From an uncultured Chloroflexia bacterium (GTDB lineage Bacteria; Chloroflexota; Dehalococcoidia; UBA2979), in contig CAVSIV010000001.1 of NCBI GenBank assembly GCA_963728205.1, positions 416,001-480,000 on the forward strand: a stretch of DNA of 64,000 nt, given 5' to 3'. The position numbers were made by a program, and so were the translations under genes. The number at the start of each line of letters is the position of its first letter. The first letter of the stretch is position 1. The notes under the pieces are model-generated. The model did not search any database and was not told the DNA's origin. It saw nothing but the letters and a program-made list of their open reading frames with translations. Shown in pieces: positions 1 through 64,000 of this stretch.

Positions 1-234
1 GCGGCTTGCGGCCGCTGCCGGCGCCGCCGCGCCGCTGGCCGGCGCCGCCGCGCTGGAGTTGCTCGCCGCCGTCGCGGGGGCCGCCGCGCTCGACCCGCTC
101 GACTGCTGCGCCGCCGCCGCGTCCTTCGCGTTGCTGCCGCCGCAAGCCGTCAGCGCCAGCGCCACGATTGCCATTGCTGCCAGTGGCAGCAGGACGCGCA
201 GCCGTCTGCTCGTCCATCGCCTCACGTCAGCCAT
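1..234 (-). CDS. Lipoprotein, truncated by the window edge (signal peptide plus Ala/Ser/Pro-rich linker; functional domain lies outside the window)
   Basis: Manual translation MADVRRWTSRRLRVLLPLAAMAIVALALTA-CGGSNAKD...; lipobox LTAC; GGAGG RBS at 241-245; not in the ORF track because it is open-ended. Confidence 0.8.
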   Translation of the reverse strand, partial: MADVRRWTSRRLRVLLPLAAMAIVALALTACGGSNAKDAAAAQQSSGSSAAAPATAASNSSAAAPASGAAAPAAAASR

Positions 235-270
235 CACTGACCTCCCTCAATCTCTCTGCGTGCCTGCTGT

Positions 271-924
271 TCAGTCCGACTCCAGCTCGGAGCCGGTCTG
301 CCACCCCTGCGTTGCTAACTCGCCTGCGGCCACGGGTCCTGGGGCGAACCCGCGAGCCGCGGACGGAATTGCCGTGACGGTGCGCACGGCGACGCCGATG
401 AGCGTCACCCACACGCCGAGCAAGAGGACGAGCGCGGCCCAAGGCACCCACTGGCCGACGAGCCCGATGCGCGGGGCCTCGGGCGCGACTGGCGCGGGCG
501 CGCCTGTGACCACGTACGGGATCGGCTGCGACGTCGCCGCGGCGAGCGTGTCGCTGCCCTTGAAGTGCGCGGCGAACGCGACCGGCCCGTCCTGCTGCAG
601 GCGGTAGACCCATGTCGCGGTCCCGCCGGAGGTCGTCGGCGTGGTGCCGAGCAGCGCTTCGGTCTGGCCGAGCACGTCGACCTGGAAGACAAACTGGATC
701 GGAGCGTTCGCGACCGGCTTGCCGTCGGGGCCAGCCAGCTTCGCGGTCAGCAGGATTGTGGCCCCGACGCCTGGCTTCGGCGCCGCCATCGTCAGCGTCG
801 TCGCGCCCTTGTCCGCGGCGGCCGCGCGGGCCGGCCACATCGCCGCCGCCGTCACGGCCAGCGCCAGCGCCGCGAGCCCGAACAGCAGGACCAGGAGCCG
901 CGCTCGACGTGTCGTCGCGGTCAT
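271..924 (-). CDS. Exported Ig-like (Big-type) beta-sandwich protein with C-terminal membrane anchor
   Basis: C-terminal part of ORF 271..2010; ATG at 924 overlaps the stop of the upstream gene (ATGA); signal peptide, LTAKLAGPDGKPVANAPIQF...F.GS motif, C-terminal TM helix; paralog at 16948. Confidence 0.8.
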   Translation of the reverse strand: MTATTRRARLLVLLFGLAALALAVTAAAMWPARAAAADKGATTLTMAAPKPGVGATILLTAKLAGPDGKPVANAPIQFVFQVDVLGQTEALLGTTPTTSGGTATWVYRLQQDGPVAFAAHFKGSDTLAAATSQPIPYVVTGAPAPVAPEAPRIGLVGQWVPWAALVLLLGVWVTLIGVAVRTVTAIPSAARGFAPGPVAAGELATQGWQTGSELESD

Positions 925-2300
925 CGCACACCTCCCTGTGTCGCCAGCTCGGCGCGGTGCGCCGCGACGGTCTGCGCCGCGTGCTCCGCCTCTTCGCTGG
1001 CGATCTCGTGCATCTCGTCGATGGGGAGCACCGGGAAGACCCGGAAGAAGAGCATCATCAGCAGCGGGATGAGGGCCGCCGCCGCGAGCGTGACGAGGAT
1101 CTCGACCACGCTCGGCCGGTACGCCGCGTTCGCGGTGCCGCCGTAGTACGACTGGTAGAGGGGCGGGACGACGATGATGATGCGCTTCAGCCACATCGCG
1201 CCGACGCCCAGCGCGGCCGCGATGGTGATGCCCTTCACCGTGCGCGTGCGCGGCAGCAGTACGAGCGCCGTCGGCACCAGGCCGCCGAGGATGAGGAACA
1301 CCCAGAACAGCGGGGCGAAGCGGCCGACGAGCAGCGACTCCATGAGCGGGGCCGTGTGGTCGTCGAGCACCCACGACTCCGTGAGCATCTCCGAGATGGT
1401 CATGTAGAGGTACGTGACCCCGAGCGTGACCATCAGGAGGCTCAGGTAGCGGAAGTGCTTGACCGTGATGAACTCCTCCAGGTGGTAGGCCCACCGGAAG
1501 GCGGCGGTCACGAGGATCACCATCGCGACGCCGGACAGGAGCGCGGCGATCACGAAGTAGGGGGCGAAGAGCGTGCTGTGCCAGCCGGCGCGCTCGTTCA
1601 CGCTGAACGCCCACGCCAGCACCGAGTGCACCGATACCGCGAGCGGGATGATCAGGATGGCGATGATCGCCATGCCCTGGTTCACCACGCGCCGCTGTGA
1701 CGGCAGGCCGCGCCAGTTGAGGGCGACGATGCGGTAGATGCGCCCGCGCCAGCGGCCGGCGCTGTCGCCGATCGTGTCGCGACAGATCGCCGCGTCCGCG
1801 ATCAGCGGCAGCATCAGGAAGATGAATGTCGCGGCAAGGTAGGTGTTCACCGCGGTGAAGTCCCACACCAGCGGCGACCGGTAGTTCGGCGTCGAGAAGA
1901 ACTCCCACAGCCGATCCGGCCGGCCGACGTGGATCACGGCGAACAGCGCGCCGATCGCCATCGTCACCATCGCCATCGCCTCGGCGAGGCGCGTGATCGG
2001 CGCGCGCCACGAGGCGTGCGCCAGGCGCAGCAGCGCGGAGGTCACGGCGCCGCCGTAGCTCAGGCCGATGAACGCGACGAGGTTCGACGTGTAGACGCCC
2101 CAGAACACGCGGTCGTTGAGGCCCGTCACGCCGATCCCGTGGATGACCTGGTAGACCCAGGCGCCGAAGCCCGCCAGCACGACGAGGCTCAGCGCGCCGA
2201 GCAGCGCCCAGAAGCGCCGCCCGCCGCCGCGCATCGGTCGCAGCGCCGCCTCGGTCACGGGGTCGAGGTTCCGTGTCGTGGACAGTGATGCAGTCGTCAC
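921..2300 (-). CDS. NrfD/PsrC-family polytopic membrane protein, ActC-like
   Basis: Motifs WGVY, ITRLAEA, IHVGRP, SPLVWD, PLAVSVHSV, WHSTLFAPYFV, WLKR; many TM helices. Confidence 0.92.
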   Translation of the reverse strand: MTTASLSTTRNLDPVTEAALRPMRGGGRRFWALLGALSLVVLAGFGAWVYQVIHGIGVTGLNDRVFWGVYTSNLVAFIGLSYGGAVTSALLRLAHASWRAPITRLAEAMAMVTMAIGALFAVIHVGRPDRLWEFFSTPNYRSPLVWDFTAVNTYLAATFIFLMLPLIADAAICRDTIGDSAGRWRGRIYRIVALNWRGLPSQRRVVNQGMAIIAILIIPLAVSVHSVLAWAFSVNERAGWHSTLFAPYFVIAALLSGVAMVILVTAAFRWAYHLEEFITVKHFRYLSLLMVTLGVTYLYMTISEMLTESWVLDDHTAPLMESLLVGRFAPLFWVFLILGGLVPTALVLLPRTRTVKGITIAAALGVGAMWLKRIIIVVPPLYQSYYGGTANAAYRPSVVEILVTLAAAALIPLLMMLFFRVFPVLPIDEMHEIASEEAEHAAQTVAAHRAELATQGGVR

Positions 2301-2325
2301 CGTGTCCTCCCTTCTCGCGGCCGCG

Positions 2326-3186
2326 CTAGAACTCGAGGTCCTGGCCGTGGCCGGCGACGTAGTAGACGCGCGGTCGCGTGTTCAGGTCCTCGCGGAGGCG
2401 GAACGCGTCGTTGTCGCGGAGGTAGTCGCTGAGCCGGTAGGTCTCGGTGCCGTTCGTCATCATGTCGGTCTTGAGATCGCCCATGAAGATGGCGTTCATG
2501 CCGCAGCCCTCGACGCAGCCCGGGAGCTTGCCGACGCGCGTGTTGTGCACGCACATCACGCACTTGCCGGCCGTGCCCTTGATCTGCGGCGTGGGGAACT
2601 CCGGGGTCGGCCCCGTCAGCGAGGCCGGCGTCGGCAGCGGATCGCGCCAGTTGAACGTGCGCGCCTCGTAGGGGCAGGCCGCCAGGCAGGCCCGGCAGCC
2701 GATGCAGCGCTTCTCGTCGACCAGCGTGACGCCGTCCGCGGTGCGGAACGTCGCGCCCACCGGGCAGACCTTCAGGCAGGGCGGGTCCTCGCACTGCATG
2801 CACGGCTGCGGCAGGAAGTACGTCTGGCCGGCGCTGTCCTGCAGCTCGTGGACCTTGATCCACGGCTGATCGGGGTGGAGGTAGTGCATCGCGTTGCACG
2901 CGTCCGTGCACTTGCCGCAGCCGTCGCACCGGCGGAGGTCGAAGACCATCACCCACTGGTGGTTCGCGAGGTCCGGCTGCTCGTTCGCGGCCTCGGTGGG
3001 GCGTGTGCGGCCGATCACGGGGATGCCGAGGCCCGCCGCCGCAGCCACGCCGGCCGCGGTGCCGAGCCCCGTCATGAGGCGGCGCCGCGACAGTCGCGAC
3101 CCGCCTCGCCCGCGCTCGCCCGCCGTGCTCGCTTCCGCGAGCGGGGTGTTCTCGCCGGTTTCAGGTCCGCTGGATGGGTCCGTCAT
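2326..3186 (-). CDS. Tat-exported four-cluster [4Fe-4S] protein (NrfC/DmsB/PsrB type)
   Basis: SRRRLM twin-arginine signal; four Cys groups CDGCGKCTDAC, CMQCEDPPCLKVCP, CIGCRACLAACP, CVMC...CVEGC; TRPRVYY tail. Confidence 0.93.
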   Translation of the reverse strand: MTDPSSGPETGENTPLAEASTAGERGRGGSRLSRRRLMTGLGTAAGVAAAAGLGIPVIGRTRPTEAANEQPDLANHQWVMVFDLRRCDGCGKCTDACNAMHYLHPDQPWIKVHELQDSAGQTYFLPQPCMQCEDPPCLKVCPVGATFRTADGVTLVDEKRCIGCRACLAACPYEARTFNWRDPLPTPASLTGPTPEFPTPQIKGTAGKCVMCVHNTRVGKLPGCVEGCGMNAIFMGDLKTDMMTNGTETYRLSDYLRDNDAFRLREDLNTRPRVYYVAGHGQDLEF

Positions 3187-3476
3187 GAGATGCCCTCCCC
3201 GCTCCGGGTCGTGGGATGTTCATCACGATGAGCATCGAGCTCTCTGCGCTGGACGGCATCGGCCAACGCGCTACACCGCAGCGCGGCGTGATCGGACCTT
3301 CAGCGGAAGCGGGGTGCTCTGATCGGCAGGGGGTCCCCCCCGGCCGTTGGGCCGGATCGCGGCTACGCCAATACGCCGACCGTGCAGCCCATAGGGCCCG
3401 AGGTCTCATGACCTATGTCACTGCCGGGACTGGGACTTATGCGCGTTACTAATCGCACTGCCGAGGGGAGTGCAAC

Positions 3477-4196
3477 ATGTCGTTGGAAGTTTCAGCTGCC
3501 CGAATTGACGAAACCGCAGCGACGGGCGCCCGCACGCCGCTGCGCGTGCTGGTCGTGGACGACCACGCACTGGTGGGCGAAGGCACCCGCCGGCTGCTCG
3601 AGCTCGAGCGTGACATGGTCGTGGTCGGCGTTGCGCGCAACGGGATCGAGGCGCTGGAGCTCGTCGAGCGCGAGCACCCGGGCGTGGTGCTCATGGACAT
3701 CGAGATGCCGGAGATGGACGGCATCGAGGCGACCACCCGCATCGCCGCCGACTACCCGGAAGTCGCGGTGCTCGTGCTCTCCGCCTACGACGACGACGAA
3801 TACGTCGAGCGCCTGGTCGAGGCCGGCGCGGCCGGCTACCTCCTCAAGGACGTGCGCGGCGACCAGCTGATCGAGGCGATCCGCTCGGTCGCGCGCGGCG
3901 ACTCCGCGCTGCACCCCACCATCGCACGCAAGGTGATGCGCTCGCTGACGCCGTCGGGGCACGGCGCGTCGGGCGCGGAGGTCGAGACGCTGTCCGACCG
4001 CGAGCTGTCCGTGCTGCGCCTCGCGGCGCGCGGGCTCGCGAACGAGGCGATCGCACTGCAGCTGGGGATCAGCGCCCGGACCGCGCAGGCGCACCTCTCG
4101 AACATCTTCGGCAAGATGCACGTCGAGTCGCGCACGCAGGCCGTGGTGGAGGCGCTGCGCCGGCGGTGGATCCGCCTGGAAGAGCTCGAGCCTTGA
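3477..4196 (+). CDS. NarL/LuxR-family response regulator
   Basis: Receiver domain (VVDDH, MDIEMP, GYLLKD) plus LuxR HTH (LSDRELSVL...SRTQAV). Confidence 0.95.
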   Translation: MSLEVSAARIDETAATGARTPLRVLVVDDHALVGEGTRRLLELERDMVVVGVARNGIEALELVEREHPGVVLMDIEMPEMDGIEATTRIAADYPEVAVLVLSAYDDDEYVERLVEAGAAGYLLKDVRGDQLIEAIRSVARGDSALHPTIARKVMRSLTPSGHGASGAEVETLSDRELSVLRLAARGLANEAIALQLGISARTAQAHLSNIFGKMHVESRTQAVVEALRRRWIRLEELEP

Positions 4197-5785
4197 CGGC
4201 TTCGCCCCGCGTCGCCGGCGCGCTGCACTGGCTCGCCGGTGCACGGCCGCACCCCGCCCCGGTGCGCCGCCGCGAGTTCTGGGTCACCCAGCTCCTCGTC
4301 ATCGTCGTCATCGCGATCGTCTACGGAACGCATCTCGCTGCGCAGCACCTCGAGCCGCGCGGCGGGACGATCGGCACGCTCGCGGAGATCCACGACGGCG
4401 TCAGCGCGCTCGCGATCATCCCGATCGTCTACGCGGCGCTGACGTTTGGGATGGAAGGGGCGATCCTCACCTCGCTGTGGATCGCGTTCCTGCTCGCGCC
4501 GCACACCATCTTCCCGCCCTCCACGAACCACCAGTGGCTGATGGACCTCGGCATCGGCGTGGGCAGCCTCACCGCGGCCCTGCTGCTCGCCGGCCGCATC
4601 CGTTCCGAGCGCCAGGCGCGGTGGCGCGCCGAGGCGATGTCCGGCCGCCTGCGCCTGCTCCACGGCCTCGGCCTCTCGCTGCGCCGGCCGCGCCCGCTCC
4701 GCGATCTCCTGCAGTCGTTCGCCGATACGCTGCGCGAGGGCATGGACCTCGACTACGTCGCGCTGTGGTTCAGCGCCGAGGGCGGCGAGGATCCGCTGCT
4801 CGTCGAGAGCGGCGATCACGCGCTCGGGGCGCTGCTCGACGCCGACGGCCTCCCCGCGTACGAACCGGATGTCGGCCGCGCATCCGGGGCGATCGACGTG
4901 CAGGCGCCGTCGGGCGACACCGCCGTCTTTCCGCTCACCGGCGAGCACTCGTCGTTCGGCGTGCTCGGCGTCGTCGCGCTCGATCGCGTCCTCTCCCACG
5001 ACGAGCGCGAGATTCTCGCGATCGCCAGCCTCGAGACGTCGGTCTCGCTCGAGGTGCTGCGCGTCGAGCAGATGCGACGCGAGTCGCTCGCGCTGTACGC
5101 GCGGCAGGTCACGAACGCGCAGGAAGAGGAGCGGGCGCGTATCGCGCGCGAGTTGCACGACGGCGTCGTGCAGGATCTCTCCGGCCTCGTGCGTGCGATT
5201 GATCTGGCCGACGAGGAGGCGCGCCGCGCCGGGGGCGTGCGCGAGCGCTCGCTCGAACCGATGCGCGACATCGCCTCCGAGGCGCTGGCCGAGCTGCGCC
5301 GCGTCACGCGCGACCTGCGTCCGACGACGCTCGACCGCCTCGGCCTGCTCGCCGCGATTCGCTCGCTGGCCACGGAGATGAGCGAGCGCACCGGCGTCGT
5401 CGTCGACTTCCACTTCGGCGACGCGCGGCCGCTGGCGCCCGAGAACGAGCTGTGCGTCTTCCGCATCGTGCAGGAGGCGCTGAGCAACGTGGAGAAGCAC
5501 GCCGGCGCGAAGCACGTCGAGGTCGAGGTCGCGTTCTCGGACCGTGAAGTGCGGGTCGAGGTGCGCGACGACGGCAGGGGCTACGCGCCGCCGGAGGACG
5601 CGAACGAGCTGGCGCGCCACGGGCGGTTCGGCGTGCTCGGGATGACCGAGCGCGCTGCGCTGGTCGGCGGCACGCTCGAGGTGTCCCGGCGTCCGCGCGG
5701 CGGGACACGGGTTGCGCTGGAGGTGCCGATCCGCTCGCCCGGCGATGTCGCGCTCGGGATGGCGGCGGCGGTGCAGCCGGCCTAA
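4193..5785 (+). CDS. Membrane sensor histidine kinase (TM region, GAF-like, HisKA_3, HATPase)
   Basis: ERARIARELHD H-box, QEALSNVEKHA, DDGRG, FGVLGMTERA; probable TTG start at 4193 overlapping the regulator stop. Confidence 0.93.
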   Translation: MTASPRVAGALHWLAGARPHPAPVRRREFWVTQLLVIVVIAIVYGTHLAAQHLEPRGGTIGTLAEIHDGVSALAIIPIVYAALTFGMEGAILTSLWIAFLLAPHTIFPPSTNHQWLMDLGIGVGSLTAALLLAGRIRSERQARWRAEAMSGRLRLLHGLGLSLRRPRPLRDLLQSFADTLREGMDLDYVALWFSAEGGEDPLLVESGDHALGALLDADGLPAYEPDVGRASGAIDVQAPSGDTAVFPLTGEHSSFGVLGVVALDRVLSHDEREILAIASLETSVSLEVLRVEQMRRESLALYARQVTNAQEEERARIARELHDGVVQDLSGLVRAIDLADEEARRAGGVRERSLEPMRDIASEALAELRRVTRDLRPTTLDRLGLLAAIRSLATEMSERTGVVVDFHFGDARPLAPENELCVFRIVQEALSNVEKHAGAKHVEVEVAFSDREVRVEVRDDGRGYAPPEDANELARHGRFGVLGMTERAALVGGTLEVSRRPRGGTRVALEVPIRSPGDVALGMAAAVQPA

Positions 5786-5990
5786 GCGCACGCTCCCGCG
5801 CGCCGCAGCGAGCAGGGTGCGTCAGCGCGCTGTTTCCAGGTCCGGTGAATGCGTGTCCGCCACCCGCTGGGAGGCGCGCGGTGGGTCGCGACCGGAGGTC
5901 GCGCCCCGACCGACGCGGCTCGCCCGGACACGGCGAGCGGCGGGTGCCGCCCGCCGCTCACGCGACCCACCAGACCCGGCGGCTATGCGG

Positions 5991-6510
5991 TCACAGCGCC
6001 AGCCCCTGCACGTCGATCACGGAGCAGCAGGCCGCGTCGCCCCACTTCTTCTCGCCCACCACGCTGTCCGAGGCCCGCACGCCCAGCGCCTCGATCCGAG
6101 CCGCGGCGCCGGTGCCACGACGGGCACGCCGTCACCGTGTGCCAGCTCGCATCCTCGAACGCGCGGTAGACCGGGCACTCCGCGTTCTCGATGCGGATCG
6201 TGCCGGGCGTCTCGCGCTTCACCTGGCCGGCGAAGCCCTCGGGCGGCGCGAACACCGCCAGCGCCAGCTCGATCAGGTCGAGTGCCTGCTCCACCGTCTC
6301 CACCCGCTCGACGTCGACCTCGCGCATCAGGTCGCGCATCGCGTCGGCCGAGCGCTGCCGCTCGAGCTCGAGGAAGTGCACGTTCGCGATCAGCCAGCCG
6401 TCGCTGCGGACGGATCCGGGTAGCCAGGAGAGGTCCGCGGCGTAGGGGTGGCGGGCGCGCAGCGCCTCCACCTGCTCCTCCGTGAGCGCCAGCGGGACGG
6501 TCGTCGTCAT
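5991..6510 (-). CDS. Small Cys-containing protein resembling V4R/MetOD/ATC-hydrolase-type ligand- or metal-binding folds; apparent +1 frameshift near 6098
   Basis: ECPVY...TACPSW motif; removing one base near 6098 restores GWIEALGV...KKWGDAACCSVIDV ending at TGA 5991-5993. Confidence 0.6.
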
Positions 6511-6844
6511 CTCGCACCTCGATGTCTCGAATGAGCGGCTCTGAAGGGATGTTCGGGCCCGGAGCCGCGCGTGGCATCGGCCGAGCGGCGGGCGGCGCGG
6601 GCGGTATTTCGTACAGCATGAGCGGCGGGCGCGTGCGCGAAGCCGCATGCCGGCATCCGCCCCTCGGACGCGCCGGAACCGCGTCGCGTCGTGCGCGCAC
6701 ACAGCGCCGAGTCGGACGTGGACCGGGGGACGCCCGCGACGGCGCACGAGCGCGGGAGCGCCTGGAGGAGGTGCACGCCCCGCGCACCCGCACGCCGTCG
6801 AGAGCGAGTCGGACGAACCGCCTGCCGGCAATCCGCCCGAGACA

Positions 6845-7345
6845 TCAGGCCGCGGCCACCGCCGCCGACCTCCGCCGAGGCGGGATCGCGAACGCGCCGA
6901 TCCCGGGCTGCACGAGACGCATGAAGTCCTGCGTGCGCATCGAAATCGACTGCGTGTGCGTTCCCGCCGAGAAGACGATCTGCTCGTCCTCGGTGAGCGA
7001 CCGGTCCACGAAGACCGGCACGTGGTAGAGGTTGCCAAAGGGCGGCATCGCGCCGACCTCGCAGTCGCGGAACGTCTCCGCGAACTGCGATTCGCACGAC
7101 AGCATCACGTCGAGCGCGCCCATCAGCTCCGCGACGCGCCAGATGTTCACGCGGTGCGTGGCCGGCACGACGAGCATCACCAGGCGGCCGTCCGCCTCGA
7201 TCATCACCACCTTCGCGACCCCGCGGCCCGGCACGTGCTCGCAGGCCGCGATCTCCGACGCCGTATAGGCGAGCGGGTGCTCCTGCAACTCGAACGGCAC
7301 GCCGTGCCCAATGAGGTACGAAAGCAGGTTCTGAGCGGCGGTCAT
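6845..7345 (-). CDS. YbaK/EbsC-family aminoacyl-tRNA deacylase-like protein
   Basis: HPLAYTASEIA, VAKVV, DCEVGAMPPFG, FSAGTH motifs; GAGGAGG RBS. Confidence 0.9.
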   Translation of the reverse strand: MTAAQNLLSYLIGHGVPFELQEHPLAYTASEIAACEHVPGRGVAKVVMIEADGRLVMLVVPATHRVNIWRVAELMGALDVMLSCESQFAETFRDCEVGAMPPFGNLYHVPVFVDRSLTEDEQIVFSAGTHTQSISMRTQDFMRLVQPGIGAFAIPPRRRSAAVAAA

Positions 7346-7490
7346 CCGGTGCCTCCTCGTCTGTCCCCGGCGCCTCGCCTCTGGATCCGAGGCCGCCCGG
7401 AAAGGTGGACGGCGTCGCGGCGCGCCCCTTCGCCGCGACGCCGTCGCATGGGGCCACCTCGCGCCTCGCGCGAGCGGCCCACCTGGGCGG

Positions 7491-8804
7491 TCAGCGCTCA
7501 GCCATCGGTGCGTAGTGGCGCTCGTTCGCGCCCACGTACACCTGGCGAGGCCGACCGATGCGGGCTGCCGGGTCGTGCTGCTGCTCGCGCCAGTGCGCGA
7601 CCCAGCCGGGCATGCGCCCCAGTGCGAAGAACACTGTGAACGCCCGGATCGGGATGCCCAGCGCCTCGTAGATGAGGCCGCTGTAGAAGTCGACGTTCGG
7701 GTAGAGCCGCCGCGAGACGAAGTAGTCGTCCGACAGCGCCTGCTCCTCGAGCTGCAGCGCGATCTCGAGCAGCTGCGTGGGCTTGCCGAGCTCCGCAAGC
7801 ACGTCGTGCGCCGCCGCCTTGAGGATGCGCGCCCGCGGGTCGAAGTTCTTGTAGACGCGGTGGCCGAAGCCCATCAGCCGCGTCGTGTCGTCGCGGCTCT
7901 TGCACCGCTCCAGGAACTGCCGGCCGTCCTGCCCGCTCTGCGCGATGTCGTGCAGCATCTCGATCACCGCCTGGTTCGCGCCGCCGTGCAGCGGGCCCCA
8001 CAGCGCCATGATCGCGGCCGACGCCGACGCGTAGATGTTCGACTGCGACGAGCCGACGACGCGCATCGTGCTCGTCGAGCAGTTCTGCTCGTGCTCGGCG
8101 TGCAGGATCAGCAGCAGGTCGATCGCCCGCGCGAACACGGGGTTGATCTCGTACTGCTCGGTCGGCGTCGAGAACATCAGGTGCAGGATGTTCGACGCGT
8201 AGTCGACGCCGTTGCGCGGGTAGTTGAACGGCTGGCCGATCGAGTACTTGTACGCCCAGGCCGCGATCGTCGGCATCTTCGCCAGCAGGCGGAACGTGGA
8301 GATCTCGACCTGCTCGTCGTTCAGCGGGTCGATGGAGTCGCGATAGAAGGTCGACAGCGCGGAGACCACCGACGACGTGATCGCCATCGGGTGCGCGTCG
8401 AGGGGAAAGCCGCGGTAGATCGCGCGGATGTCCTCGTGAAGCATCGTGTGGTAGGTGATCTCGTGCTGGAACGCCGCCAGCTGCTCCGAGGTGGGCAGCT
8501 CGCCATAGAGCACGAGGTACGCGACCTCGAGGAACGAGCTCTTCGCGGCCAGCTCCTCGATGGGGTAGCCCCGGTAGCGCAGGATCCCCTGCTCGCCGTT
8601 GATGAAGCTGATCGCGCTGGAACAGCTGCCGGTGTTGCCGAAGCCGGGGTCCATCGTGATCAGGCCGGTGGCGGCGCGCAGCTGCGAGATGTCGATCGCC
8701 CGCTCGCCCTCGCTGCCGGTGACGATCGGGAACTCGTAGGTCGTGCCATCCACCTCGAGCCGTGCGACCTTGGTGCCGCTCGGGGCGGGCTCCGTGAGGG
8801 TCAT
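7491..8804 (-). CDS. gltA: Citrate synthase (type II-like)
   Basis: DPGFGNTGSC, GILRYRGYPIEEL, HAEHEQNCST, GPLHGGAN, MGFGHRVYKNFDPRA, YPNVDFYSG. Confidence 0.98.
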   Translation of the reverse strand: MTLTEPAPSGTKVARLEVDGTTYEFPIVTGSEGERAIDISQLRAATGLITMDPGFGNTGSCSSAISFINGEQGILRYRGYPIEELAAKSSFLEVAYLVLYGELPTSEQLAAFQHEITYHTMLHEDIRAIYRGFPLDAHPMAITSSVVSALSTFYRDSIDPLNDEQVEISTFRLLAKMPTIAAWAYKYSIGQPFNYPRNGVDYASNILHLMFSTPTEQYEINPVFARAIDLLLILHAEHEQNCSTSTMRVVGSSQSNIYASASAAIMALWGPLHGGANQAVIEMLHDIAQSGQDGRQFLERCKSRDDTTRLMGFGHRVYKNFDPRARILKAAAHDVLAELGKPTQLLEIALQLEEQALSDDYFVSRRLYPNVDFYSGLIYEALGIPIRAFTVFFALGRMPGWVAHWREQQHDPAARIGRPRQVYVGANERHYAPMAER

Positions 8805-9064
8805 TGGGGCGCCTCCTCCTTCGCTCTTCGAACCGGCGCGCTCCCGTGTGCGCGTCGTCCATCTGAAGCTAGGGAGCTGCGGGACCGACTTTCAGGGGCC
8901 TTCGTCGGGCATCGCATTGGACCTTCGGTCGGATCGCACTGGCAGATCGGACAGTGTCTTCCGCGCTACACCGGCGGCAGCCTCTGCTGCCTCCGGCTCG
9001 ATCCTCCTCCGCCCCGCGGTCGGCTCGCGCCGAGCGACGGGCTCCGTTCGGCGCGCGGTCGTGG

Positions 9065-9252
9065 CCGGCTTCGAGCGGCAGCCGGGAGGGTGCCGATCGC
9101 TCCCGAACGGCTCGTCGTCCGCGCCGGCACGTCGGCGCGCCACCACGGGGATTCCCGCCGACACCCGCCGCCCTGCGCGCTCGCGCCGAGTTCCGTCGCA
9201 CGTCGTGCCCACGGGAGTGTTCGGCACCCTGCCGGCTGCCGCTCGACGCCGG
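9065..9252. repeat. 41-bp imperfect inverted repeat pair (REP-doublet or MITE-like)
   Basis: Arm 9065-9105 matches the reverse complement of 9212-9252 at 37 of 41 positions. Confidence 0.8.
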
Positions 9253-9257
9253 ACGTC

Positions 9258-9274
9258 TTCACACAGCATTCACC
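9258..9274 (+). promoter_or_regulatory. Putative OmpR-family direct-repeat box
   Basis: TTCACA-N5-TTCACC (11-bp period) upstream of the operon that encodes an OmpR-type regulator. Confidence 0.55.
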
Positions 9275-9331
9275 GAGCGGCGCGACCTTCTTCTCGACGG
9301 CACAGACGTGCCGCCCAAGAAGGAGACCAGG

Positions 9332-9805
9332 ATGAACCGCAGCAGACTCCTCACCGCGACCGCAGCCATCGGGATCTTCGTCGGCGCCCTCGGGGTCGGG
9401 GCCACCACGGGCGCGTTCGCCGCGTCGAGCGGCCCCACCGACACGACCGGCGCCCCCATCGCTCAGGCGACGGCCACCGCGACCGCCGTGCCCGGCGCGT
9501 ACCCGTTCCGCAACGCGGACGGCACGCTCGACGTCGACGCCATGCGCGCCTACGTGGACTCCATCCACGGGACCGGCTGGTTCGACCAGATGTGGGCGCG
9601 GATGACCGCGAACGGCGTCGACCCGGCGACCGGGTTCGGTCCCGGCTCCGGGATCTGCCCGCTCGGCTACCCGGCCGGCACGGGCCCGGGCGCCGGCGTC
9701 GCGCCGCAGGACGGCACCGGCTACCAGTACGGGCCGGGCGCCGGCTTCCGCGGCGGCATGGGCGGCATGATGGGCGGCCGCTTCGGGGCCGGCGACGCGC
9801 AGTAG
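9332..9805 (+). CDS. Exported Gly/Met-rich hypothetical protein
   Basis: AAGGAG RBS, signal peptide, C-terminal GGMGGMMGG; first gene ahead of a two-component system. Confidence 0.8.
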   Translation: MNRSRLLTATAAIGIFVGALGVGATTGAFAASSGPTDTTGAPIAQATATATAVPGAYPFRNADGTLDVDAMRAYVDSIHGTGWFDQMWARMTANGVDPATGFGPGSGICPLGYPAGTGPGAGVAPQDGTGYQYGPGAGFRGGMGGMMGGRFGAGDAQ

Positions 9806-9900
9806 GCGAATCGGCCGCTCGCGAGCGGCGATCCGTCGGGTGCGGGGAGGGACGTTCCGCCCTCCCCGCACCGGCGTTCCCCGCGGAAGATGAGGGCACC

Positions 9901-10686
9901 ATGGCGACCACGATCCTCGTCGTCGACGACGAGCCCCGGATCCTCGATGTCGTCCGTCGCTACCTCGAACGCGACGGCTTCGTCGTGCGCGTCGCCCGCG
10001 ACGGCCAGGAAGCGCTCGACGTCTTCCGCGCGTCGCGCCCCGCGCCCGCGCTCGTGGTGCTCGACCTCATGCTTCCGCGTGTCGACGGCTGGCACGTCTG
10101 CCGCGAGCTGCGTCGCGAGTCGAGCGTGCCGATCGTGATGCTCACCGCGCGCGCCGACGAGTCCGACACGTTGCTCGGTCTCGACCTCGGCGCCGACGAC
10201 TACATCACGAAGCCCTTCAGTCCGCGCGAGCTCGTCGCGCGCGTGCGCACCGTGCTGCGACGCGCCGGCGCGACGGCGGCGCCCGCCGCGGGGAGCGTCG
10301 CGGCCGCCGCCCCGCTCGTGGTCGGCTCGCTCGTCGTTGATGATGCGCGACACGAGGCGACGTGGGCCGGCGAGCGCCTGCCGCTTACGCCGGCGGAGTA
10401 CCGGCTGCTCGACGTGCTCGCCCGCGAGCGCGGCCGCGTCCTCAACCGCGGGCAGCTCGTCGACCTTGCGCTGGGCGAGGCCTTCGACGGCTACGACCGC
10501 ACGGTCGACGCACACATCAAGAACCTGCGACACAAGCTGCGCGATCACGGTGCCGGCGATCCGATCGAGACGGTGCGCGGATTCGGCTACCGATTCGCCG
10601 CGCCCGACGTCGGCCACGGCAGCGCGGCCGGCGCCGAGCCCGCGACCGCGCGCGCGGCGGAGGGCCTCGTCGATGACGTCGCCTGA
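9901..10686 (+). CDS. OmpR/PhoB-family response regulator
   Basis: VVDDE, LDLMLP, GADDYITKPFSPREL, RTVDAHIKNLR, ETVRGFGY. Confidence 0.96.
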   Translation: MATTILVVDDEPRILDVVRRYLERDGFVVRVARDGQEALDVFRASRPAPALVVLDLMLPRVDGWHVCRELRRESSVPIVMLTARADESDTLLGLDLGADDYITKPFSPRELVARVRTVLRRAGATAAPAAGSVAAAAPLVVGSLVVDDARHEATWAGERLPLTPAEYRLLDVLARERGRVLNRGQLVDLALGEAFDGYDRTVDAHIKNLRHKLRDHGAGDPIETVRGFGYRFAAPDVGHGSAAGAEPATARAAEGLVDDVA

Positions 10687-11866
10687 CGCCGGATCCGGCC
10701 GCGGTCCGCTCATCGGCGGGCTCGCCTGGCGGCTCGCCGTGGGGTTTGTCGTGGTCACCGTCGCCACGCTCGTGATCGTGCTGGTGGTGGTCGACCGCCT
10801 GACGACGTCGGCCTTCGGCAGCTACGTCGGTCACGCCGGCATGATGCGGGGGATGATGGGCGCCGGGTTCGGGTCGGGAGGCGCCGCCGCGCAGCTGCCC
10901 GACCCCGCCGAGTTCACGAATAGCGTGCACCGCTCGCTGTTGCTCGTCGGTGCCGGGGGCGTCGCGGTCGCGGCGGTCGTCGGCGTCGTGATCGCGCGGC
11001 GGCTGACGCGGCCGGTGCGCGCGATGGAGCGCGCCGCGCAGCGCATCGCCGCCGGCGACACGTCGGCGCGCGTGCCGCGCGACGGCGACGGCGAGCTGGG
11101 CGCGCTGGCCGACAGCTTCAACGCGATGGCGTCGTCGCTGGCCGCGGCCAGCGAGGCGCGCAAGCAGTTCCTGGCGTCGGTGGCGCACGAGCTGCGCACG
11201 CCGCTGGCGGTGCTGCAGGGCGAGATCGAGGCACTGCAGGACGGCGTGATCGACCCGGGCCCGGAGCCGCTCGAGGCGCTGGCCGGGGAGGTGCGGCTGC
11301 TCGGCCGCATCGTCGGCGACCTGCACGTGCTCGCGCTCGCCGACGCCGGGGAGCTGCGCGTGCAACCGGCGCCGGAGCCGCTCGTGCCGCTGCTCGAGGC
11401 GGCGGTGTCCGCGATGCGCGACGTCGCGGCGCCGGCCGGCGTCACGATCGCGCTCGACGTCGCAGCCGCGCCGCCCGCGGTGCGCGCCAATCACGCGCGC
11501 ATCGACCAGGTGCTGCGCAACCTGCTGGCGAACGCCGTGCGCCACACGCCGGCCGGCGGCACGGTGACCGTGCGCGCCGACCGTGCGCCGGACGGCGCCG
11601 CGCGCATCGCGGTCGAGGACACCGGCCCCGGCATCGCGGCAGACGACCTGCCGCATGTGTTCGATCGCTTCTATCGCGCGGCCTCGAGCGCCGCGCGCGG
11701 CGGCTCCGGCCTGGGCCTCGCGATCGTGCGCGAGCTGGTCGCCGCGCACGGCGGCGACGTGCGCGCCGAGAACCGCGACGGCGCCGGCGCGCGGTTCACG
11801 TTCACGTTGCCGGTCGCGGTCGTCCCGGCGCCCGTCCCCGCGCTCGTGGGCGGGCGGCAGATATGA
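10673..11866 (+). CDS. BaeS-like sensor histidine kinase (2 TM, HAMP, HisKA, HATPase)
   Basis: AHELRTPL, NLLANAVRHT, DTGPG, FDRFYR, GSGLGLAI; short Met-rich extracytoplasmic loop. Confidence 0.95.
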   Translation: MTSPDAGSGRGPLIGGLAWRLAVGFVVVTVATLVIVLVVVDRLTTSAFGSYVGHAGMMRGMMGAGFGSGGAAAQLPDPAEFTNSVHRSLLLVGAGGVAVAAVVGVVIARRLTRPVRAMERAAQRIAAGDTSARVPRDGDGELGALADSFNAMASSLAAASEARKQFLASVAHELRTPLAVLQGEIEALQDGVIDPGPEPLEALAGEVRLLGRIVGDLHVLALADAGELRVQPAPEPLVPLLEAAVSAMRDVAAPAGVTIALDVAAAPPAVRANHARIDQVLRNLLANAVRHTPAGGTVTVRADRAPDGAARIAVEDTGPGIAADDLPHVFDRFYRAASSAARGGSGLGLAIVRELVAAHGGDVRAENRDGAGARFTFTLPVAVVPAPVPALVGGRQI

Positions 11867-11875
11867 GTCCGGCGT

Positions 11876-11977
11876 AAGCGGCGGCAGACACGCCGCCGAT
11901 ATCGGGGCCGGCGGACGCCGACGCCGGGTCGGGGGCGACACGCCCCCGAGACATCGGCGGCGTGTCTGCCGCCGCTT
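11876..11977. repeat. REP-like inverted doublet (perfect 25-bp arms) between convergent genes
   Basis: AAGCGGCGGCAGACACGCCGCCGAT at 11876-11900 and its exact reverse complement at 11953-11977; related copies at 51266 and 58640. Confidence 0.88.
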
Positions 11978-12006
11978 GCCGCGATCGGCGCCGCGCCCCG
12001 TGGCGC

Positions 12007-13518
12007 TCAGTCCGCGCCTTCGCGCGAGAGCTCCCCGTCCGCGATCTGCGCCGTAATCGTCGTGCCGCCGGCGCCCGACGCCACGGCGAACCGCCCCCCA
12101 ATCAGCTCCGCACGCTCTTGCATGCCCACGAGCCCGAAGTGGCCCTCGCGCGCGAGCGACGTCACGTCCTCGGGGACGGCGAACCCGACGCCGTCGTCGC
12201 TCACCGAGAGCGTGAGGCGCGACGGCTCGAACGCCAGCCGCACGCGCGCCGACCGCGCGCCCGCGTGCTTCTCCACGTTGCGCAGCGCCTCCTGCGCGAT
12301 GCGGAAGAGGGCGAGCTCCTGCGGCCCGCTCAGCCGCCGCGGCGCGCCGGTGACCACGAGCTCCGCGCCCCCCGCCAGCTGGCGCGCGGCGTCGTCGACC
12401 ACCAGCTCGATGGCCGCGCGGACGCCGAGGTCGTCGAGCACCGGCGGCCGCAGGTTGTGGCTGTAGCGGCGCACGCCCTGCAGGATCGTGCGCCCGAGAT
12501 CCGCCGCGTCCGCGAGCGGCGCGGCGACATCCGGCGCGGAGTCCTCCTCCAGCCGCTCGAGCCGCCGCACCAGGTTCACGAGTTCCTGCGCTGTGTCGTC
12601 GTGCAGCTCGCGCGCGAGGCGCTTTCGCTCGTCCTCGTGCGCCTCCGTCACCCGCCGCGCGTAGAGCTGCAGGCTCTCCTGGCGCTGCCGCCGCAGCACC
12701 GCGTTCTCGATCGACACCTGCAGCGCGTGCGCCGCCGCGCTCAGCACGTGCTGCTGCTCCGCGCCGACCGCCGCGCCCCGAGTTCGCGCGGTGAGCGTGC
12801 CGAGCCGGCCGGTCTTGCCGGCGAGCACGATCGCGATCGTCTCGCCCGGCGGCTCCGCCGCGACCGTCGCCGCGGGGTGGGCCGCGAAGCTCGCCTGCCC
12901 GCCGCCCGCGATCCCCGGCGCCAGCGCGAGCGTCAGCGACCGGAGGTCGAGCCCGGCGACGAGCCGGTCGAGGACCGCCGGGATCTGCGCCTCGATCTCC
13001 AGCCCCTCGGCCAGCGTCTCCGCCACGTCGTTGAGCAGCGCCAGGCTCGCGCTCGTCTGCTCGGCGCGCCGGCGCTGCGTCGTCTCGCGGTCGACGCGCC
13101 ACGCGACCACCACGCCGATCGGCAGGATGATGCCGAGGTGCGCGATCTCGATCACCCAGTGCGCGTGCTGCTCGTGCCACACCCACAGCGCCGGCAGCGC
13201 CAGCAGCGCTGACCAGATCGCCGTGAGCACCGCTCCCTCGGACCCGAAGTTCAGCGCCGCGTACACCAGCGGCACGATCAGCGCCGTGAGCGCGATGGCG
13301 TGCAGCGGTCCCGCAGGGTCCGTGTCGCCGAGCATCTCGATCGCGTAGTGCGCGCTCGTCGCACCGATCACCATCGCCTGGATCACCCAGAAGCGACGGT
13401 CGCGCATGTGCACGAGCAGGTGGCGCAACATCCGCCGCGCGGCGCGCCACGCGCGCCCCGCACCCGCCTCTGCCACGGCGCCGGCCTCGTCGCCCGGGAC
13501 GCTCGCGCTAGACCGCAT
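12007..13518 (-). CDS. Membrane sensor histidine kinase (HisKA_3), paralog of 4193..5785
   Basis: ERKRLARELHD, QEALRNVEKHA, DDGVGF, FGLVGMQERA; TM motif P.VYAAL.FG.EGA shared with the paralog. Confidence 0.93.
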   Translation of the reverse strand: MRSSASVPGDEAGAVAEAGAGRAWRAARRMLRHLLVHMRDRRFWVIQAMVIGATSAHYAIEMLGDTDPAGPLHAIALTALIVPLVYAALNFGSEGAVLTAIWSALLALPALWVWHEQHAHWVIEIAHLGIILPIGVVVAWRVDRETTQRRRAEQTSASLALLNDVAETLAEGLEIEAQIPAVLDRLVAGLDLRSLTLALAPGIAGGGQASFAAHPAATVAAEPPGETIAIVLAGKTGRLGTLTARTRGAAVGAEQQHVLSAAAHALQVSIENAVLRRQRQESLQLYARRVTEAHEDERKRLARELHDDTAQELVNLVRRLERLEEDSAPDVAAPLADAADLGRTILQGVRRYSHNLRPPVLDDLGVRAAIELVVDDAARQLAGGAELVVTGAPRRLSGPQELALFRIAQEALRNVEKHAGARSARVRLAFEPSRLTLSVSDDGVGFAVPEDVTSLAREGHFGLVGMQERAELIGGRFAVASGAGGTTITAQIADGELSREGAD

Positions 13519-14179
13519 CGAGATCCTCGAGGCGGAAGAGCCCGCGCTTGAGGCCGACGATGACGGCCTCCGTGCGCGATCCGACCCCGAGCTTCTCGAA
13601 GATGTGCGTCAGGTCGGCCTGCACCGTGCGCAGGCTGACGGACTCGTGGCTCGCGATGGCCTGGTTGCTCAGCCCGCAGGCCGCGAGGCGCAGCACCTCG
13701 CGCTCACGCTCGGTGAGGTCCTGGCCCGTCGTACCCGCCTCCGACCCGCCGGCCTGCGCCGCGAAGTGGGCCATCACCTTGCGCGCGATCGCGGGATGCA
13801 GGATCGGCTCGCCCGCGTGCACCAGCCGCACCGCGCGCACCACCTCCGCGGACGGGATGTCCTTCAGCAGGTAGCCGGCGGCGCCGGCCGACAGTAGCGC
13901 GAACACGTACTGGTCGTAGTCATACTGCGTCAGGATCAGGATCGCGGTCCCCGGCCTCAGCGCCTTGATGCGCTCCGTCGCCTCGATGCCGTTCATGTCC
14001 GGCATCGAGACGTCGAGAATGGCCACATCCGGCTTCAGCTCCTCGACCAGCCGCACCGCCTCGGCCCCGTCCGCCGCCTCGCCGACGACCTCGATGTCCG
14101 GCTCGCGGTCGAGCAGCTCGCGCGTGCCCTCACGGACCACGGGGTGATCGTCCGCCACGATCACGCGAATTGCCGTCAT
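13508..14179 (-). CDS. NarL/LuxR-family response regulator, paralog of 3477..4196
   Basis: MTAIRVIVADDH, LDVSMP, GYLLKD, LTEREREVL, SRTEAV. Confidence 0.95.
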   Translation of the reverse strand: MTAIRVIVADDHPVVREGTRELLDREPDIEVVGEAADGAEAVRLVEELKPDVAILDVSMPDMNGIEATERIKALRPGTAILILTQYDYDQYVFALLSAGAAGYLLKDIPSAEVVRAVRLVHAGEPILHPAIARKVMAHFAAQAGGSEAGTTGQDLTEREREVLRLAACGLSNQAIASHESVSLRTVQADLTHIFEKLGVGSRTEAVIVGLKRGLFRLEDLDAV

Positions 14180-14543
14180 GGTGTATGGCCTCCTGCGAGG
14201 CAAAGCGTACAGCGCGCCGACGCGGTGAGCCTGCGCGAATCGCGTACGCCCATCTGCGGGTCTGCGCGCTCTCACCCCGCCGTCACCGGCGCCCGTTCGT
14301 GCCGCCGCACCGCCGCGCAGGCGTTCCGGGTGCGATCCGGGTCGCGCGCGCGCGCAGCCGGCCCCTGCGCGAAACCGCACGGAATCGTCTCCTTCGTCGG
14401 ACCGTTGTTCGTCCGTTCGGCTCTGAGCGGCCACTCGCCCGCGCGCGACGCTTCCCCATGACGACACGAGATGAGCAGGGGGAGGCGAGCGAGATGTCCA
14501 TCCACCCGGCCGGACGCGACCGAGCCCCGGGAAGAGGCGCGCC

Positions 14544-15431
14544 GTGAACGTCGACCTGCCTCGCCGCGCGTTCCTGCGCCTCGCCGCCGCCGGCGGCGCG
14601 GCCGCTGCGGCCGCGCGCATCATCCCGCTGACCGGCGCGGGGACGACCGCCGAGGCCGCCGGCGCCGCCGCCACCGACACGGCCCGACTGCGCCGCTGGG
14701 CGATGATCATCGACCTGCGGGCGTGCGACGGCTGCCAGTCCGTGAACAAGCCGCCGCAGTGCACCGAGGCCTGCATCCAGGGCCACTACGTCCCCGAGCC
14801 GATGGAATGGATCCAGGTCTACGAGAGCGACCTCCCCGGCGGCGGCACGCAGTTCCTCCCCGCGCCCTGCCAGCAGTGCCAGAACGCCCCCTGCGTCGAC
14901 GTCTGCCCGGTGGGCGCGACGTTCCACACGCCGGAGGGCGTCGTCCTGATCGACCAGGAGCGCTGCATCGGCTGCCGCTTCTGCATGGCGGCCTGCCCCT
15001 ACGACCGTCGCTTCTTCAACTGGGGCCAGCCCTCGCAGCCGGCCGCCGCCAGCGACGTCCACTACGACATCGAGCACCAGACCCCGGCCAAGCAGGGCAC
15101 GGTCATGAAGTGCGACTTCTGCCCGGACATGGCCCGGGCCGGGCGCGCGCCCTACTGCGCCCAGGCCTGCCCGAACCACGCCATCTACTACGGCGACCTC
15201 GAGGAAGACGTCGCGTCGAACGGCGACCAGGTCGTCCGCTTCAGCCGCTTCGTCGCCGAGAACGCGGGCTACGCGTTCAAGGAGGAACTCGGGACGAAGC
15301 CGCGCGTCTACTACATCCCCGGTCACGGCGAGGCCGTCGGGCGCGACGCATTCACGCCCGGCCGGCTGCCCACCGACTGGCCCTGGCAGGACACGACGCT
15401 GAGGAAGGGGGCGGACACGTGGACGCGATGA
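14544..15431 (+). CDS. Tat-exported four-cluster [4Fe-4S] protein (NrfC/DmsB type)
   Basis: PRRAFL Tat motif; CDGC...CTEAC, CQQCQNAPCVDVCP, CIGCRFCMAACP, CDFC...CAQACP; GTKPRVYY. Confidence 0.93.
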   Translation: MNVDLPRRAFLRLAAAGGAAAAAARIIPLTGAGTTAEAAGAAATDTARLRRWAMIIDLRACDGCQSVNKPPQCTEACIQGHYVPEPMEWIQVYESDLPGGGTQFLPAPCQQCQNAPCVDVCPVGATFHTPEGVVLIDQERCIGCRFCMAACPYDRRFFNWGQPSQPAAASDVHYDIEHQTPAKQGTVMKCDFCPDMARAGRAPYCAQACPNHAIYYGDLEEDVASNGDQVVRFSRFVAENAGYAFKEELGTKPRVYYIPGHGEAVGRDAFTPGRLPTDWPWQDTTLRKGADTWTR

Positions 15432-16951
15432 GCTTCGGTCGTTCGGTCGAGCCCGCCGCCACCACGGCCCCGCCGGCGGCGACGGCAGCGACGGCCGCCG
15501 CGGGGACGCCGGACGAGGACGTCGACGTGTGGCGCGAGCGCCTCGAGGGGCGCGTCCTCGCGCCGCTGCGGCACACCAGCCGCGCCTACAGGATCTGGAT
15601 GGGCAGCCTCCTGGTCGTCCTCGCGTGGGCCTTCTTCGCATGGACCTACCAGGTGCGGCACGGCCTCATCGTCACGGGGATGCGCGACCGCATCTCCTGG
15701 AGCATGTACATCCTCACGTTCGTCTTCGTGATCGGCATCAGCCACGCGGGGACGCTGCTCTCGGCCATCCTGCGTGTCACGAAGGCGCGCTGGCAGCTCT
15801 CGATCACGCGCATGGCGGAGTTCATCACCGTCGTTGCGCTGATGGTCGGCGCGCTGTTCCCGCTCATCGATCTCGGGCGGCCCGACCGCGTGCTCAAGCT
15901 GCTGATCTACGGCCGCTGGCAGTCGCCGCTGCTGTGGGACCTGATGGCCGTGACCACCTACCTCGCCGGCAGCACCATCTACCTGATCCTGCCGCTGATC
16001 CCGGACTTCGCCCTCGCACGCGATCGGCTCACGCCCGACGCGCCGCGCTGGCGCCGCGCGTTCTTCACGGTCGCGTCGCTGGGCTGGACGGGCACCGAGC
16101 GGCAGCGCAGGGCGCTCGACCGCGCGATGACCGTGATGATGATCGCGATCATCCCGGTCGCGGTCTCGGTGCACACCGTCATCTCCTGGATCTTCTCGAT
16201 GACGCTGCGCACGCCGTTCAACAGCACGGTGTTCGGCGCGTACTTCGTCGCCGGCGCCATCTACTCCGGTGTCGCCGCGATCATCCTGCTGATGGCGGTG
16301 CTGCGGCGCCTGCTGCACCTCGAGGAATACATCACGAAGACCCAGTTCCTGGGTCTCGGATACCTCCTCGCCGGCATGGCGCTGATCATGCTGTATTTCA
16401 ACCTCTCCGAATACGTCACCACCGGCTACAAGATGGAAGCCGGCGTTCCCTTCCACTTCCAGGACCTGATGTCCGGCTACCTGGCGCCGATGTTCTGGTT
16501 CTACATCATCGGCGGCATCCTCGTGCCGCCGCTGCTGATCGCCATCCCGTGGACGCGCAACATCAAGGGCATCATCGTCGCTGCCGCGCTCGTGCTCGTC
16601 GCGATGTGGCTCGAGCGCTACCTGATCGTGATCGGCGGCTTCCGCGTGCCGCTGATGCCGTACGACCCGCGGCCCTACGCCCCGTCGTGGATCGAGTGGT
16701 CGATCTTCGGCGGAGCCGGCGCGCTCTTCATGTTCATCATCTCGGCCCTCGCCAAGGTCTTCCCGATGGTCTCCGTCTGGGAGGTCGTCGAGCACCGCGG
16801 ACCCGAGTCCGCGTGGGACCGGGCGCACCGCGACCTCGTCCCGGCGTCTCGCCGTGCCGAGCCGGTCGCGCGTCGCCGCGGCGCCGCTCCCGTGCCGGCG
16901 CCGGCGTTCGAGTTCGACGCGCGCAGCGCGGAGGAAGGAGTGGAGTCGTGA
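15428..16951 (+). CDS. NrfD/PsrC-family membrane protein, ActC-like
   Basis: GISHAGTLLSAILR, ITRMAE, DLGRP, SPLLWD, IPDFALARD, SVHTV, YFVAGAIYSG, MWLERY; ATGA overlap with the Fe-S gene. Confidence 0.93.
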   Translation: MSFGRSVEPAATTAPPAATAATAAAGTPDEDVDVWRERLEGRVLAPLRHTSRAYRIWMGSLLVVLAWAFFAWTYQVRHGLIVTGMRDRISWSMYILTFVFVIGISHAGTLLSAILRVTKARWQLSITRMAEFITVVALMVGALFPLIDLGRPDRVLKLLIYGRWQSPLLWDLMAVTTYLAGSTIYLILPLIPDFALARDRLTPDAPRWRRAFFTVASLGWTGTERQRRALDRAMTVMMIAIIPVAVSVHTVISWIFSMTLRTPFNSTVFGAYFVAGAIYSGVAAIILLMAVLRRLLHLEEYITKTQFLGLGYLLAGMALIMLYFNLSEYVTTGYKMEAGVPFHFQDLMSGYLAPMFWFYIIGGILVPPLLIAIPWTRNIKGIIVAAALVLVAMWLERYLIVIGGFRVPLMPYDPRPYAPSWIEWSIFGGAGALFMFIISALAKVFPMVSVWEVVEHRGPESAWDRAHRDLVPASRRAEPVARRRGAAPVPAPAFEFDARSAEEGVES

Positions 16952-17652
16952 ACCCCTCTCGCATCGCGGCGGCCGTCGCCGGCCCGCGTCGATCCAGCGT
17001 GCTCCTCGCGCTCGCCGCGGCGGCGGCGCTGGTCCTGGCGATCGCGCTCCCGGGCGCGGCCGCGGCGCAGGCCGCGGGCCAGCCCACCGCGATCGCCGTG
17101 GCGGCGCCGCGCAGCGTCCAGCTGGGGCAGGTCGTGACCGTGAAGGCGAAGCTCGTCGATGGCGGCGGGCAGGCGTTCCCGCACGCACGGGTCGACTTCA
17201 CGAGCCCCGAGACCTTCCTCAACACCACCGCCGACATGGTCGTCACGTCCGCGGTGACCGACGCCGACGGCGTCGCCACCGCGACCTTTCAGGCGCGGCG
17301 CTCCGGCGCGCTGACCGTGAAGGCGGTCTTCCGCGGCGACGCCACCTACGCGGGCTCCGAGGCGAGCACGCAACTGACCGTCACCGGCTCCGCGCAGCTC
17401 TACCAGCAGGAGGTGCTGCCGACGGTGCCCGGCCTGAACGCCTCGCCGATCGGCGAGTTCGCAACCGCCGGCGGGACGCGCTGGCTGCTGACCGGCTGGC
17501 CGATCGCGGCCGTGCTGCTCCTGGTGTGGTCGAGCTACGCGACCGCCGTGTTCTTCATGTCGCGCATCGCGGCCGCGGCGGACGCCGGTCCGGAGATCGC
17601 CGCCGCGGTCGCCGGGGCGGGCGGCGCCGGGAACGCTGGAGGTGAGCGATGA
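16948..17652 (+). CDS. Exported Ig-like protein with C-terminal membrane anchor, paralog of 271..924
   Basis: GTGA overlap; signal peptide; VKAKLVDGGG, TDADGVAT, VFRGDATY motifs typical of Big-type domains; C-terminal TM helix. Confidence 0.8.
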   Translation: MNPSRIAAAVAGPRRSSVLLALAAAAALVLAIALPGAAAAQAAGQPTAIAVAAPRSVQLGQVVTVKAKLVDGGGQAFPHARVDFTSPETFLNTTADMVVTSAVTDADGVATATFQARRSGALTVKAVFRGDATYAGSEASTQLTVTGSAQLYQQEVLPTVPGLNASPIGEFATAGGTRWLLTGWPIAAVLLLVWSSYATAVFFMSRIAAAADAGPEIAAAVAGAGGAGNAGGER

Positions 17653-18116
17653 GGCTCAATCGCTACTGGACGCTGCCGGCCGCCCTCGGGGCGATGGTGG
17701 TCGTGCTCGGGCTGACACTGCTCGTGATCGGCGCACGCAGCCCCTACACCCACGCGAACCGCGACGCCGGTCCCGACGCCGCCTACACGCGGACGCAGCA
17801 GACGCTCGTCGGCACCCCCGTGCCGTACGTGCCGCCCGGCCTGTCGAGCGCGGCGGCCGCGTCGTCCACGGACCAGGTCACGCTCGGCGGACGGCTCTTC
17901 GTCGCTGAGAACTGCGCCTCCTGCCACGGCATCACCGGCTCCGGCGGCACCTTCGCGCCGCCGATTCGTGGCTTCGACGTCACGGCGCTGCAGCAGAAGA
18001 CGCACGCCGGCCCGGGCGGCATGCCCGCCTTCGCCGGGCTGTCGGACGCACAGCTGCAGGCGATCGCGGCCTACCTGAAAGCGGGAACCAGTGCCCCGGC
18101 GGCGGCCGCCCGATAG
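17649..18116 (+). CDS. Membrane-anchored monoheme cytochrome c
   Basis: N-terminal TM helix, CASCH, distal MP.F, LSDAQLQAIAAYL. Confidence 0.92.
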   Translation: MRLNRYWTLPAALGAMVVVLGLTLLVIGARSPYTHANRDAGPDAAYTRTQQTLVGTPVPYVPPGLSSAAAASSTDQVTLGGRLFVAENCASCHGITGSGGTFAPPIRGFDVTALQQKTHAGPGGMPAFAGLSDAQLQAIAAYLKAGTSAPAAAAR

Positions 18117-18155
18117 CGGCGACACGCCAGTCCGGAGACAGCAAAGGAGATCCTG

Positions 18156-19256
18156 ATGGAACAGCAGCGGACAGACGGAACCGCCGGGGCAGCGGGTGAC
18201 CGGGACGGGCGCATCGCGCGCATCGCGACGGCGTCGCTCAGCCGGCGCCGGCTCCTGCGCGGCGGCGGCATCCTGATCGGCGCGGCCGCCGCGTCGCCGC
18301 TCCTCGCGGCCTGCGGCAGCAAGACCGACAGCTCCGCGGCCACCAGCCCCGCGCCGACGACGCAGGCCGCGGCGCCGGCAGCCCCCACCGTCGCCGCGCC
18401 GACGGTCGCGGCTCCCGCCGCGCCCACCACCGCGGCGGCCGCCGGCGGCGGCGCCTCCGCGCTCAGCGTGAAGGCGCACGAGGCGGGCGATCTCTTCCTC
18501 TACGACGTCGACAGGCAGTTGGTCGCGGCCGGCAAGACGACCTTCAACTTCACGAACACCGGCAAGCTCACCCACGAGCTCATGGTCTACCCGATCCAGG
18601 ATCTCGCCGAGATGCTTGCGAAGAAGCGCGCCGGCGACGACGTCGACGAGATGGACTACATCAAGGGCATGGCCGGCTCCGCCGAGGACATCGACCCCGG
18701 CAAGTCCGCCAGCTTCGACGCCGACCTCAAGCCCGGCCTCTACGAGCTTGCCTGCCACGTCATCGGCAAGAACGCCGACGGCAGCACGTTCCTGCACTTC
18801 GACCGCGGCCAGACGATGACGCTCGCCGTCACCGGCCCGGGCGGCCCGGCGGCGTCGATCCTCGACCCGAGCGACGCCATCGCCCTGCAGATGGTGAAGG
18901 GCACCGGCGACCTCGACAGCTCGTGGCTGTTCCAGCCCGATCACCTGGTGGCGAAGAGCGGCGACGTGAAGTTCACGATCACCAATCACATGGACATGAA
19001 CCACGACGTCGTCGTCTACCCACTCGGCAACATCAGCGACCTGATCAAGCAGCGTCTCGACGGCGGTGAGGACTACAGCATCATCAAGGGCCAGCAGCTG
19101 GCCGAGGATCTCGAGCCCGGCAAGAGCATCGACGCGACGGCCACCCTGACGCCCGGCTGGTGGGTCACGGCCTGCTTCGTCGTCAGCTCGCTGGCCGACG
19201 GGACGAAGTACGTGCACCGCGACCGCGGTCAGCGCGTGACCTTCCTCGTGCAGTAG
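18156..19256 (+). CDS. Tat lipoprotein with two tandem cupredoxin-like domains
   Basis: SRRRLL and LAAC lipobox; domain 1 FTNTGKLTHE...PGLYELAC...H..GQ; domain 2 ITNHMDMNHD...PGWWVTAC...H..GQ. Confidence 0.82.
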   Translation: MEQQRTDGTAGAAGDRDGRIARIATASLSRRRLLRGGGILIGAAAASPLLAACGSKTDSSAATSPAPTTQAAAPAAPTVAAPTVAAPAAPTTAAAAGGGASALSVKAHEAGDLFLYDVDRQLVAAGKTTFNFTNTGKLTHELMVYPIQDLAEMLAKKRAGDDVDEMDYIKGMAGSAEDIDPGKSASFDADLKPGLYELACHVIGKNADGSTFLHFDRGQTMTLAVTGPGGPAASILDPSDAIALQMVKGTGDLDSSWLFQPDHLVAKSGDVKFTITNHMDMNHDVVVYPLGNISDLIKQRLDGGEDYSIIKGQQLAEDLEPGKSIDATATLTPGWWVTACFVVSSLADGTKYVHRDRGQRVTFLVQ

Positions 19257-19452
19257 TCCCCGGGGGCGTGGACTGCGAGGGCGGGCGCGTGCCGCGGGGC
19301 GCCGCCCGCCTCTCGCCGTCCGGCGCACGCGCGCTCCGCGAAACGGCCCGCGGCTCGTGTGACGTTCGACCACGGTCGGGGCCGCAGCCGGCCGCCTAGG
19401 CTGGATGCGCCGGGATCGCGCCGCTCGCCACCCCGGGAATGAGGATGCCGCC

Positions 19453-19770
19453 ATGTGGGAATGGCATCACGGTGGTGCCGCATGGGGTTGGGGCTGGGTC
19501 TGGATGATCGTCGTGATGGCGATCGTCTGGGTGCCCCTCGTGTTCGCGTTCGTCTGGTTCCTGCGCAGCGCGGCCGGCCGCGGCCGCGCCGCGCCCGGAG
19601 CCGGGGACGGCGGCGAGGCCCCGCGGTCCGCAGTCGACGTCGACGCGCGCGAGATCGCCCGCCGCGCGTACGCGCGCGGCGAGCTCGACCGTGAGCGCTT
19701 CCTGCAGATCATGGAGGACCTGGGTGGCGGACCGCACGCGGGCCCCGGCGGCGGCGGGCCGCCGGCCTGA
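19453..19770 (+). CDS. SHOCT-domain membrane protein
   Basis: Trp/Gly/His-rich N-terminus, one TM helix, AREIARRAYARGELDRERF. Confidence 0.85.
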   Translation: MWEWHHGGAAWGWGWVWMIVVMAIVWVPLVFAFVWFLRSAAGRGRAAPGAGDGGEAPRSAVDVDAREIARRAYARGELDRERFLQIMEDLGGGPHAGPGGGGPPA

Positions 19771-19780
19771 GGTGGCGGCC

Positions 19781-20494
19781 GTGCGTGCGCACTCGCCGAG
19801 CGCGTTCGGCCGTCGCTCGCTTCGCCGCCGTGGCCTGCTCTGCGCCGGTCGTGCCGCTCCGCTCCTCGCGAGCGCGCTGCTGGTCGCCGCCGTGCTCGCC
19901 GGCTGCGCCCCCGCGGCGGGCGGCGCCGCGGGGGCAACCGTCGCGCCCACCGCGCCAATCCCCGCGGCGCCGACCGTGGCGGCGCCGACCATGCCGGCCG
20001 GGCTCGAGGGCGCGGCCGGTGCCGCGCAGCCGGCACCGACAACGACGCCCGCGCCGTCGGCGAGCGGCGCTCTCGGCGCTCCGGGCGCGCCCGGGGCCGG
20101 TGCACCGGCCGCGACGCCAGCTGCGAGCGCGCCCTACGCGCGCATGCCTGGTCCCGGTCGCATGCCGATGATGATGGGTGGGGCGTCGCGCTCCACTCCC
20201 TCGCCACGCGTCGACGCGACGCCCGGCACGCTCGCGACCCCGTCCGCCCCGACCCCGGCGGCGGCGACCTCCGCGCAGCTCTACACGGCGGATTGCGCCG
20301 TCTGCCACGGCACGTCGCGCCAGGGCGGGCCCGGACCCGCGCTCCTGCCCTCCACGCTCACGGGCGACGCCTCTTATTACGTGTCCGTCGTCGAGTACGG
20401 CGCACCCGGCACATTGATGCCGGGCTGGCTCGCGCAGGGCCTCACCGCCGATCGAATCCGCGCGCTCGTCGAGTACCTGCGCGCCGTGCCCTAG
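19781..20494 (+). CDS. Lipoprotein monoheme cytochrome c (c55X/NirC-like domain) on a long Pro/Ala linker; start approximate
   Basis: LAGC lipobox; CAVCHG...GGPGPALLP...GAPGTLMPGW. Confidence 0.82.
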   Translation: MRAHSPSAFGRRSLRRRGLLCAGRAAPLLASALLVAAVLAGCAPAAGGAAGATVAPTAPIPAAPTVAAPTMPAGLEGAAGAAQPAPTTTPAPSASGALGAPGAPGAGAPAATPAASAPYARMPGPGRMPMMMGGASRSTPSPRVDATPGTLATPSAPTPAAATSAQLYTADCAVCHGTSRQGGPGPALLPSTLTGDASYYVSVVEYGAPGTLMPGWLAQGLTADRIRALVEYLRAVP

Positions 20495-20753
20495 CCCCGC
20501 GCCCCGTCTCCCGGCGCACGCGAGTCGCGCGGCCGCCGCGCGGGCCGATCCCCGTCACGCGGGCGGGGAGTGCGGCGACCCGGGTCGCCCGCGTCGGCGG
20601 CCGCGCCCTCGCATTCCGGACGCGCGGATGCGCTCCGACGTGCCCAACGCTCGCCGAAATTGCCGCGAATCTGCAAGGTGTCCCGCGACAACGCACCCAC
20701 CCCTGTTGCGTTTCACCTGTTGAGCTTGGGGACGCAGTAGCAGGAGGTGATCC

Positions 20754-21347
20754 ATGGGTAAGGCGATGCGCGTCTCGACGGCCGTTCTCGGCTTCGTCGC
20801 CGCCCTCTATCTCGCAGCACTCTCCGGGCTCGCCTGGCTGCAGGCCGGGCCCGACCGCTTCGCCGGCATGCACGTGCCGGTGCTCGCGCCCTCCGATCAC
20901 GTCCGGCTCGCCATCGGCATCAGCGCCGGCGTGCTCGCCGTGCTCCTGCTGATCCTCACCGTGGCCGCCGCCTTCCCGCGCCGCCGACGCTCCAGCATCG
21001 AGATCCGCACGGCCGAGAGCGGCCCGGTCTCGATCCCGGCCGGCGACGTCGCCCTGGCGCTCGCGGCCGACATCAGCGCCGCCGCCTCGGTGGAGCGCGC
21101 AACCGTGCGGCTCGGGCAGGAGAAGAACGGCATCGCCGTCGACGTCGCCATGACCGTGCTGCCCGACGCCGAGCTCCCGTCGGTGGTCGACGACGTCACG
21201 GCGCGCGTCGAGTCCGGGCTGAGCCGGCGCTACGGCGCGACGCTCTCGCGGCGTCCGAGCATCCGCGTCCGCTACGCCGAGTCGCGCGCGACGGCGGCCG
21301 CGAAGGCGGCCGGGTCCGGCGCGGCGGAACCCGCCGCCAGCGCCTAG
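20754..21347 (+). CDS. AmaP-like alkaline-shock-response membrane anchor protein
   Basis: AGGAGGT RBS; two N-terminal TM helices, then G.VSI and an Asp23-like alpha/beta C-terminal region. Confidence 0.65.
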   Translation: MGKAMRVSTAVLGFVAALYLAALSGLAWLQAGPDRFAGMHVPVLAPSDHVRLAIGISAGVLAVLLLILTVAAAFPRRRRSSIEIRTAESGPVSIPAGDVALALAADISAAASVERATVRLGQEKNGIAVDVAMTVLPDAELPSVVDDVTARVESGLSRRYGATLSRRPSIRVRYAESRATAAAKAAGSGAAEPAASA

Positions 21348-22666
21348 CGGTCGTCGGCCCAGGCCGGCTCCGCCTCTCTGACGGCGCCCTCCTCGGCTCC
21401 CCCATCTGCCGGCACCAGGCCGGCGGATGGCGCATGTCCAACGCCCGGGCGGTCCATCTCGCGCCAGGCGGGGAAGAGGAACGGCGCGAGCGTCGCCAGC
21501 AGGTAGCAACCGCCGAGCGCGGCGAGCGTCGCCGTGAGCCCGGCGGCCGTCACCCCGGCGCCGGCGACCAGCCCGCCGAGCGGGATGCCGGCCCATGCAA
21601 GCGCCCCGACGGCGCCGAGTACGCGCGCCTGCAGGGCGCGCGGCACGCGCTCGTACTCCACCGCGCCGAGGATCGGGTTGATCGCGCCGCCGGCGACGCC
21701 GCACACGAGCACGATCGCGACCGCCGGCGGCAGCGTCGCGGCGCCGGCAAGCACGAAGAAGCGCGGCGCGCCGGCGACCAGGAACCCCCACGCGTACGTG
21801 CGGTGGCGCGGCAGCCGCGGCCCCAGCCACGTCAGCACGAAGTTGCCGCCCACCGCGCCGACACCGCCCGCGCCGGCGATCACGCCGAGCGCCACCGGAC
21901 TGCCCAGTCGCTCGCTCGCCCACACCGGCAGCAGCACCGCGCCCAGCGCCTGGTCGAGCAGGTTTGTCGCGAACACCATCGCCGCGATGCCGAGCAGCAG
22001 GCGGTCGGCCCGCAGGTGAGCGAAGCCCTCGCGCAGGCTGCCGAGGTAGCCGCGCGCCGAGCCGGTCGCGGTCGTCGCCGGCCGCGGCTGCGCCGCGCGC
22101 GGCACGAACGCCGCGACCACGACGGCCGACACGAGGAACGTCGCGGCGTCGACGGCGAGCACGCTCGACGCGGAGAGCACGGCGATCAGCACGCCCGCAA
22201 GCGGCGCGCCGAGCATCGTCGCCAGCCGGTTCACGCCGTCGATCAGCCCGGTCGCGCGCTCGAGCGGCATGCCGGCGTGCTCGGCCACCCCGGGCACCAG
22301 CACGCGCTTCGCGGAGTCGCCGGCGCCGCGGATCGCGCCGGCCAGCGCGACGAGCAACGCCAGGGCGCCCAGCCCCAGCAGGCCGGTGGAGTGCAGCAGC
22401 GGCAGCGCGCCCACCGCCGCGGCCGCGAGGACGTCGGCGATCACGCCGGTCCGCCACGCACCCGCGCGGTCGATCGCCGGGCCGCCGAAGCCCTGCACGG
22501 CCACGTAGGGCGCCATCTCGGCGAACGCGACGACCCCGGTGATCCCGGGGCTGTGCGTCGTCGCGAGCACGAACCAGGGCAGCGCGAGGAACGACATCCG
22601 CGTGCCGAAGAGCGACACGCCGTTCGCGACCAGCAGCCCGGCGACCCCGCGCCGCGAGCGCGTCAT
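21344..22666 (-). CDS. MFS transporter
   Basis: ALPWFVL, GPAIDRAG, VPRALQARV; about 12 TM helices; ATGA overlap with the upstream regulator. Confidence 0.92.
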   Translation of the reverse strand: MTRSRRGVAGLLVANGVSLFGTRMSFLALPWFVLATTHSPGITGVVAFAEMAPYVAVQGFGGPAIDRAGAWRTGVIADVLAAAAVGALPLLHSTGLLGLGALALLVALAGAIRGAGDSAKRVLVPGVAEHAGMPLERATGLIDGVNRLATMLGAPLAGVLIAVLSASSVLAVDAATFLVSAVVVAAFVPRAAQPRPATTATGSARGYLGSLREGFAHLRADRLLLGIAAMVFATNLLDQALGAVLLPVWASERLGSPVALGVIAGAGGVGAVGGNFVLTWLGPRLPRHRTYAWGFLVAGAPRFFVLAGAATLPPAVAIVLVCGVAGGAINPILGAVEYERVPRALQARVLGAVGALAWAGIPLGGLVAGAGVTAAGLTATLAALGGCYLLATLAPFLFPAWREMDRPGVGHAPSAGLVPADGGAEEGAVREAEPAWADDR

Positions 22667-23307
22667 CGCGTCGCGTCGTCGCCCGCCGGGTGCGCGTCGC
22701 CGCCGGTCGCGACTGCGAGCCGCGGCAGCACCTCGAGTTGCACGACGACCGCCTCGGTGCCGGCGGGCGCCGCGCGCTCCGGATCGTGTTCGCGGTAGCG
22801 CGCGACCACCGCGTAGAGGTCGGCGATCAGCGCGCGCGCCTCCTCCGGTGTGAGCCGGAGGAGGAAGTCGCTCAGCGTCGCCGCTTCGCGCCACGCGCGG
22901 TCGACGGTCGCGAGGCCGTCGACCCAGGCGCGCTCGCGCGCGGCGTGTGCGTCGGCGACGGCGCGGAGGTAGCCCTCGGCGAGCGCCTGCTCGCCCGGGT
23001 CGCGCGGCGTCTCCGGCACGTCGAGCCACGTGTAGCGCTGCGCGGCCCGCCACCAGCGCTCACGCGCGGTGCCGCGATTCCGGTCTTCGACGACGAAGCC
23101 GTAGTGCGCGAGTTGCCGCAGGTGGTAGCTCGTCGCGCCCGTCGACTCGCCGGCGCGCCGAGCGAGCATCGTGGCGGTGGCCGGGCCGTCCTCGCGCAGG
23201 GCGGCGAGGAGGCGCATGCGGAGCGGGTGCGCGAGGCCGCGCAGCGACACCGCGTCGAGACGGGCGGTGGCGGCGGGATCGGCGAAGGGCGGGTCGACGG
23301 GCTCCAT
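22663..23307 (-). CDS. ArsR-like winged-helix transcriptional regulator
   Basis: LRGLAHPLRMRLL, SYHLRQLA..GFV, RERWW. Confidence 0.9.
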   Translation of the reverse strand: MEPVDPPFADPAATARLDAVSLRGLAHPLRMRLLAALREDGPATATMLARRAGESTGATSYHLRQLAHYGFVVEDRNRGTARERWWRAAQRYTWLDVPETPRDPGEQALAEGYLRAVADAHAARERAWVDGLATVDRAWREAATLSDFLLRLTPEEARALIADLYAVVARYREHDPERAAPAGTEAVVVQLEVLPRLAVATGGDAHPAGDDATR

Positions 23308-23310
23308 TCG

Positions 23311-23343
23311 TGCAAAGATATCTTTGCATCCAGATCTTTGCAA
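23311..23343. promoter_or_regulatory. Operator palindrome for the ArsR-like regulator, plus a second half-site
   Basis: Perfect 18-bp palindrome TGCAAAGATATCTTTGCA at 23311-23328, followed by AGATCTTTGCA, 3 bp from the start codon. Confidence 0.75.
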
Positions 23344-23514
23344 TGGCAGGCGAGGCGATGGACGTGGCCCGTCGTCCCTGTTGCAGGTGCGTTGCAGCGC
23401 AAACCTTCACGTTGACGGGAGGATCGGCCGGGGGTACGGTCGATCCTCCCACTCACCCGGGCCGGGCTGCGACCACCACCGTCGCCCATCCCGACCACGG
23501 AAGGCGCTGCCCCG

Positions 23515-24876
23515 ATGCCGCCCGCACCGCCGCCCCGCATGGGCGGCCCCGGACCGACGAACGGCGTCTCGCTGCGCCGCGCGTTCACGGCCTTCCACAA
23601 CGTCGACTTCCGCTGGCTCTGGGTGTCCACGGCCGCCTCGTTCGCCGGCATGCAGATGCAGCTGATCGCGCGCGGCGTGCTCGCCTGGGACCTCTCGCAC
23701 TCCTACGCCGTCGTCGGTCTCGTCGAGGCCTCGTTTGCATTCCCGATGGCGATCTTTGCGCTGCCCGGCGGCGCCATCGTCGACCGCCTCGAGAAACGTC
23801 GCATCGTCCTCTTCTCGCAGGGGACGATGGGCATGCTCGGCATCGCCACCGCGATCCTGATCGCGACGCACCTGATCACGATCCCGCTGCTCTTCGCGGT
23901 CGGCCTGATCCAGGGCACGCTCTTCAGCTTCAACGGCCCGGCGCGCATGGCACTGCTCACCGAGCTCGTCAGCGACGATGACCTCACGCCGGCCATCGCC
24001 CTCCAGAACATCGCGATGAACGCGACGCGCATCATCGGTCCGACGGTCGCGGCGATCGTGATCTCGATCTCGGGCATCGCGACCGCGTACTACATCACCG
24101 GCGGTACGTACCTGTTCACCGTCCTGGCGATGCTGATGCTCCCGAAGACCACCGGCCACCTCGGGATGATCCACCAGACCATCCCGAAGGAGATTGGCGC
24201 CGGCCTCAGCCACGTCTTCGGCCACCACGCGCGGCGGTCGCTGATGCTCTCGGCGCTCGTGCTGACGCTCTTCATCATGCCGTACCGCATCCTGCTGCCC
24301 GGCTTCGCCGACCGGAACCTGGGCAACCCCGACTTCTACGGGCTGATGATGACCGTGACGGGCGCCGGCGGTCTGATCGGGTCGTTCGTCGTCGCGGCCG
24401 TGTCCGACTACGCGCGCAAGCCCCTGCTGCAGCTCGTGATCGGCCTCTTCTCCGCGCTGTCGCTCGTCGGGCTCGGCGTGCTCAGCCGGCCCTTCGGCAT
24501 CGACGGCGCGCTGGTGGCGCTCTGCCTCGTCGGTATCGGCTCGACGGCCTACATGACGCTCAACCAGACGATGCTGATCGCCCAGTCGGACCGGCACTAC
24601 CACGGCCGCGTGATGAGCATCTTCATGGTCACGTTCAGCACGATGCCGCTGATGTCGCTGCCGCTCGGCTACTTCGCGGACTCCATTGGCGCCGCCAACC
24701 TCTTCATCATCCAGGGCGTGATCGTCGGCGCCGCGCTGCTCGCGCTGGCAATGGCGGTCCCGGGCTTCACCTTCGGCGTCCAGGAGCCGGCCGTCGCCGT
24801 GGAGCCGGACCAGTCCGGCGCGCGCGATCTCGCGTTCGCCGCCCGTTCGCACGACGACGCGGCGGGCGCCGGCTAG
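23515..24876 (+). CDS. MFS transporter (MFS_3/EntS-like)
   Basis: FRWLW, GGAIVDRLEKR, PARMALL, TRIIGP, GRVMS. Confidence 0.92.
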   Translation: MPPAPPPRMGGPGPTNGVSLRRAFTAFHNVDFRWLWVSTAASFAGMQMQLIARGVLAWDLSHSYAVVGLVEASFAFPMAIFALPGGAIVDRLEKRRIVLFSQGTMGMLGIATAILIATHLITIPLLFAVGLIQGTLFSFNGPARMALLTELVSDDDLTPAIALQNIAMNATRIIGPTVAAIVISISGIATAYYITGGTYLFTVLAMLMLPKTTGHLGMIHQTIPKEIGAGLSHVFGHHARRSLMLSALVLTLFIMPYRILLPGFADRNLGNPDFYGLMMTVTGAGGLIGSFVVAAVSDYARKPLLQLVIGLFSALSLVGLGVLSRPFGIDGALVALCLVGIGSTAYMTLNQTMLIAQSDRHYHGRVMSIFMVTFSTMPLMSLPLGYFADSIGAANLFIIQGVIVGAALLALAMAVPGFTFGVQEPAVAVEPDQSGARDLAFAARSHDDAAGAG

Positions 24877-24961
24877 CCGCCCCTTCGCCCCCGGTTCTCC
24901 GCGCACGCGGGCGGGCCATGCAGCCCGCCCGCGTCGTTGTGTGCCGCCGCGACCTCAATAC

Positions 24962-24995
24962 TTACTTGCTGAGTAATCAACGCGTTGCTATAGAT
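24962..24995 (+). promoter_or_regulatory. Putative PadR operator and extended -10 element of a probably leaderless transcript
   Basis: TTACT-N5-AGTAA palindrome at 24962-24976; TGcTATAGAT just before ATG 25001; no RBS. Confidence 0.5.
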
Positions 24996-25000
24996 CCTGC

Positions 25001-25549
25001 ATGCCCGCCGACCGCCCGCTCCTCCCCGGCGAGTACGCCGTCCTCGGCCTGCTCGCGGTCCGCCCGCAGCACGGCTACGAGATGGCGCGCACCTTCGGCG
25101 AACCGCCGCTCGCCGACGTCTGCCCCGTAGAGCAGAGCCTGCTCTACGCGTACCTGCGCAACCTCGAGCGGCGCGGCCTCGTCGACTGGGAGGAGGTGCG
25201 CGCCGGCAATCGCCCGCCGCGCAAGATCTACGCGCCGAGCGAGGACGGCTGGTCCCACCTGCGCGAGTGGCTCCACGCCCCCGTGGAGTGCATGCGCGAA
25301 ACGCGCCTCGACTTCCTGCTCAAGCTCTGGTTCCTGCGCCAGCTCGACCCGAGCGGCGAGCGCCGCCTCGTGGAGCAGCAGGTCGCCGTGTGCGAGCGCT
25401 ACGTCGCCGAGGCGCGTGCGCGTGCGCGCGCGGCGGACGGCTTCGGGGCCGTGGTCTGGGAGTCGAAGTGGCGCGTCGGGCAGGCGACGCGGGCGTGGCT
25501 GCTGGCTCACCTCGCGCGCACGCCGCCGCCCGGCCGCGAGGCGTCGTGA
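25001..25549 (+). CDS. PadR-family transcriptional regulator
   Basis: VLGLL..RPQHGYEM, LYAYLRNLE..GLV, PPRKIY, FLLKLWF. Confidence 0.92.
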   Translation: MPADRPLLPGEYAVLGLLAVRPQHGYEMARTFGEPPLADVCPVEQSLLYAYLRNLERRGLVDWEEVRAGNRPPRKIYAPSEDGWSHLREWLHAPVECMRETRLDFLLKLWFLRQLDPSGERRLVEQQVAVCERYVAEARARARAADGFGAVVWESKWRVGQATRAWLLAHLARTPPPGREAS

Positions 25550-26370
25550 GGCGCGCATCCGTGGGCGTGCGTGCCGCGCTCGTCGCGGTCCTCGCCGCCG
25601 GCGCCGTCGTCGCGGCGTGCGGCCGCGCCGGCGGCAGCGGCACGTCGATCACCGTGTCGGCCGCCGCCTCGCTCACCGACGCCTTCAGCGCCGTGGCGCA
25701 GGCGTACGAGCAGGCACACCCCGGAACACAGGTCAGGTTGAACTTCGGCGCGTCGTCGGCGCTCGCGACGCAGATCACGCAGGGCGCGCCCGTCGACGTC
25801 TTCGCCTCGGCGAACGAAGCCCAGATGCAGGTCGTCGCGCGGGCCGGTCTCGCGTCGCAGCCACGGGACTTCGCCGCCAACCGCATCGTGATCGCGGTGC
25901 CGCACGGCGCCACCGCCGTGCGCGCGTTCGCGGACCTCGCGCGGCCGGGCGTTCGCCTCGTGCTGGCCGGCGCCGAGGTGCCCGCCGGCGTCTACGCGCG
26001 CGCGGCGTTCCTGGCGGCCGGCGCCGCCGGGGCCTTCGGCCCGGACTTCGATCGCCGCGTCCTCACGAACCTGGTGAGCGAGGAGACCGACGTGCGCGCC
26101 GTCCTCGCGAAGGTCGAGCTGGGCGAGGCCGACGCCGGCGTCGTCTATGCCACCGATGCGCGCGTGGCGGGCGCGAAGGTCGACGTCGTGCCGATCCCCG
26201 ACGCCTACGCGCAGCCGGCGCGCTACCCGATTGCCGCCGTCGGCGCGGACGGCGGGTCGGCAACGGCCCGCGACTTCGTTGCGTTCGTGCTCTCCCCCGA
26301 CGGGGAGCGCCTCCTCGCCGGCTTCGGCTTCGCGGCGCCAGACGCGACGCCCGCCGCAACGGCGCCGTAG
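25546..26370 (+). CDS. modA: Molybdate ABC transporter substrate-binding lipoprotein
   Basis: VAAC lipobox; SAAASLTDAF, NFGASSALATQI.QGAP.DVFASA, VPAGVYA, GEADAGVVYATD. Confidence 0.95.
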   Translation: MRRASVGVRAALVAVLAAGAVVAACGRAGGSGTSITVSAAASLTDAFSAVAQAYEQAHPGTQVRLNFGASSALATQITQGAPVDVFASANEAQMQVVARAGLASQPRDFAANRIVIAVPHGATAVRAFADLARPGVRLVLAGAEVPAGVYARAAFLAAGAAGAFGPDFDRRVLTNLVSEETDVRAVLAKVELGEADAGVVYATDARVAGAKVDVVPIPDAYAQPARYPIAAVGADGGSATARDFVAFVLSPDGERLLAGFGFAAPDATPAATAP

Positions 26371-26376
26371 CCTCCA

Positions 26377-27192
26377 ATGCGCCGCTCGCCCGCCGTCGAC
26401 CGCTCCGCCGCCTGGGCGCTCGTGCTGCTCGGCGGCGCCTTCGCGCTCTTCTTCGCGCTGCCGTTCCTCGGGCTGCTCGCGCAGGCCGCGTCCGACGGCC
26501 GCGTCTGGTCGCTGCTCCGCGGCCGCGCGGCGCAGCAGGCGCTCACGCTCTCGCTCACCACCGCCACGCTGACCACCGTGATCGCCCTCGTCTTCGGGAC
26601 GCCCGTGGCCTACGCGCTCTCCCGCGGGCGCCTGCCCGCCCGGCCACTGCTCGACGCGCTCGTCGACCTCCCGATCGTCCTCCCGCCGACCGTGGCGGGC
26701 GTCGCGCTGCTCACCGCGTTCGGCCGGCGCGGCCTCTTCGGCGCGCCGCTCTCGCAGTGGTTCGGCGTCGAGCTCACGTTCACCACCGCCGCCGTCGTCT
26801 GCGCGCAGCTGATCGTCGCGGCGCCGTTCTATGTGCGCGCCGCGCGCGGCGGCTTCGACGCCGTCGACCCGCAACTCGAGCGCGTCGCCTACACGCTCGG
26901 CGCGTCGCGCGTCGAGACGTTCTTCCGCATCACCGTGCCGCAGGCGCGGCCGGCGCTGCTCGCCGGCGTCGTGCTGTGCTGGACGCGCGCGCTCGGCGAG
27001 CTCGGCGCGACGCTGATCTTCGCGGGCAGCCTCGCCGGCACAACCCGCACCATGCCGCTCGCGATCATCGACGCGCTCGAGCGCTCCAGCCTCGGCCTCA
27101 GCGGCGCGATCAGCCTCTCGCTGATCCTGCTCGGCGTCGCGCTCGTGCTGCTCATCGCCTTCCGGCTCGTCGCCCCGGAGCACCGCACGTGA
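26377..27192 (+). CDS. modB: Molybdate ABC transporter permease
   Basis: DLPIVLPPTVAGVALL, AYTLGAS, RALGELGAT, TRTMPLAI. Confidence 0.95.
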   Translation: MRRSPAVDRSAAWALVLLGGAFALFFALPFLGLLAQAASDGRVWSLLRGRAAQQALTLSLTTATLTTVIALVFGTPVAYALSRGRLPARPLLDALVDLPIVLPPTVAGVALLTAFGRRGLFGAPLSQWFGVELTFTTAAVVCAQLIVAAPFYVRAARGGFDAVDPQLERVAYTLGASRVETFFRITVPQARPALLAGVVLCWTRALGELGATLIFAGSLAGTTRTMPLAIIDALERSSLGLSGAISLSLILLGVALVLLIAFRLVAPEHRT

Positions 27193-28304
27193 TCCTCGAG
27201 TTCGATGCCGGCCTGCGCCTCGGCGACTTCGCCTACGACGCCGCCTTCGCGGTCGACGGCGAGATCCTCGTGCTGTTCGGCCACTCGGGCGCCGGGAAGA
27301 GCGTGACGCTGCAGGCGGTCGCGGGGCTGCTGCGGCCGGAGCGCGGGCGCATCGTCATCGGCGGCGAGCCGGTGTTCGACTCGGCCGCCCATCTCGACCT
27401 GCCGCCGCAGCGGCGACGCACCGGTTACGTCGTCCAGGAGCTCGCGCTGTTTCCGCACATGAGCGTCGTGGAGAACGTCGCGTTCGGGCTGGAGGGACCG
27501 CGCGTGGAGCGCCGGCGCCGTGCGGCCGCGCTGCTCGAGCGCTTCGGCCTCGCCGGCTTCGACGACCGCCGGCCGGCGTCGCTGTCCGGCGGGCAGAAGC
27601 AGCGCGTCGCGCTCGCCCGCGCGCTGGCGCGCGACGTGCCACTGCTGCTGCTCGACGAGCCGTTCTCCGCGCTCGACGAGGCGCTGCGCCGCATGCTCCG
27701 CTCGGAGCTGCTGCGCCTGCGCGCCGAGCTCGGGCTCGGCGTGCTCTTCGTCACCCACGACCTGCGCGAGGCGCACCTGCTCGCCGACCGCATCGCCGTC
27801 TTCGACGACGGCCGCGTCCTCCAGGTCGGCCCGCGCGACGACGTCTTCCGCCGGCCGGTGTCGCGCCGCGTTGGCGAGCTCACGGGGATCGCGAACCTGC
27901 TCGCGGGTGAGGTCGTCGCGCGCGGCCCGGGCGGCGCCGTGGAGGTGGAGGTCGACGGCCGGCGCCTGCGCTGCGCGCCTCCGGCCTTCGACGCGCGCGT
28001 CGGCGACCGCGTCGACGTCGCCCTGCGCGCGGAGCGCGTCGCGTTCCGCCGCGGTGCCGCCCCGTCGACGCCGAACCTGCTCGAGGTCGACGTCGTCGAC
28101 GAGCACGCGTACGGCGCGAGCCACACGCTGTGGCTGCGGCCCGTCGCCGGCGGCCCGCCGCTCGAGGCCGATCTGCCGTCGCGCCCCTACGACGTGCTCG
28201 GTGTCGCCGAGCGCCGTCGTTGGACGGTGGAGCTGCCCCCCGAGGACCTCCACGTGATGCGCGCGCCTGGCACTCCCGGCGCTCCCGGCGAACGCCGGGC
28301 GTAA
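27189..28304 (+). CDS. modC: Molybdate ABC transporter ATP-binding protein
   Basis: GHSGAGKS, LSGGQKQRVALARAL, LLLDEPF; C-terminal TOBE-like region; operon context. Confidence 0.92.
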   Translation: MILEFDAGLRLGDFAYDAAFAVDGEILVLFGHSGAGKSVTLQAVAGLLRPERGRIVIGGEPVFDSAAHLDLPPQRRRTGYVVQELALFPHMSVVENVAFGLEGPRVERRRRAAALLERFGLAGFDDRRPASLSGGQKQRVALARALARDVPLLLLDEPFSALDEALRRMLRSELLRLRAELGLGVLFVTHDLREAHLLADRIAVFDDGRVLQVGPRDDVFRRPVSRRVGELTGIANLLAGEVVARGPGGAVEVEVDGRRLRCAPPAFDARVGDRVDVALRAERVAFRRGAAPSTPNLLEVDVVDEHAYGASHTLWLRPVAGGPPLEADLPSRPYDVLGVAERRRWTVELPPEDLHVMRAPGTPGAPGERRA

Positions 28305-28435
28305 CGCCCGCCGTTCGCGCCGACGTCGGGCGCGCCGGGGCGGCCGGCGAATAGCAGGTCCGGCGCCTGCTGCCGGCGCCGATGGCGGCAACCGCCCCGC
28401 GCCCTCCGCCGCCGCCCCGTGCCCAACGGCCGCCG

Positions 28436-28466
28436 GCGCACAGCGGGCGCAACGCCCGCTGTGCGC
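28436..28466. terminator. Strong hairpin between convergent genes (probable bidirectional terminator)
   Basis: GCGCACAGCGGGCG-caa-CGCCCGCTGTGCGC, perfect 14-bp stem. Confidence 0.6.
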
Positions 28467-28492
28467 GCTGTTCGCGACCGACCGCGTGCCGG

Positions 28493-29961
28493 CTAGACCG
28501 CCGCCTCGGTCATCGCACGCTCGCCGGGCGTCGCGCGCATCGTCCCCGCCGCGTCCTCGTCGTGGATGAGGAACGCGAACGCCACACCGACGATGCCGAT
28601 CACCACCGCCGCGAAGAACGCGTCGTGGTAGCCCAGCAGCGCCGCGTGTCGCGCCGCCGCCGGACCGCCGGTCGCGCCGGCCGCGGCAGCGAGGTGCGAG
28701 GTGATGCGCTCGGTGAGCACCGTCGCCAGGATCGCCACACCGAGCGACGCACCGACCTGCCGGTTCGTGTTGAAGATCGAGGATGCGCGCCCGGTCTTCT
28801 CCGAGCCTGATCGTCGCGAACGTCGCGGCCTGCAGCGGGATGAACGTGAACGCCATCGCGATGCCGCGCACGAACATCACGCCGGCGATCCACCACACGT
28901 TCGTCTCGAGGCCGACGAGGAGCAGCAGCGCCGAGCTGACCGCGAACAGCGCGAGTGCCACCGCAAGCAGCCGGCGCGGCCCGACGATCGGGTAGAGCCG
29001 CCCCGACAGCTGCGCGAAGAGCACGGTCCCGATCGCGGACGGCACGAGGATCACGCCGGTCTCCACCGCCGAGAAGCCGCGCAGGTTCTGCAGGAAGAGC
29101 GGCAGCAGGAACAGCACGCCCACCAGGCTGGCCGATGCGGTGAAGAACACGATGTTCGCGTTGCGGAACATGCGGTCGGTGAACAGCCGCAGGTCGAGCA
29201 TCGGCACCGGCAGCCGCAGCTCGACGAACACGAGCGCCACGAAGCTGACGAGGCCGACGAGGCCGGTGCCGAGCACGACGCCGGACGTCCAGCCGTTCTC
29301 CGGCCCGCGCGACAGCGCGAAGAGGATGAGTGCGAGGCCGGCGCCCGACAGCACGAACCCGGCGCGGTCGAACGCCCCCGCGACCTGCTCGCGGTGCTCG
29401 CAGAGGTAGAAGAAGCAGAACACGAGCCCGATCAGGCCGGTCGGAACGTTGACATAAAAGATCCATCGCCACGCCACGGTGTCAACGAGCCAGCCGCCCA
29501 GGATCGGCCCGATCGCGGGGGCGATCACGGTGGGGATCGTGAGGATGAGCGACGCGCGCGCCCGCTCGCGGGGCGGGAACGCGCGGAACAGCATCGCGGT
29601 GCCGACCGGCGTCATCATGCCGCCGCCGACGCCCTGGAAGACGCGGAATGCGATCAGCTGCTCGATGTTCTGCGCGAGCGCCGCACAGCGCCGAGCCGAG
29701 CGTGAACGCGAGCAGGGCGAACATGAACGTCCGCTTCGTGCCGAAGCGGTCGCCGATCCAGCCCGACGCCGGGATCCAGATCGCGAGGCTCAGCAGGTAG
29801 CCCGTCACGACCCACTCGAGCGTGGAGCTCCCGGCGCCGAAGTCGCGCCCCAGCGTCGGCAGCGCGACGTTGACGATGGTGAGGTCCATCAGGTCCATGA
29901 AGATGCCGAAGAGGAAGGCGAGCGCGACGAGGTACTTGTAGGGCGTGTGGCGGAAGGGCAC
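28493..29961 (-). pseudogene. DHA2/EmrB-QacA MFS efflux permease split by two +1 frameshifts (pseudogene or sequencing error)
   Basis: DLTIVNVALP and WIGDRFG in frame 1; FRVFQGVGGG and PAIGPILGG in frame 2 (shift near 29680); RQVGASLGVA in frame 3 (shift near 28806). Confidence 0.85.
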
Positions 29962-30460
29962 GGGGCGCAGGTCCTCTCTGCGGTCGCGCCCCGTGTGCGG
30001 CGAGCGGGTGGCGGAGCCGCGGGGCGGAGCGACGGATCATATCCGACCTCGTGGCTTGGCTCGCGCCCTTGGCCGCCGCCGGCGGGCGCCCCCTCGTCGG
30101 GCCCCGCGGGAACGTGGTCGACCAAAGCGGCGACAGACATGCCGTCGCGTGATGACGTTCACGACGGCACGACGTCCCCCCGGGACGGACCCGCCTCGGC
30201 GCCTCCGCGTGACCGCGCAGAGGCCGGCGCGCGATGGCGCGGGTACCCCCGAAGATTGGGCAAAGCCCTGTTTTTCGCATCCGGACGGGGTGCTACCGTC
30301 TGCGCCAGGGTGTGCGGGCTTGCCCGGCCACCATCCATGGCGGGGATGGGGTCCCTCGGGACCTTGCGATGGCAGGGACGCCACTATTCGCGGTACGGTC
30401 ACTCCGCCGCCCGACCGACGACGCAGCCGCCGCCTGCTGCGCGCACGCCGCCATCCCGGC

Positions 30461-31627
30461 GTGCCCGGTCGACGCCACCTTCAGCCCGCGACGCAGTTCG
30501 GCGTCATCCTCTCGCTCTTCGGCGTGATCCTGCTCTTCGGCCACTTCCCGGCGATCGCCGCGCCCAGCGGCGGCGCGCGCCTGCTCAGCCGCCGCCCGTC
30601 GCTGCCCGGCCTCGCCGCCGAGGCAAGCGCGGCCGTCGCCCCCGCCGAGTTGCAGTCCGCGCCCCTGCCGCTCACCGTCGTCTCGCCGTCGACGGTGCAG
30701 GACCAGGTGGTCGCCGCGTCGAACGACACCGCGAGCGCCGTCGCGGCCCTCAAGCAGTCCGAGCAGCAGGGCCAGGGCACCAGCGCGAGCGGAGCGGTCC
30801 AGGCTCAGCGCGTCCAGCGCCTGCCGATCTTCTACGAGTACACCGTGCAGACCGGCGACACGCTCAGCAGCGTCGCGGCCCAGTACCACATCGGTGCCGA
30901 CTACATCGTCTGGAACAACAGCGAAGTGACGGACCGCGACCTGCTCCCGGTCGGCGTCACGCTCCAGATCCCATCCGTCGAGGGGATCATCCACTCCGTG
31001 CGCAAGGGCGAGACGGTCTCGGCCATCGCCGCCGAGTACAGCGCCGACCCGCAGGACATCGTGTCGTTCGAGGCGAACGGCCTCGCCAACGATCCGAACC
31101 GCCTCCAGCCGAACCAGCTGATCATGGTCCCGGGCGGACACATCCCGGCGCCGAAGCCGGTGGCCGCCGCGCCGCCGGCGCCGCCGGCCCAGACCGCGGG
31201 CGACGGCTGGGCGTGGCCCGCGGTCGGGCCGCTCACCTCGACCTTCGGCCCCTGGCACCCGCTCGGCATCGACGTCGGCATTCCGAGCGGGACGCCGGTC
31301 CGCGCGGCGCGCGCCGGCACGGTGATCTTCGCCGGCGGTAACCCGTGCTGCTCCTACGGCTACCACGTCATCGTCGACAACGGCGATGGCTACGAGACGA
31401 CCTACGCCCACTTCTCGGCGTTCAACGTGCAGATCGGCGACCAGGTCGCGCAGGGCCAGGTGCTCGGCCTCTCCGGCTCCACCGGGCACTCGACCGGCCC
31501 GCACCTGCACTTCGAGATCCGGCGCGACGGCGTCATCCAGAACCCGGAGCTCTTCCTCCCGATCGACCCGTACCTTGGCAGCGACGCGGCCTGGCCGCCT
31601 CCCGCGTCCGTCCCGGAGTACCCCTAG
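30461..31627 (+). CDS. LysM-domain M23 metallopeptidase; start approximate
   Basis: N-terminal TM helix; two LysM domains (YTVQTGDTL, HSVRKGETV); H.GID, YAH, TGPHLHFE. Confidence 0.92.
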   Translation: MPGRRHLQPATQFGVILSLFGVILLFGHFPAIAAPSGGARLLSRRPSLPGLAAEASAAVAPAELQSAPLPLTVVSPSTVQDQVVAASNDTASAVAALKQSEQQGQGTSASGAVQAQRVQRLPIFYEYTVQTGDTLSSVAAQYHIGADYIVWNNSEVTDRDLLPVGVTLQIPSVEGIIHSVRKGETVSAIAAEYSADPQDIVSFEANGLANDPNRLQPNQLIMVPGGHIPAPKPVAAAPPAPPAQTAGDGWAWPAVGPLTSTFGPWHPLGIDVGIPSGTPVRAARAGTVIFAGGNPCCSYGYHVIVDNGDGYETTYAHFSAFNVQIGDQVAQGQVLGLSGSTGHSTGPHLHFEIRRDGVIQNPELFLPIDPYLGSDAAWPPPASVPEYP

Positions 31628-31748
31628 GCAGCCCGCACTCCTCCGACGGTGAACGCAATGGAGCCGCCGGCACCGCCGACGGTGGACGCGACACAGCGGC
31701 CCGCACGCACGGGCGGATGCCGGGGGGAGGTCCGGCTCGTGGCAGCAG

Positions 31749-32825
31749 CTAGCTCGCGACCGGTTGGCCGCTGATGCTGCCCTGCACGTTGCCGGCCTGG
31801 TCCGACCGCAGCGTCATCGAGAGGCGGAGCGCCTGACCCTGCGGGTCGACGCAGGTCGCCGTGATGTCGGCGCCCTGCGCGCCGGTCACGCCGCCGGTGC
31901 ACGTCGTCGAGCCGGCCACGGTGTTCAACGTGATCCTCGTGCCGACCACGCGCGCCTCGTCGCCGCGCACCCGCTCCTTGAGGCTGAGCTGGAGCGTGCC
32001 CGCCGAACCGCCGGTCAGGTTGCCGTCGACGGTGACGACCATCGTGCCGTCCGTACCCAGCGTGCCCTGGTGCAGCGTGCCCGCGAAGAGCGCGTGAAAC
32101 GCCACGAGCGGCGACGGCGTCGCGACCGGCGTCGCCGGAGCAGTGGCGGAGATGGCGATGCGCGCGCCGGACCCGTTGCCGTTGTTCGCGATCGCGTTCC
32201 AGCCCGACTGGAACGGCCCCTGCGCGAGTAGGAACGCGCCGATCACGAGGCCGAACAGTCCCGCGGACGCGACCACGGGGTGCTCCCGTCCGCCGAGCGA
32301 CGGCATCAAGAGCCGAATCGCGAGCAGCGCCAGCACCCCGGTGCCGGTGGCGGCGTAAAGCAGCACGGCCCACGCCGCCCGCGTGTCGCTCCCCGTGGTG
32401 ATCCCGTGCACCAGCGCGAGCCCGAACGCGAGGAACGTGAGGTAGTGGAGCGTGCGCCACACGCGGTAGCCGATCAGCGGTCTCAGGTACTCGGTCAGAT
32501 AGAGCGCGATCATCAGGTACGCGCCCACGATTCCGAGCGCGATCCAGATCGGCCGGTAATGGCTCGCCATCGGCACGAGCACCTCGGCCGGCGTGAACGC
32601 CATGAACGGGTCGAGGAACACGCCGAGCGTGTGGACGCCGGTGAACACGATCGCGAGCAGGCTGATGTGCCGGTGCAGCTCGTTCGTGACGAAGCGCGAC
32701 CACTTCGGGTTGCGCCACTGCAGGCTCAGCGCGAGCCCGAGCATCACCGATACCCAGATCAGCAGGTAGGCGGTGAAGCCGCCCGCGCGGGCGACGTCCC
32801 AGGTGATCTGCCCCCATGCGCTCAT
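31749..32825 (-). CDS. Ferric-reductase-like (MsrQ-like) heme b membrane protein with an extra C-terminal extracytoplasmic beta domain
   Basis: W.VARAGG, LHRHISL, GVH, WRTLHYLTF, LVHGITTGSD. Confidence 0.87.
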   Translation of the reverse strand: MSAWGQITWDVARAGGFTAYLLIWVSVMLGLALSLQWRNPKWSRFVTNELHRHISLLAIVFTGVHTLGVFLDPFMAFTPAEVLVPMASHYRPIWIALGIVGAYLMIALYLTEYLRPLIGYRVWRTLHYLTFLAFGLALVHGITTGSDTRAAWAVLLYAATGTGVLALLAIRLLMPSLGGREHPVVASAGLFGLVIGAFLLAQGPFQSGWNAIANNGNGSGARIAISATAPATPVATPSPLVAFHALFAGTLHQGTLGTDGTMVVTVDGNLTGGSAGTLQLSLKERVRGDEARVVGTRITLNTVAGSTTCTGGVTGAQGADITATCVDPQGQALRLSMTLRSDQAGNVQGSISGQPVAS

Positions 32826-33838
32826 GTGCTGCGCTCCATGTCCGACGCCATGTCCCACGGCGCCGGCTCCCAGCGGCCGACCAACCGCTGCGTGCCTGCC
32901 CGATCGACGAGCAGCGCGCTCAGCCCCGCCGACGCGATGAACGCGGCGCCCTCGTCGGCGCCGAGAATGAGCGCGACCTTCGCGGCGACCTCCGCCTGCG
33001 CACAGGACCCGGCGATCGCGCTCACCGCCCGCAGGTCCCCGGCGCTCGGGGCGCCCGTGCGCGGGTCGAGCAGGTGGTGCCGCGCGACGCCGCCCTGGCG
33101 CCAGCGGCGGCGCGACGTCGTGGAGGTGGCGATCGCGCCGCCGCACAGCTCGATCGCGCGCTCCGCGCGCGGGATGCCGGCCGCCTCGTCCGCGTCGAGC
33201 TCGACGCGGACGCCCCACGGCTCGTCACCGCCCGGCGTCGCCGCCACAGCGGCGTCGCCGCCCGCCTCCACCGCGGCCCGCGCGATGCCGGCGTCGGTCA
33301 GCGCGCGGAGCGCCGCGTCCACGGCCATCCCCTTCGCGATGCCGCCGAAGTCGAGCATCACGCCGCGCGACAGGCGCACGGTGCGCGCGCGCGGGTCGAG
33401 CGCGACGTGCCGCCACGCGCCGCCGGGCATCGCGGCGCCGACCGGCGGTGGCTGGAACGCCGGCAACGCGTCGAAGCTGCGGTCGTAGCCGGCGGCGACG
33501 AGCTGGCGCAGCATCGTCGGGTCGAAGATGCCGCCGGTCGCGGCGGCGGCGGCCAGCGCCGTCCGGGTCACCTCGAAGAGCAGCGGGCTCACGGCCACCG
33601 CGTCGCCGGCGCGCGCGTTGAGCCGCGAGAGCTCGCTGTCCTCGCGGAAGCGGCTGAGCGTTTGCTCCCAGGCGGCGAACAGGTCGCGGACGATGCCCGG
33701 CGCCTCCGGCCGGTCGGCCGGTGCGAGCACGCTGACGGTGGTGCCCATCGCCGCGAAGCCGGCGCGCGCAAGGCCCGCCGGCAGGGCGAGGCCGTGCGGC
33801 GCGTCGGCCGTGCGCGCGACCGTCGGCTCAGGAGCCAC
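32822..33838 (-). CDS. apbE: FAD:protein FMN transferase
   Basis: AMGT, SRFREDSELSRLN, TGGIFDPT, DFGGIAKG, GGD, ATS, HHLLDPRTG. Confidence 0.93.
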   Translation of the reverse strand: MAPEPTVARTADAPHGLALPAGLARAGFAAMGTTVSVLAPADRPEAPGIVRDLFAAWEQTLSRFREDSELSRLNARAGDAVAVSPLLFEVTRTALAAAAATGGIFDPTMLRQLVAAGYDRSFDALPAFQPPPVGAAMPGGAWRHVALDPRARTVRLSRGVMLDFGGIAKGMAVDAALRALTDAGIARAAVEAGGDAAVAATPGGDEPWGVRVELDADEAAGIPRAERAIELCGGAIATSTTSRRRWRQGGVARHHLLDPRTGAPSAGDLRAVSAIAGSCAQAEVAAKVALILGADEGAAFIASAGLSALLVDRAGTQRLVGRWEPAPWDMASDMERST

Positions 33839-34178
33839 GCGACCGGATCGACGGCCGCGCGCGCGGGGCGCTCGGGGCGCTGGGCGCGGAGGCGGAGCCG
33901 CCGTCGGACCCGCCCGGCTGGAACGAGAAGAAGCCCTGGGCGTCGGCGCGGCCCAGGCCCGGCGGCGTGGTCGGTCCCGCCGGCGCACCCGTGGTGACGC
34001 CCGACGACGTCGCGCCCTCGGCGGTCTGCGATGTCACGCCGACCGCGTGGTGTCCCACGAGCGCCCAGCCGCCGCCGAACGCGACGACCGTTGCGCCCAG
34101 GACCACGCGCTTGAGGATGCTTGCTTTGCGATGCTGCCCGGCCCGATCGCGGGGGTCACGGGGAGGTGTCGTGTTCAT
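33828..34178 (-). CDS. Small single-TM protein with a Ser/Thr/Gly/Pro-rich tail ending RSRGS
   Basis: C-terminal part of ORF 33828..35018 from ATG 34178; overlaps the apbE start; first gene of the operon. Confidence 0.7.
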   Translation of the reverse strand: MNTTPPRDPRDRAGQHRKASILKRVVLGATVVAFGGGWALVGHHAVGVTSQTAEGATSSGVTTGAPAGPTTPPGLGRADAQGFFSFQPGGSDGGSASAPSAPSAPRARPSIRSRGS

Positions 34179-34202
34179 GCTCTCAACTGTAGGCAGCCTT
34201 GA

Positions 34203-34219
34203 TGTGAAATCTCTGTGAG
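34203..34219 (-). promoter_or_regulatory. Putative OmpR-family direct-repeat box upstream of the apbE operon
   Basis: Minus strand CTCACA-N5-TTCACA, followed by a TACAGT -10-like hexamer. Confidence 0.55.
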
Positions 34220-34394
34220 GCTTGCGGGCCTCGACCCGACGATCTGCCGGGTCGGCGAGCCGGCGCAGCACCGCGCCACCGCCGATCCCGGCATCCGGCG
34301 CGGCGCGCGGCGCGTCCGCTCCGACCGCGATGACAGCATCCGTACGATGAAGAAGGCCGTGCTCCGCTCTCACCGCAGACCCGGGAGGCGCCCC

Positions 34395-35315
34395 ATGCTC
34401 GTCAATCCGCGCGACTTCCTCGCGCAGGCGCGCGCCGGCGGCTGGGCCGTCGGCGGCTTCAACATGTACGACCTCGAGTCGGCCCGCGCGATCATCGCCG
34501 CCGCGGAGGAGACCCGCTCGCCCGTGCTCGTGCAGACGTCGGAGGGCGCCGTGAAGCACGGCGGGCTCGACAACCTCGTCGCGATCGTGCGCTCGCTCGC
34601 CGCGCACACGCACGTGCCGGTCGCACTGCACCTCGATCACGGCAAGAGCGAGCAGCTCGCGCGCGAGGCCATCGACGCCGGCTATACCTCTGTGATGATC
34701 GACGCCTCGCGTGAGACGTTCGAGGAGAACGTGCACGAGACGTCGGACATCGTCGCCTACGCGCACGAGCACGGCGTGCACGTCGAGGCGGAGCTCGGGA
34801 CGCTTGGCGGCATCGAGGACGTCGGCGAGCAGGAGCAGAAGACGATGCTCACCGACCCGGAGCAGGCCGCTCGCTTCGCGGCGACCACCGGTGTCGACGC
34901 GCTCGCCGTCGCGATCGGCACCTCGCACGGCGCGTACAAGTTCCATGGCACGCCGCGGCTCGACTTCGACCGCCTGAAGGAGATCGCCGGCCGGGTGGAG
35001 CAGCCGCTCGTCCTGCACGGCGCCTCGGCGATGCAGCAGGACGCGATCGCCTTCGCCGAGCGCTACGGCGCGAAGCTGCCCGATGCGAGGGGCGTGCCCG
35101 CGGACATGATTCGCGAGGCCATCGGCCTGGGCATCGCGAAGATCAACACGGACTCCGACCTGCGCCTCGCCGCGCTGGGGCGGATGCGGCAGGTGCTGAC
35201 CGAACGCCCGGATCTGTTCAACATGTACGAGCTGATGGGCGAGGTCGAGGCGGCGATCAAGCAGGAGACCATCGAGCGCATTCGCCTCTTCGGCACGGAA
35301 GGCAAGGCGGCGTGA
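34395..35315 (+). CDS. fba: Class II fructose-1,6-bisphosphate aldolase
   Basis: LHLDHG, SVMIDAS, VEAELG, AIGTSHGAYK, LVLHGAS, KINTDSD. Confidence 0.95.
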   Translation: MLVNPRDFLAQARAGGWAVGGFNMYDLESARAIIAAAEETRSPVLVQTSEGAVKHGGLDNLVAIVRSLAAHTHVPVALHLDHGKSEQLAREAIDAGYTSVMIDASRETFEENVHETSDIVAYAHEHGVHVEAELGTLGGIEDVGEQEQKTMLTDPEQAARFAATTGVDALAVAIGTSHGAYKFHGTPRLDFDRLKEIAGRVEQPLVLHGASAMQQDAIAFAERYGAKLPDARGVPADMIREAIGLGIAKINTDSDLRLAALGRMRQVLTERPDLFNMYELMGEVEAAIKQETIERIRLFGTEGKAA

Positions 35316-35989
35316 GCGAACCCGGTCCCGATCGGCCGCACCGGCTCGTGATCCTGTTCGACGTCGACAACACGCTGCTCGACAACGACCGCGTGCGCGA
35401 CGAGCTCGAGGAGCGCGTCGTCGCCATCGTCGGCGCGGATCTGAACGAGCGCTTCTGGGACATCTACGAGCAGGTCCGCGCCGACCTCGATCACGTGAGC
35501 TTCCCCGAGACCCTCGAGCGCTTCGGGCGGGTCTGCGACGACGTCGGCTGCGTGGAGGGGCTCTCGGAGCTGCTCTACGACTTCCCCTTTCGCGACGACG
35601 TGTACCCGGGTGCGCTGGCGGCGATCGAGCACGCGAGCCGCATCGGCGGCCTGCCGGTGATCGTCACCGATGGCGACCAGTTCTTCCAGCGCTACAAGGT
35701 GCGTTCGGCAGGGCTGGCCGGCGCCATCGACGGTCGCGTGCTGATCTACGTGCACAAGGAGCAGCAGACCGACGACATCCGGCGCCGCTTCCCCGCGCAT
35801 CACTACGTGATGATCGACGACAAGGGCCGCATCCTCACGGCGATGAAGCGCCGCCTGGGCGATCAGCTGACGACCGTGCACGTGCGGCAGGGCAAGTACG
35901 CGCAGGAGGCGCCGGAGCTCCCGCCCGACCGCGCCATCGCGTCGATCGCGGACTTCGTCTCCCTCAGCGCCGCCGAGCTGGGCGCCTGA
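35312..35989 (+). CDS. HAD-family hydrolase
   Basis: FDVDNTLLD, TDGD..FQ..K, IYVHKE, MIDDK, RQGKYA. Confidence 0.9.
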   Translation: MSEPGPDRPHRLVILFDVDNTLLDNDRVRDELEERVVAIVGADLNERFWDIYEQVRADLDHVSFPETLERFGRVCDDVGCVEGLSELLYDFPFRDDVYPGALAAIEHASRIGGLPVIVTDGDQFFQRYKVRSAGLAGAIDGRVLIYVHKEQQTDDIRRRFPAHHYVMIDDKGRILTAMKRRLGDQLTTVHVRQGKYAQEAPELPPDRAIASIADFVSLSAAELGA

Positions 35990-36057
35990 CCGCGCTCGCC
36001 AGTAGCGGCCGTCCCGCGTCACAATCGAGGCCTGCTCCCGCTGGATCCGGAGACCTC

Positions 36058-37002
36058 ATGGCGGAACCCGCGATCACCGTGCGCGGCCTGCGCAAGTCCT
36101 ACGGCGCGCTGGACGCGGTCCGGGGCATCGACTTCGACGTGGCGCGCGGCGAGGTCTTCTCGCTGCTCGGCCCCAACGGAGCCGGCAAGACGACGACCGT
36201 CGAGATCCTCGAAGGGCACCGCCGCCGCGATGCCGGCGACGTCGCCGTGCTCGGCTACGATCCCGACGCGGGCGAGCGGGCGTTTCGCGAGCGCATCGGC
36301 ATCGTCCTGCAGTCGCCGAGCGTCCAGCCGTACCTGACCGTCGAGGAGACCGTCGAGCTCTACCGCGGCTACTATCCGCACCCCCGGCCGCTCGACGAGA
36401 TCCTGGAGGTGGTTGGCCTCGTCGAGCAGCGCCGCACGCGGGTGCGCCGGCTCTCCGGCGGCCAGCAGCGGCGACTCGACGTCGCGGTCGGGCTGGCCGG
36501 CGACCCGGAGCTGCTCTTCCTCGACGAGCCCACCACCGGCTTCGACCCGTCGGCGCGCCGGCAGGCGTGGGAGATGGTGAAGAGCCTCCAGGCGCTCGGC
36601 AAGACGATCTTCCTGACGACGCACTACATGGACGAGGCCGAGTACCTCGCCGACCGCGTCACGATCATGAACCGCGGCGAGATCGTGGCCGAAGGCGCCC
36701 CGCGCGAGCTGATGAGCCGGCAGGGCGGCGCGCTCGTCGCCTTCCGCGCCGCGGCCGACGAGCGCTGGCTCGTCGACGGCCTCCCCGGCGCGAGCGTCGG
36801 CGCCGACGGCCGCGTGACGGTACAGACCGACGCGCCGACACGCATCCTGCACACGCTCACCAGCCGCGCGCTCGACCGCGGCGTCGAGTTGCGCGAGCTG
36901 ACGGTGACGCGCGCGTCGCTCGAGGACGTCTACCTCGAGCTCACCCGCAGCGCCGAAGAGGAAGCGGCGGCCGGCGCCGCGGAGGAGGTGGCGGTCTCGT
37001 GA
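36058..37002 (+). CDS. ABC-2 exporter ATP-binding protein
   Basis: GPNGAGKTT, LSGGQQRRL, FLDEPTTG, TTHYMDEA. Confidence 0.95.
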   Translation: MAEPAITVRGLRKSYGALDAVRGIDFDVARGEVFSLLGPNGAGKTTTVEILEGHRRRDAGDVAVLGYDPDAGERAFRERIGIVLQSPSVQPYLTVEETVELYRGYYPHPRPLDEILEVVGLVEQRRTRVRRLSGGQQRRLDVAVGLAGDPELLFLDEPTTGFDPSARRQAWEMVKSLQALGKTIFLTTHYMDEAEYLADRVTIMNRGEIVAEGAPRELMSRQGGALVAFRAAADERWLVDGLPGASVGADGRVTVQTDAPTRILHTLTSRALDRGVELRELTVTRASLEDVYLELTRSAEEEAAAGAAEEVAVS

Positions 37003-37775
37003 GCACACTCCGCCTCGCGCTGCGACAGGTGAAGTACGAGGACCTGGCGTTCCGCCGCAACCCGGTCGCGGCGTTCTTCACCTTCGTCTTCCCGCTGCTG
37101 TTCCTCGTGATCTTCAACCTGCTCTTCGGCAATGGCGACCTGCAGCTGCCGGGCGGCACGACCAACACCTCGACGTTTTACGTGCCGGCCATCGCCGCGT
37201 TCTCGGTGATCAACGCGTGCTACACCGGCCTCGCGATGAACGTCTCGATGGCGCGCGACAACGGCCAGCTCAAGCGGGTCGGCGGGACGCCGATGCCGAA
37301 GGGCGCCTACCTGCTGGGCAAGGTGCTCTACATGACGCTGGTGGCGGTCGCGCTCGTCGTGGTCGTCGTCGTCTTCGGCGTCCTCTTCTACCACGTGGAC
37401 GTGCCACGGCAGACGCTGCCAGCGTTCCTGGTGTCGCTCGCGGTCGGCGCCGCGGTGTTCTCGATGCTCGGTCTCGCGATCACCGCGTTCATCCCGAACG
37501 CCGACGCGTCGTCGGCGGTGGTGAACGCGACGGTGCTGCCGCTGCTGTTCATCTCCGACATCTTCATCCCGCCCAACGCGAACACGCCGTCGTGGCTGAG
37601 CCACCTGGCCGACGCGTTCCCGCTCAAGCACCTCTCGATCGCGCTGCAGACCGCGTACAACCCGTTCCAGTCCGGCGCAGGCTTCGAGCCGGGCCACCTG
37701 CTGGCGCTCGCGCTGTGGGGCGTCGCCGGCGCCGCGATCGCGATGTGGCGCTTCAGCTGGGAGCCGCGAACCTGA
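36999..37775 (+). CDS. ABC-2 exporter permease
   Basis: RNPVAAFFTF.FPL, R..G.LKR..TP; about 6 TM helices; GTGA overlap. Confidence 0.93.
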   Translation: MSTLRLALRQVKYEDLAFRRNPVAAFFTFVFPLLFLVIFNLLFGNGDLQLPGGTTNTSTFYVPAIAAFSVINACYTGLAMNVSMARDNGQLKRVGGTPMPKGAYLLGKVLYMTLVAVALVVVVVVFGVLFYHVDVPRQTLPAFLVSLAVGAAVFSMLGLAITAFIPNADASSAVVNATVLPLLFISDIFIPPNANTPSWLSHLADAFPLKHLSIALQTAYNPFQSGAGFEPGHLLALALWGVAGAAIAMWRFSWEPRT

Positions 37776-37858
37776 GCACCGGCCGGCCGTCCGCGGTCGC
37801 CCCGCTCTCCTCGGCGCAGCCCCCGCCCGCGAGCGGGCAGGGGACGCACCTGCGCGGC

Positions 37859-38698
37859 GTGGCGATCGTGGTCGCCGCCGTCCTCTGCCTCGTGCCGGAC
37901 GCGACGCTGGTCCGCCTCGCCGACGCCACCGACGCCCGCATCATCTTCTTCCGCACGCTCTGCGTCGCCGCGTCGCTGACGACGGTGGTGGTGCTGCGCT
38001 ACGGCCGTCGCACGGCGGCGTCTGTGCGCGCGATGGGCCGGCCGGGGCTCGCGGTGGCGTTGCTGTGGGGCGTCGTGCCGATCCTCTTCGTCTACGCGGT
38101 GGACCACACCGCGGTCGCGAACGCGCTGGTGATCGTTGCGACGGCGCCGCTGTTCGCGGCGCTGTTCACGTGGGTGCTGATCGGGGAGCGGGTGGAGCCG
38201 CGCGTGTTCGTCGCGGCCTTCGTCGCGCTCGGCGGCGTGCTGCTGACGTTCGCGAGCGCGCTGCGCGGCGGCGGCCTCGAGGGCAGCCTCGCGGCGCTGG
38301 CGCTGGCGGCGATCGTCGGCGCGAGCCTGACGACGATCCGCCGCTCCGGCCTCGCGGGCACCGACATGCTGCCGGCGTTTGCGCTCGCCGGCCTCGTCGC
38401 GGCGGCGGTGGTGTCGCCGTTCGCGTGGCCGCCGCGCATGAGCATGCACGACGTGGTGGTGATCGGGCTGCTGGGGGCCGTGCTGATCCCCGTCGCGCAG
38501 ATCCTGCTCACGCGGGGCACGCGCTACCTGTCGTCCCCCGAGGTCGGCCTGCTCATGCTGATCGAGACGATGCTGGCGCCGCTGCTGGCGTGGGCGGTCG
38601 TCGGCGAGGCGCCGCCGCCGCTGGCGGCGGCCGGGAGCGTGGTGGTCATCGGCGCGATCGCGGGCAACTCGGTGGTCGCGCTGCGTCGCTCGCATTAG
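37859..38698 (+). CDS. DMT/EamA-family transporter; start uncertain (could extend to about 37772)
   Basis: PDATLVRL, TAVANAL, PLFAALF...GER, EVGLLMLIE..LAP; about 10 TM helices. Confidence 0.88.
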   Translation: MAIVVAAVLCLVPDATLVRLADATDARIIFFRTLCVAASLTTVVVLRYGRRTAASVRAMGRPGLAVALLWGVVPILFVYAVDHTAVANALVIVATAPLFAALFTWVLIGERVEPRVFVAAFVALGGVLLTFASALRGGGLEGSLAALALAAIVGASLTTIRRSGLAGTDMLPAFALAGLVAAAVVSPFAWPPRMSMHDVVVIGLLGAVLIPVAQILLTRGTRYLSSPEVGLLMLIETMLAPLLAWAVVGEAPPPLAAAGSVVVIGAIAGNSVVALRRSH

Positions 38699-38858
38699 AA
38701 CGGGCCGCGGGGGGCGACGCCTGTGGCCCGCTGCCTCCGCGAACTCCGCGCGTCCCCGCGGAGAAATTCGACCGGTAGCGCGGAACTTATTAACATCCTG
38801 CCGGGTCCGCCGCTCCCGGTGCAGGCGGCCCCGGCGACGACGGGGAGGTCACGCGCTC

Positions 38859-40103
38859 GTGACGTTCGTCATCACACAGCCCTGCATCGACACGACCGAC
38901 AAGTCGTGCGTCGAAGTGTGCCCGGTCGACTGCATCCACTACGACGAGGGCACCGACCGGATGCTCTACATCGACCCGGTCGAGTGCATCGATTGCGGCG
39001 CGTGCCAGCCGGCGTGCCCGGTGAGCGCCATCTTCCCCGAGGGCGACGTCCCCGCCGATCAGCGTCCGTTCGTCGAGATCAACGCGCTCTGGTACCAGGA
39101 CAAGGCCGCTGCGCGCGCGAAGGTGCCGGGCGCCGGCGGCGCACCGGCCGCTCCTGCTGCACCGGCCGCCCCGGCCGCCGCGCCCGCCGAGCCCGCTGCC
39201 GCGCCGGCCGCCGAGGCCGCCGCCGCGCCTGCACCGGCCGCCGCCGAACCGGCCGCCGCCCCGGCGGAACCGGCCGCCGCGCCCGCAGGCGGCGTCGCCG
39301 TCGCGGCCGCCGCCACCGCGACGCCGCTCGACGCCGAGCCCCCCGTGAGCCAGGTGCCAGCCGCCACCGGCGCCGCCCCGGCACCGCATACCCTCACGCC
39401 CGTCGGCCTGGCCGCGCTCGCCGTGATCGCCGGCTGCTGGTTCGCCATCGTGAACTACCCGGGACCGGGATGGCTCCGGCTCGGGTGGCTCAAGATCAAC
39501 ATCGGCCCGTGGCACACGACCGGCGCCATCGGCATGACCGTCATCGTGCTGCTCCCCATCGCCCTCGTCGCGCTGCTCGTCCTGCTGCGCCACGAGACCG
39601 GCATGTTCGCGCGCTTCGCCGCGCGCCAGCCCCGCCGCGGCGATCCGTGGCGGCTCGCCAACTGGCGGCAGCTCCGCCGGAACGAGGAGTCGCGCCGCTA
39701 CTTCCAGACGAAGACCGTCCAGGAGATCGCCGACCAGCGCTTCCGCTTCCCGAACCCGGCGGAGCCGGACTACCGCGCGTATGTGAACCTCCCCGAGCCG
39801 CAGATCGCCGTCGAGATCGGGCCGGGCGGCGACAAGCTCTTCCCGGACATCGTCGTGACGCGCTCGCCCGGCAACTACCCGGCGATGGTGGCGATGGTCG
39901 AGACGCGGGAGACCGTCACGCGCGATCAGGCACAGTACGTGTGGAAGCGCCTCGAGAACCGCGCGGCGCCGCTGTACATCTACGTGCCGTCGGGCATGGC
40001 CGGGCAGGCGAGCGACTACGCGCGCGACGCCGACCTGCACAACTTCCGCATCCGCACCTGGCGCCGCGTCCCCGGCACCGGGATCGTCACCCGCGAGCTC
40101 TAG
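38859..40103 (+). CDS. Fusion protein: 7Fe ferredoxin, Ala/Pro linker, 2 TM helices and a cytoplasmic domain with a PD-(D/E)xK-like pattern
   Basis: FVITQPCIDTTDKSCVEVCPVDC...CIDCGACQPACP; GGAGG RBS; uninterrupted ORF; LFPDIVV...AMVET...W...LYIYVP. Confidence 0.85.
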   Translation: MTFVITQPCIDTTDKSCVEVCPVDCIHYDEGTDRMLYIDPVECIDCGACQPACPVSAIFPEGDVPADQRPFVEINALWYQDKAAARAKVPGAGGAPAAPAAPAAPAAAPAEPAAAPAAEAAAAPAPAAAEPAAAPAEPAAAPAGGVAVAAAATATPLDAEPPVSQVPAATGAAPAPHTLTPVGLAALAVIAGCWFAIVNYPGPGWLRLGWLKINIGPWHTTGAIGMTVIVLLPIALVALLVLLRHETGMFARFAARQPRRGDPWRLANWRQLRRNEESRRYFQTKTVQEIADQRFRFPNPAEPDYRAYVNLPEPQIAVEIGPGGDKLFPDIVVTRSPGNYPAMVAMVETRETVTRDQAQYVWKRLENRAAPLYIYVPSGMAGQASDYARDADLHNFRIRTWRRVPGTGIVTREL

Positions 40104-40129
40104 CCACGGCCTTCGCATGATCGACGGGG

Positions 40130-40156
40130 GAGGGGAGGTCGGCCTGACCTCCCCTC
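40130..40156 (+). terminator. Hairpin downstream of the ferredoxin fusion gene
   Basis: GAGGGGAGGTC-ggcct-GACCTCCCCTC, 11-bp stem; no U-tract. Confidence 0.5.
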
Positions 40157-40196
40157 GCTACGCCCGGGCGTTCTCGCGCACCGCGCGAGAACGGGA

Positions 40197-40817
40197 GTGC
40201 CGTCCGTGAACGCCGATCAGCAGGCGACGCGCGCGGCGAAGGCCGCCATTCGCGCCGAGGCGCTCGCGGCGCGCCGCGCGCTCGACGCCGACGCCCGCCG
40301 CGCCCTCTCGCTTTCGATCGCCGAGCGCGTCACGCGGCTCGACGCCTTCCGGCGCGCGAGCGTCGTCCACTGCTACATCGACGCCCGCGACGGCGAGGTC
40401 GCCACGCGCGACCTCGTCGCGCGCATGCTTCGCTCCGGCCGCCGCGTCGTCTGTCCCCGCGCCGAGCGCCGTCCGCGCCGGCTCGAGCACTACGCGATCC
40501 GATTGCTGGACGACCTCGAGGAGACCGCGCTCGGCCTCTGGGAGCCGGACCCCGCCCGTGCTCGCACCGTCGACCCCGCCGAGGCGGAGCTCGTGCTCGT
40601 CCCCGGCATCGCGTTCGACCCGCTCGGCTGGCGCATCGGCTACGGCGCCGGCTACTACGACCGCTTTCTCGCGACGAGCAGGGCGGAGACCGTCGGCCTC
40701 GCCTACTCGCTGCAGCTGCGCGCCGCGATCCCGCACGAGCCGCACGACGTGCCGCTCGACCGCATCGTCACCGAGATCGAGACGATCGACTGCCGCGCCG
40801 CACGCGCGGCGCCCTGA
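40197..40817 (+). CDS. 5-formyltetrahydrofolate cyclo-ligase
   Basis: K..IR, GEV, EP, VPGIAFD..G.RIGYGAGYYDRFL, EPHDVPLD.IVTE. Confidence 0.95.
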   Translation: MPSVNADQQATRAAKAAIRAEALAARRALDADARRALSLSIAERVTRLDAFRRASVVHCYIDARDGEVATRDLVARMLRSGRRVVCPRAERRPRRLEHYAIRLLDDLEETALGLWEPDPARARTVDPAEAELVLVPGIAFDPLGWRIGYGAGYYDRFLATSRAETVGLAYSLQLRAAIPHEPHDVPLDRIVTEIETIDCRAARAAP

Positions 40818-40846
40818 CGACGCGCGTGCGACCGCCGCCCTCCACC

Positions 40847-40875
40847 TTGCCCGCCCTCACCCCGCTCCGTACAAT
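40847..40875 (+). promoter_or_regulatory. Sigma70-type promoter for the tRNA and miaB
   Basis: TTGCCC-N17-TACAAT. Confidence 0.7.
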
Positions 40876-40894
40876 CACGGGACCCGCTGCTTCC

Positions 40895-40986
40895 GGAGGG
40901 GTCGCATAGTGGTCTAGTGCGGGCGCCTGCTAAGCGCTTACCGTGGGAAACTGCGGTCGAGGGTTCGAATCCCTCCCCCTCCGCCA
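40895..40986 (+). tRNA. tRNA-Ser (anticodon GCT)
   Basis: Acceptor stem GGAGGGG/CCCCTCC, anticodon loop CT-GCT-AA, long variable arm, GGTTCGAATCC T-arm, encoded GCCA end. Confidence 0.96.
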
Positions 40987-41033
40987 CCAATCCGCATCGC
41001 GCGCGCTCGGTGCCCAGCCGCCCGGAGACGGTC

Positions 41034-42401
41034 ATGGCGACGTTCCACATCTGGACGCTCGGCTGCCAGATGAACCAGGCCGACTCGCTCAAGCTCGCCG
41101 CCGGCCTCGAGCGGCTCGGCTACCGCGCGACCGACTCCGAGGACGACGCCGACCTCGTCGTCATCAACACCTGCGCCGTCCGGCAGCACGCCGAGGACCG
41201 CGCCTACTCGCGGCTCGGCGTCCTCCGCAAGCGACGCGAGCAGGGCGCGGCGACGAAGATCGCCGTCATGGGCTGCATGGTCGGCCCGAAGACCGACGAC
41301 CTCGCGCGCCGCTTCCCGCAGGTCGACGCCTGGGCGCGCCCCCAGCAGTTCGACCCGATCCTGCGCCTCGCCGCGCACGCGACCGCGCCCGGCGACCCCG
41401 ACACCATCCCGCTGCGGGACGTCTCGCAGGGCGAGCTCGGCGCGGACCTCGGCGCGGTCCTCGGGGACGGCATGAGCCGCACGTACGGGCTGCCGACCGG
41501 TCCGACCGCGTACGTCCCGGTCATCCACGGCTGCGACAAGTTCTGCACCTACTGCATCGTTCCGCTGCGGCGTGGCCGCGAGCTGTCGCGTCCCGTCGCC
41601 GACATCCTCCACGAGGTCCGCTTCCTCGCCGACCACGGCGTGCGCGAGATCACGCTGCTGGGCCAGACCATCGAGGCGTACGGCCACGACCTCGCGACCG
41701 CTGACGGCGCGCGTCCCGATCTCGCCACGCTGTTCGAGGGGATCGAGGCGATCGACGGCGTTGCCCGCATGCGCTTCCTCACCTCGTATCCGAAGGACAT
41801 GACCGACCGCATCATCGACGCCGTCGCCGACCTGCCGAAGGTGTGTGAGCACTTCAACATCCCGGTGCAGTCCGGCTCGAACGCGATGCTCGACCGGATG
41901 CGCCGCGGCTACACCGTCGAGGAGTTCGAGGAGCGCGTCGCGCGCATCCGCTCGCGCATGCCCGACGCCGCGATCTCGACGGACGTCATCGTCGGCTGCC
42001 CCGGCGAGACGGAGGCGGAGTTCCAGGAGACCGTCGACCTGCTGGAGCGCGTGCAGTTCAACGTCGTGCACGTCGCCGCCTATTCGCCGCGCCCCGGCAC
42101 GTTCGCCGCGCGCAGGATGCCGGACGACGTGCCCCTCGCGGTGAAGAAGGAGCGGCTGCAGGTCGTGGAGGCGATCCATGCGGCGTCGGCCGCGCGGCAC
42201 AACGAGCGCATGCTCGGCCGCACCGTCGACGTGCTCGTCGAGCGCGAGGAGCAGGGCCGCGCCACCGGTCGCGCGCGCGGCGGGCAGCTCGTTCACTTCG
42301 AGGGCGTGCGCCGTCTCGGCCGCGTCGTCGACGTCACCATCGAGCAGGCCACCCCGTGGTCGCTGCAGGGCCGCCTCGCCGACGCCATCGCGCTGGTGTA
42401 G
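41034..42401 (+). CDS. miaB: tRNA-i6A37 methylthiotransferase
   Basis: TLGCQMN, INTCAVR..AE, GC.V, GCDKFCTYCIVP..RGRE, C-terminal TRAM domain. Confidence 0.95.
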   Translation: MATFHIWTLGCQMNQADSLKLAAGLERLGYRATDSEDDADLVVINTCAVRQHAEDRAYSRLGVLRKRREQGAATKIAVMGCMVGPKTDDLARRFPQVDAWARPQQFDPILRLAAHATAPGDPDTIPLRDVSQGELGADLGAVLGDGMSRTYGLPTGPTAYVPVIHGCDKFCTYCIVPLRRGRELSRPVADILHEVRFLADHGVREITLLGQTIEAYGHDLATADGARPDLATLFEGIEAIDGVARMRFLTSYPKDMTDRIIDAVADLPKVCEHFNIPVQSGSNAMLDRMRRGYTVEEFEERVARIRSRMPDAAISTDVIVGCPGETEAEFQETVDLLERVQFNVVHVAAYSPRPGTFAARRMPDDVPLAVKKERLQVVEAIHAASAARHNERMLGRTVDVLVEREEQGRATGRARGGQLVHFEGVRRLGRVVDVTIEQATPWSLQGRLADAIALV

Positions 42402-42444
42402 GTCGCGCGGCGCTCGCGGTGGCGGGCGGTTGCGGGGCCCGTGC

Positions 42445-42531
42445 TTCGTGGTTCGACTTCGCTCACCACGAACGGTCGGCAGAGGGGGTGCGGCGGCGTC
42501 CCGTTCGTGGTGAGCGAAGTCGAACCACGAA
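42445..42531. repeat. REP-like inverted doublet (perfect 31-bp arms)
   Basis: TTCGTGGTTCGACTTCGCTCACCACGAACGG at 42445-42475 and its exact reverse complement at 42501-42531. Confidence 0.9.
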
Positions 42532-42536
42532 CCTGT

Positions 42537-43190
42537 ATGTTCGATCCCATGGGGAGCGGACCGCTCGTCGCCACCATCGTCGTCATCTTCAGCGTGCTCG
42601 ACGGCTCGCTGCAGGTGCTGCTCGTGCACCGGTCGTCCGACCCCGAGCACGGCAAGTGGGCGTTGCCCGGAGGGCGCTGGGACGGCTCGGAGTCCCTCGA
42701 GGCCTCCGCCACCCGCAAGCTCGTCGAGGAGACCGGTGCCCGCGGCGTCTACCTCGAGCAGCTCTTCACGCTGAGCGACCTCGACGCCAGCCGCGACGCC
42801 ACCGTCGCCGTCGCCTACTTCGCGCTCGTCGAAGCGTCGCGCGTGCGGCTGCGCGAGGAGGAGGAGTGGCTGCCGCAGTGGCACCGCGTGGACGCGCTGC
42901 CGGACCTCGCGTTCCACAACAACCAGGTGATCGACCAGGCCGTCGAGCGCGTCGGCGCGAAGCTCGACTACACGAACATCGCCTACGGCTTGCTGCCCGA
43001 CCAGTTCACGCTGCGCGAGCTGCAGACCACCTACGAGGCGATCCTGCGCGACTCGCTCGACCGCCGGAACTTCCGCAAGCGCATGATCTCGACCGGGCTC
43101 ATCGAGCCGACCGGCGAGCACCGCCGCGAGGGGGCACACCGCCCCGCGCTCCTCTACCGATTCACGAGCCGCGAACCCGTATTCCTGTAG
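42537..43190 (+). CDS. nrtR: NrtR-family regulator (Nudix domain plus winged HTH)
   Basis: LQVLL, WALPGG, LEQLFT, LAF, FTLRELQ..YEAIL...LDRRNFRK, HRPA.LYRF; nad operon nearby. Confidence 0.9.
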   Translation: MFDPMGSGPLVATIVVIFSVLDGSLQVLLVHRSSDPEHGKWALPGGRWDGSESLEASATRKLVEETGARGVYLEQLFTLSDLDASRDATVAVAYFALVEASRVRLREEEEWLPQWHRVDALPDLAFHNNQVIDQAVERVGAKLDYTNIAYGLLPDQFTLRELQTTYEAILRDSLDRRNFRKRMISTGLIEPTGEHRREGAHRPALLYRFTSREPVFL

Positions 43191-43240
43191 GGGCCGGGGT
43201 CCCGGTCCAGATGCTCGTCAACTGGTAGATCTGCGGGAGC

Positions 43241-43263
43241 TGGCAACTTCCGTCGTGTTGCCA
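43241..43263. promoter_or_regulatory. Putative autoregulatory operator of the TA operon
   Basis: TGGCAAC-N9-GTTGCCA inverted repeat followed by TAACAT. Confidence 0.6.
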
Positions 43264-43313
43264 CATTTGCTAACATCTGCTGCCTGAGCCTGCATCCGAG
43301 ATCGGAGGGGGTC

Positions 43314-43598
43314 GTGGCAGAGTCCGCGCCCGTTCAGGAGGCCACGGCGCACACGCGGGTGGACGGGCAGGGCCGCGTCCTGATCCCCGCTGACATGCGG
43401 CGCGCGCTGGGCCTGAAGGAGGGGGATCGGGTCACGCTGGTGCTCGAAGACGGCGGCCTGACGCTGCTGACCGCTCGGGAGTCCGTGCGGCGGGTGCGAG
43501 AGGCGTTCGCCCCGTATCTCACGCCGGGGACGTCGCTCGTGGACGATCTGCTCGCAGATCGCCGCGCGGAGGTGGAGCGGGAAGCGGGCGGCTCGTGA
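43314..43598 (+). CDS. AbrB/MazE-fold antitoxin (VapB-type)
   Basis: VDGQGRVLIPADMRRALGLKEGD; SLVDDLLADRRAE. Confidence 0.92.
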   Translation: MAESAPVQEATAHTRVDGQGRVLIPADMRRALGLKEGDRVTLVLEDGGLTLLTARESVRRVREAFAPYLTPGTSLVDDLLADRRAEVEREAGGS

Positions 43599-43608
43599 TT
43601 CCGCCCGC

Positions 43609-44007
43609 GTGGTCGCGTTGAGCGAGGTCGTCCTGGACGCCTCTGCGGTCCTCGCGGTGATCGCGGGGGAGCCGGGCGCTGACGTGGTGCTGGCCGCGGC
43701 CGAGTCGTCCGACGCCCTGGTCGGCGCCGTCAACCTCGCGGAGGTGGCGACGAAGCTGATCGAACGCGGCGTGGACCGTGCGCTGGCCGAGACGCAGATC
43801 GGGCGGCTGCCGTTCGCGTGCGTCGCCTTCGATCAGCGGCTCGCATACGTGGCGGGCGAACTGCGAGCGGCGACGCGGGATCGCGGGCTCTCGCTCGGGG
43901 ATCGCGCCTGCCTTGCGCTCGCGGTCGAGCGCGGCGCGAAGGCGCTCACGGCCGACCGTGCATGGGATGCGCTCGACGTCGGCGTGCCGATCGATGTGAT
44001 TCGCTAG
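43609..44007 (+). CDS. vapC: PIN-domain toxin
   Basis: VLDASAVLA, VNLAEV, LSLGDRACLALA, LTADRAW. Confidence 0.93.
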   Translation: MVALSEVVLDASAVLAVIAGEPGADVVLAAAESSDALVGAVNLAEVATKLIERGVDRALAETQIGRLPFACVAFDQRLAYVAGELRAATRDRGLSLGDRACLALAVERGAKALTADRAWDALDVGVPIDVIR

Positions 44008-44174
44008 CCATCGGCCCATGCGCGCCGGCCGGGTCGCCGTCGCCGGTTTCCTGTAGGCTCGGACCCGCCCGCGTGGCCACGACGCCCGCTGGAACGGAGA
44101 TCCATCGTGTCCGCTCTCCCCGACATCGCCGCGCCTGCCGCGACGCGCGCGCTCCGGATGCGGGTTCGCCGGTC

Positions 44175-45119
44175 GTGACGGATCGCCCGCTCTCGTTCGG
44201 CGTGCTGCCCGGCGGCTCGACGCCCGAGGAGTTCCTGGCCGGCGCGCAGACGGCCGAGGCGCTCGGCTTCGACTCCGTCTGGGTTGGCGATCACGTGCTG
44301 TGGCACGTCTTCTGGCTCGAGCCGATGTCGCTGCTCGCGGCCGCTTCCGCCGTGACCGAGCGCGTCGCGCTGGGCACGGGGGTGCTGCTCGCGGCGCTCC
44401 GCCGCGCCGCGCCGCTCGCCAAGCGCACCGCCACCATGCAGTGGCTCTCCCACGGCCGGTTCCGGCTCGGCGTCGGCACCGGCGGTGAGTACCCGAAGGA
44501 GTTCGAGGCGTCGGGCGTCCCGCTGCACCAGCGCGGCGCCTATCTCGACGCCACGCTCGAGGCGCTGCAGGCCCTGTGGTCCGGCGAGAAAGTGTCGATC
44601 CACAATCGCGCGATCGACGTCGACGACGCCCGGCTCGACGTCGTTCCCGACGTGCCCATCCCGATCTGGGTGGGCGGGCGTGCCGAGGCGGCGCAGGTGC
44701 GCGCCGCTCGCTTCGGCGACGCCTGGATGCCGTTCGTGATCACGCCCGAGCACTTCGCCGCGGGCTGGGCGCGCGTGCGCGACGAGGCCGAGCGCCGCGG
44801 CCGCGATCCCGACCTGCTGATTCCCGGCGTCCAGATGTGGGGCCAGTTCGACGCCGACTTCGCCGAGGCGCTCGGAACCATGGCCGCACGCATCGAGGCG
44901 ACGTACCGGACCCCCTTCGAGCGGTTCGAGCGCTTCACCGTCTACGGCGACGCCGACATGTGGGACGCGCGCCTGCGCGAGTTCATCGACGCCGGCGTTC
45001 GTCACTTCAACTTCGTGTTCGCCGGCGGCGACCGCGTCGCCCAGCTCACTCACGTCGCGACGGAGGTCGTGCCGCGCCTGCAGGCGGATCACGGCGAGCG
45101 GTCGCAGCCGAGCGCCTGA
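44175..45119 (+). CDS. LLM-class flavin- or F420-dependent oxidoreductase
   Basis: AEALGFDSVWVGDH, GRFRLGVG.G....EF, PIWVGG, ARFGDAW. Confidence 0.9.
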   Translation: MTDRPLSFGVLPGGSTPEEFLAGAQTAEALGFDSVWVGDHVLWHVFWLEPMSLLAAASAVTERVALGTGVLLAALRRAAPLAKRTATMQWLSHGRFRLGVGTGGEYPKEFEASGVPLHQRGAYLDATLEALQALWSGEKVSIHNRAIDVDDARLDVVPDVPIPIWVGGRAEAAQVRAARFGDAWMPFVITPEHFAAGWARVRDEAERRGRDPDLLIPGVQMWGQFDADFAEALGTMAARIEATYRTPFERFERFTVYGDADMWDARLREFIDAGVRHFNFVFAGGDRVAQLTHVATEVVPRLQADHGERSQPSA

Positions 45120-45142
45120 GTCGTCCGCGCGTCGGCAGCCGG

Positions 45143-46006
45143 CTACTGGTCCTGGAGCAGCGCCACGCGCTGCAGCGCCCGCACCCGGCCTTCGAGCCAT
45201 TCGTCGCCGCCGAGCCGATCGAGCGCGAGGAGCAGCGGTTCCACGAGCCAGCGCGCCGACGCCGGCGGCGGCTGCATGGGCTCGAACTCCGTGCCGAAGC
45301 CGCGCGTCTGCGCGGCGAGTCGCGCCGCGAGCACCAGCGCGGGAAGGCTGCGGCGCGTGTGCGCGACGTCCTCCGGGCCGACGGCGCCCTCGAGTAGCAC
45401 CTGCACGAGCCAGCCGGGGAATCCCCACCGCAGCGCCAGCGCGCTCGCCAGCTCCGCCTCGGCGAAGCCGTAGACGGCGGCCTCTGCCTCCGCCACAGGC
45501 AGACGGCTGTCGCGGACGAGCCGCGCCACCTGAGCGAATCGGTCTGGCGTGTGTTGATCCATGACCAGCCGGCCGATCGCGTGGAAGAACCCGGCGGGAA
45601 AGGCCTCGTCCACGAGCAGCCCGTCCATCATCGCCGACACCGTCGCGAGCGTGCCCACCGCCCCCGCGTACCGCCAGAATTCCAGCGCGTCGAGGTGCGT
45701 CGTCGGCTCCGAGAGCTCCGTGACCGTCGTCGACGCGAGCGAGCCGGAGTGCACGCGTCGAAAGCCGAGGTCGCGCATGGCGCTGGCCGTGTCGGCGATG
45801 GGTGGGATGCCGGCCGTGCCGGAGACGTTCCGGAAGCGCTCGCTCAGCCGCTGGCTGCCGGACTCGACGAGCGTAGCGAGCACCTCGTTCGCGCCGCGGT
45901 CGCGCTCGCGGATCGCGAGGAGCTGCGCGGCGATGCCGCATGTGGGGTGGCGCTCGACGACCTGTGCCGCGAGCCGGTCGAGCTGCGTTGACGGGGGGTC
46001 GGTCAC
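45143..46006 (-). CDS. Degenerate HDOD-domain protein
   Basis: LGFRRV, FW, EAFPAGFFHAIGRL.MDQH, E...GF...EL..ALA.RW.FP; GTG overlaps the upstream stop. Confidence 0.8.
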   Translation of the reverse strand: MTDPPSTQLDRLAAQVVERHPTCGIAAQLLAIRERDRGANEVLATLVESGSQRLSERFRNVSGTAGIPPIADTASAMRDLGFRRVHSGSLASTTVTELSEPTTHLDALEFWRYAGAVGTLATVSAMMDGLLVDEAFPAGFFHAIGRLVMDQHTPDRFAQVARLVRDSRLPVAEAEAAVYGFAEAELASALALRWGFPGWLVQVLLEGAVGPEDVAHTRRSLPALVLAARLAAQTRGFGTEFEPMQPPPASARWLVEPLLLALDRLGGDEWLEGRVRALQRVALLQDQ

Positions 46007-46356
46007 GACTGGCTCGGCGAGGACTCCGTGCGGCTGCCGTCGCGAGTGGCGGCCAGGTGGCAGGCACAGGTACAGCGATGCCTGCCGGCGCGAAGGCGGC
46101 CGTCGGGGTCCGGCAGCGCGCCCAGGGCGCGGGTGGGGTTGCTCGCGTGACCGCGGCAGAAGCCGTGGAACGCGGTGGCGGGCTCGCCGCGCCGCTCGCG
46201 CGCGGCGGCGATAGCGCAGGGGAGGAAGAGACGGTCGGTCGCGCGCGGGGCGACCGGGACGATGGAGACGCCCCGGGGCGCGCGAAGCGGCGCCGCAGGT
46301 CGCGCCGGGGTCGGCGCAGGGTGTCGTGGTGGAGCGGGGGCGGCGACGGGGGTCAT
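46003..46356 (-). CDS. Small hypothetical protein with a Cys/His cluster (C...H..C...CTCACH), probably metal-binding
   Basis: GGAGAGG RBS before ATG 46356; stop overlaps the HDOD start (GTGA). Confidence 0.6.
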   Translation of the reverse strand: MTPVAAPAPPRHPAPTPARPAAPLRAPRGVSIVPVAPRATDRLFLPCAIAAARERRGEPATAFHGFCRGHASNPTRALGALPDPDGRLRAGRHRCTCACHLAATRDGSRTESSPSQS

Positions 46357-46436
46357 CGCGAGCGTGCCTCTCCAGGTTGGGCGAAGGGAGGCAGGGGGCG
46401 CGGACCGGCGCACCCCCCACCATGAGCCGGACGCGG

Positions 46437-46847
46437 CTAGGCCAGCGCGACCGCCGGCTTGTACCACTCGGCGTGATGCCCGGCGACGTGGCTCACGGAC
46501 ACGATCGCCCGGTCCTCCTCGTAGTCGACCGTGAGCCGCACGCGACCCCTGTGCGCGTACTCGAGCGGCTTCTCCGGCGCGACCGACCGCAGCTCGAAGC
46601 CCTTGCCCGAGCCGTCGGCGGCCAGCCACGAGGTCATGATGGTCTGGAACATCGGGTCCGGCATCTCCGCGAACTCGAGGCGGATGAGCTCCGCGATGTC
46701 GGCCGGCGCCTGGGCGGCGAAGGCCCCGATCAGATCCTCGCGGGAGGCGCCGCGGGCAAGGAGCTCGCGAACGAGACCTCGAGTCTCGTCCGCCTGTAGT
46801 TCGGAGGTCGTGAACCCGGTCAGGGTGTAGCAGCCAGTGAGAGACAT
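46437..46847 (-). CDS. Hypothetical protein (136 aa)
   Basis: Protein-like composition, GGAAGGG RBS, divergent from the LuxR-type gene. Confidence 0.75.
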   Translation of the reverse strand: MSLTGCYTLTGFTTSELQADETRGLVRELLARGASREDLIGAFAAQAPADIAELIRLEFAEMPDPMFQTIMTSWLAADGSGKGFELRSVAPEKPLEYAHRGRVRLTVDYEEDRAIVSVSHVAGHHAEWYKPAVALA

Positions 46848-46926
46848 CTCAAGCCCTTCCGCTGTAAGCGATTGGCAGGAGATTGCCGCACTGGGGGATT
46901 CCCAACGACCGTCAGATGACGTATCA

Positions 46927-48552
46927 ATGGAGCTACGTATTCGTGGGGCCGGAGCCGTGACAGTCGATATCTCCGACGCTGCTCACCAGCTGCTGAGCGC
47001 CCCCGTAGGCGATGTCTCGAGTACGCCGAGCGTGCCGTCAAGTCGCTGCGCCAGATTGGCGATCCTCGATCTTGGGGTCAGGTCTACGAACTCGGGCTCC
47101 GTGAAGCATATCGCCAACACGATATGGACGGGCTTGCGTCTGTCGTATCGCTTGCCGTCATGCGAGCGGACGCAGATGGGCGGCTCGACCAGGCGATTGC
47201 CCATATCGACTTCGCCCTCGCGATGGCGGATGGGATGCCGGATGCTGACACGATCCTTCACAGCATTAAGGCCCCGTACCTCGTTGCCCAAGGAGACTTC
47301 GAATCAGCGGCTGAGTCGCTCGCCGCGGCCTCGCGCGCAAATGCCAAGGCTCGCAGCAACCGATCGCACGCGGAATACATCGACAGTCATCCGTTACGGC
47401 GTGCTGTCGCGCTCGATGTCGAACGAGTCACGGAAGTGCGCCGAGCGGTGGGCAGTCTTGAGCAACTGGGGGATCATCGGCTCGCCGTCTTAGTCATGTC
47501 CTGGCTCATCCCGCTCATGTTCGCCGTAGGGGAGCGGGACGCGGCACAGCCTTGGCTGAATGCGCTGCGGATACATGCCGACGAATCTCGGCCATCCCTA
47601 CCGCATGGCAGATGTGCTGGCCTTCGAACTCGCCAGTGCCGGCGACCTGGGGTCCGGCATCAGATCTCGCAGGGGCTCGCGAGCCGCGTGGCCGATCGGC
47701 GAATTGGCTAGCCCGTTACCGGCTGGCGACTCTCCAGGTGCATCAGGCCATTCTGTTGGGGTGCGCCGGAGACCGAACGCGGTCTGTCCATCATCGAACG
47801 GTTGGCGGGCCACTTCGGTGGGGCGTCGACTGAGGCCCTCGCGAACTACAGGGCATTCGTTGCGGCGTGGCGGGCCACGGACGAGTATGTGCCGTCCATC
47901 GTGCCGCCTCGGCCGACGCTCATGAATCTCGGTGGGCTGCTGGCCGCCGCCGAAGCCAGTGGCGATCGCCGGCACGCAGCAGGACGCTGTTCGATGGCTT
48001 GACCTGGCTTGAGCACCGGAATGCCCACGGGCGTGCGCACCGTCGATGGAATGGCCAGTATCAAAGGACCGCGTCGTGGGCCTGCTGCGTGTTCGCGCGG
48101 GGAGCGTCCGCCAGGCTGTGCGCTCATTCCGCGACGCCATCGAGTGGGCGAGCAAAGCGGGCTACGAGGCCGAGGCGGCGCTCGCGCAGGTCCAGCTCGC
48201 CGAAGTGCTTTCGCTGTCCGAGGTCGCCTCTTCGGAGCGCGCCCGCCAGCGCCTCCGTCGCGCTGGATGGATGAAGCTCCAGGAGCTGAACATCGATCCC
48301 ACGCCGCACGCCTACGCCGCGACGCGCGCGCTCGCGCTGCGCGAGGACGTCACGACCCGCCCGCAGCTCACGCCCCGCCAGGTCGAGGTGCTGAGCCTGC
48401 TCGCCGAGGGCATGACGTACAAGGAAGCCGCCGACCGCCTGGGCACCAGCTGGCGCACCGTCTCCACGCAGGCCTACCAGGCCTATGAGCGCCTCGGCGT
48501 CGACGGCAAGCACGAGGCCGTCAAGGTCGCGAAGCAGCTCCAGATCCTGTAG
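46927..48552 (+). pseudogene. Large LuxR-family regulator (helical N-terminal region plus C-terminal HTH) broken by about 8 frameshifts
   Basis: Protein-like fragments can be chained across ORFs 46837, 47124, 47560, 47552, 47802 and 48046; intact LTPRQVEVL...GMTYKEAA.RLG.S.RTV HTH. Confidence 0.75.
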
Positions 48553-48563
48553 CGGCCCGGTGC

Positions 48564-49739
48564 CTAGATCGCGCCGCGGTCGCGCAGCGCCGTGATCTGC
48601 TCCCACGTGTAGCCGAGCCCGAGCAGCGTCTCCTCGGTGTGCTGGCCCAGCTCCGGCGCCGCGCCCTGCACCCGCCCGGGCGTCTCGCTCAGCGTGAACG
48701 GGATGCCCACCGTGCGATGGCGCTCGAAGCCCGGGTGCTCGACGTCCACCAGGTAGCCGTTCTCCCAGAACTGCGGATCCGACTCCACCCCCGCGTAGTC
48801 GTGCACCGGGCCGCACGGCACGTCGCGCGCGATCAGCGCCTCCAGCCAGTGCGCGCGCGGCCGGCCGCGGAACGTGCCGGCGAGCTGGTCGTGCAGCCAG
48901 TCGCGGTGGTCCAGGCGCGCGAACGGCGTCGCGGAACGCTCGTCCGTCAGCAGGTCCGGCCGCCCGGCCGCGTCGCACAGCAGCGGCCAGTGCTTCGGCG
49001 TGAGCACGCCGACGGTGAACCAGCCGCCGTCGCCGCCTTCGTAGAACGTGAAGATCGGGTTCACGAACCGCCGGCCCTGCGTCCCCGTGTGCAGGTAGCC
49101 GACGAGGCTCAGCGCCTGCAGCGTCGTCATCGCGCCGAGCTGCGAGACGTCGAGCCGCTGCCCCACCCCGTGCCGCTCGCGCGCCAGCAGCGCCGCCATG
49201 ATCCCGTACGCGAACACCATGCTGCCCACCTGGTCGGCGAGCCCCCATGGGATCTGCACCGGCTCGCACCCGGGCCCGCCGCCCTGCGCGATCATCGCCC
49301 CCGACATCCCCTGCGCGACGATGTCGAACGACCCGCGCGGCGACCACTCGCCCTTCGGCCCGAACCCGCTGTTCACCGCGTAGATCAGCTGCGGGTTGTG
49401 CTTGCGCAACTCCTCGTAGCCGAAGCCCAGCCCGTCCATCAGGCCGGGCCGGAAGTTCTCGGTCACCACGTCGGCATCCTCGACGAGCCGGTACACGATC
49501 CGCTTCGCCTCCGGGTCGTCGAGGTCGAGCGTGATGCTCCGCTTGCCGCGGTCGAATGCCTCGAAGTAGGCGCAGAACCCGTCGGGCCGCCGCCCGAGCG
49601 AGCGCCCCGGATCACCCTCGCCCGGCCGCTCGACCTTGAGCACGTCGGCGCCCATGTCGGACAGCATCACCGTCGCATGCGGACCGTTCTGGAAGCGGGT
49701 GAAGTCGAGGACCTTGATCCCCTCGAGCGGTGCAGGCAC
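48564..49739 (-). CDS. CaiB/BaiF-family (class III) CoA transferase
   Basis: PLEGIKVLD, GADVLKVE, RGKRS, ENFRPG, SGFG, APELGQHT; AGGAAGGGAG RBS. Confidence 0.95.
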   Translation of the reverse strand: MPAPLEGIKVLDFTRFQNGPHATVMLSDMGADVLKVERPGEGDPGRSLGRRPDGFCAYFEAFDRGKRSITLDLDDPEAKRIVYRLVEDADVVTENFRPGLMDGLGFGYEELRKHNPQLIYAVNSGFGPKGEWSPRGSFDIVAQGMSGAMIAQGGGPGCEPVQIPWGLADQVGSMVFAYGIMAALLARERHGVGQRLDVSQLGAMTTLQALSLVGYLHTGTQGRRFVNPIFTFYEGGDGGWFTVGVLTPKHWPLLCDAAGRPDLLTDERSATPFARLDHRDWLHDQLAGTFRGRPRAHWLEALIARDVPCGPVHDYAGVESDPQFWENGYLVDVEHPGFERHRTVGIPFTLSETPGRVQGAAPELGQHTEETLLGLGYTWEQITALRDRGAI

Positions 49740-49931
49740 GGGGCGCTCCCTTCCTCGACGGCCATAACGAACGTGCGCATCATACGAGAACGCGACCTCG
49801 CGCCGGCGCGTGGGTGGCACGGGCGCGCGCGGCAGCGGCGGGCGAGGTGCGGCTCCCCGCATCGGGGACCGTCGGCAAATCTGGAGTGACCCCGCGACCG
49901 GGCGTCGCGAAGTCGTTGACTCCCTGGAGCC

Positions 49932-49981
49932 CTTTGCGTAGGCTAGACGCAACTCGACTTTGCGTATCGATTACGCAAAGT
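49932..49981. promoter_or_regulatory. Two tandem NrtR-type operators upstream of nadA
   Basis: TTGCGT-N7-ACGCAA at about 49934-49952 and ACTTTGCGT-N7-ACGCAAAGT at 49957-49981; both match the GT-N7-AC core known for NrtR. Confidence 0.8.
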
Positions 49982-50004
49982 GAGAAAACTCAAAGGCAGC
50001 CCCG

Positions 50005-51225
50005 ATGACCACGCAGACCTCGCGGCCTCCGCGGCCGAATCCCTACTTCCCGATCGCGCAGCTCCAGTGCGAGACCGACAGCGGCCTGCAGACCGTCCCG
50101 CTCTCCGAAGAGAGCTCGTTTCGATCCTGGCAGCAGTCGATTCCCGAGCGCTACTGGCACATGGACGCCGACGAGCTGACGCGCCGCATCCGCGCGGCGC
50201 GCTCGGCGCTCGGCACCGACGCCGTCATCCTCGGGCACCACTACCAGCGCGAGGACATCATCGAGTTCGCCGACGAGCGCGGCGATTCGTTCGCGCTCTC
50301 GCAGTTCGCCGCCGAGCGCCCGGAGGCGAAGTACATCGTCTTCTGCGGCGTGCACTTCATGGCCGAGGCCGCAGACATCCTCTCCGGTCCGCACCAGCAG
50401 GTGATCCTGCCGAACATGGAGGCCGGCTGCTCGATGGCCGACATGGCCGCGCCGGCCGACGTCTACTCCGCATGGCGCGAGCTCGAGGACCACTTTGGCT
50501 CGACCGACGACATCATCCCCGTGACGTATATGAACTCCGCCGCCTCACTGAAGGCCTTCTGCGGCAAGCACGGCGGTGTCGTATGTACGTCATCGAACGC
50601 GCCGAAAGTGCTGCGCTGGGCCTTCGAGCGCGGCAAGCGCGTCTTCTTCTTCCCCGACCAGCACCTCGGGCGCAACACCGGAGCGGCGCTGGGCATTCCC
50701 CAGGACGAGATGGTGCTCTGGAACTGGCGCCTGCCGGCCGGCTCGCTGGGCGGGCTCAGCGATGAGACCCTCGAGCGCTCCCGCGTCATCCTCTGGCAGG
50801 GCCACTGCTCGGTGCACCAGCGGTTCTCGCTGACGCAGATCGAGCACGCGCGCGCCGAGCACCCCGACGTGAAGATCGTCGTGCACCCGGAGTGCCGCTA
50901 CGACGTCGTGCAGGCGGCCGACGCCAACGGCTCGACGGCGTTCATCGCGAAGTACGTCGCGGAGGCGCCGGCAGGGTCTGTGATCGGCGTGGGCACCGAG
51001 ATCAACCTGGTCTCGCGGCTCGCGAAGGAGCACCCGGACAAGACGGTGTTCTGCCTCGACCCCGTCGTGTGCCCCTGCAGCACGATGTATCGCGTGCACC
51101 CCGCGTACCTCGCCTGGGTGATGGAGTCGCTGCTCGACGGCCAGGTCGTCAACCAGATCGTCGTGCCCGACGAAGAGAAGCAGCACGCGCGCGTCGCGCT
51201 CGAGCGCATGCTCGCGCTGAAGTAG
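50005..51225 (+). CDS. nadA: Quinolinate synthase
   Basis: GHHYQR, GDSF, FCGVHFMAE, AGCSMADMA, YMNS, CTSSNA, PDQHLGRN, HPEC, CPCSTM. Confidence 0.97.
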   Translation: MTTQTSRPPRPNPYFPIAQLQCETDSGLQTVPLSEESSFRSWQQSIPERYWHMDADELTRRIRAARSALGTDAVILGHHYQREDIIEFADERGDSFALSQFAAERPEAKYIVFCGVHFMAEAADILSGPHQQVILPNMEAGCSMADMAAPADVYSAWRELEDHFGSTDDIIPVTYMNSAASLKAFCGKHGGVVCTSSNAPKVLRWAFERGKRVFFFPDQHLGRNTGAALGIPQDEMVLWNWRLPAGSLGGLSDETLERSRVILWQGHCSVHQRFSLTQIEHARAEHPDVKIVVHPECRYDVVQAADANGSTAFIAKYVAEAPAGSVIGVGTEINLVSRLAKEHPDKTVFCLDPVVCPCSTMYRVHPAYLAWVMESLLDGQVVNQIVVPDEEKQHARVALERMLALK

Positions 51226-51265
51226 CCGCGACACCCCGCCCGACCGGTGGGGGCGTGACCGAAGG

Positions 51266-51291
51266 CAAGCGGCGTCAGACACGACGCCGAT
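51266..51291 (+). repeat. Single REP-like unit of the same family as 11876 and 58640
   Basis: CAAGCGGCGTCAGACACGACGCCGAT; the stem carries a compensatory G-C to T-A change relative to the 11876 unit. Confidence 0.7.
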
Positions 51292-51356
51292 GCGCGGGCG
51301 CCTGCAGGGCGCGCACTCGCGGCGGCCGCAGCCGCCGCACGAGAGAAAGCGGCGGC

Positions 51357-51794
51357 GTGAGCGAGTTCCGCTTCGAGACGCGCATCCCGCTCCGCCACAC
51401 CGACTCCTTCGGCGGCACCCCGTTTGTCCACGGCGGCGTCCTGATTGCCCTCACCGAGATCGCGCTCGACGCGTACGACCACGCCGCCGCCATCCCGTCG
51501 CACCGCGACGTCCTCCGCTTCCAGACCCACACCGAGGTCCGGTACCGCTCGCCGCTCCGCTGGGACGACGCGGCGGTCGTCCGGCTGCGCTGTGCCGAGG
51601 TGCGCCAGGGCCGGCTGCGCTTCGACTGCGTCGTTGCCGCCGCGAGCGATGGCCGCACCGTTGCGGAGATGGCGCATCGCTACGCGTACCTCAACGCCGA
51701 GACGGGGCGCCCCGAGACGCCGCCCGACTGGTCGAGCATCATCGACGCGATCCGCGCGTACGAGGGCGACGACGTGGAGGTCTTTGATGCCTGA
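51357..51794 (+). CDS. Hotdog-fold thioesterase-like protein
   Basis: FETRIPLRHTD, VRYRSPLRWDD, TGRP...P; 4HBT/YbgC-like spacing. Confidence 0.75.
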   Translation: MSEFRFETRIPLRHTDSFGGTPFVHGGVLIALTEIALDAYDHAAAIPSHRDVLRFQTHTEVRYRSPLRWDDAAVVRLRCAEVRQGRLRFDCVVAAASDGRTVAEMAHRYAYLNAETGRPETPPDWSSIIDAIRAYEGDDVEVFDA

Positions 51795-53368
51795 CGCTCC
51801 CGCGTCCGATCGCGCCGGCTCCTTCGATTCTCGTCGTGATCGGGTCCGGCATCGCCGGGCTCTACGCGGCGCTGCAGGCGCACGAGCACGGCGCGTCGGT
51901 GCTGCTCGTGACGAAGGGCGCCATCGATGAGGCGAGCACGCGCCACGCGCAGGGCGGCATCGCGGCGGCGCTCGGCCACGGCGACTCGCCCGAGGCCCAC
52001 CTGCAGGACACGATTGCCGCCGGCGCCGGGCTGGTCGACGAGGACGCCGCGCGCATCCTCTGCTTCGAGGCCGCCGCGCGCATCGCGGACCTCGTCCGCT
52101 ACGGCGTCGAGTTCGACGCCGCCGACGGCGAGATCGCGCTCGGCCGCGAGGCCGCGCACTCCGCCGCGCGCATCGTGCACGCCGGCGGCGACTCCACGGG
52201 GCTCGTCGTCGAGCTCTCGCTCACGTCGCTCGCGCGACGGCAGGGCGTCACGATCCTCGAGTTCACGCTCGCCGACCGCATCATCGTCGAGGGCGACCGC
52301 GCGGTCGGCGTCGACGTCTACGACACCACCACGGACACGCACGCGCGCTACGACGCCGGCACCATCGTGATCGCCACCGGCGGCGCGGGTCAGATGTACC
52401 GCGTCACCACGAACCCCGCGGTCTCGACCGGGGACGGCATCGCGCTCGCGTACACCGCCGGCGCCGAGATCACCGACATGGAGTTCACGCAGTTCCACCC
52501 GACGGCGCTCGTCATCCCGGGCGCCGCGGTCTTCCTGATCTCCGAGGCCGTCCGCGGGGAGGGCGCGCGGCTCTTCAATACGGCCGGCGAGCGTTTCATG
52601 CCGAAGTACGACGCCGAGCGCGCCGAGCTGGCCCCGCGCGACGTGGTCGCCCGCGCCGAGCATCGCGAGATGATCGCGACAGGCGCCGACCACGTGCTGC
52701 TCGACATCACCGACCGCGACGCCAACTGGCTCGCCGCGCGCTTCCCGCAGATCTACCGCCACTGCCTCGACGCCGGGATCGACATGGCGACGCAGCGCGT
52801 GCCGGTCTCGCCGGCCGCGCACTACACGATGGGCGGCGTGCGCACGAACACGTGGGGCGAGACGACCGTCCCGGGCCTGTTCGCCGTCGGCGAGGCCGCG
52901 TGCACCGGCGTGCACGGCGCGAACCGGCTCGCCAGCAACTCGCTGCTCGAGACGATGGTGTTCGCGCACCGCATGGTGGAGCGGCTCTTCCAGTCGGCCG
53001 GCGCGCCGGCGGCCGCGCCCGCGCCGACCCCGGACGCGCGGCCGCTGCCGCCGGCGACGAACGGGCGCTACGAGCCGCCGGTGCTCGGCAGCCTGAAGCG
53101 GCTGATGTGGGAGCGCGTCGGCATCGAGCGCTCCGGCGAGGGTCTCCGGGCGGCGGCCGATCAGCTGCGCCACTGGGCGGCCGCGATCCCGGCGCCGGGC
53201 GATCGCGCCGGGTACGAGCTGCGTACGCTCGTCACGGTCGCGCGGCTCGCCACCGAGGCTGCGCTCCTGCGCGAGGAGTCGCGCGGCGCGCACTACCGTG
53301 CCGACTTCCCGTCGCCGATCGACGCCTGGCGCCGGCACCTGGTCTTCCGCGCCGAAGGGAGCGAGTGA
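51787..53368 (+). CDS. nadB: L-aspartate oxidase; true start probably ATG 51787 with a +1 error near 51828
   Basis: (L)VVIGSGIAGL, AQGGIAA, EAAHS..RIVH, QFHPT, ISEAVRGEG, ELAPRDVV, HYTMGG, GVHGANRLASNSLLE. Confidence 0.96.
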
Positions 53369-53370
53369 CG

Positions 53371-54249
53371 ATGGCCGAGTCCCCGCGCACATCCCCGCCC
53401 GATCCCGCCGCCGTCCGCGAGATCGTCGAGCGCGCCCTGGCCGAGGACCGCGCCGGGTACGACGTCACCACGCAGGCGCTCATCCCGCCGGGGCAGCGCG
53501 GCCGCGGCGCGTTCGTCTTTCGCGAGGCAGGCGTCGTGTGCGGCATGGACGTCGCGCGGGCGGTCTTCGCGACGCTCTCGCCGGACCTGCGCTTCGACGT
53601 TGCCCACCCGGACGGCGTCTTCGTCGAGGGCGGCACCACCGTCGCGGAGGTGAGCGGACCGCTGGCGCCGATGCTGTCCGGCGAGCGGGTCGCGCTGAAC
53701 CTCGTGCAGCGCATGTCGGGGGTCGCGACGCTCGCGCATCGCTACGTGCAGGCGGCTGCGGCCGGCGGCGATGCGCGCGTCGTGGACACGCGGAAGACCA
53801 CGCCGGGACTGCGGCTGCTCGAGCGCTACGCGGTGCGCGTCGGCGGCGCGCACAACCACCGCAACACGCTCGAGGACGGCGTGCTGATCAAGGACAATCA
53901 CATCGCGGCGGCCGCGCAGCGCGGGCTCGACCTCGCGGCCGTGATCCGCGAGGCCCGCGCGCACGCCGCGCACACGCTGCGCGTGGAGGTTGAGGTCGAC
54001 ACCGCGGAGCAGGCGCGCGCGGCGATCGCGGGCGGCGCCGACGTCGTGCTGCTCGACAACATGACGCCCGACGAGATGCGCGCGATCGTCGGGGAAGCGC
54101 CGGGCAACGTGATGTTCGAGGCGTCGGGCGGCATCACGCTGGAGACGATTCGCGACGTGGCGGCGAGCGGCGTGCAGCTGATCTCGTCGGGCGCACTCAC
54201 GCACTCGGTGCGCTCGCTCGACGTCGCGCTCGACCTCGAGCCGGCGTGA
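53371..54249 (+). CDS. nadC: Nicotinate-nucleotide diphosphorylase (carboxylating)
   Basis: ALAED, ERVALN, DTRKTTPGLR, NHR, LIKDNH, EVEV, LLDNM, EASGGI. Confidence 0.97.
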   Translation: MAESPRTSPPDPAAVREIVERALAEDRAGYDVTTQALIPPGQRGRGAFVFREAGVVCGMDVARAVFATLSPDLRFDVAHPDGVFVEGGTTVAEVSGPLAPMLSGERVALNLVQRMSGVATLAHRYVQAAAAGGDARVVDTRKTTPGLRLLERYAVRVGGAHNHRNTLEDGVLIKDNHIAAAAQRGLDLAAVIREARAHAAHTLRVEVEVDTAEQARAAIAGGADVVLLDNMTPDEMRAIVGEAPGNVMFEASGGITLETIRDVAASGVQLISSGALTHSVRSLDVALDLEPA

Positions 54250-54352
54250 CGGCGGCGGCACGCCGCACGTGCGGTGGCCGCGCGCGGCGCTTCCTCGACG
54301 CCGTCGCGGCGCGGACGGAAGATCGTGTGCGCACCGAAGGAGCCGCCTCGCC

Positions 54353-55252
54353 ATGACCTCGCAGCCCGCGCCGTTCCTGGCTCTCGTCCACGCGCGCGAC
54401 GCGCTCGTCGCCGCCGTCGCCGCGCTGCCGGCTGCCGCGCTCGAGGCGCGCGTGCCGTGGGCGGGCGCCGACGCGCCGCTCGGCTGGGCGCTGCTCAGCG
54501 CCGGCGCGCACAACGTCGAGCACCGCCTCGCGATCGAGCAGCAGCTGGAGGCGCTCGGCTGGCGCCGCAGCGAGGCGATCCGCCACCTCGCCGACGCGCC
54601 CGTCTCGCGCCGGCGCATCGAGGCGCTGCTCGTCGGTGTCGCCGGCGACGTCCTCGACCGCGAGCCGGGGCCCGGCGCGTGGAGCGCGCGCCAGATGGTC
54701 GAGCACGTGATCGCGACCGACCGCCGCTACTGGCTGCAGGCGCGCCACGCCGCCGACCGCGGCGACGACGATCCGCTGCGTCCGGCGGACGACCTCCTGC
54801 CGGCGCGCGTGCCGCCGCCCGTGCTCGGCGAGCCCGCCGGCGCGCTCGTCGCGCGGCTGCGCGAGACGCACGTGGCGGCGCTCGACGCGCTGGTTGGCCT
54901 GCGCGACGAGCAGCTGCGCCGGCCGACGGACTGGGCCGGCTCGCGCCAGGAGGTGGCCTTCCGCCTCCACCGCTTCGCCGAGCACTACGACGAGCACGTC
55001 GCCGACCTCGATGGCACGCTCGCCGCGATCGGCGTCTCGCGCACGATGCCGGCCCGGATCGCGGCCGCGCGGCTCGCGGAGCTCGGCGCGCTCGAGGCCG
55101 CGCTGCTCCGCGTGCCCGCGGCGCTGATCGACGCGCCCGGCCCGGCGCGCGCGCCCGGCGGCGCCGCCGAGTGGAGCGTGCACGAGCAGCTCGACCACCT
55201 CGCCGCCGAGGACCGCGACCTGCTCGAGCGCGTGCGGAGCCCCGGCGCGTGA
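54353..55252 (+). CDS. DinB-family protein with repeated DinB-like segments
   Basis: WSARQMVEHV, H..EH twice, EWSVHEQLDHL. Confidence 0.8.
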   Translation: MTSQPAPFLALVHARDALVAAVAALPAAALEARVPWAGADAPLGWALLSAGAHNVEHRLAIEQQLEALGWRRSEAIRHLADAPVSRRRIEALLVGVAGDVLDREPGPGAWSARQMVEHVIATDRRYWLQARHAADRGDDDPLRPADDLLPARVPPPVLGEPAGALVARLRETHVAALDALVGLRDEQLRRPTDWAGSRQEVAFRLHRFAEHYDEHVADLDGTLAAIGVSRTMPARIAAARLAELGALEAALLRVPAALIDAPGPARAPGGAAEWSVHEQLDHLAAEDRDLLERVRSPGA

Positions 55253-55824
55253 ACCAGGTGGTCATCCTCTCGGGCCCGCCCGGCGCCGGGAAGTCGTCGG
55301 TCGCGGACGCGCTCTGCGAGCGCTTCGACCGCATGATCCACGTCGAGGTCGACGAGCTTCGCCACTGGGTGAAGGCCGGCTACCGCCACCCGTGGGCCGG
55401 CGATCGCCAGGCCGCCGAGCAGCTCGAGCTCGCCGTGCGCAACGCGAGCGCGATCGCGCGCGAGAGCGTCGCGATGCGCTACGCCGTCGTGATCACCGAC
55501 GTCGTGCGCCCCGACGATGCCGCGCGCTACCGCGCCGCGCTGGCCGGCGCCGGCACGGCCGTGCACCTCGTCACGCTGCTGCCCAGCCTCGAGGTCGCGC
55601 TGGCGCGCGACGCGGTTCGCGAGCACGCGATCGCGGAGCGGGTGCGTGCCGTGCACGCGGAGCTCGTCGACGACATCCGGTCGGGCGCGCTGCCCGGCGC
55701 GGTGATCGACAGCTCGCACGACCGCGACCCGCAGGCGACGGCCGACCGGGTGCAGGACGTCGTCGCGAGCGGCGAGGCGCTGCTCGTCGATGCGTCACCG
55801 GCACACATCCCTGCGGATTCCTGA
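55249..55824 (+). CDS. P-loop NTPase (nucleotide-kinase-like AAA family)
   Basis: ILSGPPGAGKSS, HVEVDELR, L.PSLEVALARD. Confidence 0.85.
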   Translation: MNQVVILSGPPGAGKSSVADALCERFDRMIHVEVDELRHWVKAGYRHPWAGDRQAAEQLELAVRNASAIARESVAMRYAVVITDVVRPDDAARYRAALAGAGTAVHLVTLLPSLEVALARDAVREHAIAERVRAVHAELVDDIRSGALPGAVIDSSHDRDPQATADRVQDVVASGEALLVDASPAHIPADS

Positions 55825-55930
55825 TATCGCGGGTTCCGCCCGACTGCCCCTCGCGGTGCGCCCCGTCTAGCATCGGGCGAAAGCAGGAGGAGACGGCCGG
55901 GCGCGCGCCCGGGGACCGCCGGGTCGGAGG

Positions 55931-56587
55931 ATGGGATACATGACGTTCAGGCAGATGTTCGTGCGAACCGCGGCCGCGGCGGCGGCCGTGGCCGCCGTGA
56001 TCGCGCTGCTGCCCGGCGTGCTCACGACCGCGAGCGCGCAGCAGGCGGCCCCGTTCACGGCGTACGGCGTCGGGCTGCAGTCGGGCCAGGTCGTGGAGGT
56101 GTTCGACGGCTCCGCGTCGTGCGGTTCCGTGACGGCCGACGGCAGCGGGCAGTGGCTGATCCAGATCTCGGCGACGTCGCCGTGCGCCCCGCGCGAGGGC
56201 GACACGCTGTCGTTCACGCTCGACGGCGCATCCACATCGGCGCGCGAGACGTTCAAGACCGGCGGCGCGCCCGCGGATGTCGCAAACGGCATCACGCTGA
56301 CCGTCGTGGCGACCGCGACGCCGACGCCCACTCCCGGGGCCGGTCCGGGGACCTTCGCCGGCTCGATCAGCGCGCACGGCATCACGCCGGCGGTGTTCAA
56401 CGGCGGCACGGTCGACCAGGCGGTGACCGCGGCCGGCAGCGGCCTGAACTCGATCTGGTCGTACAACGGCGGCGTCGCGGTCGGCTACACGGTCGGGGCG
56501 CCCGCGTTCGTGAACCAGGCGTTCCTCGCGCTGTTCCCGGGCGGCGCCATCCCGCCGGGGCAGATCCTGATCCTGGTGAAGCCGTAG
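55931..56587 (+). CDS. Secreted two-domain beta-rich hypothetical protein
   Basis: GGAGG RBS, signal peptide ending ASA-Q, two Cys, TPTPTP linker. Confidence 0.8.
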   Translation: MGYMTFRQMFVRTAAAAAAVAAVIALLPGVLTTASAQQAAPFTAYGVGLQSGQVVEVFDGSASCGSVTADGSGQWLIQISATSPCAPREGDTLSFTLDGASTSARETFKTGGAPADVANGITLTVVATATPTPTPGAGPGTFAGSISAHGITPAVFNGGTVDQAVTAAGSGLNSIWSYNGGVAVGYTVGAPAFVNQAFLALFPGGAIPPGQILILVKP

Positions 56588-56711
56588 CCGCGGGGGCCGC
56601 CCCCGCGTGACGCACGCGGCGCATGCCACGAGGGGCGGCCGGCACACGTCGGCCGTCCCTCGCGCGGCAGGAGCCGCCCGGGAATGCGCGGGCTCGCCTG
56701 ATTCGGACGGG

Positions 56712-57540
56712 TTACGCCGCGCGCGGCGTGCCCGTCATCGACTCCACGTACCACTCGATTCTGCTTGAGGACCTTCGGGACGCCGCCCAGCTGCTCGAGC
56801 AGCGCGCGGTCGGCGTCCGATAGCTGCGGCTCGTCGCCGCCCTCCTCGACGGGGGGCAGCGGCGGCAGGACGCCGTCGCCGATGCGGAGCTCGCGCGACA
56901 GCCGGCGGCTGTCCGCGATCGCCCGCGAGAGGTACGTGGCGTGCCCGTCGTGGTGGTCGCCGATGGCGACCGCCACGTCCTCCGGCAGGGTCCACACCTC
57001 CGCGACCTCGACGCCCCACTCGGCGTGGTTCCTGCCGAAGATCTGGGACTCGGCCTCGCAGGCCTCGATGCCAGACCGCGCCATCTGGGCGATGCGCGAG
57101 TAGCGGATCGGGTCGGCCTGGGCCATCGCCATGCGACCCACGTCGTGCAGCAGGCCGGCGGTGAACGCGGTCGACCGCGCGCCGCCCTGCGACGTCATGG
57201 CGTCGGCGAGCAATGCGCACGAGAGCACGTGCCGCCAGAGCTCGTTGGGGTCGAGGCCCGCGCGGTCGAAGCCGCGGAAGGACTCGCCGATGACCGCGGT
57301 GAGCATGATGCGCCGCGTGGCGTTGAGGCCGATGCGCACGACGCCTTCCTCGGCCGTGCCGATGCGCCGGGTCGGCGCGGAGGCGGCCGAGTTCGCGGCG
57401 CGCAGCACGGCCGCGGTCAGGCTCGGATCCATCTCCACGATGGACGCGAGCTCCTTCATCTCGAGATCGGGCTCGTTGAGCACCGCCATCGCGCGGGCGT
57501 GCACGGCCGGGATCGTCGGGACTCGATAGCCGTCCGGCAT
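56712..57540 (-). CDS. HDOD-domain protein; +1 frameshift near 56760
   Basis: DPSLTAAVLRAANSA, LWRH, FTAGLLHDVG, HAEWG...W.LP; removing one A gives IEWYVESMTGTPRAA-TAA. Confidence 0.9.
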
Positions 57541-57777
57541 GACTGCCTCGTCTCGACAGGCGCGCGCCGGGAACCAGTCGGCCCCCGGAAACGTCGGTGC
57601 TCCGCGCCGGGCGGAACACGTGCAGAATCCCGCATTTCGATGCCCCGGCGAAATCGGGGCATCCCCTACGGTGCGGCGCCGCGGCGGCGCTGAAGATCAC
57701 CGTGGGGGCCGGGGCGGTGACGACATATGCTGCGGACCGCGCGTCGACGGCGCGCGGCACCCGGGCTCGGAGGCTCG

Positions 57778-58632
57778 ATGACCTCGAACCCCGCGCTGGA
57801 CGACCTCGTCGCCGAGATCGCCGAGCTGCGACCGCTCCCCGCCGCCGCGGTGCGCGTGCTGCAGATCGCCGAGGGTGAGCGCTTCTCCGCACACGAGCTC
57901 GCGCAGGCCATCGGCGCCGACCAGGCGCTGACCGCGAAGCTGCTGCGCCTCGCGAACTCCGCCTACTACGGCTTCTCGCGTCAGATCACGACGGTGCGCG
58001 ACGCGGTCGTGCTGCTGGGGTTCCGCGCGGTGCGGACGGCGGCGCTCACGTCGAGCGTGATCGACGCGCTGCCCGGCGCGAACCACCTGGACCAGGAGCA
58101 GATCTGGGGGTTCTCCGTGACGGTCGGGATGCTCGCCGAGGTGCTGGCGCGCGCGCACGGCCGCCACCAGGACGAGGCGTTCACAGCCGGCGTGCTGCAC
58201 AACATCGGCCGCCTCGCGCTGGACCAGCACCGCCCGGAGGCGCTACAGGCCGCACGGCGCCTTGCGACCGAGCGCAACGTCACGGTGTGGCAGACCGAGC
58301 GTCAGCTGCTCGGGTTCAGCGACACCGAGCTGGGCGGCGGCATGGCGCTGCACTGGAACTTCCCGCAGGAGCTCGTCGACGCGGTGATCATGCAGGACGC
58401 CGACGGCCCCGCGCGGCCCGAGCCAGACTCGCTGGCGATCTTCGTGCGTCGCGCGCGTGAGTTCGCGCGCACGCGCGGCATCACCGACGGCGTCGATGCG
58501 CCGTCCAATGAGCCGCCGCCCGACGAGTGGCTGATCCCGCCGGTCTCGGGCTCGCTCAACCGCGTGGGCGGCATCAACGGCATCGAGGAGCGTGTGCGCG
58601 CCTTCGTCGACGCCGCGATCGGCGCGAAGTAG
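57778..58632 (+). CDS. HDOD-domain protein
   Basis: LRPLP, DQALTAKLLRLANSAYYG, AVVLLG, FTAGVLHNIG, HWNFP; GGAGG RBS. Confidence 0.92.
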   Translation: MTSNPALDDLVAEIAELRPLPAAAVRVLQIAEGERFSAHELAQAIGADQALTAKLLRLANSAYYGFSRQITTVRDAVVLLGFRAVRTAALTSSVIDALPGANHLDQEQIWGFSVTVGMLAEVLARAHGRHQDEAFTAGVLHNIGRLALDQHRPEALQAARRLATERNVTVWQTERQLLGFSDTELGGGMALHWNFPQELVDAVIMQDADGPARPEPDSLAIFVRRAREFARTRGITDGVDAPSNEPPPDEWLIPPVSGSLNRVGGINGIEERVRAFVDAAIGAK

Positions 58633-58639
58633 TCCCCTC

Positions 58640-58723
58640 CGTCAAGCGGCGGCAGCATGCCGCCGATACTCGCGGCGGCGCTCGCCGCCGAACGCATCGG
58701 CGGCATGCTGCCGCCGCTTGACG
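58640..58723. repeat. REP-like inverted doublet (perfect 28-bp arms)
   Basis: CGTCAAGCGGCGGCAGCATGCCGCCGAT at 58640-58667 and its exact reverse complement at 58696-58723. Confidence 0.88.
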
Positions 58724-58777
58724 AGGAGTATGCGTACGCTGGGACGACACTCCTCCGCCCATGTCTGGAGCCCGCCG

Positions 58778-60475
58778 ATGCCCGGAACCGCGCCCGTGCC
58801 GTCGCCTGTCTACGCGCTCGCGAGCGACTACGTCGACCGCGTCGCCGCGCTGAACCCGATCGTGGCGACCTCGCTGGGCGTCCCCGGGCACGAGGACGAG
58901 ATGCCCGACCTCTCGCCGGCCGGCGCCGAGGCGCGCGTGGCCGCGGCGCGGGAGACGCTCGAGTCGCTGCGCGCACTCCCCGTGCAGGGCGAACGCGATC
59001 GCGTGGCGAAGGAGTCGATGGAGGAGCGGCTCGGCCTCGCGCTCGAGCTGCACGCCACGCGCGACCATCTGCGCGACGTGCGCGTGCTCGGCAGCGCGAT
59101 CCAGTCGGTGCGCGCCGTCTTCGACCTGATGGCGCGCGGCTCGGACGAGGACTGGCAGCACATCGCGCGCCGCCTGCACCGCGTGCCCGGCGCGCTCGCC
59201 GGCCTGCGCGCGAGCCTCGAGGAGGGGCTCGCGGCGGACGTGCGTTCCACGCAGCGCCAGGCACGCGCCGTCGCGCGACAGGCGCGCGTGTGGGGCGGCG
59301 TCGACGAGGGCACGCGCCCGTTCTTCGACTCGCTCCTCGACGCCTTCGATGCCTCGCCCGTGGGGAGCGCCGGCCTGCGCGCCGACCTCGCGGACGGCGT
59401 GCGCGTCGCCGCCGACACCTATGCCGCGCTCGCCGAGTACCTCGACGAGCGCTACGCCCCGCGCGCCGAGACGCGCGACGCGGTCGGCGCCGAGCGCTAC
59501 GCGCTGCAGGCGCGCGCCTTCACCGGCGCGACGCTCGACCTCGACGAGACGTACCGCTGGGGCTGGGCCGAGCTCGCGCGCATCGAGGACGAGATCGCGA
59601 AGACGGCCGACCGCATCACGCCGGGCAAGGGGCTCGCGGAGGCGCGGGCGCTGCTGGAGAGCGACCCGCAGCGCGCCATCGACGGCGAGGACGCGTTCCG
59701 CCGCTGGATGCAGGAGCTGCAGGATCGCACGGTCGGGGAGCTCGACGGCAGGCACTTCGACATCCCGGAGCCCGTGAAGCGCGTCGAGGCGATGATCGCC
59801 CCACCCGGCGGAGCGCTGGCGATGTACTACACGGGACCGTCGGAGGACTTCAGCCGGCCGGGCCGCACCTGGTACCCGACGGGCGGGCGGACGCGCTTCC
59901 CGCTGTGGTCGGAGGTGTCGGTCGCGTACCACGAGGGCGTGCCGGGCCACCACCTGCAGATCGCGATGGTGCGGTATCTCGCGGACAGCCTGTCTCGGTT
60001 CCAGCGGCTGATGGGATCGACGTCGGGGTACGCGGAGGGCTGGGGGCTGTACGCGGAGCGGCTGATGGCGGAGCTCGGCTACCTGGAGGTGCCGGACTAT
60101 TACCTCGGCATGCTGATCTCGCAGGCGTTCCGCGCGGCGCGGGTGGTGGTCGACATCGGCCTGCACCTCGAGCGGGAGATCCCCGGCGACGCGGCGTTCC
60201 ATCCCGGCGAGCGATGGACGCCGGCGCTGGCGCTCGAGTTCATGACGCCGCGCAGCCCGTTCGACGCGGCGTTCGCGGCGAGCGAGGTCGACCGCTACCT
60301 GGGCATGCCGGGGCAGGCCATCTCCTACAAGGTCGGCGAACGCTACTGGCTGGCCGCGCGCGAGGCGGCGCGTGGCGCCGAGGGCGCCGCGTTCGACCTC
60401 AAGGCGTGGCACGCCCGGGCGCTCGACCTCGGGCCGATGGGGCTGGACCAGCTGCGCCGCGAACTCGGCGGGTAG
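58778..60475 (+). CDS. DUF885-family metallopeptidase-like protein
   Basis: YYTGPS.DFSRPG, YHEGVPGHHLQ, EGWGLYAE, RAARVVVDIGLH, PGQAISYK.G. Confidence 0.93.
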   Translation: MPGTAPVPSPVYALASDYVDRVAALNPIVATSLGVPGHEDEMPDLSPAGAEARVAAARETLESLRALPVQGERDRVAKESMEERLGLALELHATRDHLRDVRVLGSAIQSVRAVFDLMARGSDEDWQHIARRLHRVPGALAGLRASLEEGLAADVRSTQRQARAVARQARVWGGVDEGTRPFFDSLLDAFDASPVGSAGLRADLADGVRVAADTYAALAEYLDERYAPRAETRDAVGAERYALQARAFTGATLDLDETYRWGWAELARIEDEIAKTADRITPGKGLAEARALLESDPQRAIDGEDAFRRWMQELQDRTVGELDGRHFDIPEPVKRVEAMIAPPGGALAMYYTGPSEDFSRPGRTWYPTGGRTRFPLWSEVSVAYHEGVPGHHLQIAMVRYLADSLSRFQRLMGSTSGYAEGWGLYAERLMAELGYLEVPDYYLGMLISQAFRAARVVVDIGLHLEREIPGDAAFHPGERWTPALALEFMTPRSPFDAAFAASEVDRYLGMPGQAISYKVGERYWLAAREAARGAEGAAFDLKAWHARALDLGPMGLDQLRRELGG

Positions 60476-60481
60476 CGGCAC

Positions 60482-61960
60482 GTGCGCGCGCTCGTCTTCG
60501 GCGCGACCGGGTACATCGGCTCGAACCTGGTGCCGCGGCTCCTCGCGGCGGGATATGTGGTGCGGGCGAGCAGCCGCCGTCGCGACGTGCTCGAGGGACG
60601 TGCCTGGACCGGCGTCGAGATCGTCGCGGCCGACGCGCTGCGGCCCGAGACGCTCGACGCGGCGCTCGCCGGGGTCGACGTCGCGTACTACCTCGTGCAC
60701 TCGATGGCGGCGGGCGGCGCGTTCGCCGTGCGAGACCGCGACGCCGCGCGGCACTTTCGCGAGGCGGCGGCGCGCGCGGGCGTGCGGCGCATCGTCTACC
60801 TCGGCGGGCTGCAGGGCGGCACCGGGGGCGGGGAGGACGGCAGGGGCGCGCCGTCCCCGCACCTGGCCTCGCGCCGCGAGACGGGCGACGAGCTGAGGGC
60901 GGGCGCCGTGCCGGTGACCGAACTGCGCGCGGGTGTGATCGTCGGCCCGGGGTCGGCGGCCTTCGAGGTGATCCGCGACCTCGTCTACCACCTGCCGGTG
61001 ATGATCACGCCGCGGTGGGTGCGCTCACGCACACAGCCGGTCGCGCTCGCCGACGTCCTCGAGTACCTGGTGCGCGTCGCCGAGATCGATGCCGCCGGCG
61101 GCCAGATCTACGACGTGGGCGGGCCCGACGTGCTGACCTACGGCGCGATGCTGCGACAGTTTGCGAGCGTCGTCGGCCGGCGCCTGTGGGTGCTGCCGGT
61201 GCCGGTCCTCACGCCCCGGCTCTCCTCGTACTGGCTCGACCTCGTGACGGCGGTGCCGGCGAGCGTCGCGCGACCGCTGATCGACGGCCTGACTCACGAC
61301 CTGCTTGCGGACGACGGCGCGATCCGTGCGCTCGCGCCGATTCCGCTGCACACATACCGCGAGGCGGCGCTGGCGGCGCTCGAAGCGGAACGTGGCTCGG
61401 CCGTGAGCGGCCGGTGGACGGAGGGCGGGTTCGCGCTGCGAAGGTCTCGCCACGACATCTCGTACTACAGCAAGACCGAGCGCGCCGAGGCCATCGCCGC
61501 CGTCCCCGCGGAATCGGTGTGGCGTCAGATCGAGTCGATCGGCGGACGCAACGGCTGGTACTGGAACACGTGGCTGTGGCGGGCACGCGGCGCCGTCGAT
61601 CGCCTCGCCGGCGGCGTCGGCATGCGGCGCGGCCGCCGCGATCCGCGGACGCTCCGCGTGGGCGATGCGTTGGACTTCTGGCGCGTCGTCGACATCGAGC
61701 CGGGCCGACGGCTCACGCTCCTCGCGGAAATGAAGGTGCCCGGCAGCGCGGTGCTCGAGCTCGCGGTGGAGCCGGACGGCGCGGACCGCGCACGCGTGAT
61801 CACCACCGCGCACTTCCACCCGGCGGGCGTCGCGGGCCTGCTCTACTGGTACCCGCTGCTCCCGGTGCACCGCATGATCTTCCGCGAGATGACGCGCGCG
61901 ATCGCACGTCGCGCCGAGGCAGCTCGGGACGAGGCGCCGGGCGCGCCGGCGGCTCGCTGA
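60482..61960 (+). CDS. Atypical SDR/NAD(P)-binding protein with C-terminal DUF2867 (YbjT-like)
   Basis: GATGYIG, YYLVHSM, HLASR, GSAAFE, IGG.NGW, GDALDFWRV, AEMKVPG. Confidence 0.92.
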   Translation: MRALVFGATGYIGSNLVPRLLAAGYVVRASSRRRDVLEGRAWTGVEIVAADALRPETLDAALAGVDVAYYLVHSMAAGGAFAVRDRDAARHFREAAARAGVRRIVYLGGLQGGTGGGEDGRGAPSPHLASRRETGDELRAGAVPVTELRAGVIVGPGSAAFEVIRDLVYHLPVMITPRWVRSRTQPVALADVLEYLVRVAEIDAAGGQIYDVGGPDVLTYGAMLRQFASVVGRRLWVLPVPVLTPRLSSYWLDLVTAVPASVARPLIDGLTHDLLADDGAIRALAPIPLHTYREAALAALEAERGSAVSGRWTEGGFALRRSRHDISYYSKTERAEAIAAVPAESVWRQIESIGGRNGWYWNTWLWRARGAVDRLAGGVGMRRGRRDPRTLRVGDALDFWRVVDIEPGRRLTLLAEMKVPGSAVLELAVEPDGADRARVITTAHFHPAGVAGLLYWYPLLPVHRMIFREMTRAIARRAEAARDEAPGAPAAR

Positions 61961-61972
61961 CCGCGTGGCCCG

Positions 61973-62488
61973 CTACCGCGCGGGCGCGAACTCCACGATC
62001 TCGCTGTGCAGGTGGCCGCCGTTGATCTCCAGCACGGCATAGGTGCCCGGGACCATGAACGACGCGTATCCCTGGCCGGGGTTCACGAACCGCACGCCGT
62101 CCACGATCGCGTTGAGCGGCTCGTGGATGTGCCCGTAGCAGATCACGTCGAGCGTGCCGAAGTCCTCCTCGGGGAAGTCCGGGAACAGCTGCTGGGGTGG
62201 GAACTCCGGGCCGCCCCACGCCGGGTGCGTCACCCCGATGCGCACGCCGTCGATCTCAATCAGCTCGCGATAGGGGAGCGCCTGCCGCAACTCGAACGGG
62301 TCGGAGTTGCCGTGCACCACCACCGCGCGGCGCGTGCTGGCGCGAAAGCCGGCGACGGCATCGAGGTGCACCCAGTCGCCGCAGTGAATGGCGATGTCGG
62401 CGGCCGCGACGGCCGCGCGGAGTGTCTCGTGCGCGTGCTCCCAGCGGCGGAGGTGGGTATCGCCGGTCACCACGATGCGCGTCGTCAT
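61973..62488 (-). CDS. YfcE-like metallophosphoesterase
   Basis: GDTH, HCGD, HGNSD, TH, GHIH, NPG. Confidence 0.92.
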   Translation of the reverse strand: MTTRIVVTGDTHLRRWEHAHETLRAAVAAADIAIHCGDWVHLDAVAGFRASTRRAVVVHGNSDPFELRQALPYRELIEIDGVRIGVTHPAWGGPEFPPQQLFPDFPEEDFGTLDVICYGHIHEPLNAIVDGVRFVNPGQGYASFMVPGTYAVLEINGGHLHSEIVEFAPAR

Positions 62489-62562
62489 GGCGGCCTAGTG
62501 TGGCGGCTGACGCCCGTGGGATCGAGCGCGGGCCCGCCGCGGGGGCTCAGCCCGCGATCCGG

Positions 62563-63165
62563 TTAGCCTCCGCGCGAGTACGTTCCGACGAGCGTCGCGT
62601 CCGCGATCACGTGGCCGGACATCGCGTCGAGCACCGCCTGCTTGGCCGCGCCCTCCGCGAGCTCGAGCGGTGCGTCGAGCGCGAAGACCCGGAACACGTA
62701 GCGGTGCGTGCCGGACGGCGGGCATGGGCCCCCGTAGCCGGTGCGTCCCCAGGAGTTCGTTCCCGGCGTGCCGAGCGACTCGACCGCCCCGGGCAGCTCG
62801 AGTCCCCGCGGGGAGATGTTGTAGGCCACCCAGTGATCCCACGTGCCGTTCGGCGCGTCGGGGTCGTCCATCACCAGCGCGAGCGCCTGCGCGTCGGCCG
62901 GGATGTCCGCGACGGCGAGCGGGGGCGAGACGTCGTCGCCGTCGCAGGTGAAGCGGGATGGGATCGCGCCCTGGTCGGTGAACGCCGGGGACGACAGCTG
63001 CATGGGGACCTCCTTGGTCGTGAGCGTTGCGGCCGCGGCCGTCGAGGCGGGCACGCCGTGCGAGGGACCGCGGCAGGCGGCGAGCACGAGCGCGAGCGCG
63101 CAGAGGGCGGTCGCGGCCGGAACGCCGCGACCCCGGCGCCACCCGCCCCGCCGCACGGTGCGCAT
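62563..63165 (-). CDS. YbhB/YbcL-family (PEBP/RKIP-like) protein; lipoprotein start at 63165 and alternative start at 63003
   Basis: LSSPAF, TCDG.DVSP, MDDPDAP, WDHW, YGGPCPPSGTHRY; upstream LAAC lipobox. Confidence 0.92.
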   Translation of the reverse strand: MRTVRRGGWRRGRGVPAATALCALALVLAACRGPSHGVPASTAAAATLTTKEVPMQLSSPAFTDQGAIPSRFTCDGDDVSPPLAVADIPADAQALALVMDDPDAPNGTWDHWVAYNISPRGLELPGAVESLGTPGTNSWGRTGYGGPCPPSGTHRYVFRVFALDAPLELAEGAAKQAVLDAMSGHVIADATLVGTYSRGG

Positions 63166-63275
63166 AGATCGATCATGCGGGGCGCTGTCACGCGCGTGCG
63201 GCGGGTCGTGTCCCGCGGGCGCGTGCGTCGCGCTATCGTGTCGACTGTCCGGCGGGGTTGCGGGACGGACCCTCG

Positions 63276-64000
63276 ATGGAACTCGCAGCCGCAGCCCTCG
63301 TCGGCGTGCTCGCCGGCCTCCTCGCCGCCGCACTCGCCTTCGCCGCCGTCGCCCGCTCGCGCCGGAGCGACGTCACGGAAGAGCGCCTCCGCACCCTCGA
63401 GCAGGGCATCGACGCCGGGCTGCGCGAGGTCCGCGACTCCGTCACCCGCGTGGCGCAGGTCGTGCACGACGTCGACGGCGCCCGCGGCGAGTCGATCGCG
63501 AACCTGGCGGCGGTGGTGCGCGAGAGCCAGCGACAGGTCGACACGCTCTCGTCGTCGGCGTCGCGCCTGACGACGCTCCTGGGCGGCAACCAGGCTCGCG
63601 GCCAGTGGGGCGAGCGCGTCGCGGACGACATTCTGCGCGCGGCGGGGTTCGTCGACGGCGTGAACTACGAGCGCAACCGCCGCGTCGACGGCGGCGCGAC
63701 GCGCCCCGACTTCACGTTTCGGCTGCCGGAGGGCCGCGTCCTGCACATGGACGTGAAGTTCCCGCTCGCGAACTACGCGCGCTACGTCGAGGCGGTGGAC
63801 GACGTCGACCGCCAGGCCGCGCTGCGCCAGTTCCTCGCCGACGTCCGCACCAGCGTGAAGAGCGTGACGACGCGCGAGTACATCGACCCCGAGGGCGGCA
63901 CGCTCGACTTCGTGCTGCTGTTCATCCCCAACGAACAGGTTTACGGGTTCATTCACGAGCACGATGCGCGGCTCGTCGACGACGCGCTGGCGCAGCGGGT
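63276..64000 (+). CDS. rmuC: DNA recombination protein RmuC, truncated by the window edge
   Basis: Manual translation: N-terminal TM helix, coiled coil, RGQWGE, RPDF..LP, DVKFPL, YIDP..GTLDFVLLFIPNE. Confidence 0.93.
   Translation, partial: MELAAAALVGVLAGLLAAALAFAAVARSRRSDVTEERLRTLEQGIDAGLREVRDSVTRVAQVVHDVDGARGESIANLAAVVRESQRQVDTLSSSASRLTTLLGGNQARGQWGERVADDILRAAGFVDGVNYERNRRVDGGATRPDFTFRLPEGRVLHMDVKFPLANYARYVEAVDDVDRQAALRQFLADVRTSVKSVTTREYIDPEGGTLDFVLLFIPNEQVYGFIHEHDARLVDDALAQR

Follow-up and report, generated by a model that had tools for sequence, protein, structure and literature searches.

A candidate molybdenum-free ActB2/ActC-type quinol:cytochrome c oxidoreductase with a downstream di-cupredoxin lipoprotein in an uncultured Chloroflexia bacterium

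Results

Gene content of the locus

The window analysed here is a stretch of 64,000 nucleotides from an uncultured Chloroflexia bacterium. Its positions 14544-20494 carry seven co-oriented genes on the plus strand, whose coordinates and gene calls were rechecked, and the genes of a response regulator and a sensor kinase lie divergent from this operon:

12007..13518, minus strand: sensor histidine kinase (HisKA_3 and HATPase_c by Pfam); start codon uncertain
13508..14179, minus strand: LuxR/NarL-type response regulator (receiver domain and GerE by Pfam); start read at MTAIRV
14544..15431, plus strand: Tat-exported iron-sulfur (FeS) subunit of ActB2/DsrO type with four predicted [4Fe-4S] clusters; RRAFL motif, 16 Cys
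15428..16951, plus strand: NrfD-family, ActC-like quinol-binding membrane subunit; PF03916, 125 bits
16948..17652, plus strand: Ig-like (Big_3_5) membrane-anchored subunit; Pfam 40.3 bits against a cut-off of 35.5
17649..18116, plus strand: membrane-anchored monohaem class I cytochrome c; one CxxCH, PF13442
18156..19256, plus strand: Tat lipoprotein with two cupredoxin domains; SRRRLL motif and LLAAC lipobox
19405..19770, plus strand: small predicted membrane protein; ORF with coding-like GC3 of 0.87
19691..20494, plus strand: lipoprotein monohaem cytochrome c; PF13442 at 42.8 bits, one CxxCH, LAGC lipobox; start uncertain

The first four genes, which we refer to as the core, are joined by 4-base start/stop overlaps (ATGA at 15428-15431, GTGA at 16948-16951 and ATGA at 17649-17652). 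An earlier note on this DNA had described this gene set on one strand with overlapping start and stop codons, and the description holds except for one label: ORF 19405-19770 had been called a SHOCT protein, but Pfam gives neither SHOCT nor any other match for it, even at E 1. Homologs of this ORF were found in none of 80 survey loci and none of 18 cupredoxin loci.

Subunits of the core

Residues 42-455 of the NrfD-family subunit, almost its whole length, matched the solved ActC chains 8k9e_C, 6f0k_C, 6btm_C and 6lod_C at E values of 1e-45 to 1e-50. ActF reached a score of 0.02 in the same comparison, and PsrC gave no match at E 1. The subunit contains neither Cys nor a haem motif and is 31-39% identical to Chloroflexota ActC; the motifs GISHAGTLxSAIL, SPLLWD and IPDxAxxRD, previously noted as ActC-like, align to the same stretches of the solved ActC chains. 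The trees united modules A and B, intermediates and ActC/ActF in one clade with an SH-aLRT support of 100, while true DsrP and the NrfD proteins of molybdenum (Mo) enzymes fell outside it. The membrane subunit stood beside canonical ActC/ActF but outside their own clade, and was separate from true DsrP.

The FeS subunit showed a corresponding picture. Its entire length could be aligned to the FeS domain at the C-terminus of solved ActB (6f0k_B 796-1019, 8k9e_B), and all 16 of its 16 Cys were invariant in an alignment of 26 homologs. Solved-chain matches and trees together thus identify the FeS/NrfD pair as ActB2/ActC type. Among NCBIfam profiles, the best match of the FeS subunit was DsrO with 178.5 bits (cut-off 200) and that of the membrane subunit DsrP with 134 bits (cut-off 350).

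Regarding the quinol site, a review names three ActC residues and describes the position of His139 as needed for quinol (de)protonation. Two of these three differ in the module, as Asp148 replaces His139 and Ile255 replaces Asp253. Ser166 and Asp171 are invariant in the homolog alignment, and this conservation, taken together with Asp148, argues for a putative quinol site in the NrfD-like subunit.

The Ig-like protein possesses an N-terminal signal/anchor and a C-terminal transmembrane (TM) helix. Only G60, T104, G108, G130 and W194 were invariant in the 26-sequence alignment, which showed no conserved Cys, His or Met, and the subunit is therefore probably structural. The core cytochrome c has an N-terminal TM helix, followed by a conserved SPYTHxNL...YxRT segment, and C89, C92, H93 and M125-P126 were invariant in its alignment; electrons probably leave the core through this anchored monohaem protein. 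Of the 120 best homologs, 24 were NrfD-FeS fusions and 25 carried an Ig domain at the NrfD C-terminus, one of them (P0085) being 41% identical to the Ig-like subunit over residues 471-666. Such fusions point to a physical link between the subunits.

Conservation, regulation and absence of a molybdenum partner

Gene neighbourhoods were surveyed at the 80 best of 443 loci, with 40 control loci for the Mo comparison. The FeS gene adjoins the NrfD gene in 79 of the 80. A cytochrome c lies downstream of NrfD in 56 of 58 loci, and an Ig-like protein was detectable in 41 of these 58. The core spans at least seven phyla, where a cytochrome c is the only partner that stays constant, and the accessory genes beside it vary widely between loci (cupredoxins, EB_dh/HmuY-like proteins, TIG lipoproteins). 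A second, paralogous module within the window has neither cytochrome nor cupredoxin, and carries two lipoproteins without a recognisable cofactor site; not every core therefore feeds a cytochrome.

The operon contains no Mo-like subunit, no pentahaem ActA and no second NrfD-like subunit, as the earlier note had stated, and its relatives agree: a Mo-like match was present at 1/80 module loci against 30/40 control loci, so homologous operons do not routinely include such a subunit.

A LuxR-type regulator occurs within 9 kb in 58 of the 80 survey loci, in line with the proposal that the module has its own two-component system. Response regulators up to 70-74% identical adjoin modules in Dehalococcoidia and Anaerolineae loci, and module-adjacent kinases elsewhere are 47-50% identical to the kinase at 12007-13518. 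This kinase has an N-terminal multi-TM sensor region, in which the pattern FW..Q...HY..E / P..YA..G.EGA is conserved among 12 module-adjacent homologs and the two kinases of the window.

Two-domain cupredoxin and second cytochrome

The AF2 model of the cupredoxin lipoprotein comprises two cupredoxin domains, with pLDDT >90 for 259 of 366 residues. In a 24-sequence alignment, H140, C200 and H214 of domain 1 were invariant and Q219 nearly so; in domain 2, H283, C340 and Q359 were invariant and H354 nearly so. A profile match, though weak, aligns H140 and C200 with the two flanking conserved motifs of azurin, which carry its copper His and Cys. For each domain we thus predict a type 1 copper site of the His-Cys-His-Gln kind, copper binding and the axial Gln being suggested by conservation and by weak alignments (E 0.006-0.06). 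The best Foldseek matches of the model were two-domain multicopper oxidases and NirK, but a sequence scan found none of the HxH motifs of a trinuclear site, which rules out a multicopper oxidase.

The protein shares its fold and the conserved His...Cys...His with type 1 cupredoxins (azurin, auracyanin, stellacyanin), and auracyanin is likewise a lipoprotein. It differs from these and from the EfeO Cup domain in having two domains per chain and a Cys-His loop of 13 residues. Gln occupies the position held by Met in most cupredoxins, a substitution that we take to be comparable to that in stellacyanin.

Linkage of the cupredoxin to the module is tight, as 17 of 18 homolog loci have it directly after the module's cytochrome c. 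However, the downstream genes that the earlier note counts into the module lie outside its conserved part: the two-domain cupredoxin (Cup2) was present in 11/50 module loci and is a lineage-specific add-on, the small ORF recurred in 0/80, and the second cytochrome c, which has a long Ala/Pro-rich linker, was matched in its cytochrome domain in 2/80 (L066 and L068, at 36-37%) and is otherwise not conserved.

Rest of the genome

The genome, 89% complete, contains no orphan periplasmic Mo subunit. PF00384 matches in it a Sec-FDH that has FeS/NrfD proteins of its own, an FdsA-like cytoplasmic protein and NuoG. Only three NrfD-family genes were found, none of them an ActF-type partner. A nos_propeller search returned 0 matches in this genome and likewise 0 in control genomes. 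The genome also encodes cytochrome bd, and has four loci each for cytochrome b and haem-copper oxidase.

Discussion

Relation to known complexes

With ACIII (ActABCDEF; 6f0k, 6btm, 6lod, 8k9e) the module shares an ActC-like quinol subunit and a four-cluster FeS protein matching the ActB C-terminal domain, which is often a separate gene of 241-276 aa in Chloroflexota ACIII operons too. A monohaem cytochrome c as exit and a blue copper protein as likely acceptor are further similarities; the acceptor of Chloroflexus ACIII is auracyanin. The module lacks pentahaem ActA, the Mo-like ActB1 domain, ActF and an ActD-like gene, and has the Ig-like two-anchor subunit in their place. DsrJOP of DsrMKJOP likewise has no Mo subunit and combines an NrfD-like subunit with a periplasmic FeS protein and an anchored cytochrome c. 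True DsrP (400-438 bits), however, is 26-27% identical to the module subunit and lies on the opposite side of a branch with support of 100, and DsrM, K or J genes are absent from the module.

The earlier note had taken NrfC/NrfD pairs to work with a Mo subunit, a hydrogenase or multihaem cytochromes as partners, a rule under which the module would be categorically new. This does not stand, as Mo-free quinol complexes made of FeS, membrane and cytochrome subunits have already been published, described from genomes. Examples are Geobacter Cbc4 (CbcSTU), the NrfD-type MK:cytochrome c oxidoreductases of Methanoperedenaceae (groups 4/5) and Ferrigenium SU1-SU3 (bioRxiv 10.1101/2025.04.14.648717, PMC7327174, bioRxiv 10.64898/2026.01.22.701106). 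By these descriptions, they follow the same plan, in which an integral membrane subunit, a 4x[4Fe-4S] protein and a c-type cytochrome tethered to the membrane make up a quinol:cytochrome c oxidoreductase that has no catalytic subunit, but with tetra- or hexahaem cytochromes instead of a single haem; their descriptions include neither an Ig-like subunit nor a di-cupredoxin. The resemblance to NosGH-NosC1/C2 in clade II nitrous oxide reductase clusters is one of function alone: there, a membrane quinol dehydrogenase, a periplasmic polyferredoxin and monohaem cytochromes c are reported to feed a copper protein (PMC11539149, PMC3475470), and the published description likens NosGH to NapGH rather than to NrfCD.

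Alternative explanations

Electrons could also run the other way, from a periplasmic or extracellular donor (reduced metal or a carrier protein) through cupredoxin or cytochrome c and the FeS/NrfD pair into the quinone pool. NrfD-family complexes do run in both directions, with Qrc of sulfate reducers, described as a cytochrome c3:menaquinone oxidoreductase (PMC13059093), and ACIII as proposed for iron oxidisers as precedents. The DsrO and DsrP profiles score higher for the FeS and membrane subunits of the module than for canonical ActB2 (178.5 against 136 bits) and ActC (134 against 50 bits), the dedicated sensor system suggests substrate induction, and a cupredoxin domain has weak EfeO-Cup-like matches. 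True DsrP nevertheless falls outside the clade, and across the 80 loci no donor-oxidising enzyme was found to be conserved next to the module. Moreover, His/Met monohaem cytochromes c and blue copper are normally far more positive than menaquinone, so quinone reduction from such sites would need energy input. We consider this direction rather unlikely.

To a role in periplasmic metal handling or redox repair, with the copper lipoprotein using quinol electrons on Cu/Fe ions or damaged proteins (modelled on EfeO-type cupredoxin domains or MsrPQ-like quinol-driven repair), we give little credence. In its favour are a Pfam Cupredoxin_1 match and a weak EfeO match on the LxPGxYExxC motif, a genome that has no need for another complex III, and accessory genes adjacent to the core that differ widely among loci. 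The EfeO match, however, has 29 bits against a family cut-off of 270, and the operon has no EfeU, EfeB or transporter gene; both domains hold a complete type 1-like ligand set, typical of electron carriers, and the constancy of cytochrome c alone across the phyla surveyed also argues against it. Finally, the locus might be an ordinary ACIII, DsrMKJOP or Psr/Nrf member with its other subunits elsewhere or lost in assembly, given the incomplete genome and subunits just under the DsrO cut-off. This is very improbable and largely refuted: the same short architecture recurs in 79/80 loci from many assemblies, no curated cut-off was reached for DsrO, DsrP, NrfC, QrcC/D or TtrB, in the tree neither canonical ActC/F nor DsrP includes the module, and an ActF-type partner is missing among the NrfD-family genes.

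Proposed function

We therefore favour, with moderate confidence, the four-gene core as a Mo-free ActB2/ActC-type quinol:cytochrome c oxidoreductase, with the cupredoxin downstream of it in this lineage. This draws on the gene content and family placement observed above, together with the fusions and the conservation of the genes and of their ligand residues. Of the stripped-down quinol:cupredoxin/cytochrome c pathway proposed before, the Mo-free core and the linked cupredoxin are retained, but the cupredoxin lies outside the conserved core. Quinol would be oxidised at a site close to the outer side of the NrfD-like subunit, and electrons would reach the haem of the anchored cytochrome c by way of the four [4Fe-4S] clusters in the Tat-exported subunit, with the Ig-like two-anchor protein as a putative structural subunit without cofactor. 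In this lineage they would continue to the membrane-tethered di-cupredoxin with its two predicted low-potential-type (Gln-ligated) blue copper sites, the second lipoprotein cytochrome c being perhaps a further recipient, and end at a terminal oxidase or reductase encoded elsewhere. Transfer from menaquinol to His/Met haem c and blue copper is downhill. What we infer in this scheme is that the cytochrome joins the other subunits in a complex and that the cupredoxin binds copper, as well as which way electrons flow, where they end and whether protons are translocated.

With the cytochrome b, haem-copper oxidase and cytochrome bd loci already present, aerobic respiration does not require another quinol:cytochrome c step. 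We therefore regard the module as an additional, regulated branch, which the adjacent LuxR-type two-component system would turn on under some condition.

Gene organization

Seven ORFs on the plus strand make up the operon at 14544-20494 (module A), in a window with a G+C content of about 72%. The first four genes are coupled by overlaps (ATGA, GTGA and ATGA), and a response regulator and a kinase are encoded divergently from the operon.

Genes of module A and the adjoining regulators
12007-13518, divergent from the operon: HisKA_3 kinase
13508-14179, divergent from the operon: NarL/LuxR-type response regulator
14544-15431, plus: FeS protein, 295 aa; RRAFL twin-arginine motif; exactly 16 Cys; Fer4_11
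15428-16951, plus: NrfD-family protein, 507 aa; PF03916, 125 bits
16948-17652, plus: Ig-like protein, 234 aa; Big_3_5 (40.3 bits, cut-off 35.5); a hydrophobic stretch at the N-terminus and a TM helix at the C-terminus
17649-18116, plus: cytochrome c, 155 aa; one CxxCH; N-terminal TM helix
18156-19256, plus: di-cupredoxin Cup2, 366 aa; SRRRLL motif and LLAAC lipobox
19405-19770, plus: small ORF, 121 aa; no family match
19691-20494, plus: second cytochrome c; lipobox, Ala/Pro-rich linker, one CxxCH

In gene order, the seven proteins of the operon contain 0, 0, 0, 1, 0, 0 and 1 CxxCH motifs. The small ORF had been labelled SHOCT (PF09851) in the earlier note. It gave no Pfam match at E 0.01 or at E 1, and this was the sole label of that first reading to fail. 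A paralogous FeS-NrfD-Ig module (module B) lies on the minus strand of the same window.

Genes of module B and the adjoining regulators
271-924, minus: Ig-like protein
921-2300, minus: NrfD-family protein, 38% identical to that of module A
2326-3186, minus: FeS protein
3477-4196: LuxR-type regulator
4166-5785: kinase

No operator-like motif common to the promoter regions of both modules was found; one 9-mer per orientation is shared. A search for RNA evidence listed no RNA run, and two DNA runs contained small fractions (0.10 and 0.05) of the query words. The kinases beside the modules (12007-13518 and 4166-5785) have in common a membrane-embedded N-terminal region with conserved FW..Q...HY..E and P..YA..G.EGA. 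This region contains no Pfam domain and no CxxCH, and may be an undescribed sensor of membrane or quinone state. As a separate observation, genes for an ABC transporter (25267-28304; SBP_bac_11 binding protein, permease and ATPase) stand behind a PadR regulator, 5 kb downstream of the operon that lacks a Mo subunit. The SBP_bac_11 family includes molybdate, tungstate and sulfate binders.

Relationship to alternative complex III

A PDB-wide sequence search with the NrfD protein of module A matched only subunit C of alternative complex III (ACIII). The four solved ActC chains (8k9e_C, 6f0k_C, 6btm_C and 6lod_C) were aligned over residues 42-455, near full length, with E values from 1.4e-45 to 1.9e-50. 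ActF gave E 0.021, and PsrC gave no match at E 1. The three motifs which the earlier note had read as ActC-like indeed aligned with the same stretches of ActC. In the case of the FeS protein, the C-terminal FeS domain of ActB aligns with its full length (50-258), and the PsrB alignment is restricted to its first half.

Neither subunit reached any curated NCBIfam cut-off. The best matches were to DsrO (178.5 bits vs a cut-off of 200) and DsrP (134 vs 350); the other scores were 138.6 vs 377.6 for NrfC, 123 vs 416 for TtrB, 117 vs 400 for QrcC and 47 vs 570 for QrcD. Since a canonical Chloroflexota ActC scores just 50 bits on the DsrP profile and its ActB2 scores best on QrcC, module A is somewhat more Dsr-like by profile. 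No partner genes of the NrfCD, Psr, Ttr or Qrc systems (NrfAB, a Mo subunit, QrcAB) accompany module A.

For comparison, a reference set of canonical Chloroflexota ACIII operons, two true DsrP genes (400 and 438 bits) and NrfD genes adjoining Mo subunits was used. The canonical operons encode ActB1 (720-770 aa) or, in fused form, ActB (about 1040 aa), together with ActC, ActF and the pentahaem ActA, a gene with five CxxCH motifs (179-219 aa). Quick trees of NrfD proteins were computed with 79 rows (LG+G4) and 50 rows (LG+C20 PMSF), in which module A contributed 33 and 17 rows, respectively, and module B three. In both trees, module A, module B, a small intermediate group and canonical ActC/ActF form one clade with an SH-aLRT of 100, and the true DsrP and Mo-type proteins fall on the other side of a branch with an SH-aLRT of 100. 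Module A is placed beside the canonical ActC/ActF group and outside it in the 79-row and the 50-row tree; the branching order of the three ingroup lineages is weakly held (support 80-92). The phylogeny proposed in the earlier note thus bears out the grouping with ActC/ActF apart from DsrP, in trees that contain no QrcD, E. coli NrfD, HybB or PsrC references. Module A also differs from DsrMKJOP in that its subunits remain below the DsrO/DsrP equivalog cut-offs.

The intermediate NrfD group (L102:4294-10997; also loci L103, L106 and L107) is 40-46% identical to module A and lies in the tree between the modules and canonical ActC. In L102, a PhsA/QrcB-like Mo-family subunit of 788 aa and small cytochromes precede NrfD, and after it comes a protein of 697 aa that has a single CxxCH and matches no family.

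To describe the quinol site, residues of R. marinus ActC were paired with those of module A by counting on the alignment of the two, and conservation was taken from 16 homologs. The quinol-site residues described for R. marinus ActC are His139, Asp169 and Asp253, with Ser164 conserved family-wide, according to a review of the NrfD family (PMC8076601).

Quinol-site residues of R. marinus ActC and module A
Ser164: S166, invariant in 16 homologs
Asp169: D171, invariant in 16 homologs
His139: D148, nearly invariant in 16 homologs
Asp253: I255, nearly invariant in 16 homologs

Because the His139 position is also Asp in DsrP, QrcD, HybB and W. succinogenes PsrC (PMC8076601), the site of module A looks functional by its residues, yet not of the canonical ActC kind.

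Distribution and neighbourhood of the core

Of 8000 candidates scored in a word-indexed search, 6061 proteins had E <= 0.001; identity was 64-90% in the best 120 homologs. Separately, scanning species-representative genomes with two peptide patterns led to 443 confirmed loci, and the survey covers the best 80 of these. These best 80 include 64 from Chloroflexota, 8 from Actinomycetota, 2 each from Acidobacteriota and Pseudomonadota, and one each from Gemmatimonadota, Rokuibacteriota and Deferrimicrobiota. By tblastn on the same best 80 of 443, the FeS gene adjoins NrfD in 79/80, and a LuxR-type regulator is found within 9 kb of the module in 58/80. Where at least 2.5 kb of downstream sequence is present, the module cytochrome c follows in 56 of 58 loci, and the Ig-like gene, the most divergent of the module, is detectable in 41 of 58. 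Of the 50 loci whose sequence extends 5 kb or more downstream, 11 have Cup2. Neither the small ORF nor the second cytochrome is conserved in the other related loci compared.

The earlier note had seen no molybdoenzyme in this operon, and no Mo-type subunit is routinely present in homologous operons. Two ActB1-like proteins and the genome's own two large Mo proteins, used as tblastn queries, matched 1/80 related loci (L042, 26% identity, 4 kb off and on the opposite strand) vs 30/40 comparison loci (L098-L137: canonical ACIII, Mo-type and Dsr loci, plus 9 module-type and intermediate loci). A minority of loci, e.g. L013, L066, L068, L070, L085 and L086, have ORFs with at least four CxxCH in the vicinity of the module, as judged from crude ORF calls. 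Among the surveyed loci, none of the conserved genes next to the module encodes a catalytic enzyme. Recurrent neighbours are the cytochrome c biogenesis genes ResB, CcsA and CcdA and thioredoxin; a sulfocyanin/plastocyanin-like cupredoxin lies upstream of the FeS gene in 3 loci. A cluster of neighbour genes (c11) considered as NosZ was rejected, being a pyridine-nucleotide oxidoreductase.

Near some modules, a haem-binding EB_dh protein is followed by an HmuY-like protein (Pfam-checked in L050). In L050 (12580-14311) and some Dehalococcoidia-type loci, this DOMON-like EB_dh lipoprotein and the HmuY-like protein come after the cytochrome, replacing the cupredoxin. ORFs similar to the L050 pair occur in L041, L062, L072, L073 and L077.

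Mo proteins and the respiratory chain of the genome

The assembly, with a completeness of 89%, has 6 contigs that total 4.13 Mb. Only three NrfD-family genes were found (module A, module B and a formate dehydrogenase locus), and none of these three is a second NrfD-like subunit of the ActF type. Matches to PF00384 are confined to contigs C6 and C2, with none in the window. One is a selenocysteine-type formate dehydrogenase (G000:C6:517974-523119; L002, L003, L007) with its own FeS and NrfD-like genes, whose in-frame TGA probably encodes selenocysteine; the locus resembles the FqoABC complex, itself tentative, of the NrfD review (PMC8076601). Another is an FdsA-like protein of 1099 aa with Fer2, Fer4 and Mo domains, adjoining a gene that is NuoE-like by eye; NuoG also matched. 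An orphan periplasmic Mo subunit, for which the earlier note had suggested a search, was not found in this 89% complete genome.

COX1 and cytochrome b are each represented by four loci in the genome, and cytochrome bd by one; module A is therefore an additional branch and does not substitute for an absent complex III. A nosZ search of the genome gave no match, and its control search likewise matched in no genome.

Evidence for one complex

Gene fusions connect the subunits of the core. NrfD and Fer4 domains occur in one polypeptide in 24 of the 120 best homologs, and NrfD and Big_3_5/Big_1 domains in 25 of these 120. The homolog P0117 carries its FeS part behind NrfD, and this part is 67% identical to the FeS protein of the window; in P0085 the Ig-like part stands behind NrfD (41% identity over 202 residues). 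Complex prediction for FeS 46-295, NrfD 35-460 and Ig 45-212, to which cytochrome c 1-147 was given as the partner, scored 0.72, 0.74 and 0.71; partner-replaced controls gave 0.00 and 0.00, yet the NrfD-replaced control gave 0.68. These scores weigh on neither side of the binding question.

An alignment of homologs of the Ig-like protein shows no conserved Cys, His or Met; most plausibly, this protein has a structural role. In the cytochrome c alignment, the haem ligands C89, C92, H93 and M125 are kept, and the juxtamembrane SPYTHxNL...YxRT...G is invariant. Such an invariant segment would be odd for a freely diffusing carrier.

A further peculiarity concerns export of the FeS domain, which in a subset of relatives (P0117 and 23 other proteins; loci L022, L026, L027, L030 and L033) is fused behind NrfD or encoded by a gene after NrfD. 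In these arrangements a hydrophobic segment occupies the place of the Tat signal. Export of a folded four-cluster domain that forms the C-terminus of a polytopic membrane protein poses a puzzle.

The two-domain cupredoxin

For Cup2, 56 homologs could be detected. An alignment of 24 sequences shows that H140, C200 and H214 of domain 1 are invariant and Q219 is nearly so; in domain 2, H283, C340 and Q359 are invariant and H354 is nearly so. Both domains have the ligand spacing Cys-x13-His-x4-Gln. The AF2 model contains two cupredoxin sandwiches and is confident from residue 100 on (pLDDT >90 for 259 residues). Foldseek ranked two-domain multicopper oxidases and NirK at the top, with low TM owing to a differing domain arrangement. 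Cup2 has no HxH motif, which excludes a trinuclear copper site. Weak profile matches (E 0.0065-0.064) were to the EfeO Cup domain, lipid-modified azurin and auracyanin A. The weak azurin alignment puts H140 and C200 on the two flanking conserved motifs of azurin, in which its copper His and Cys lie.

Alignment and model suggest two putative type 1 (blue) copper sites with His-Cys-His and Gln ligation. An axial Gln in place of the usual Met, as in stellacyanin, would lower the copper potential. Of 18 loci with a Cup2 homolog, 17 have it directly after the module cytochrome c, the 18th being a distant single-domain match; Cup2 is thus a dedicated add-on of one module A branch.

The cytochrome-less module B

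Module B continues just outside the window with two lipoprotein genes, c6 and c7, to G000:C1:413990 (L150:7990-10237), and contains neither cytochrome c nor cupredoxin. The c6 protein (214 aa) has no Pfam match; c7 (512 aa) has a weak Pfam TIG match of 32.7 bits and four similar repeats by eye. No clear cofactor motif was seen in either, and with these Pfam results a role as oxidase subunits was rejected. The c6/c7 pair occurs in 9 related loci, there after the cytochrome. The cytochrome-less module B is the main observation that a path from quinol to cytochrome and copper leaves unexplained; in the same genome, it is also a built-in comparison for module A.

Proposed function and comparison with known systems

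The architecture of quinol site, NrfD, FeS protein, haem c and di-cupredoxin is well supported. In the flow we propose, quinol would deliver electrons at the NrfD site, from which they would pass through four [4Fe-4S] clusters to the anchored haem c, then to Cup2 and perhaps also the second cytochrome c, and from Cup2 (perhaps the second cytochrome) to a terminal enzyme. The argument for this direction is how the potentials of His/Met haem c and of blue copper usually compare with that of menaquinone. Reverse electron flow through the same carriers is kept as a rival, as is a metal-handling role of module A. With the proposed quinol oxidation, proton pumping would be conceivable on the model of ACIII.

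Among homologous systems, ACIII comes nearest to module A, and the ActC-type quinol subunit is common to both. Module A lacks four parts that define ACIII, namely the Mo-like ActB1 domain, the pentahaem ActA, the second NrfD-like ActF and an ActD-like gene. Mo-free quinol oxidoreductases made of an FeS protein, a membrane subunit and an anchored cytochrome are already in print: Geobacter Cbc4 (bioRxiv 10.1101/2025.04.14.648717), Methanoperedenaceae groups 4 and 5 (PMC7327174) and a Ferrigenium complex likened to ACIII (bioRxiv 10.64898/2026.01.22.701106). Module A likewise combines a 4x[4Fe-4S] protein, a cofactor-less membrane subunit and an anchored c-type cytochrome without a catalytic subunit. 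The likeness drawn here is one of composition. The Cbc4 cytochrome is tetrahaem of the NapC/NirT type (bioRxiv 10.1101/2025.04.14.648717), and that of module A is monohaem. NosGH, considered as an NrfCD-type homolog, was rejected as NapGH-like following PMC3475470 and retained as an analogy only.

No description of the FeS-NrfD-Ig-monohaem core or of a Gln-type di-cupredoxin was found in the literature searched, supplements and most subscription-journal ACIII papers aside, and sections 5-7 of PMC8076601 list no such complex. What is already known is the Mo-free FeS/membrane/cytochrome kind; the additions here are the unusual copper carrier and the unexplained cytochrome-less paralog.

A broader reading is put forward tentatively, as we consider it rather unlikely: the FeS-NrfD-Ig trio might be the core of unrecognised, phylum-spanning and energy-conserving "mini alternative complex III" quinol oxidoreductases, with plug-in exits (monohaem cytochrome c, Gln-ligated di-cupredoxins, EB_dh haem-b proteins and cofactor-less TIG lipoproteins) and with a membrane-embedded sensor kinase for each module, i.e. 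a third general complex III solution besides bc1/b6f and ACIII.

At the level of annotation, names such as "polysulfide reductase NrfD" or "HybB-like" mislead metabolic reconstructions. If module A is a working quinol:cytochrome c/cupredoxin oxidoreductase, it would show how little of ACIII suffices. Abundant, uncultured bacteria of soil and groundwater would then have a further point at which their respiratory chains branch, and Cup2 would be a naturally occurring blue copper carrier with two Gln-ligated sites.
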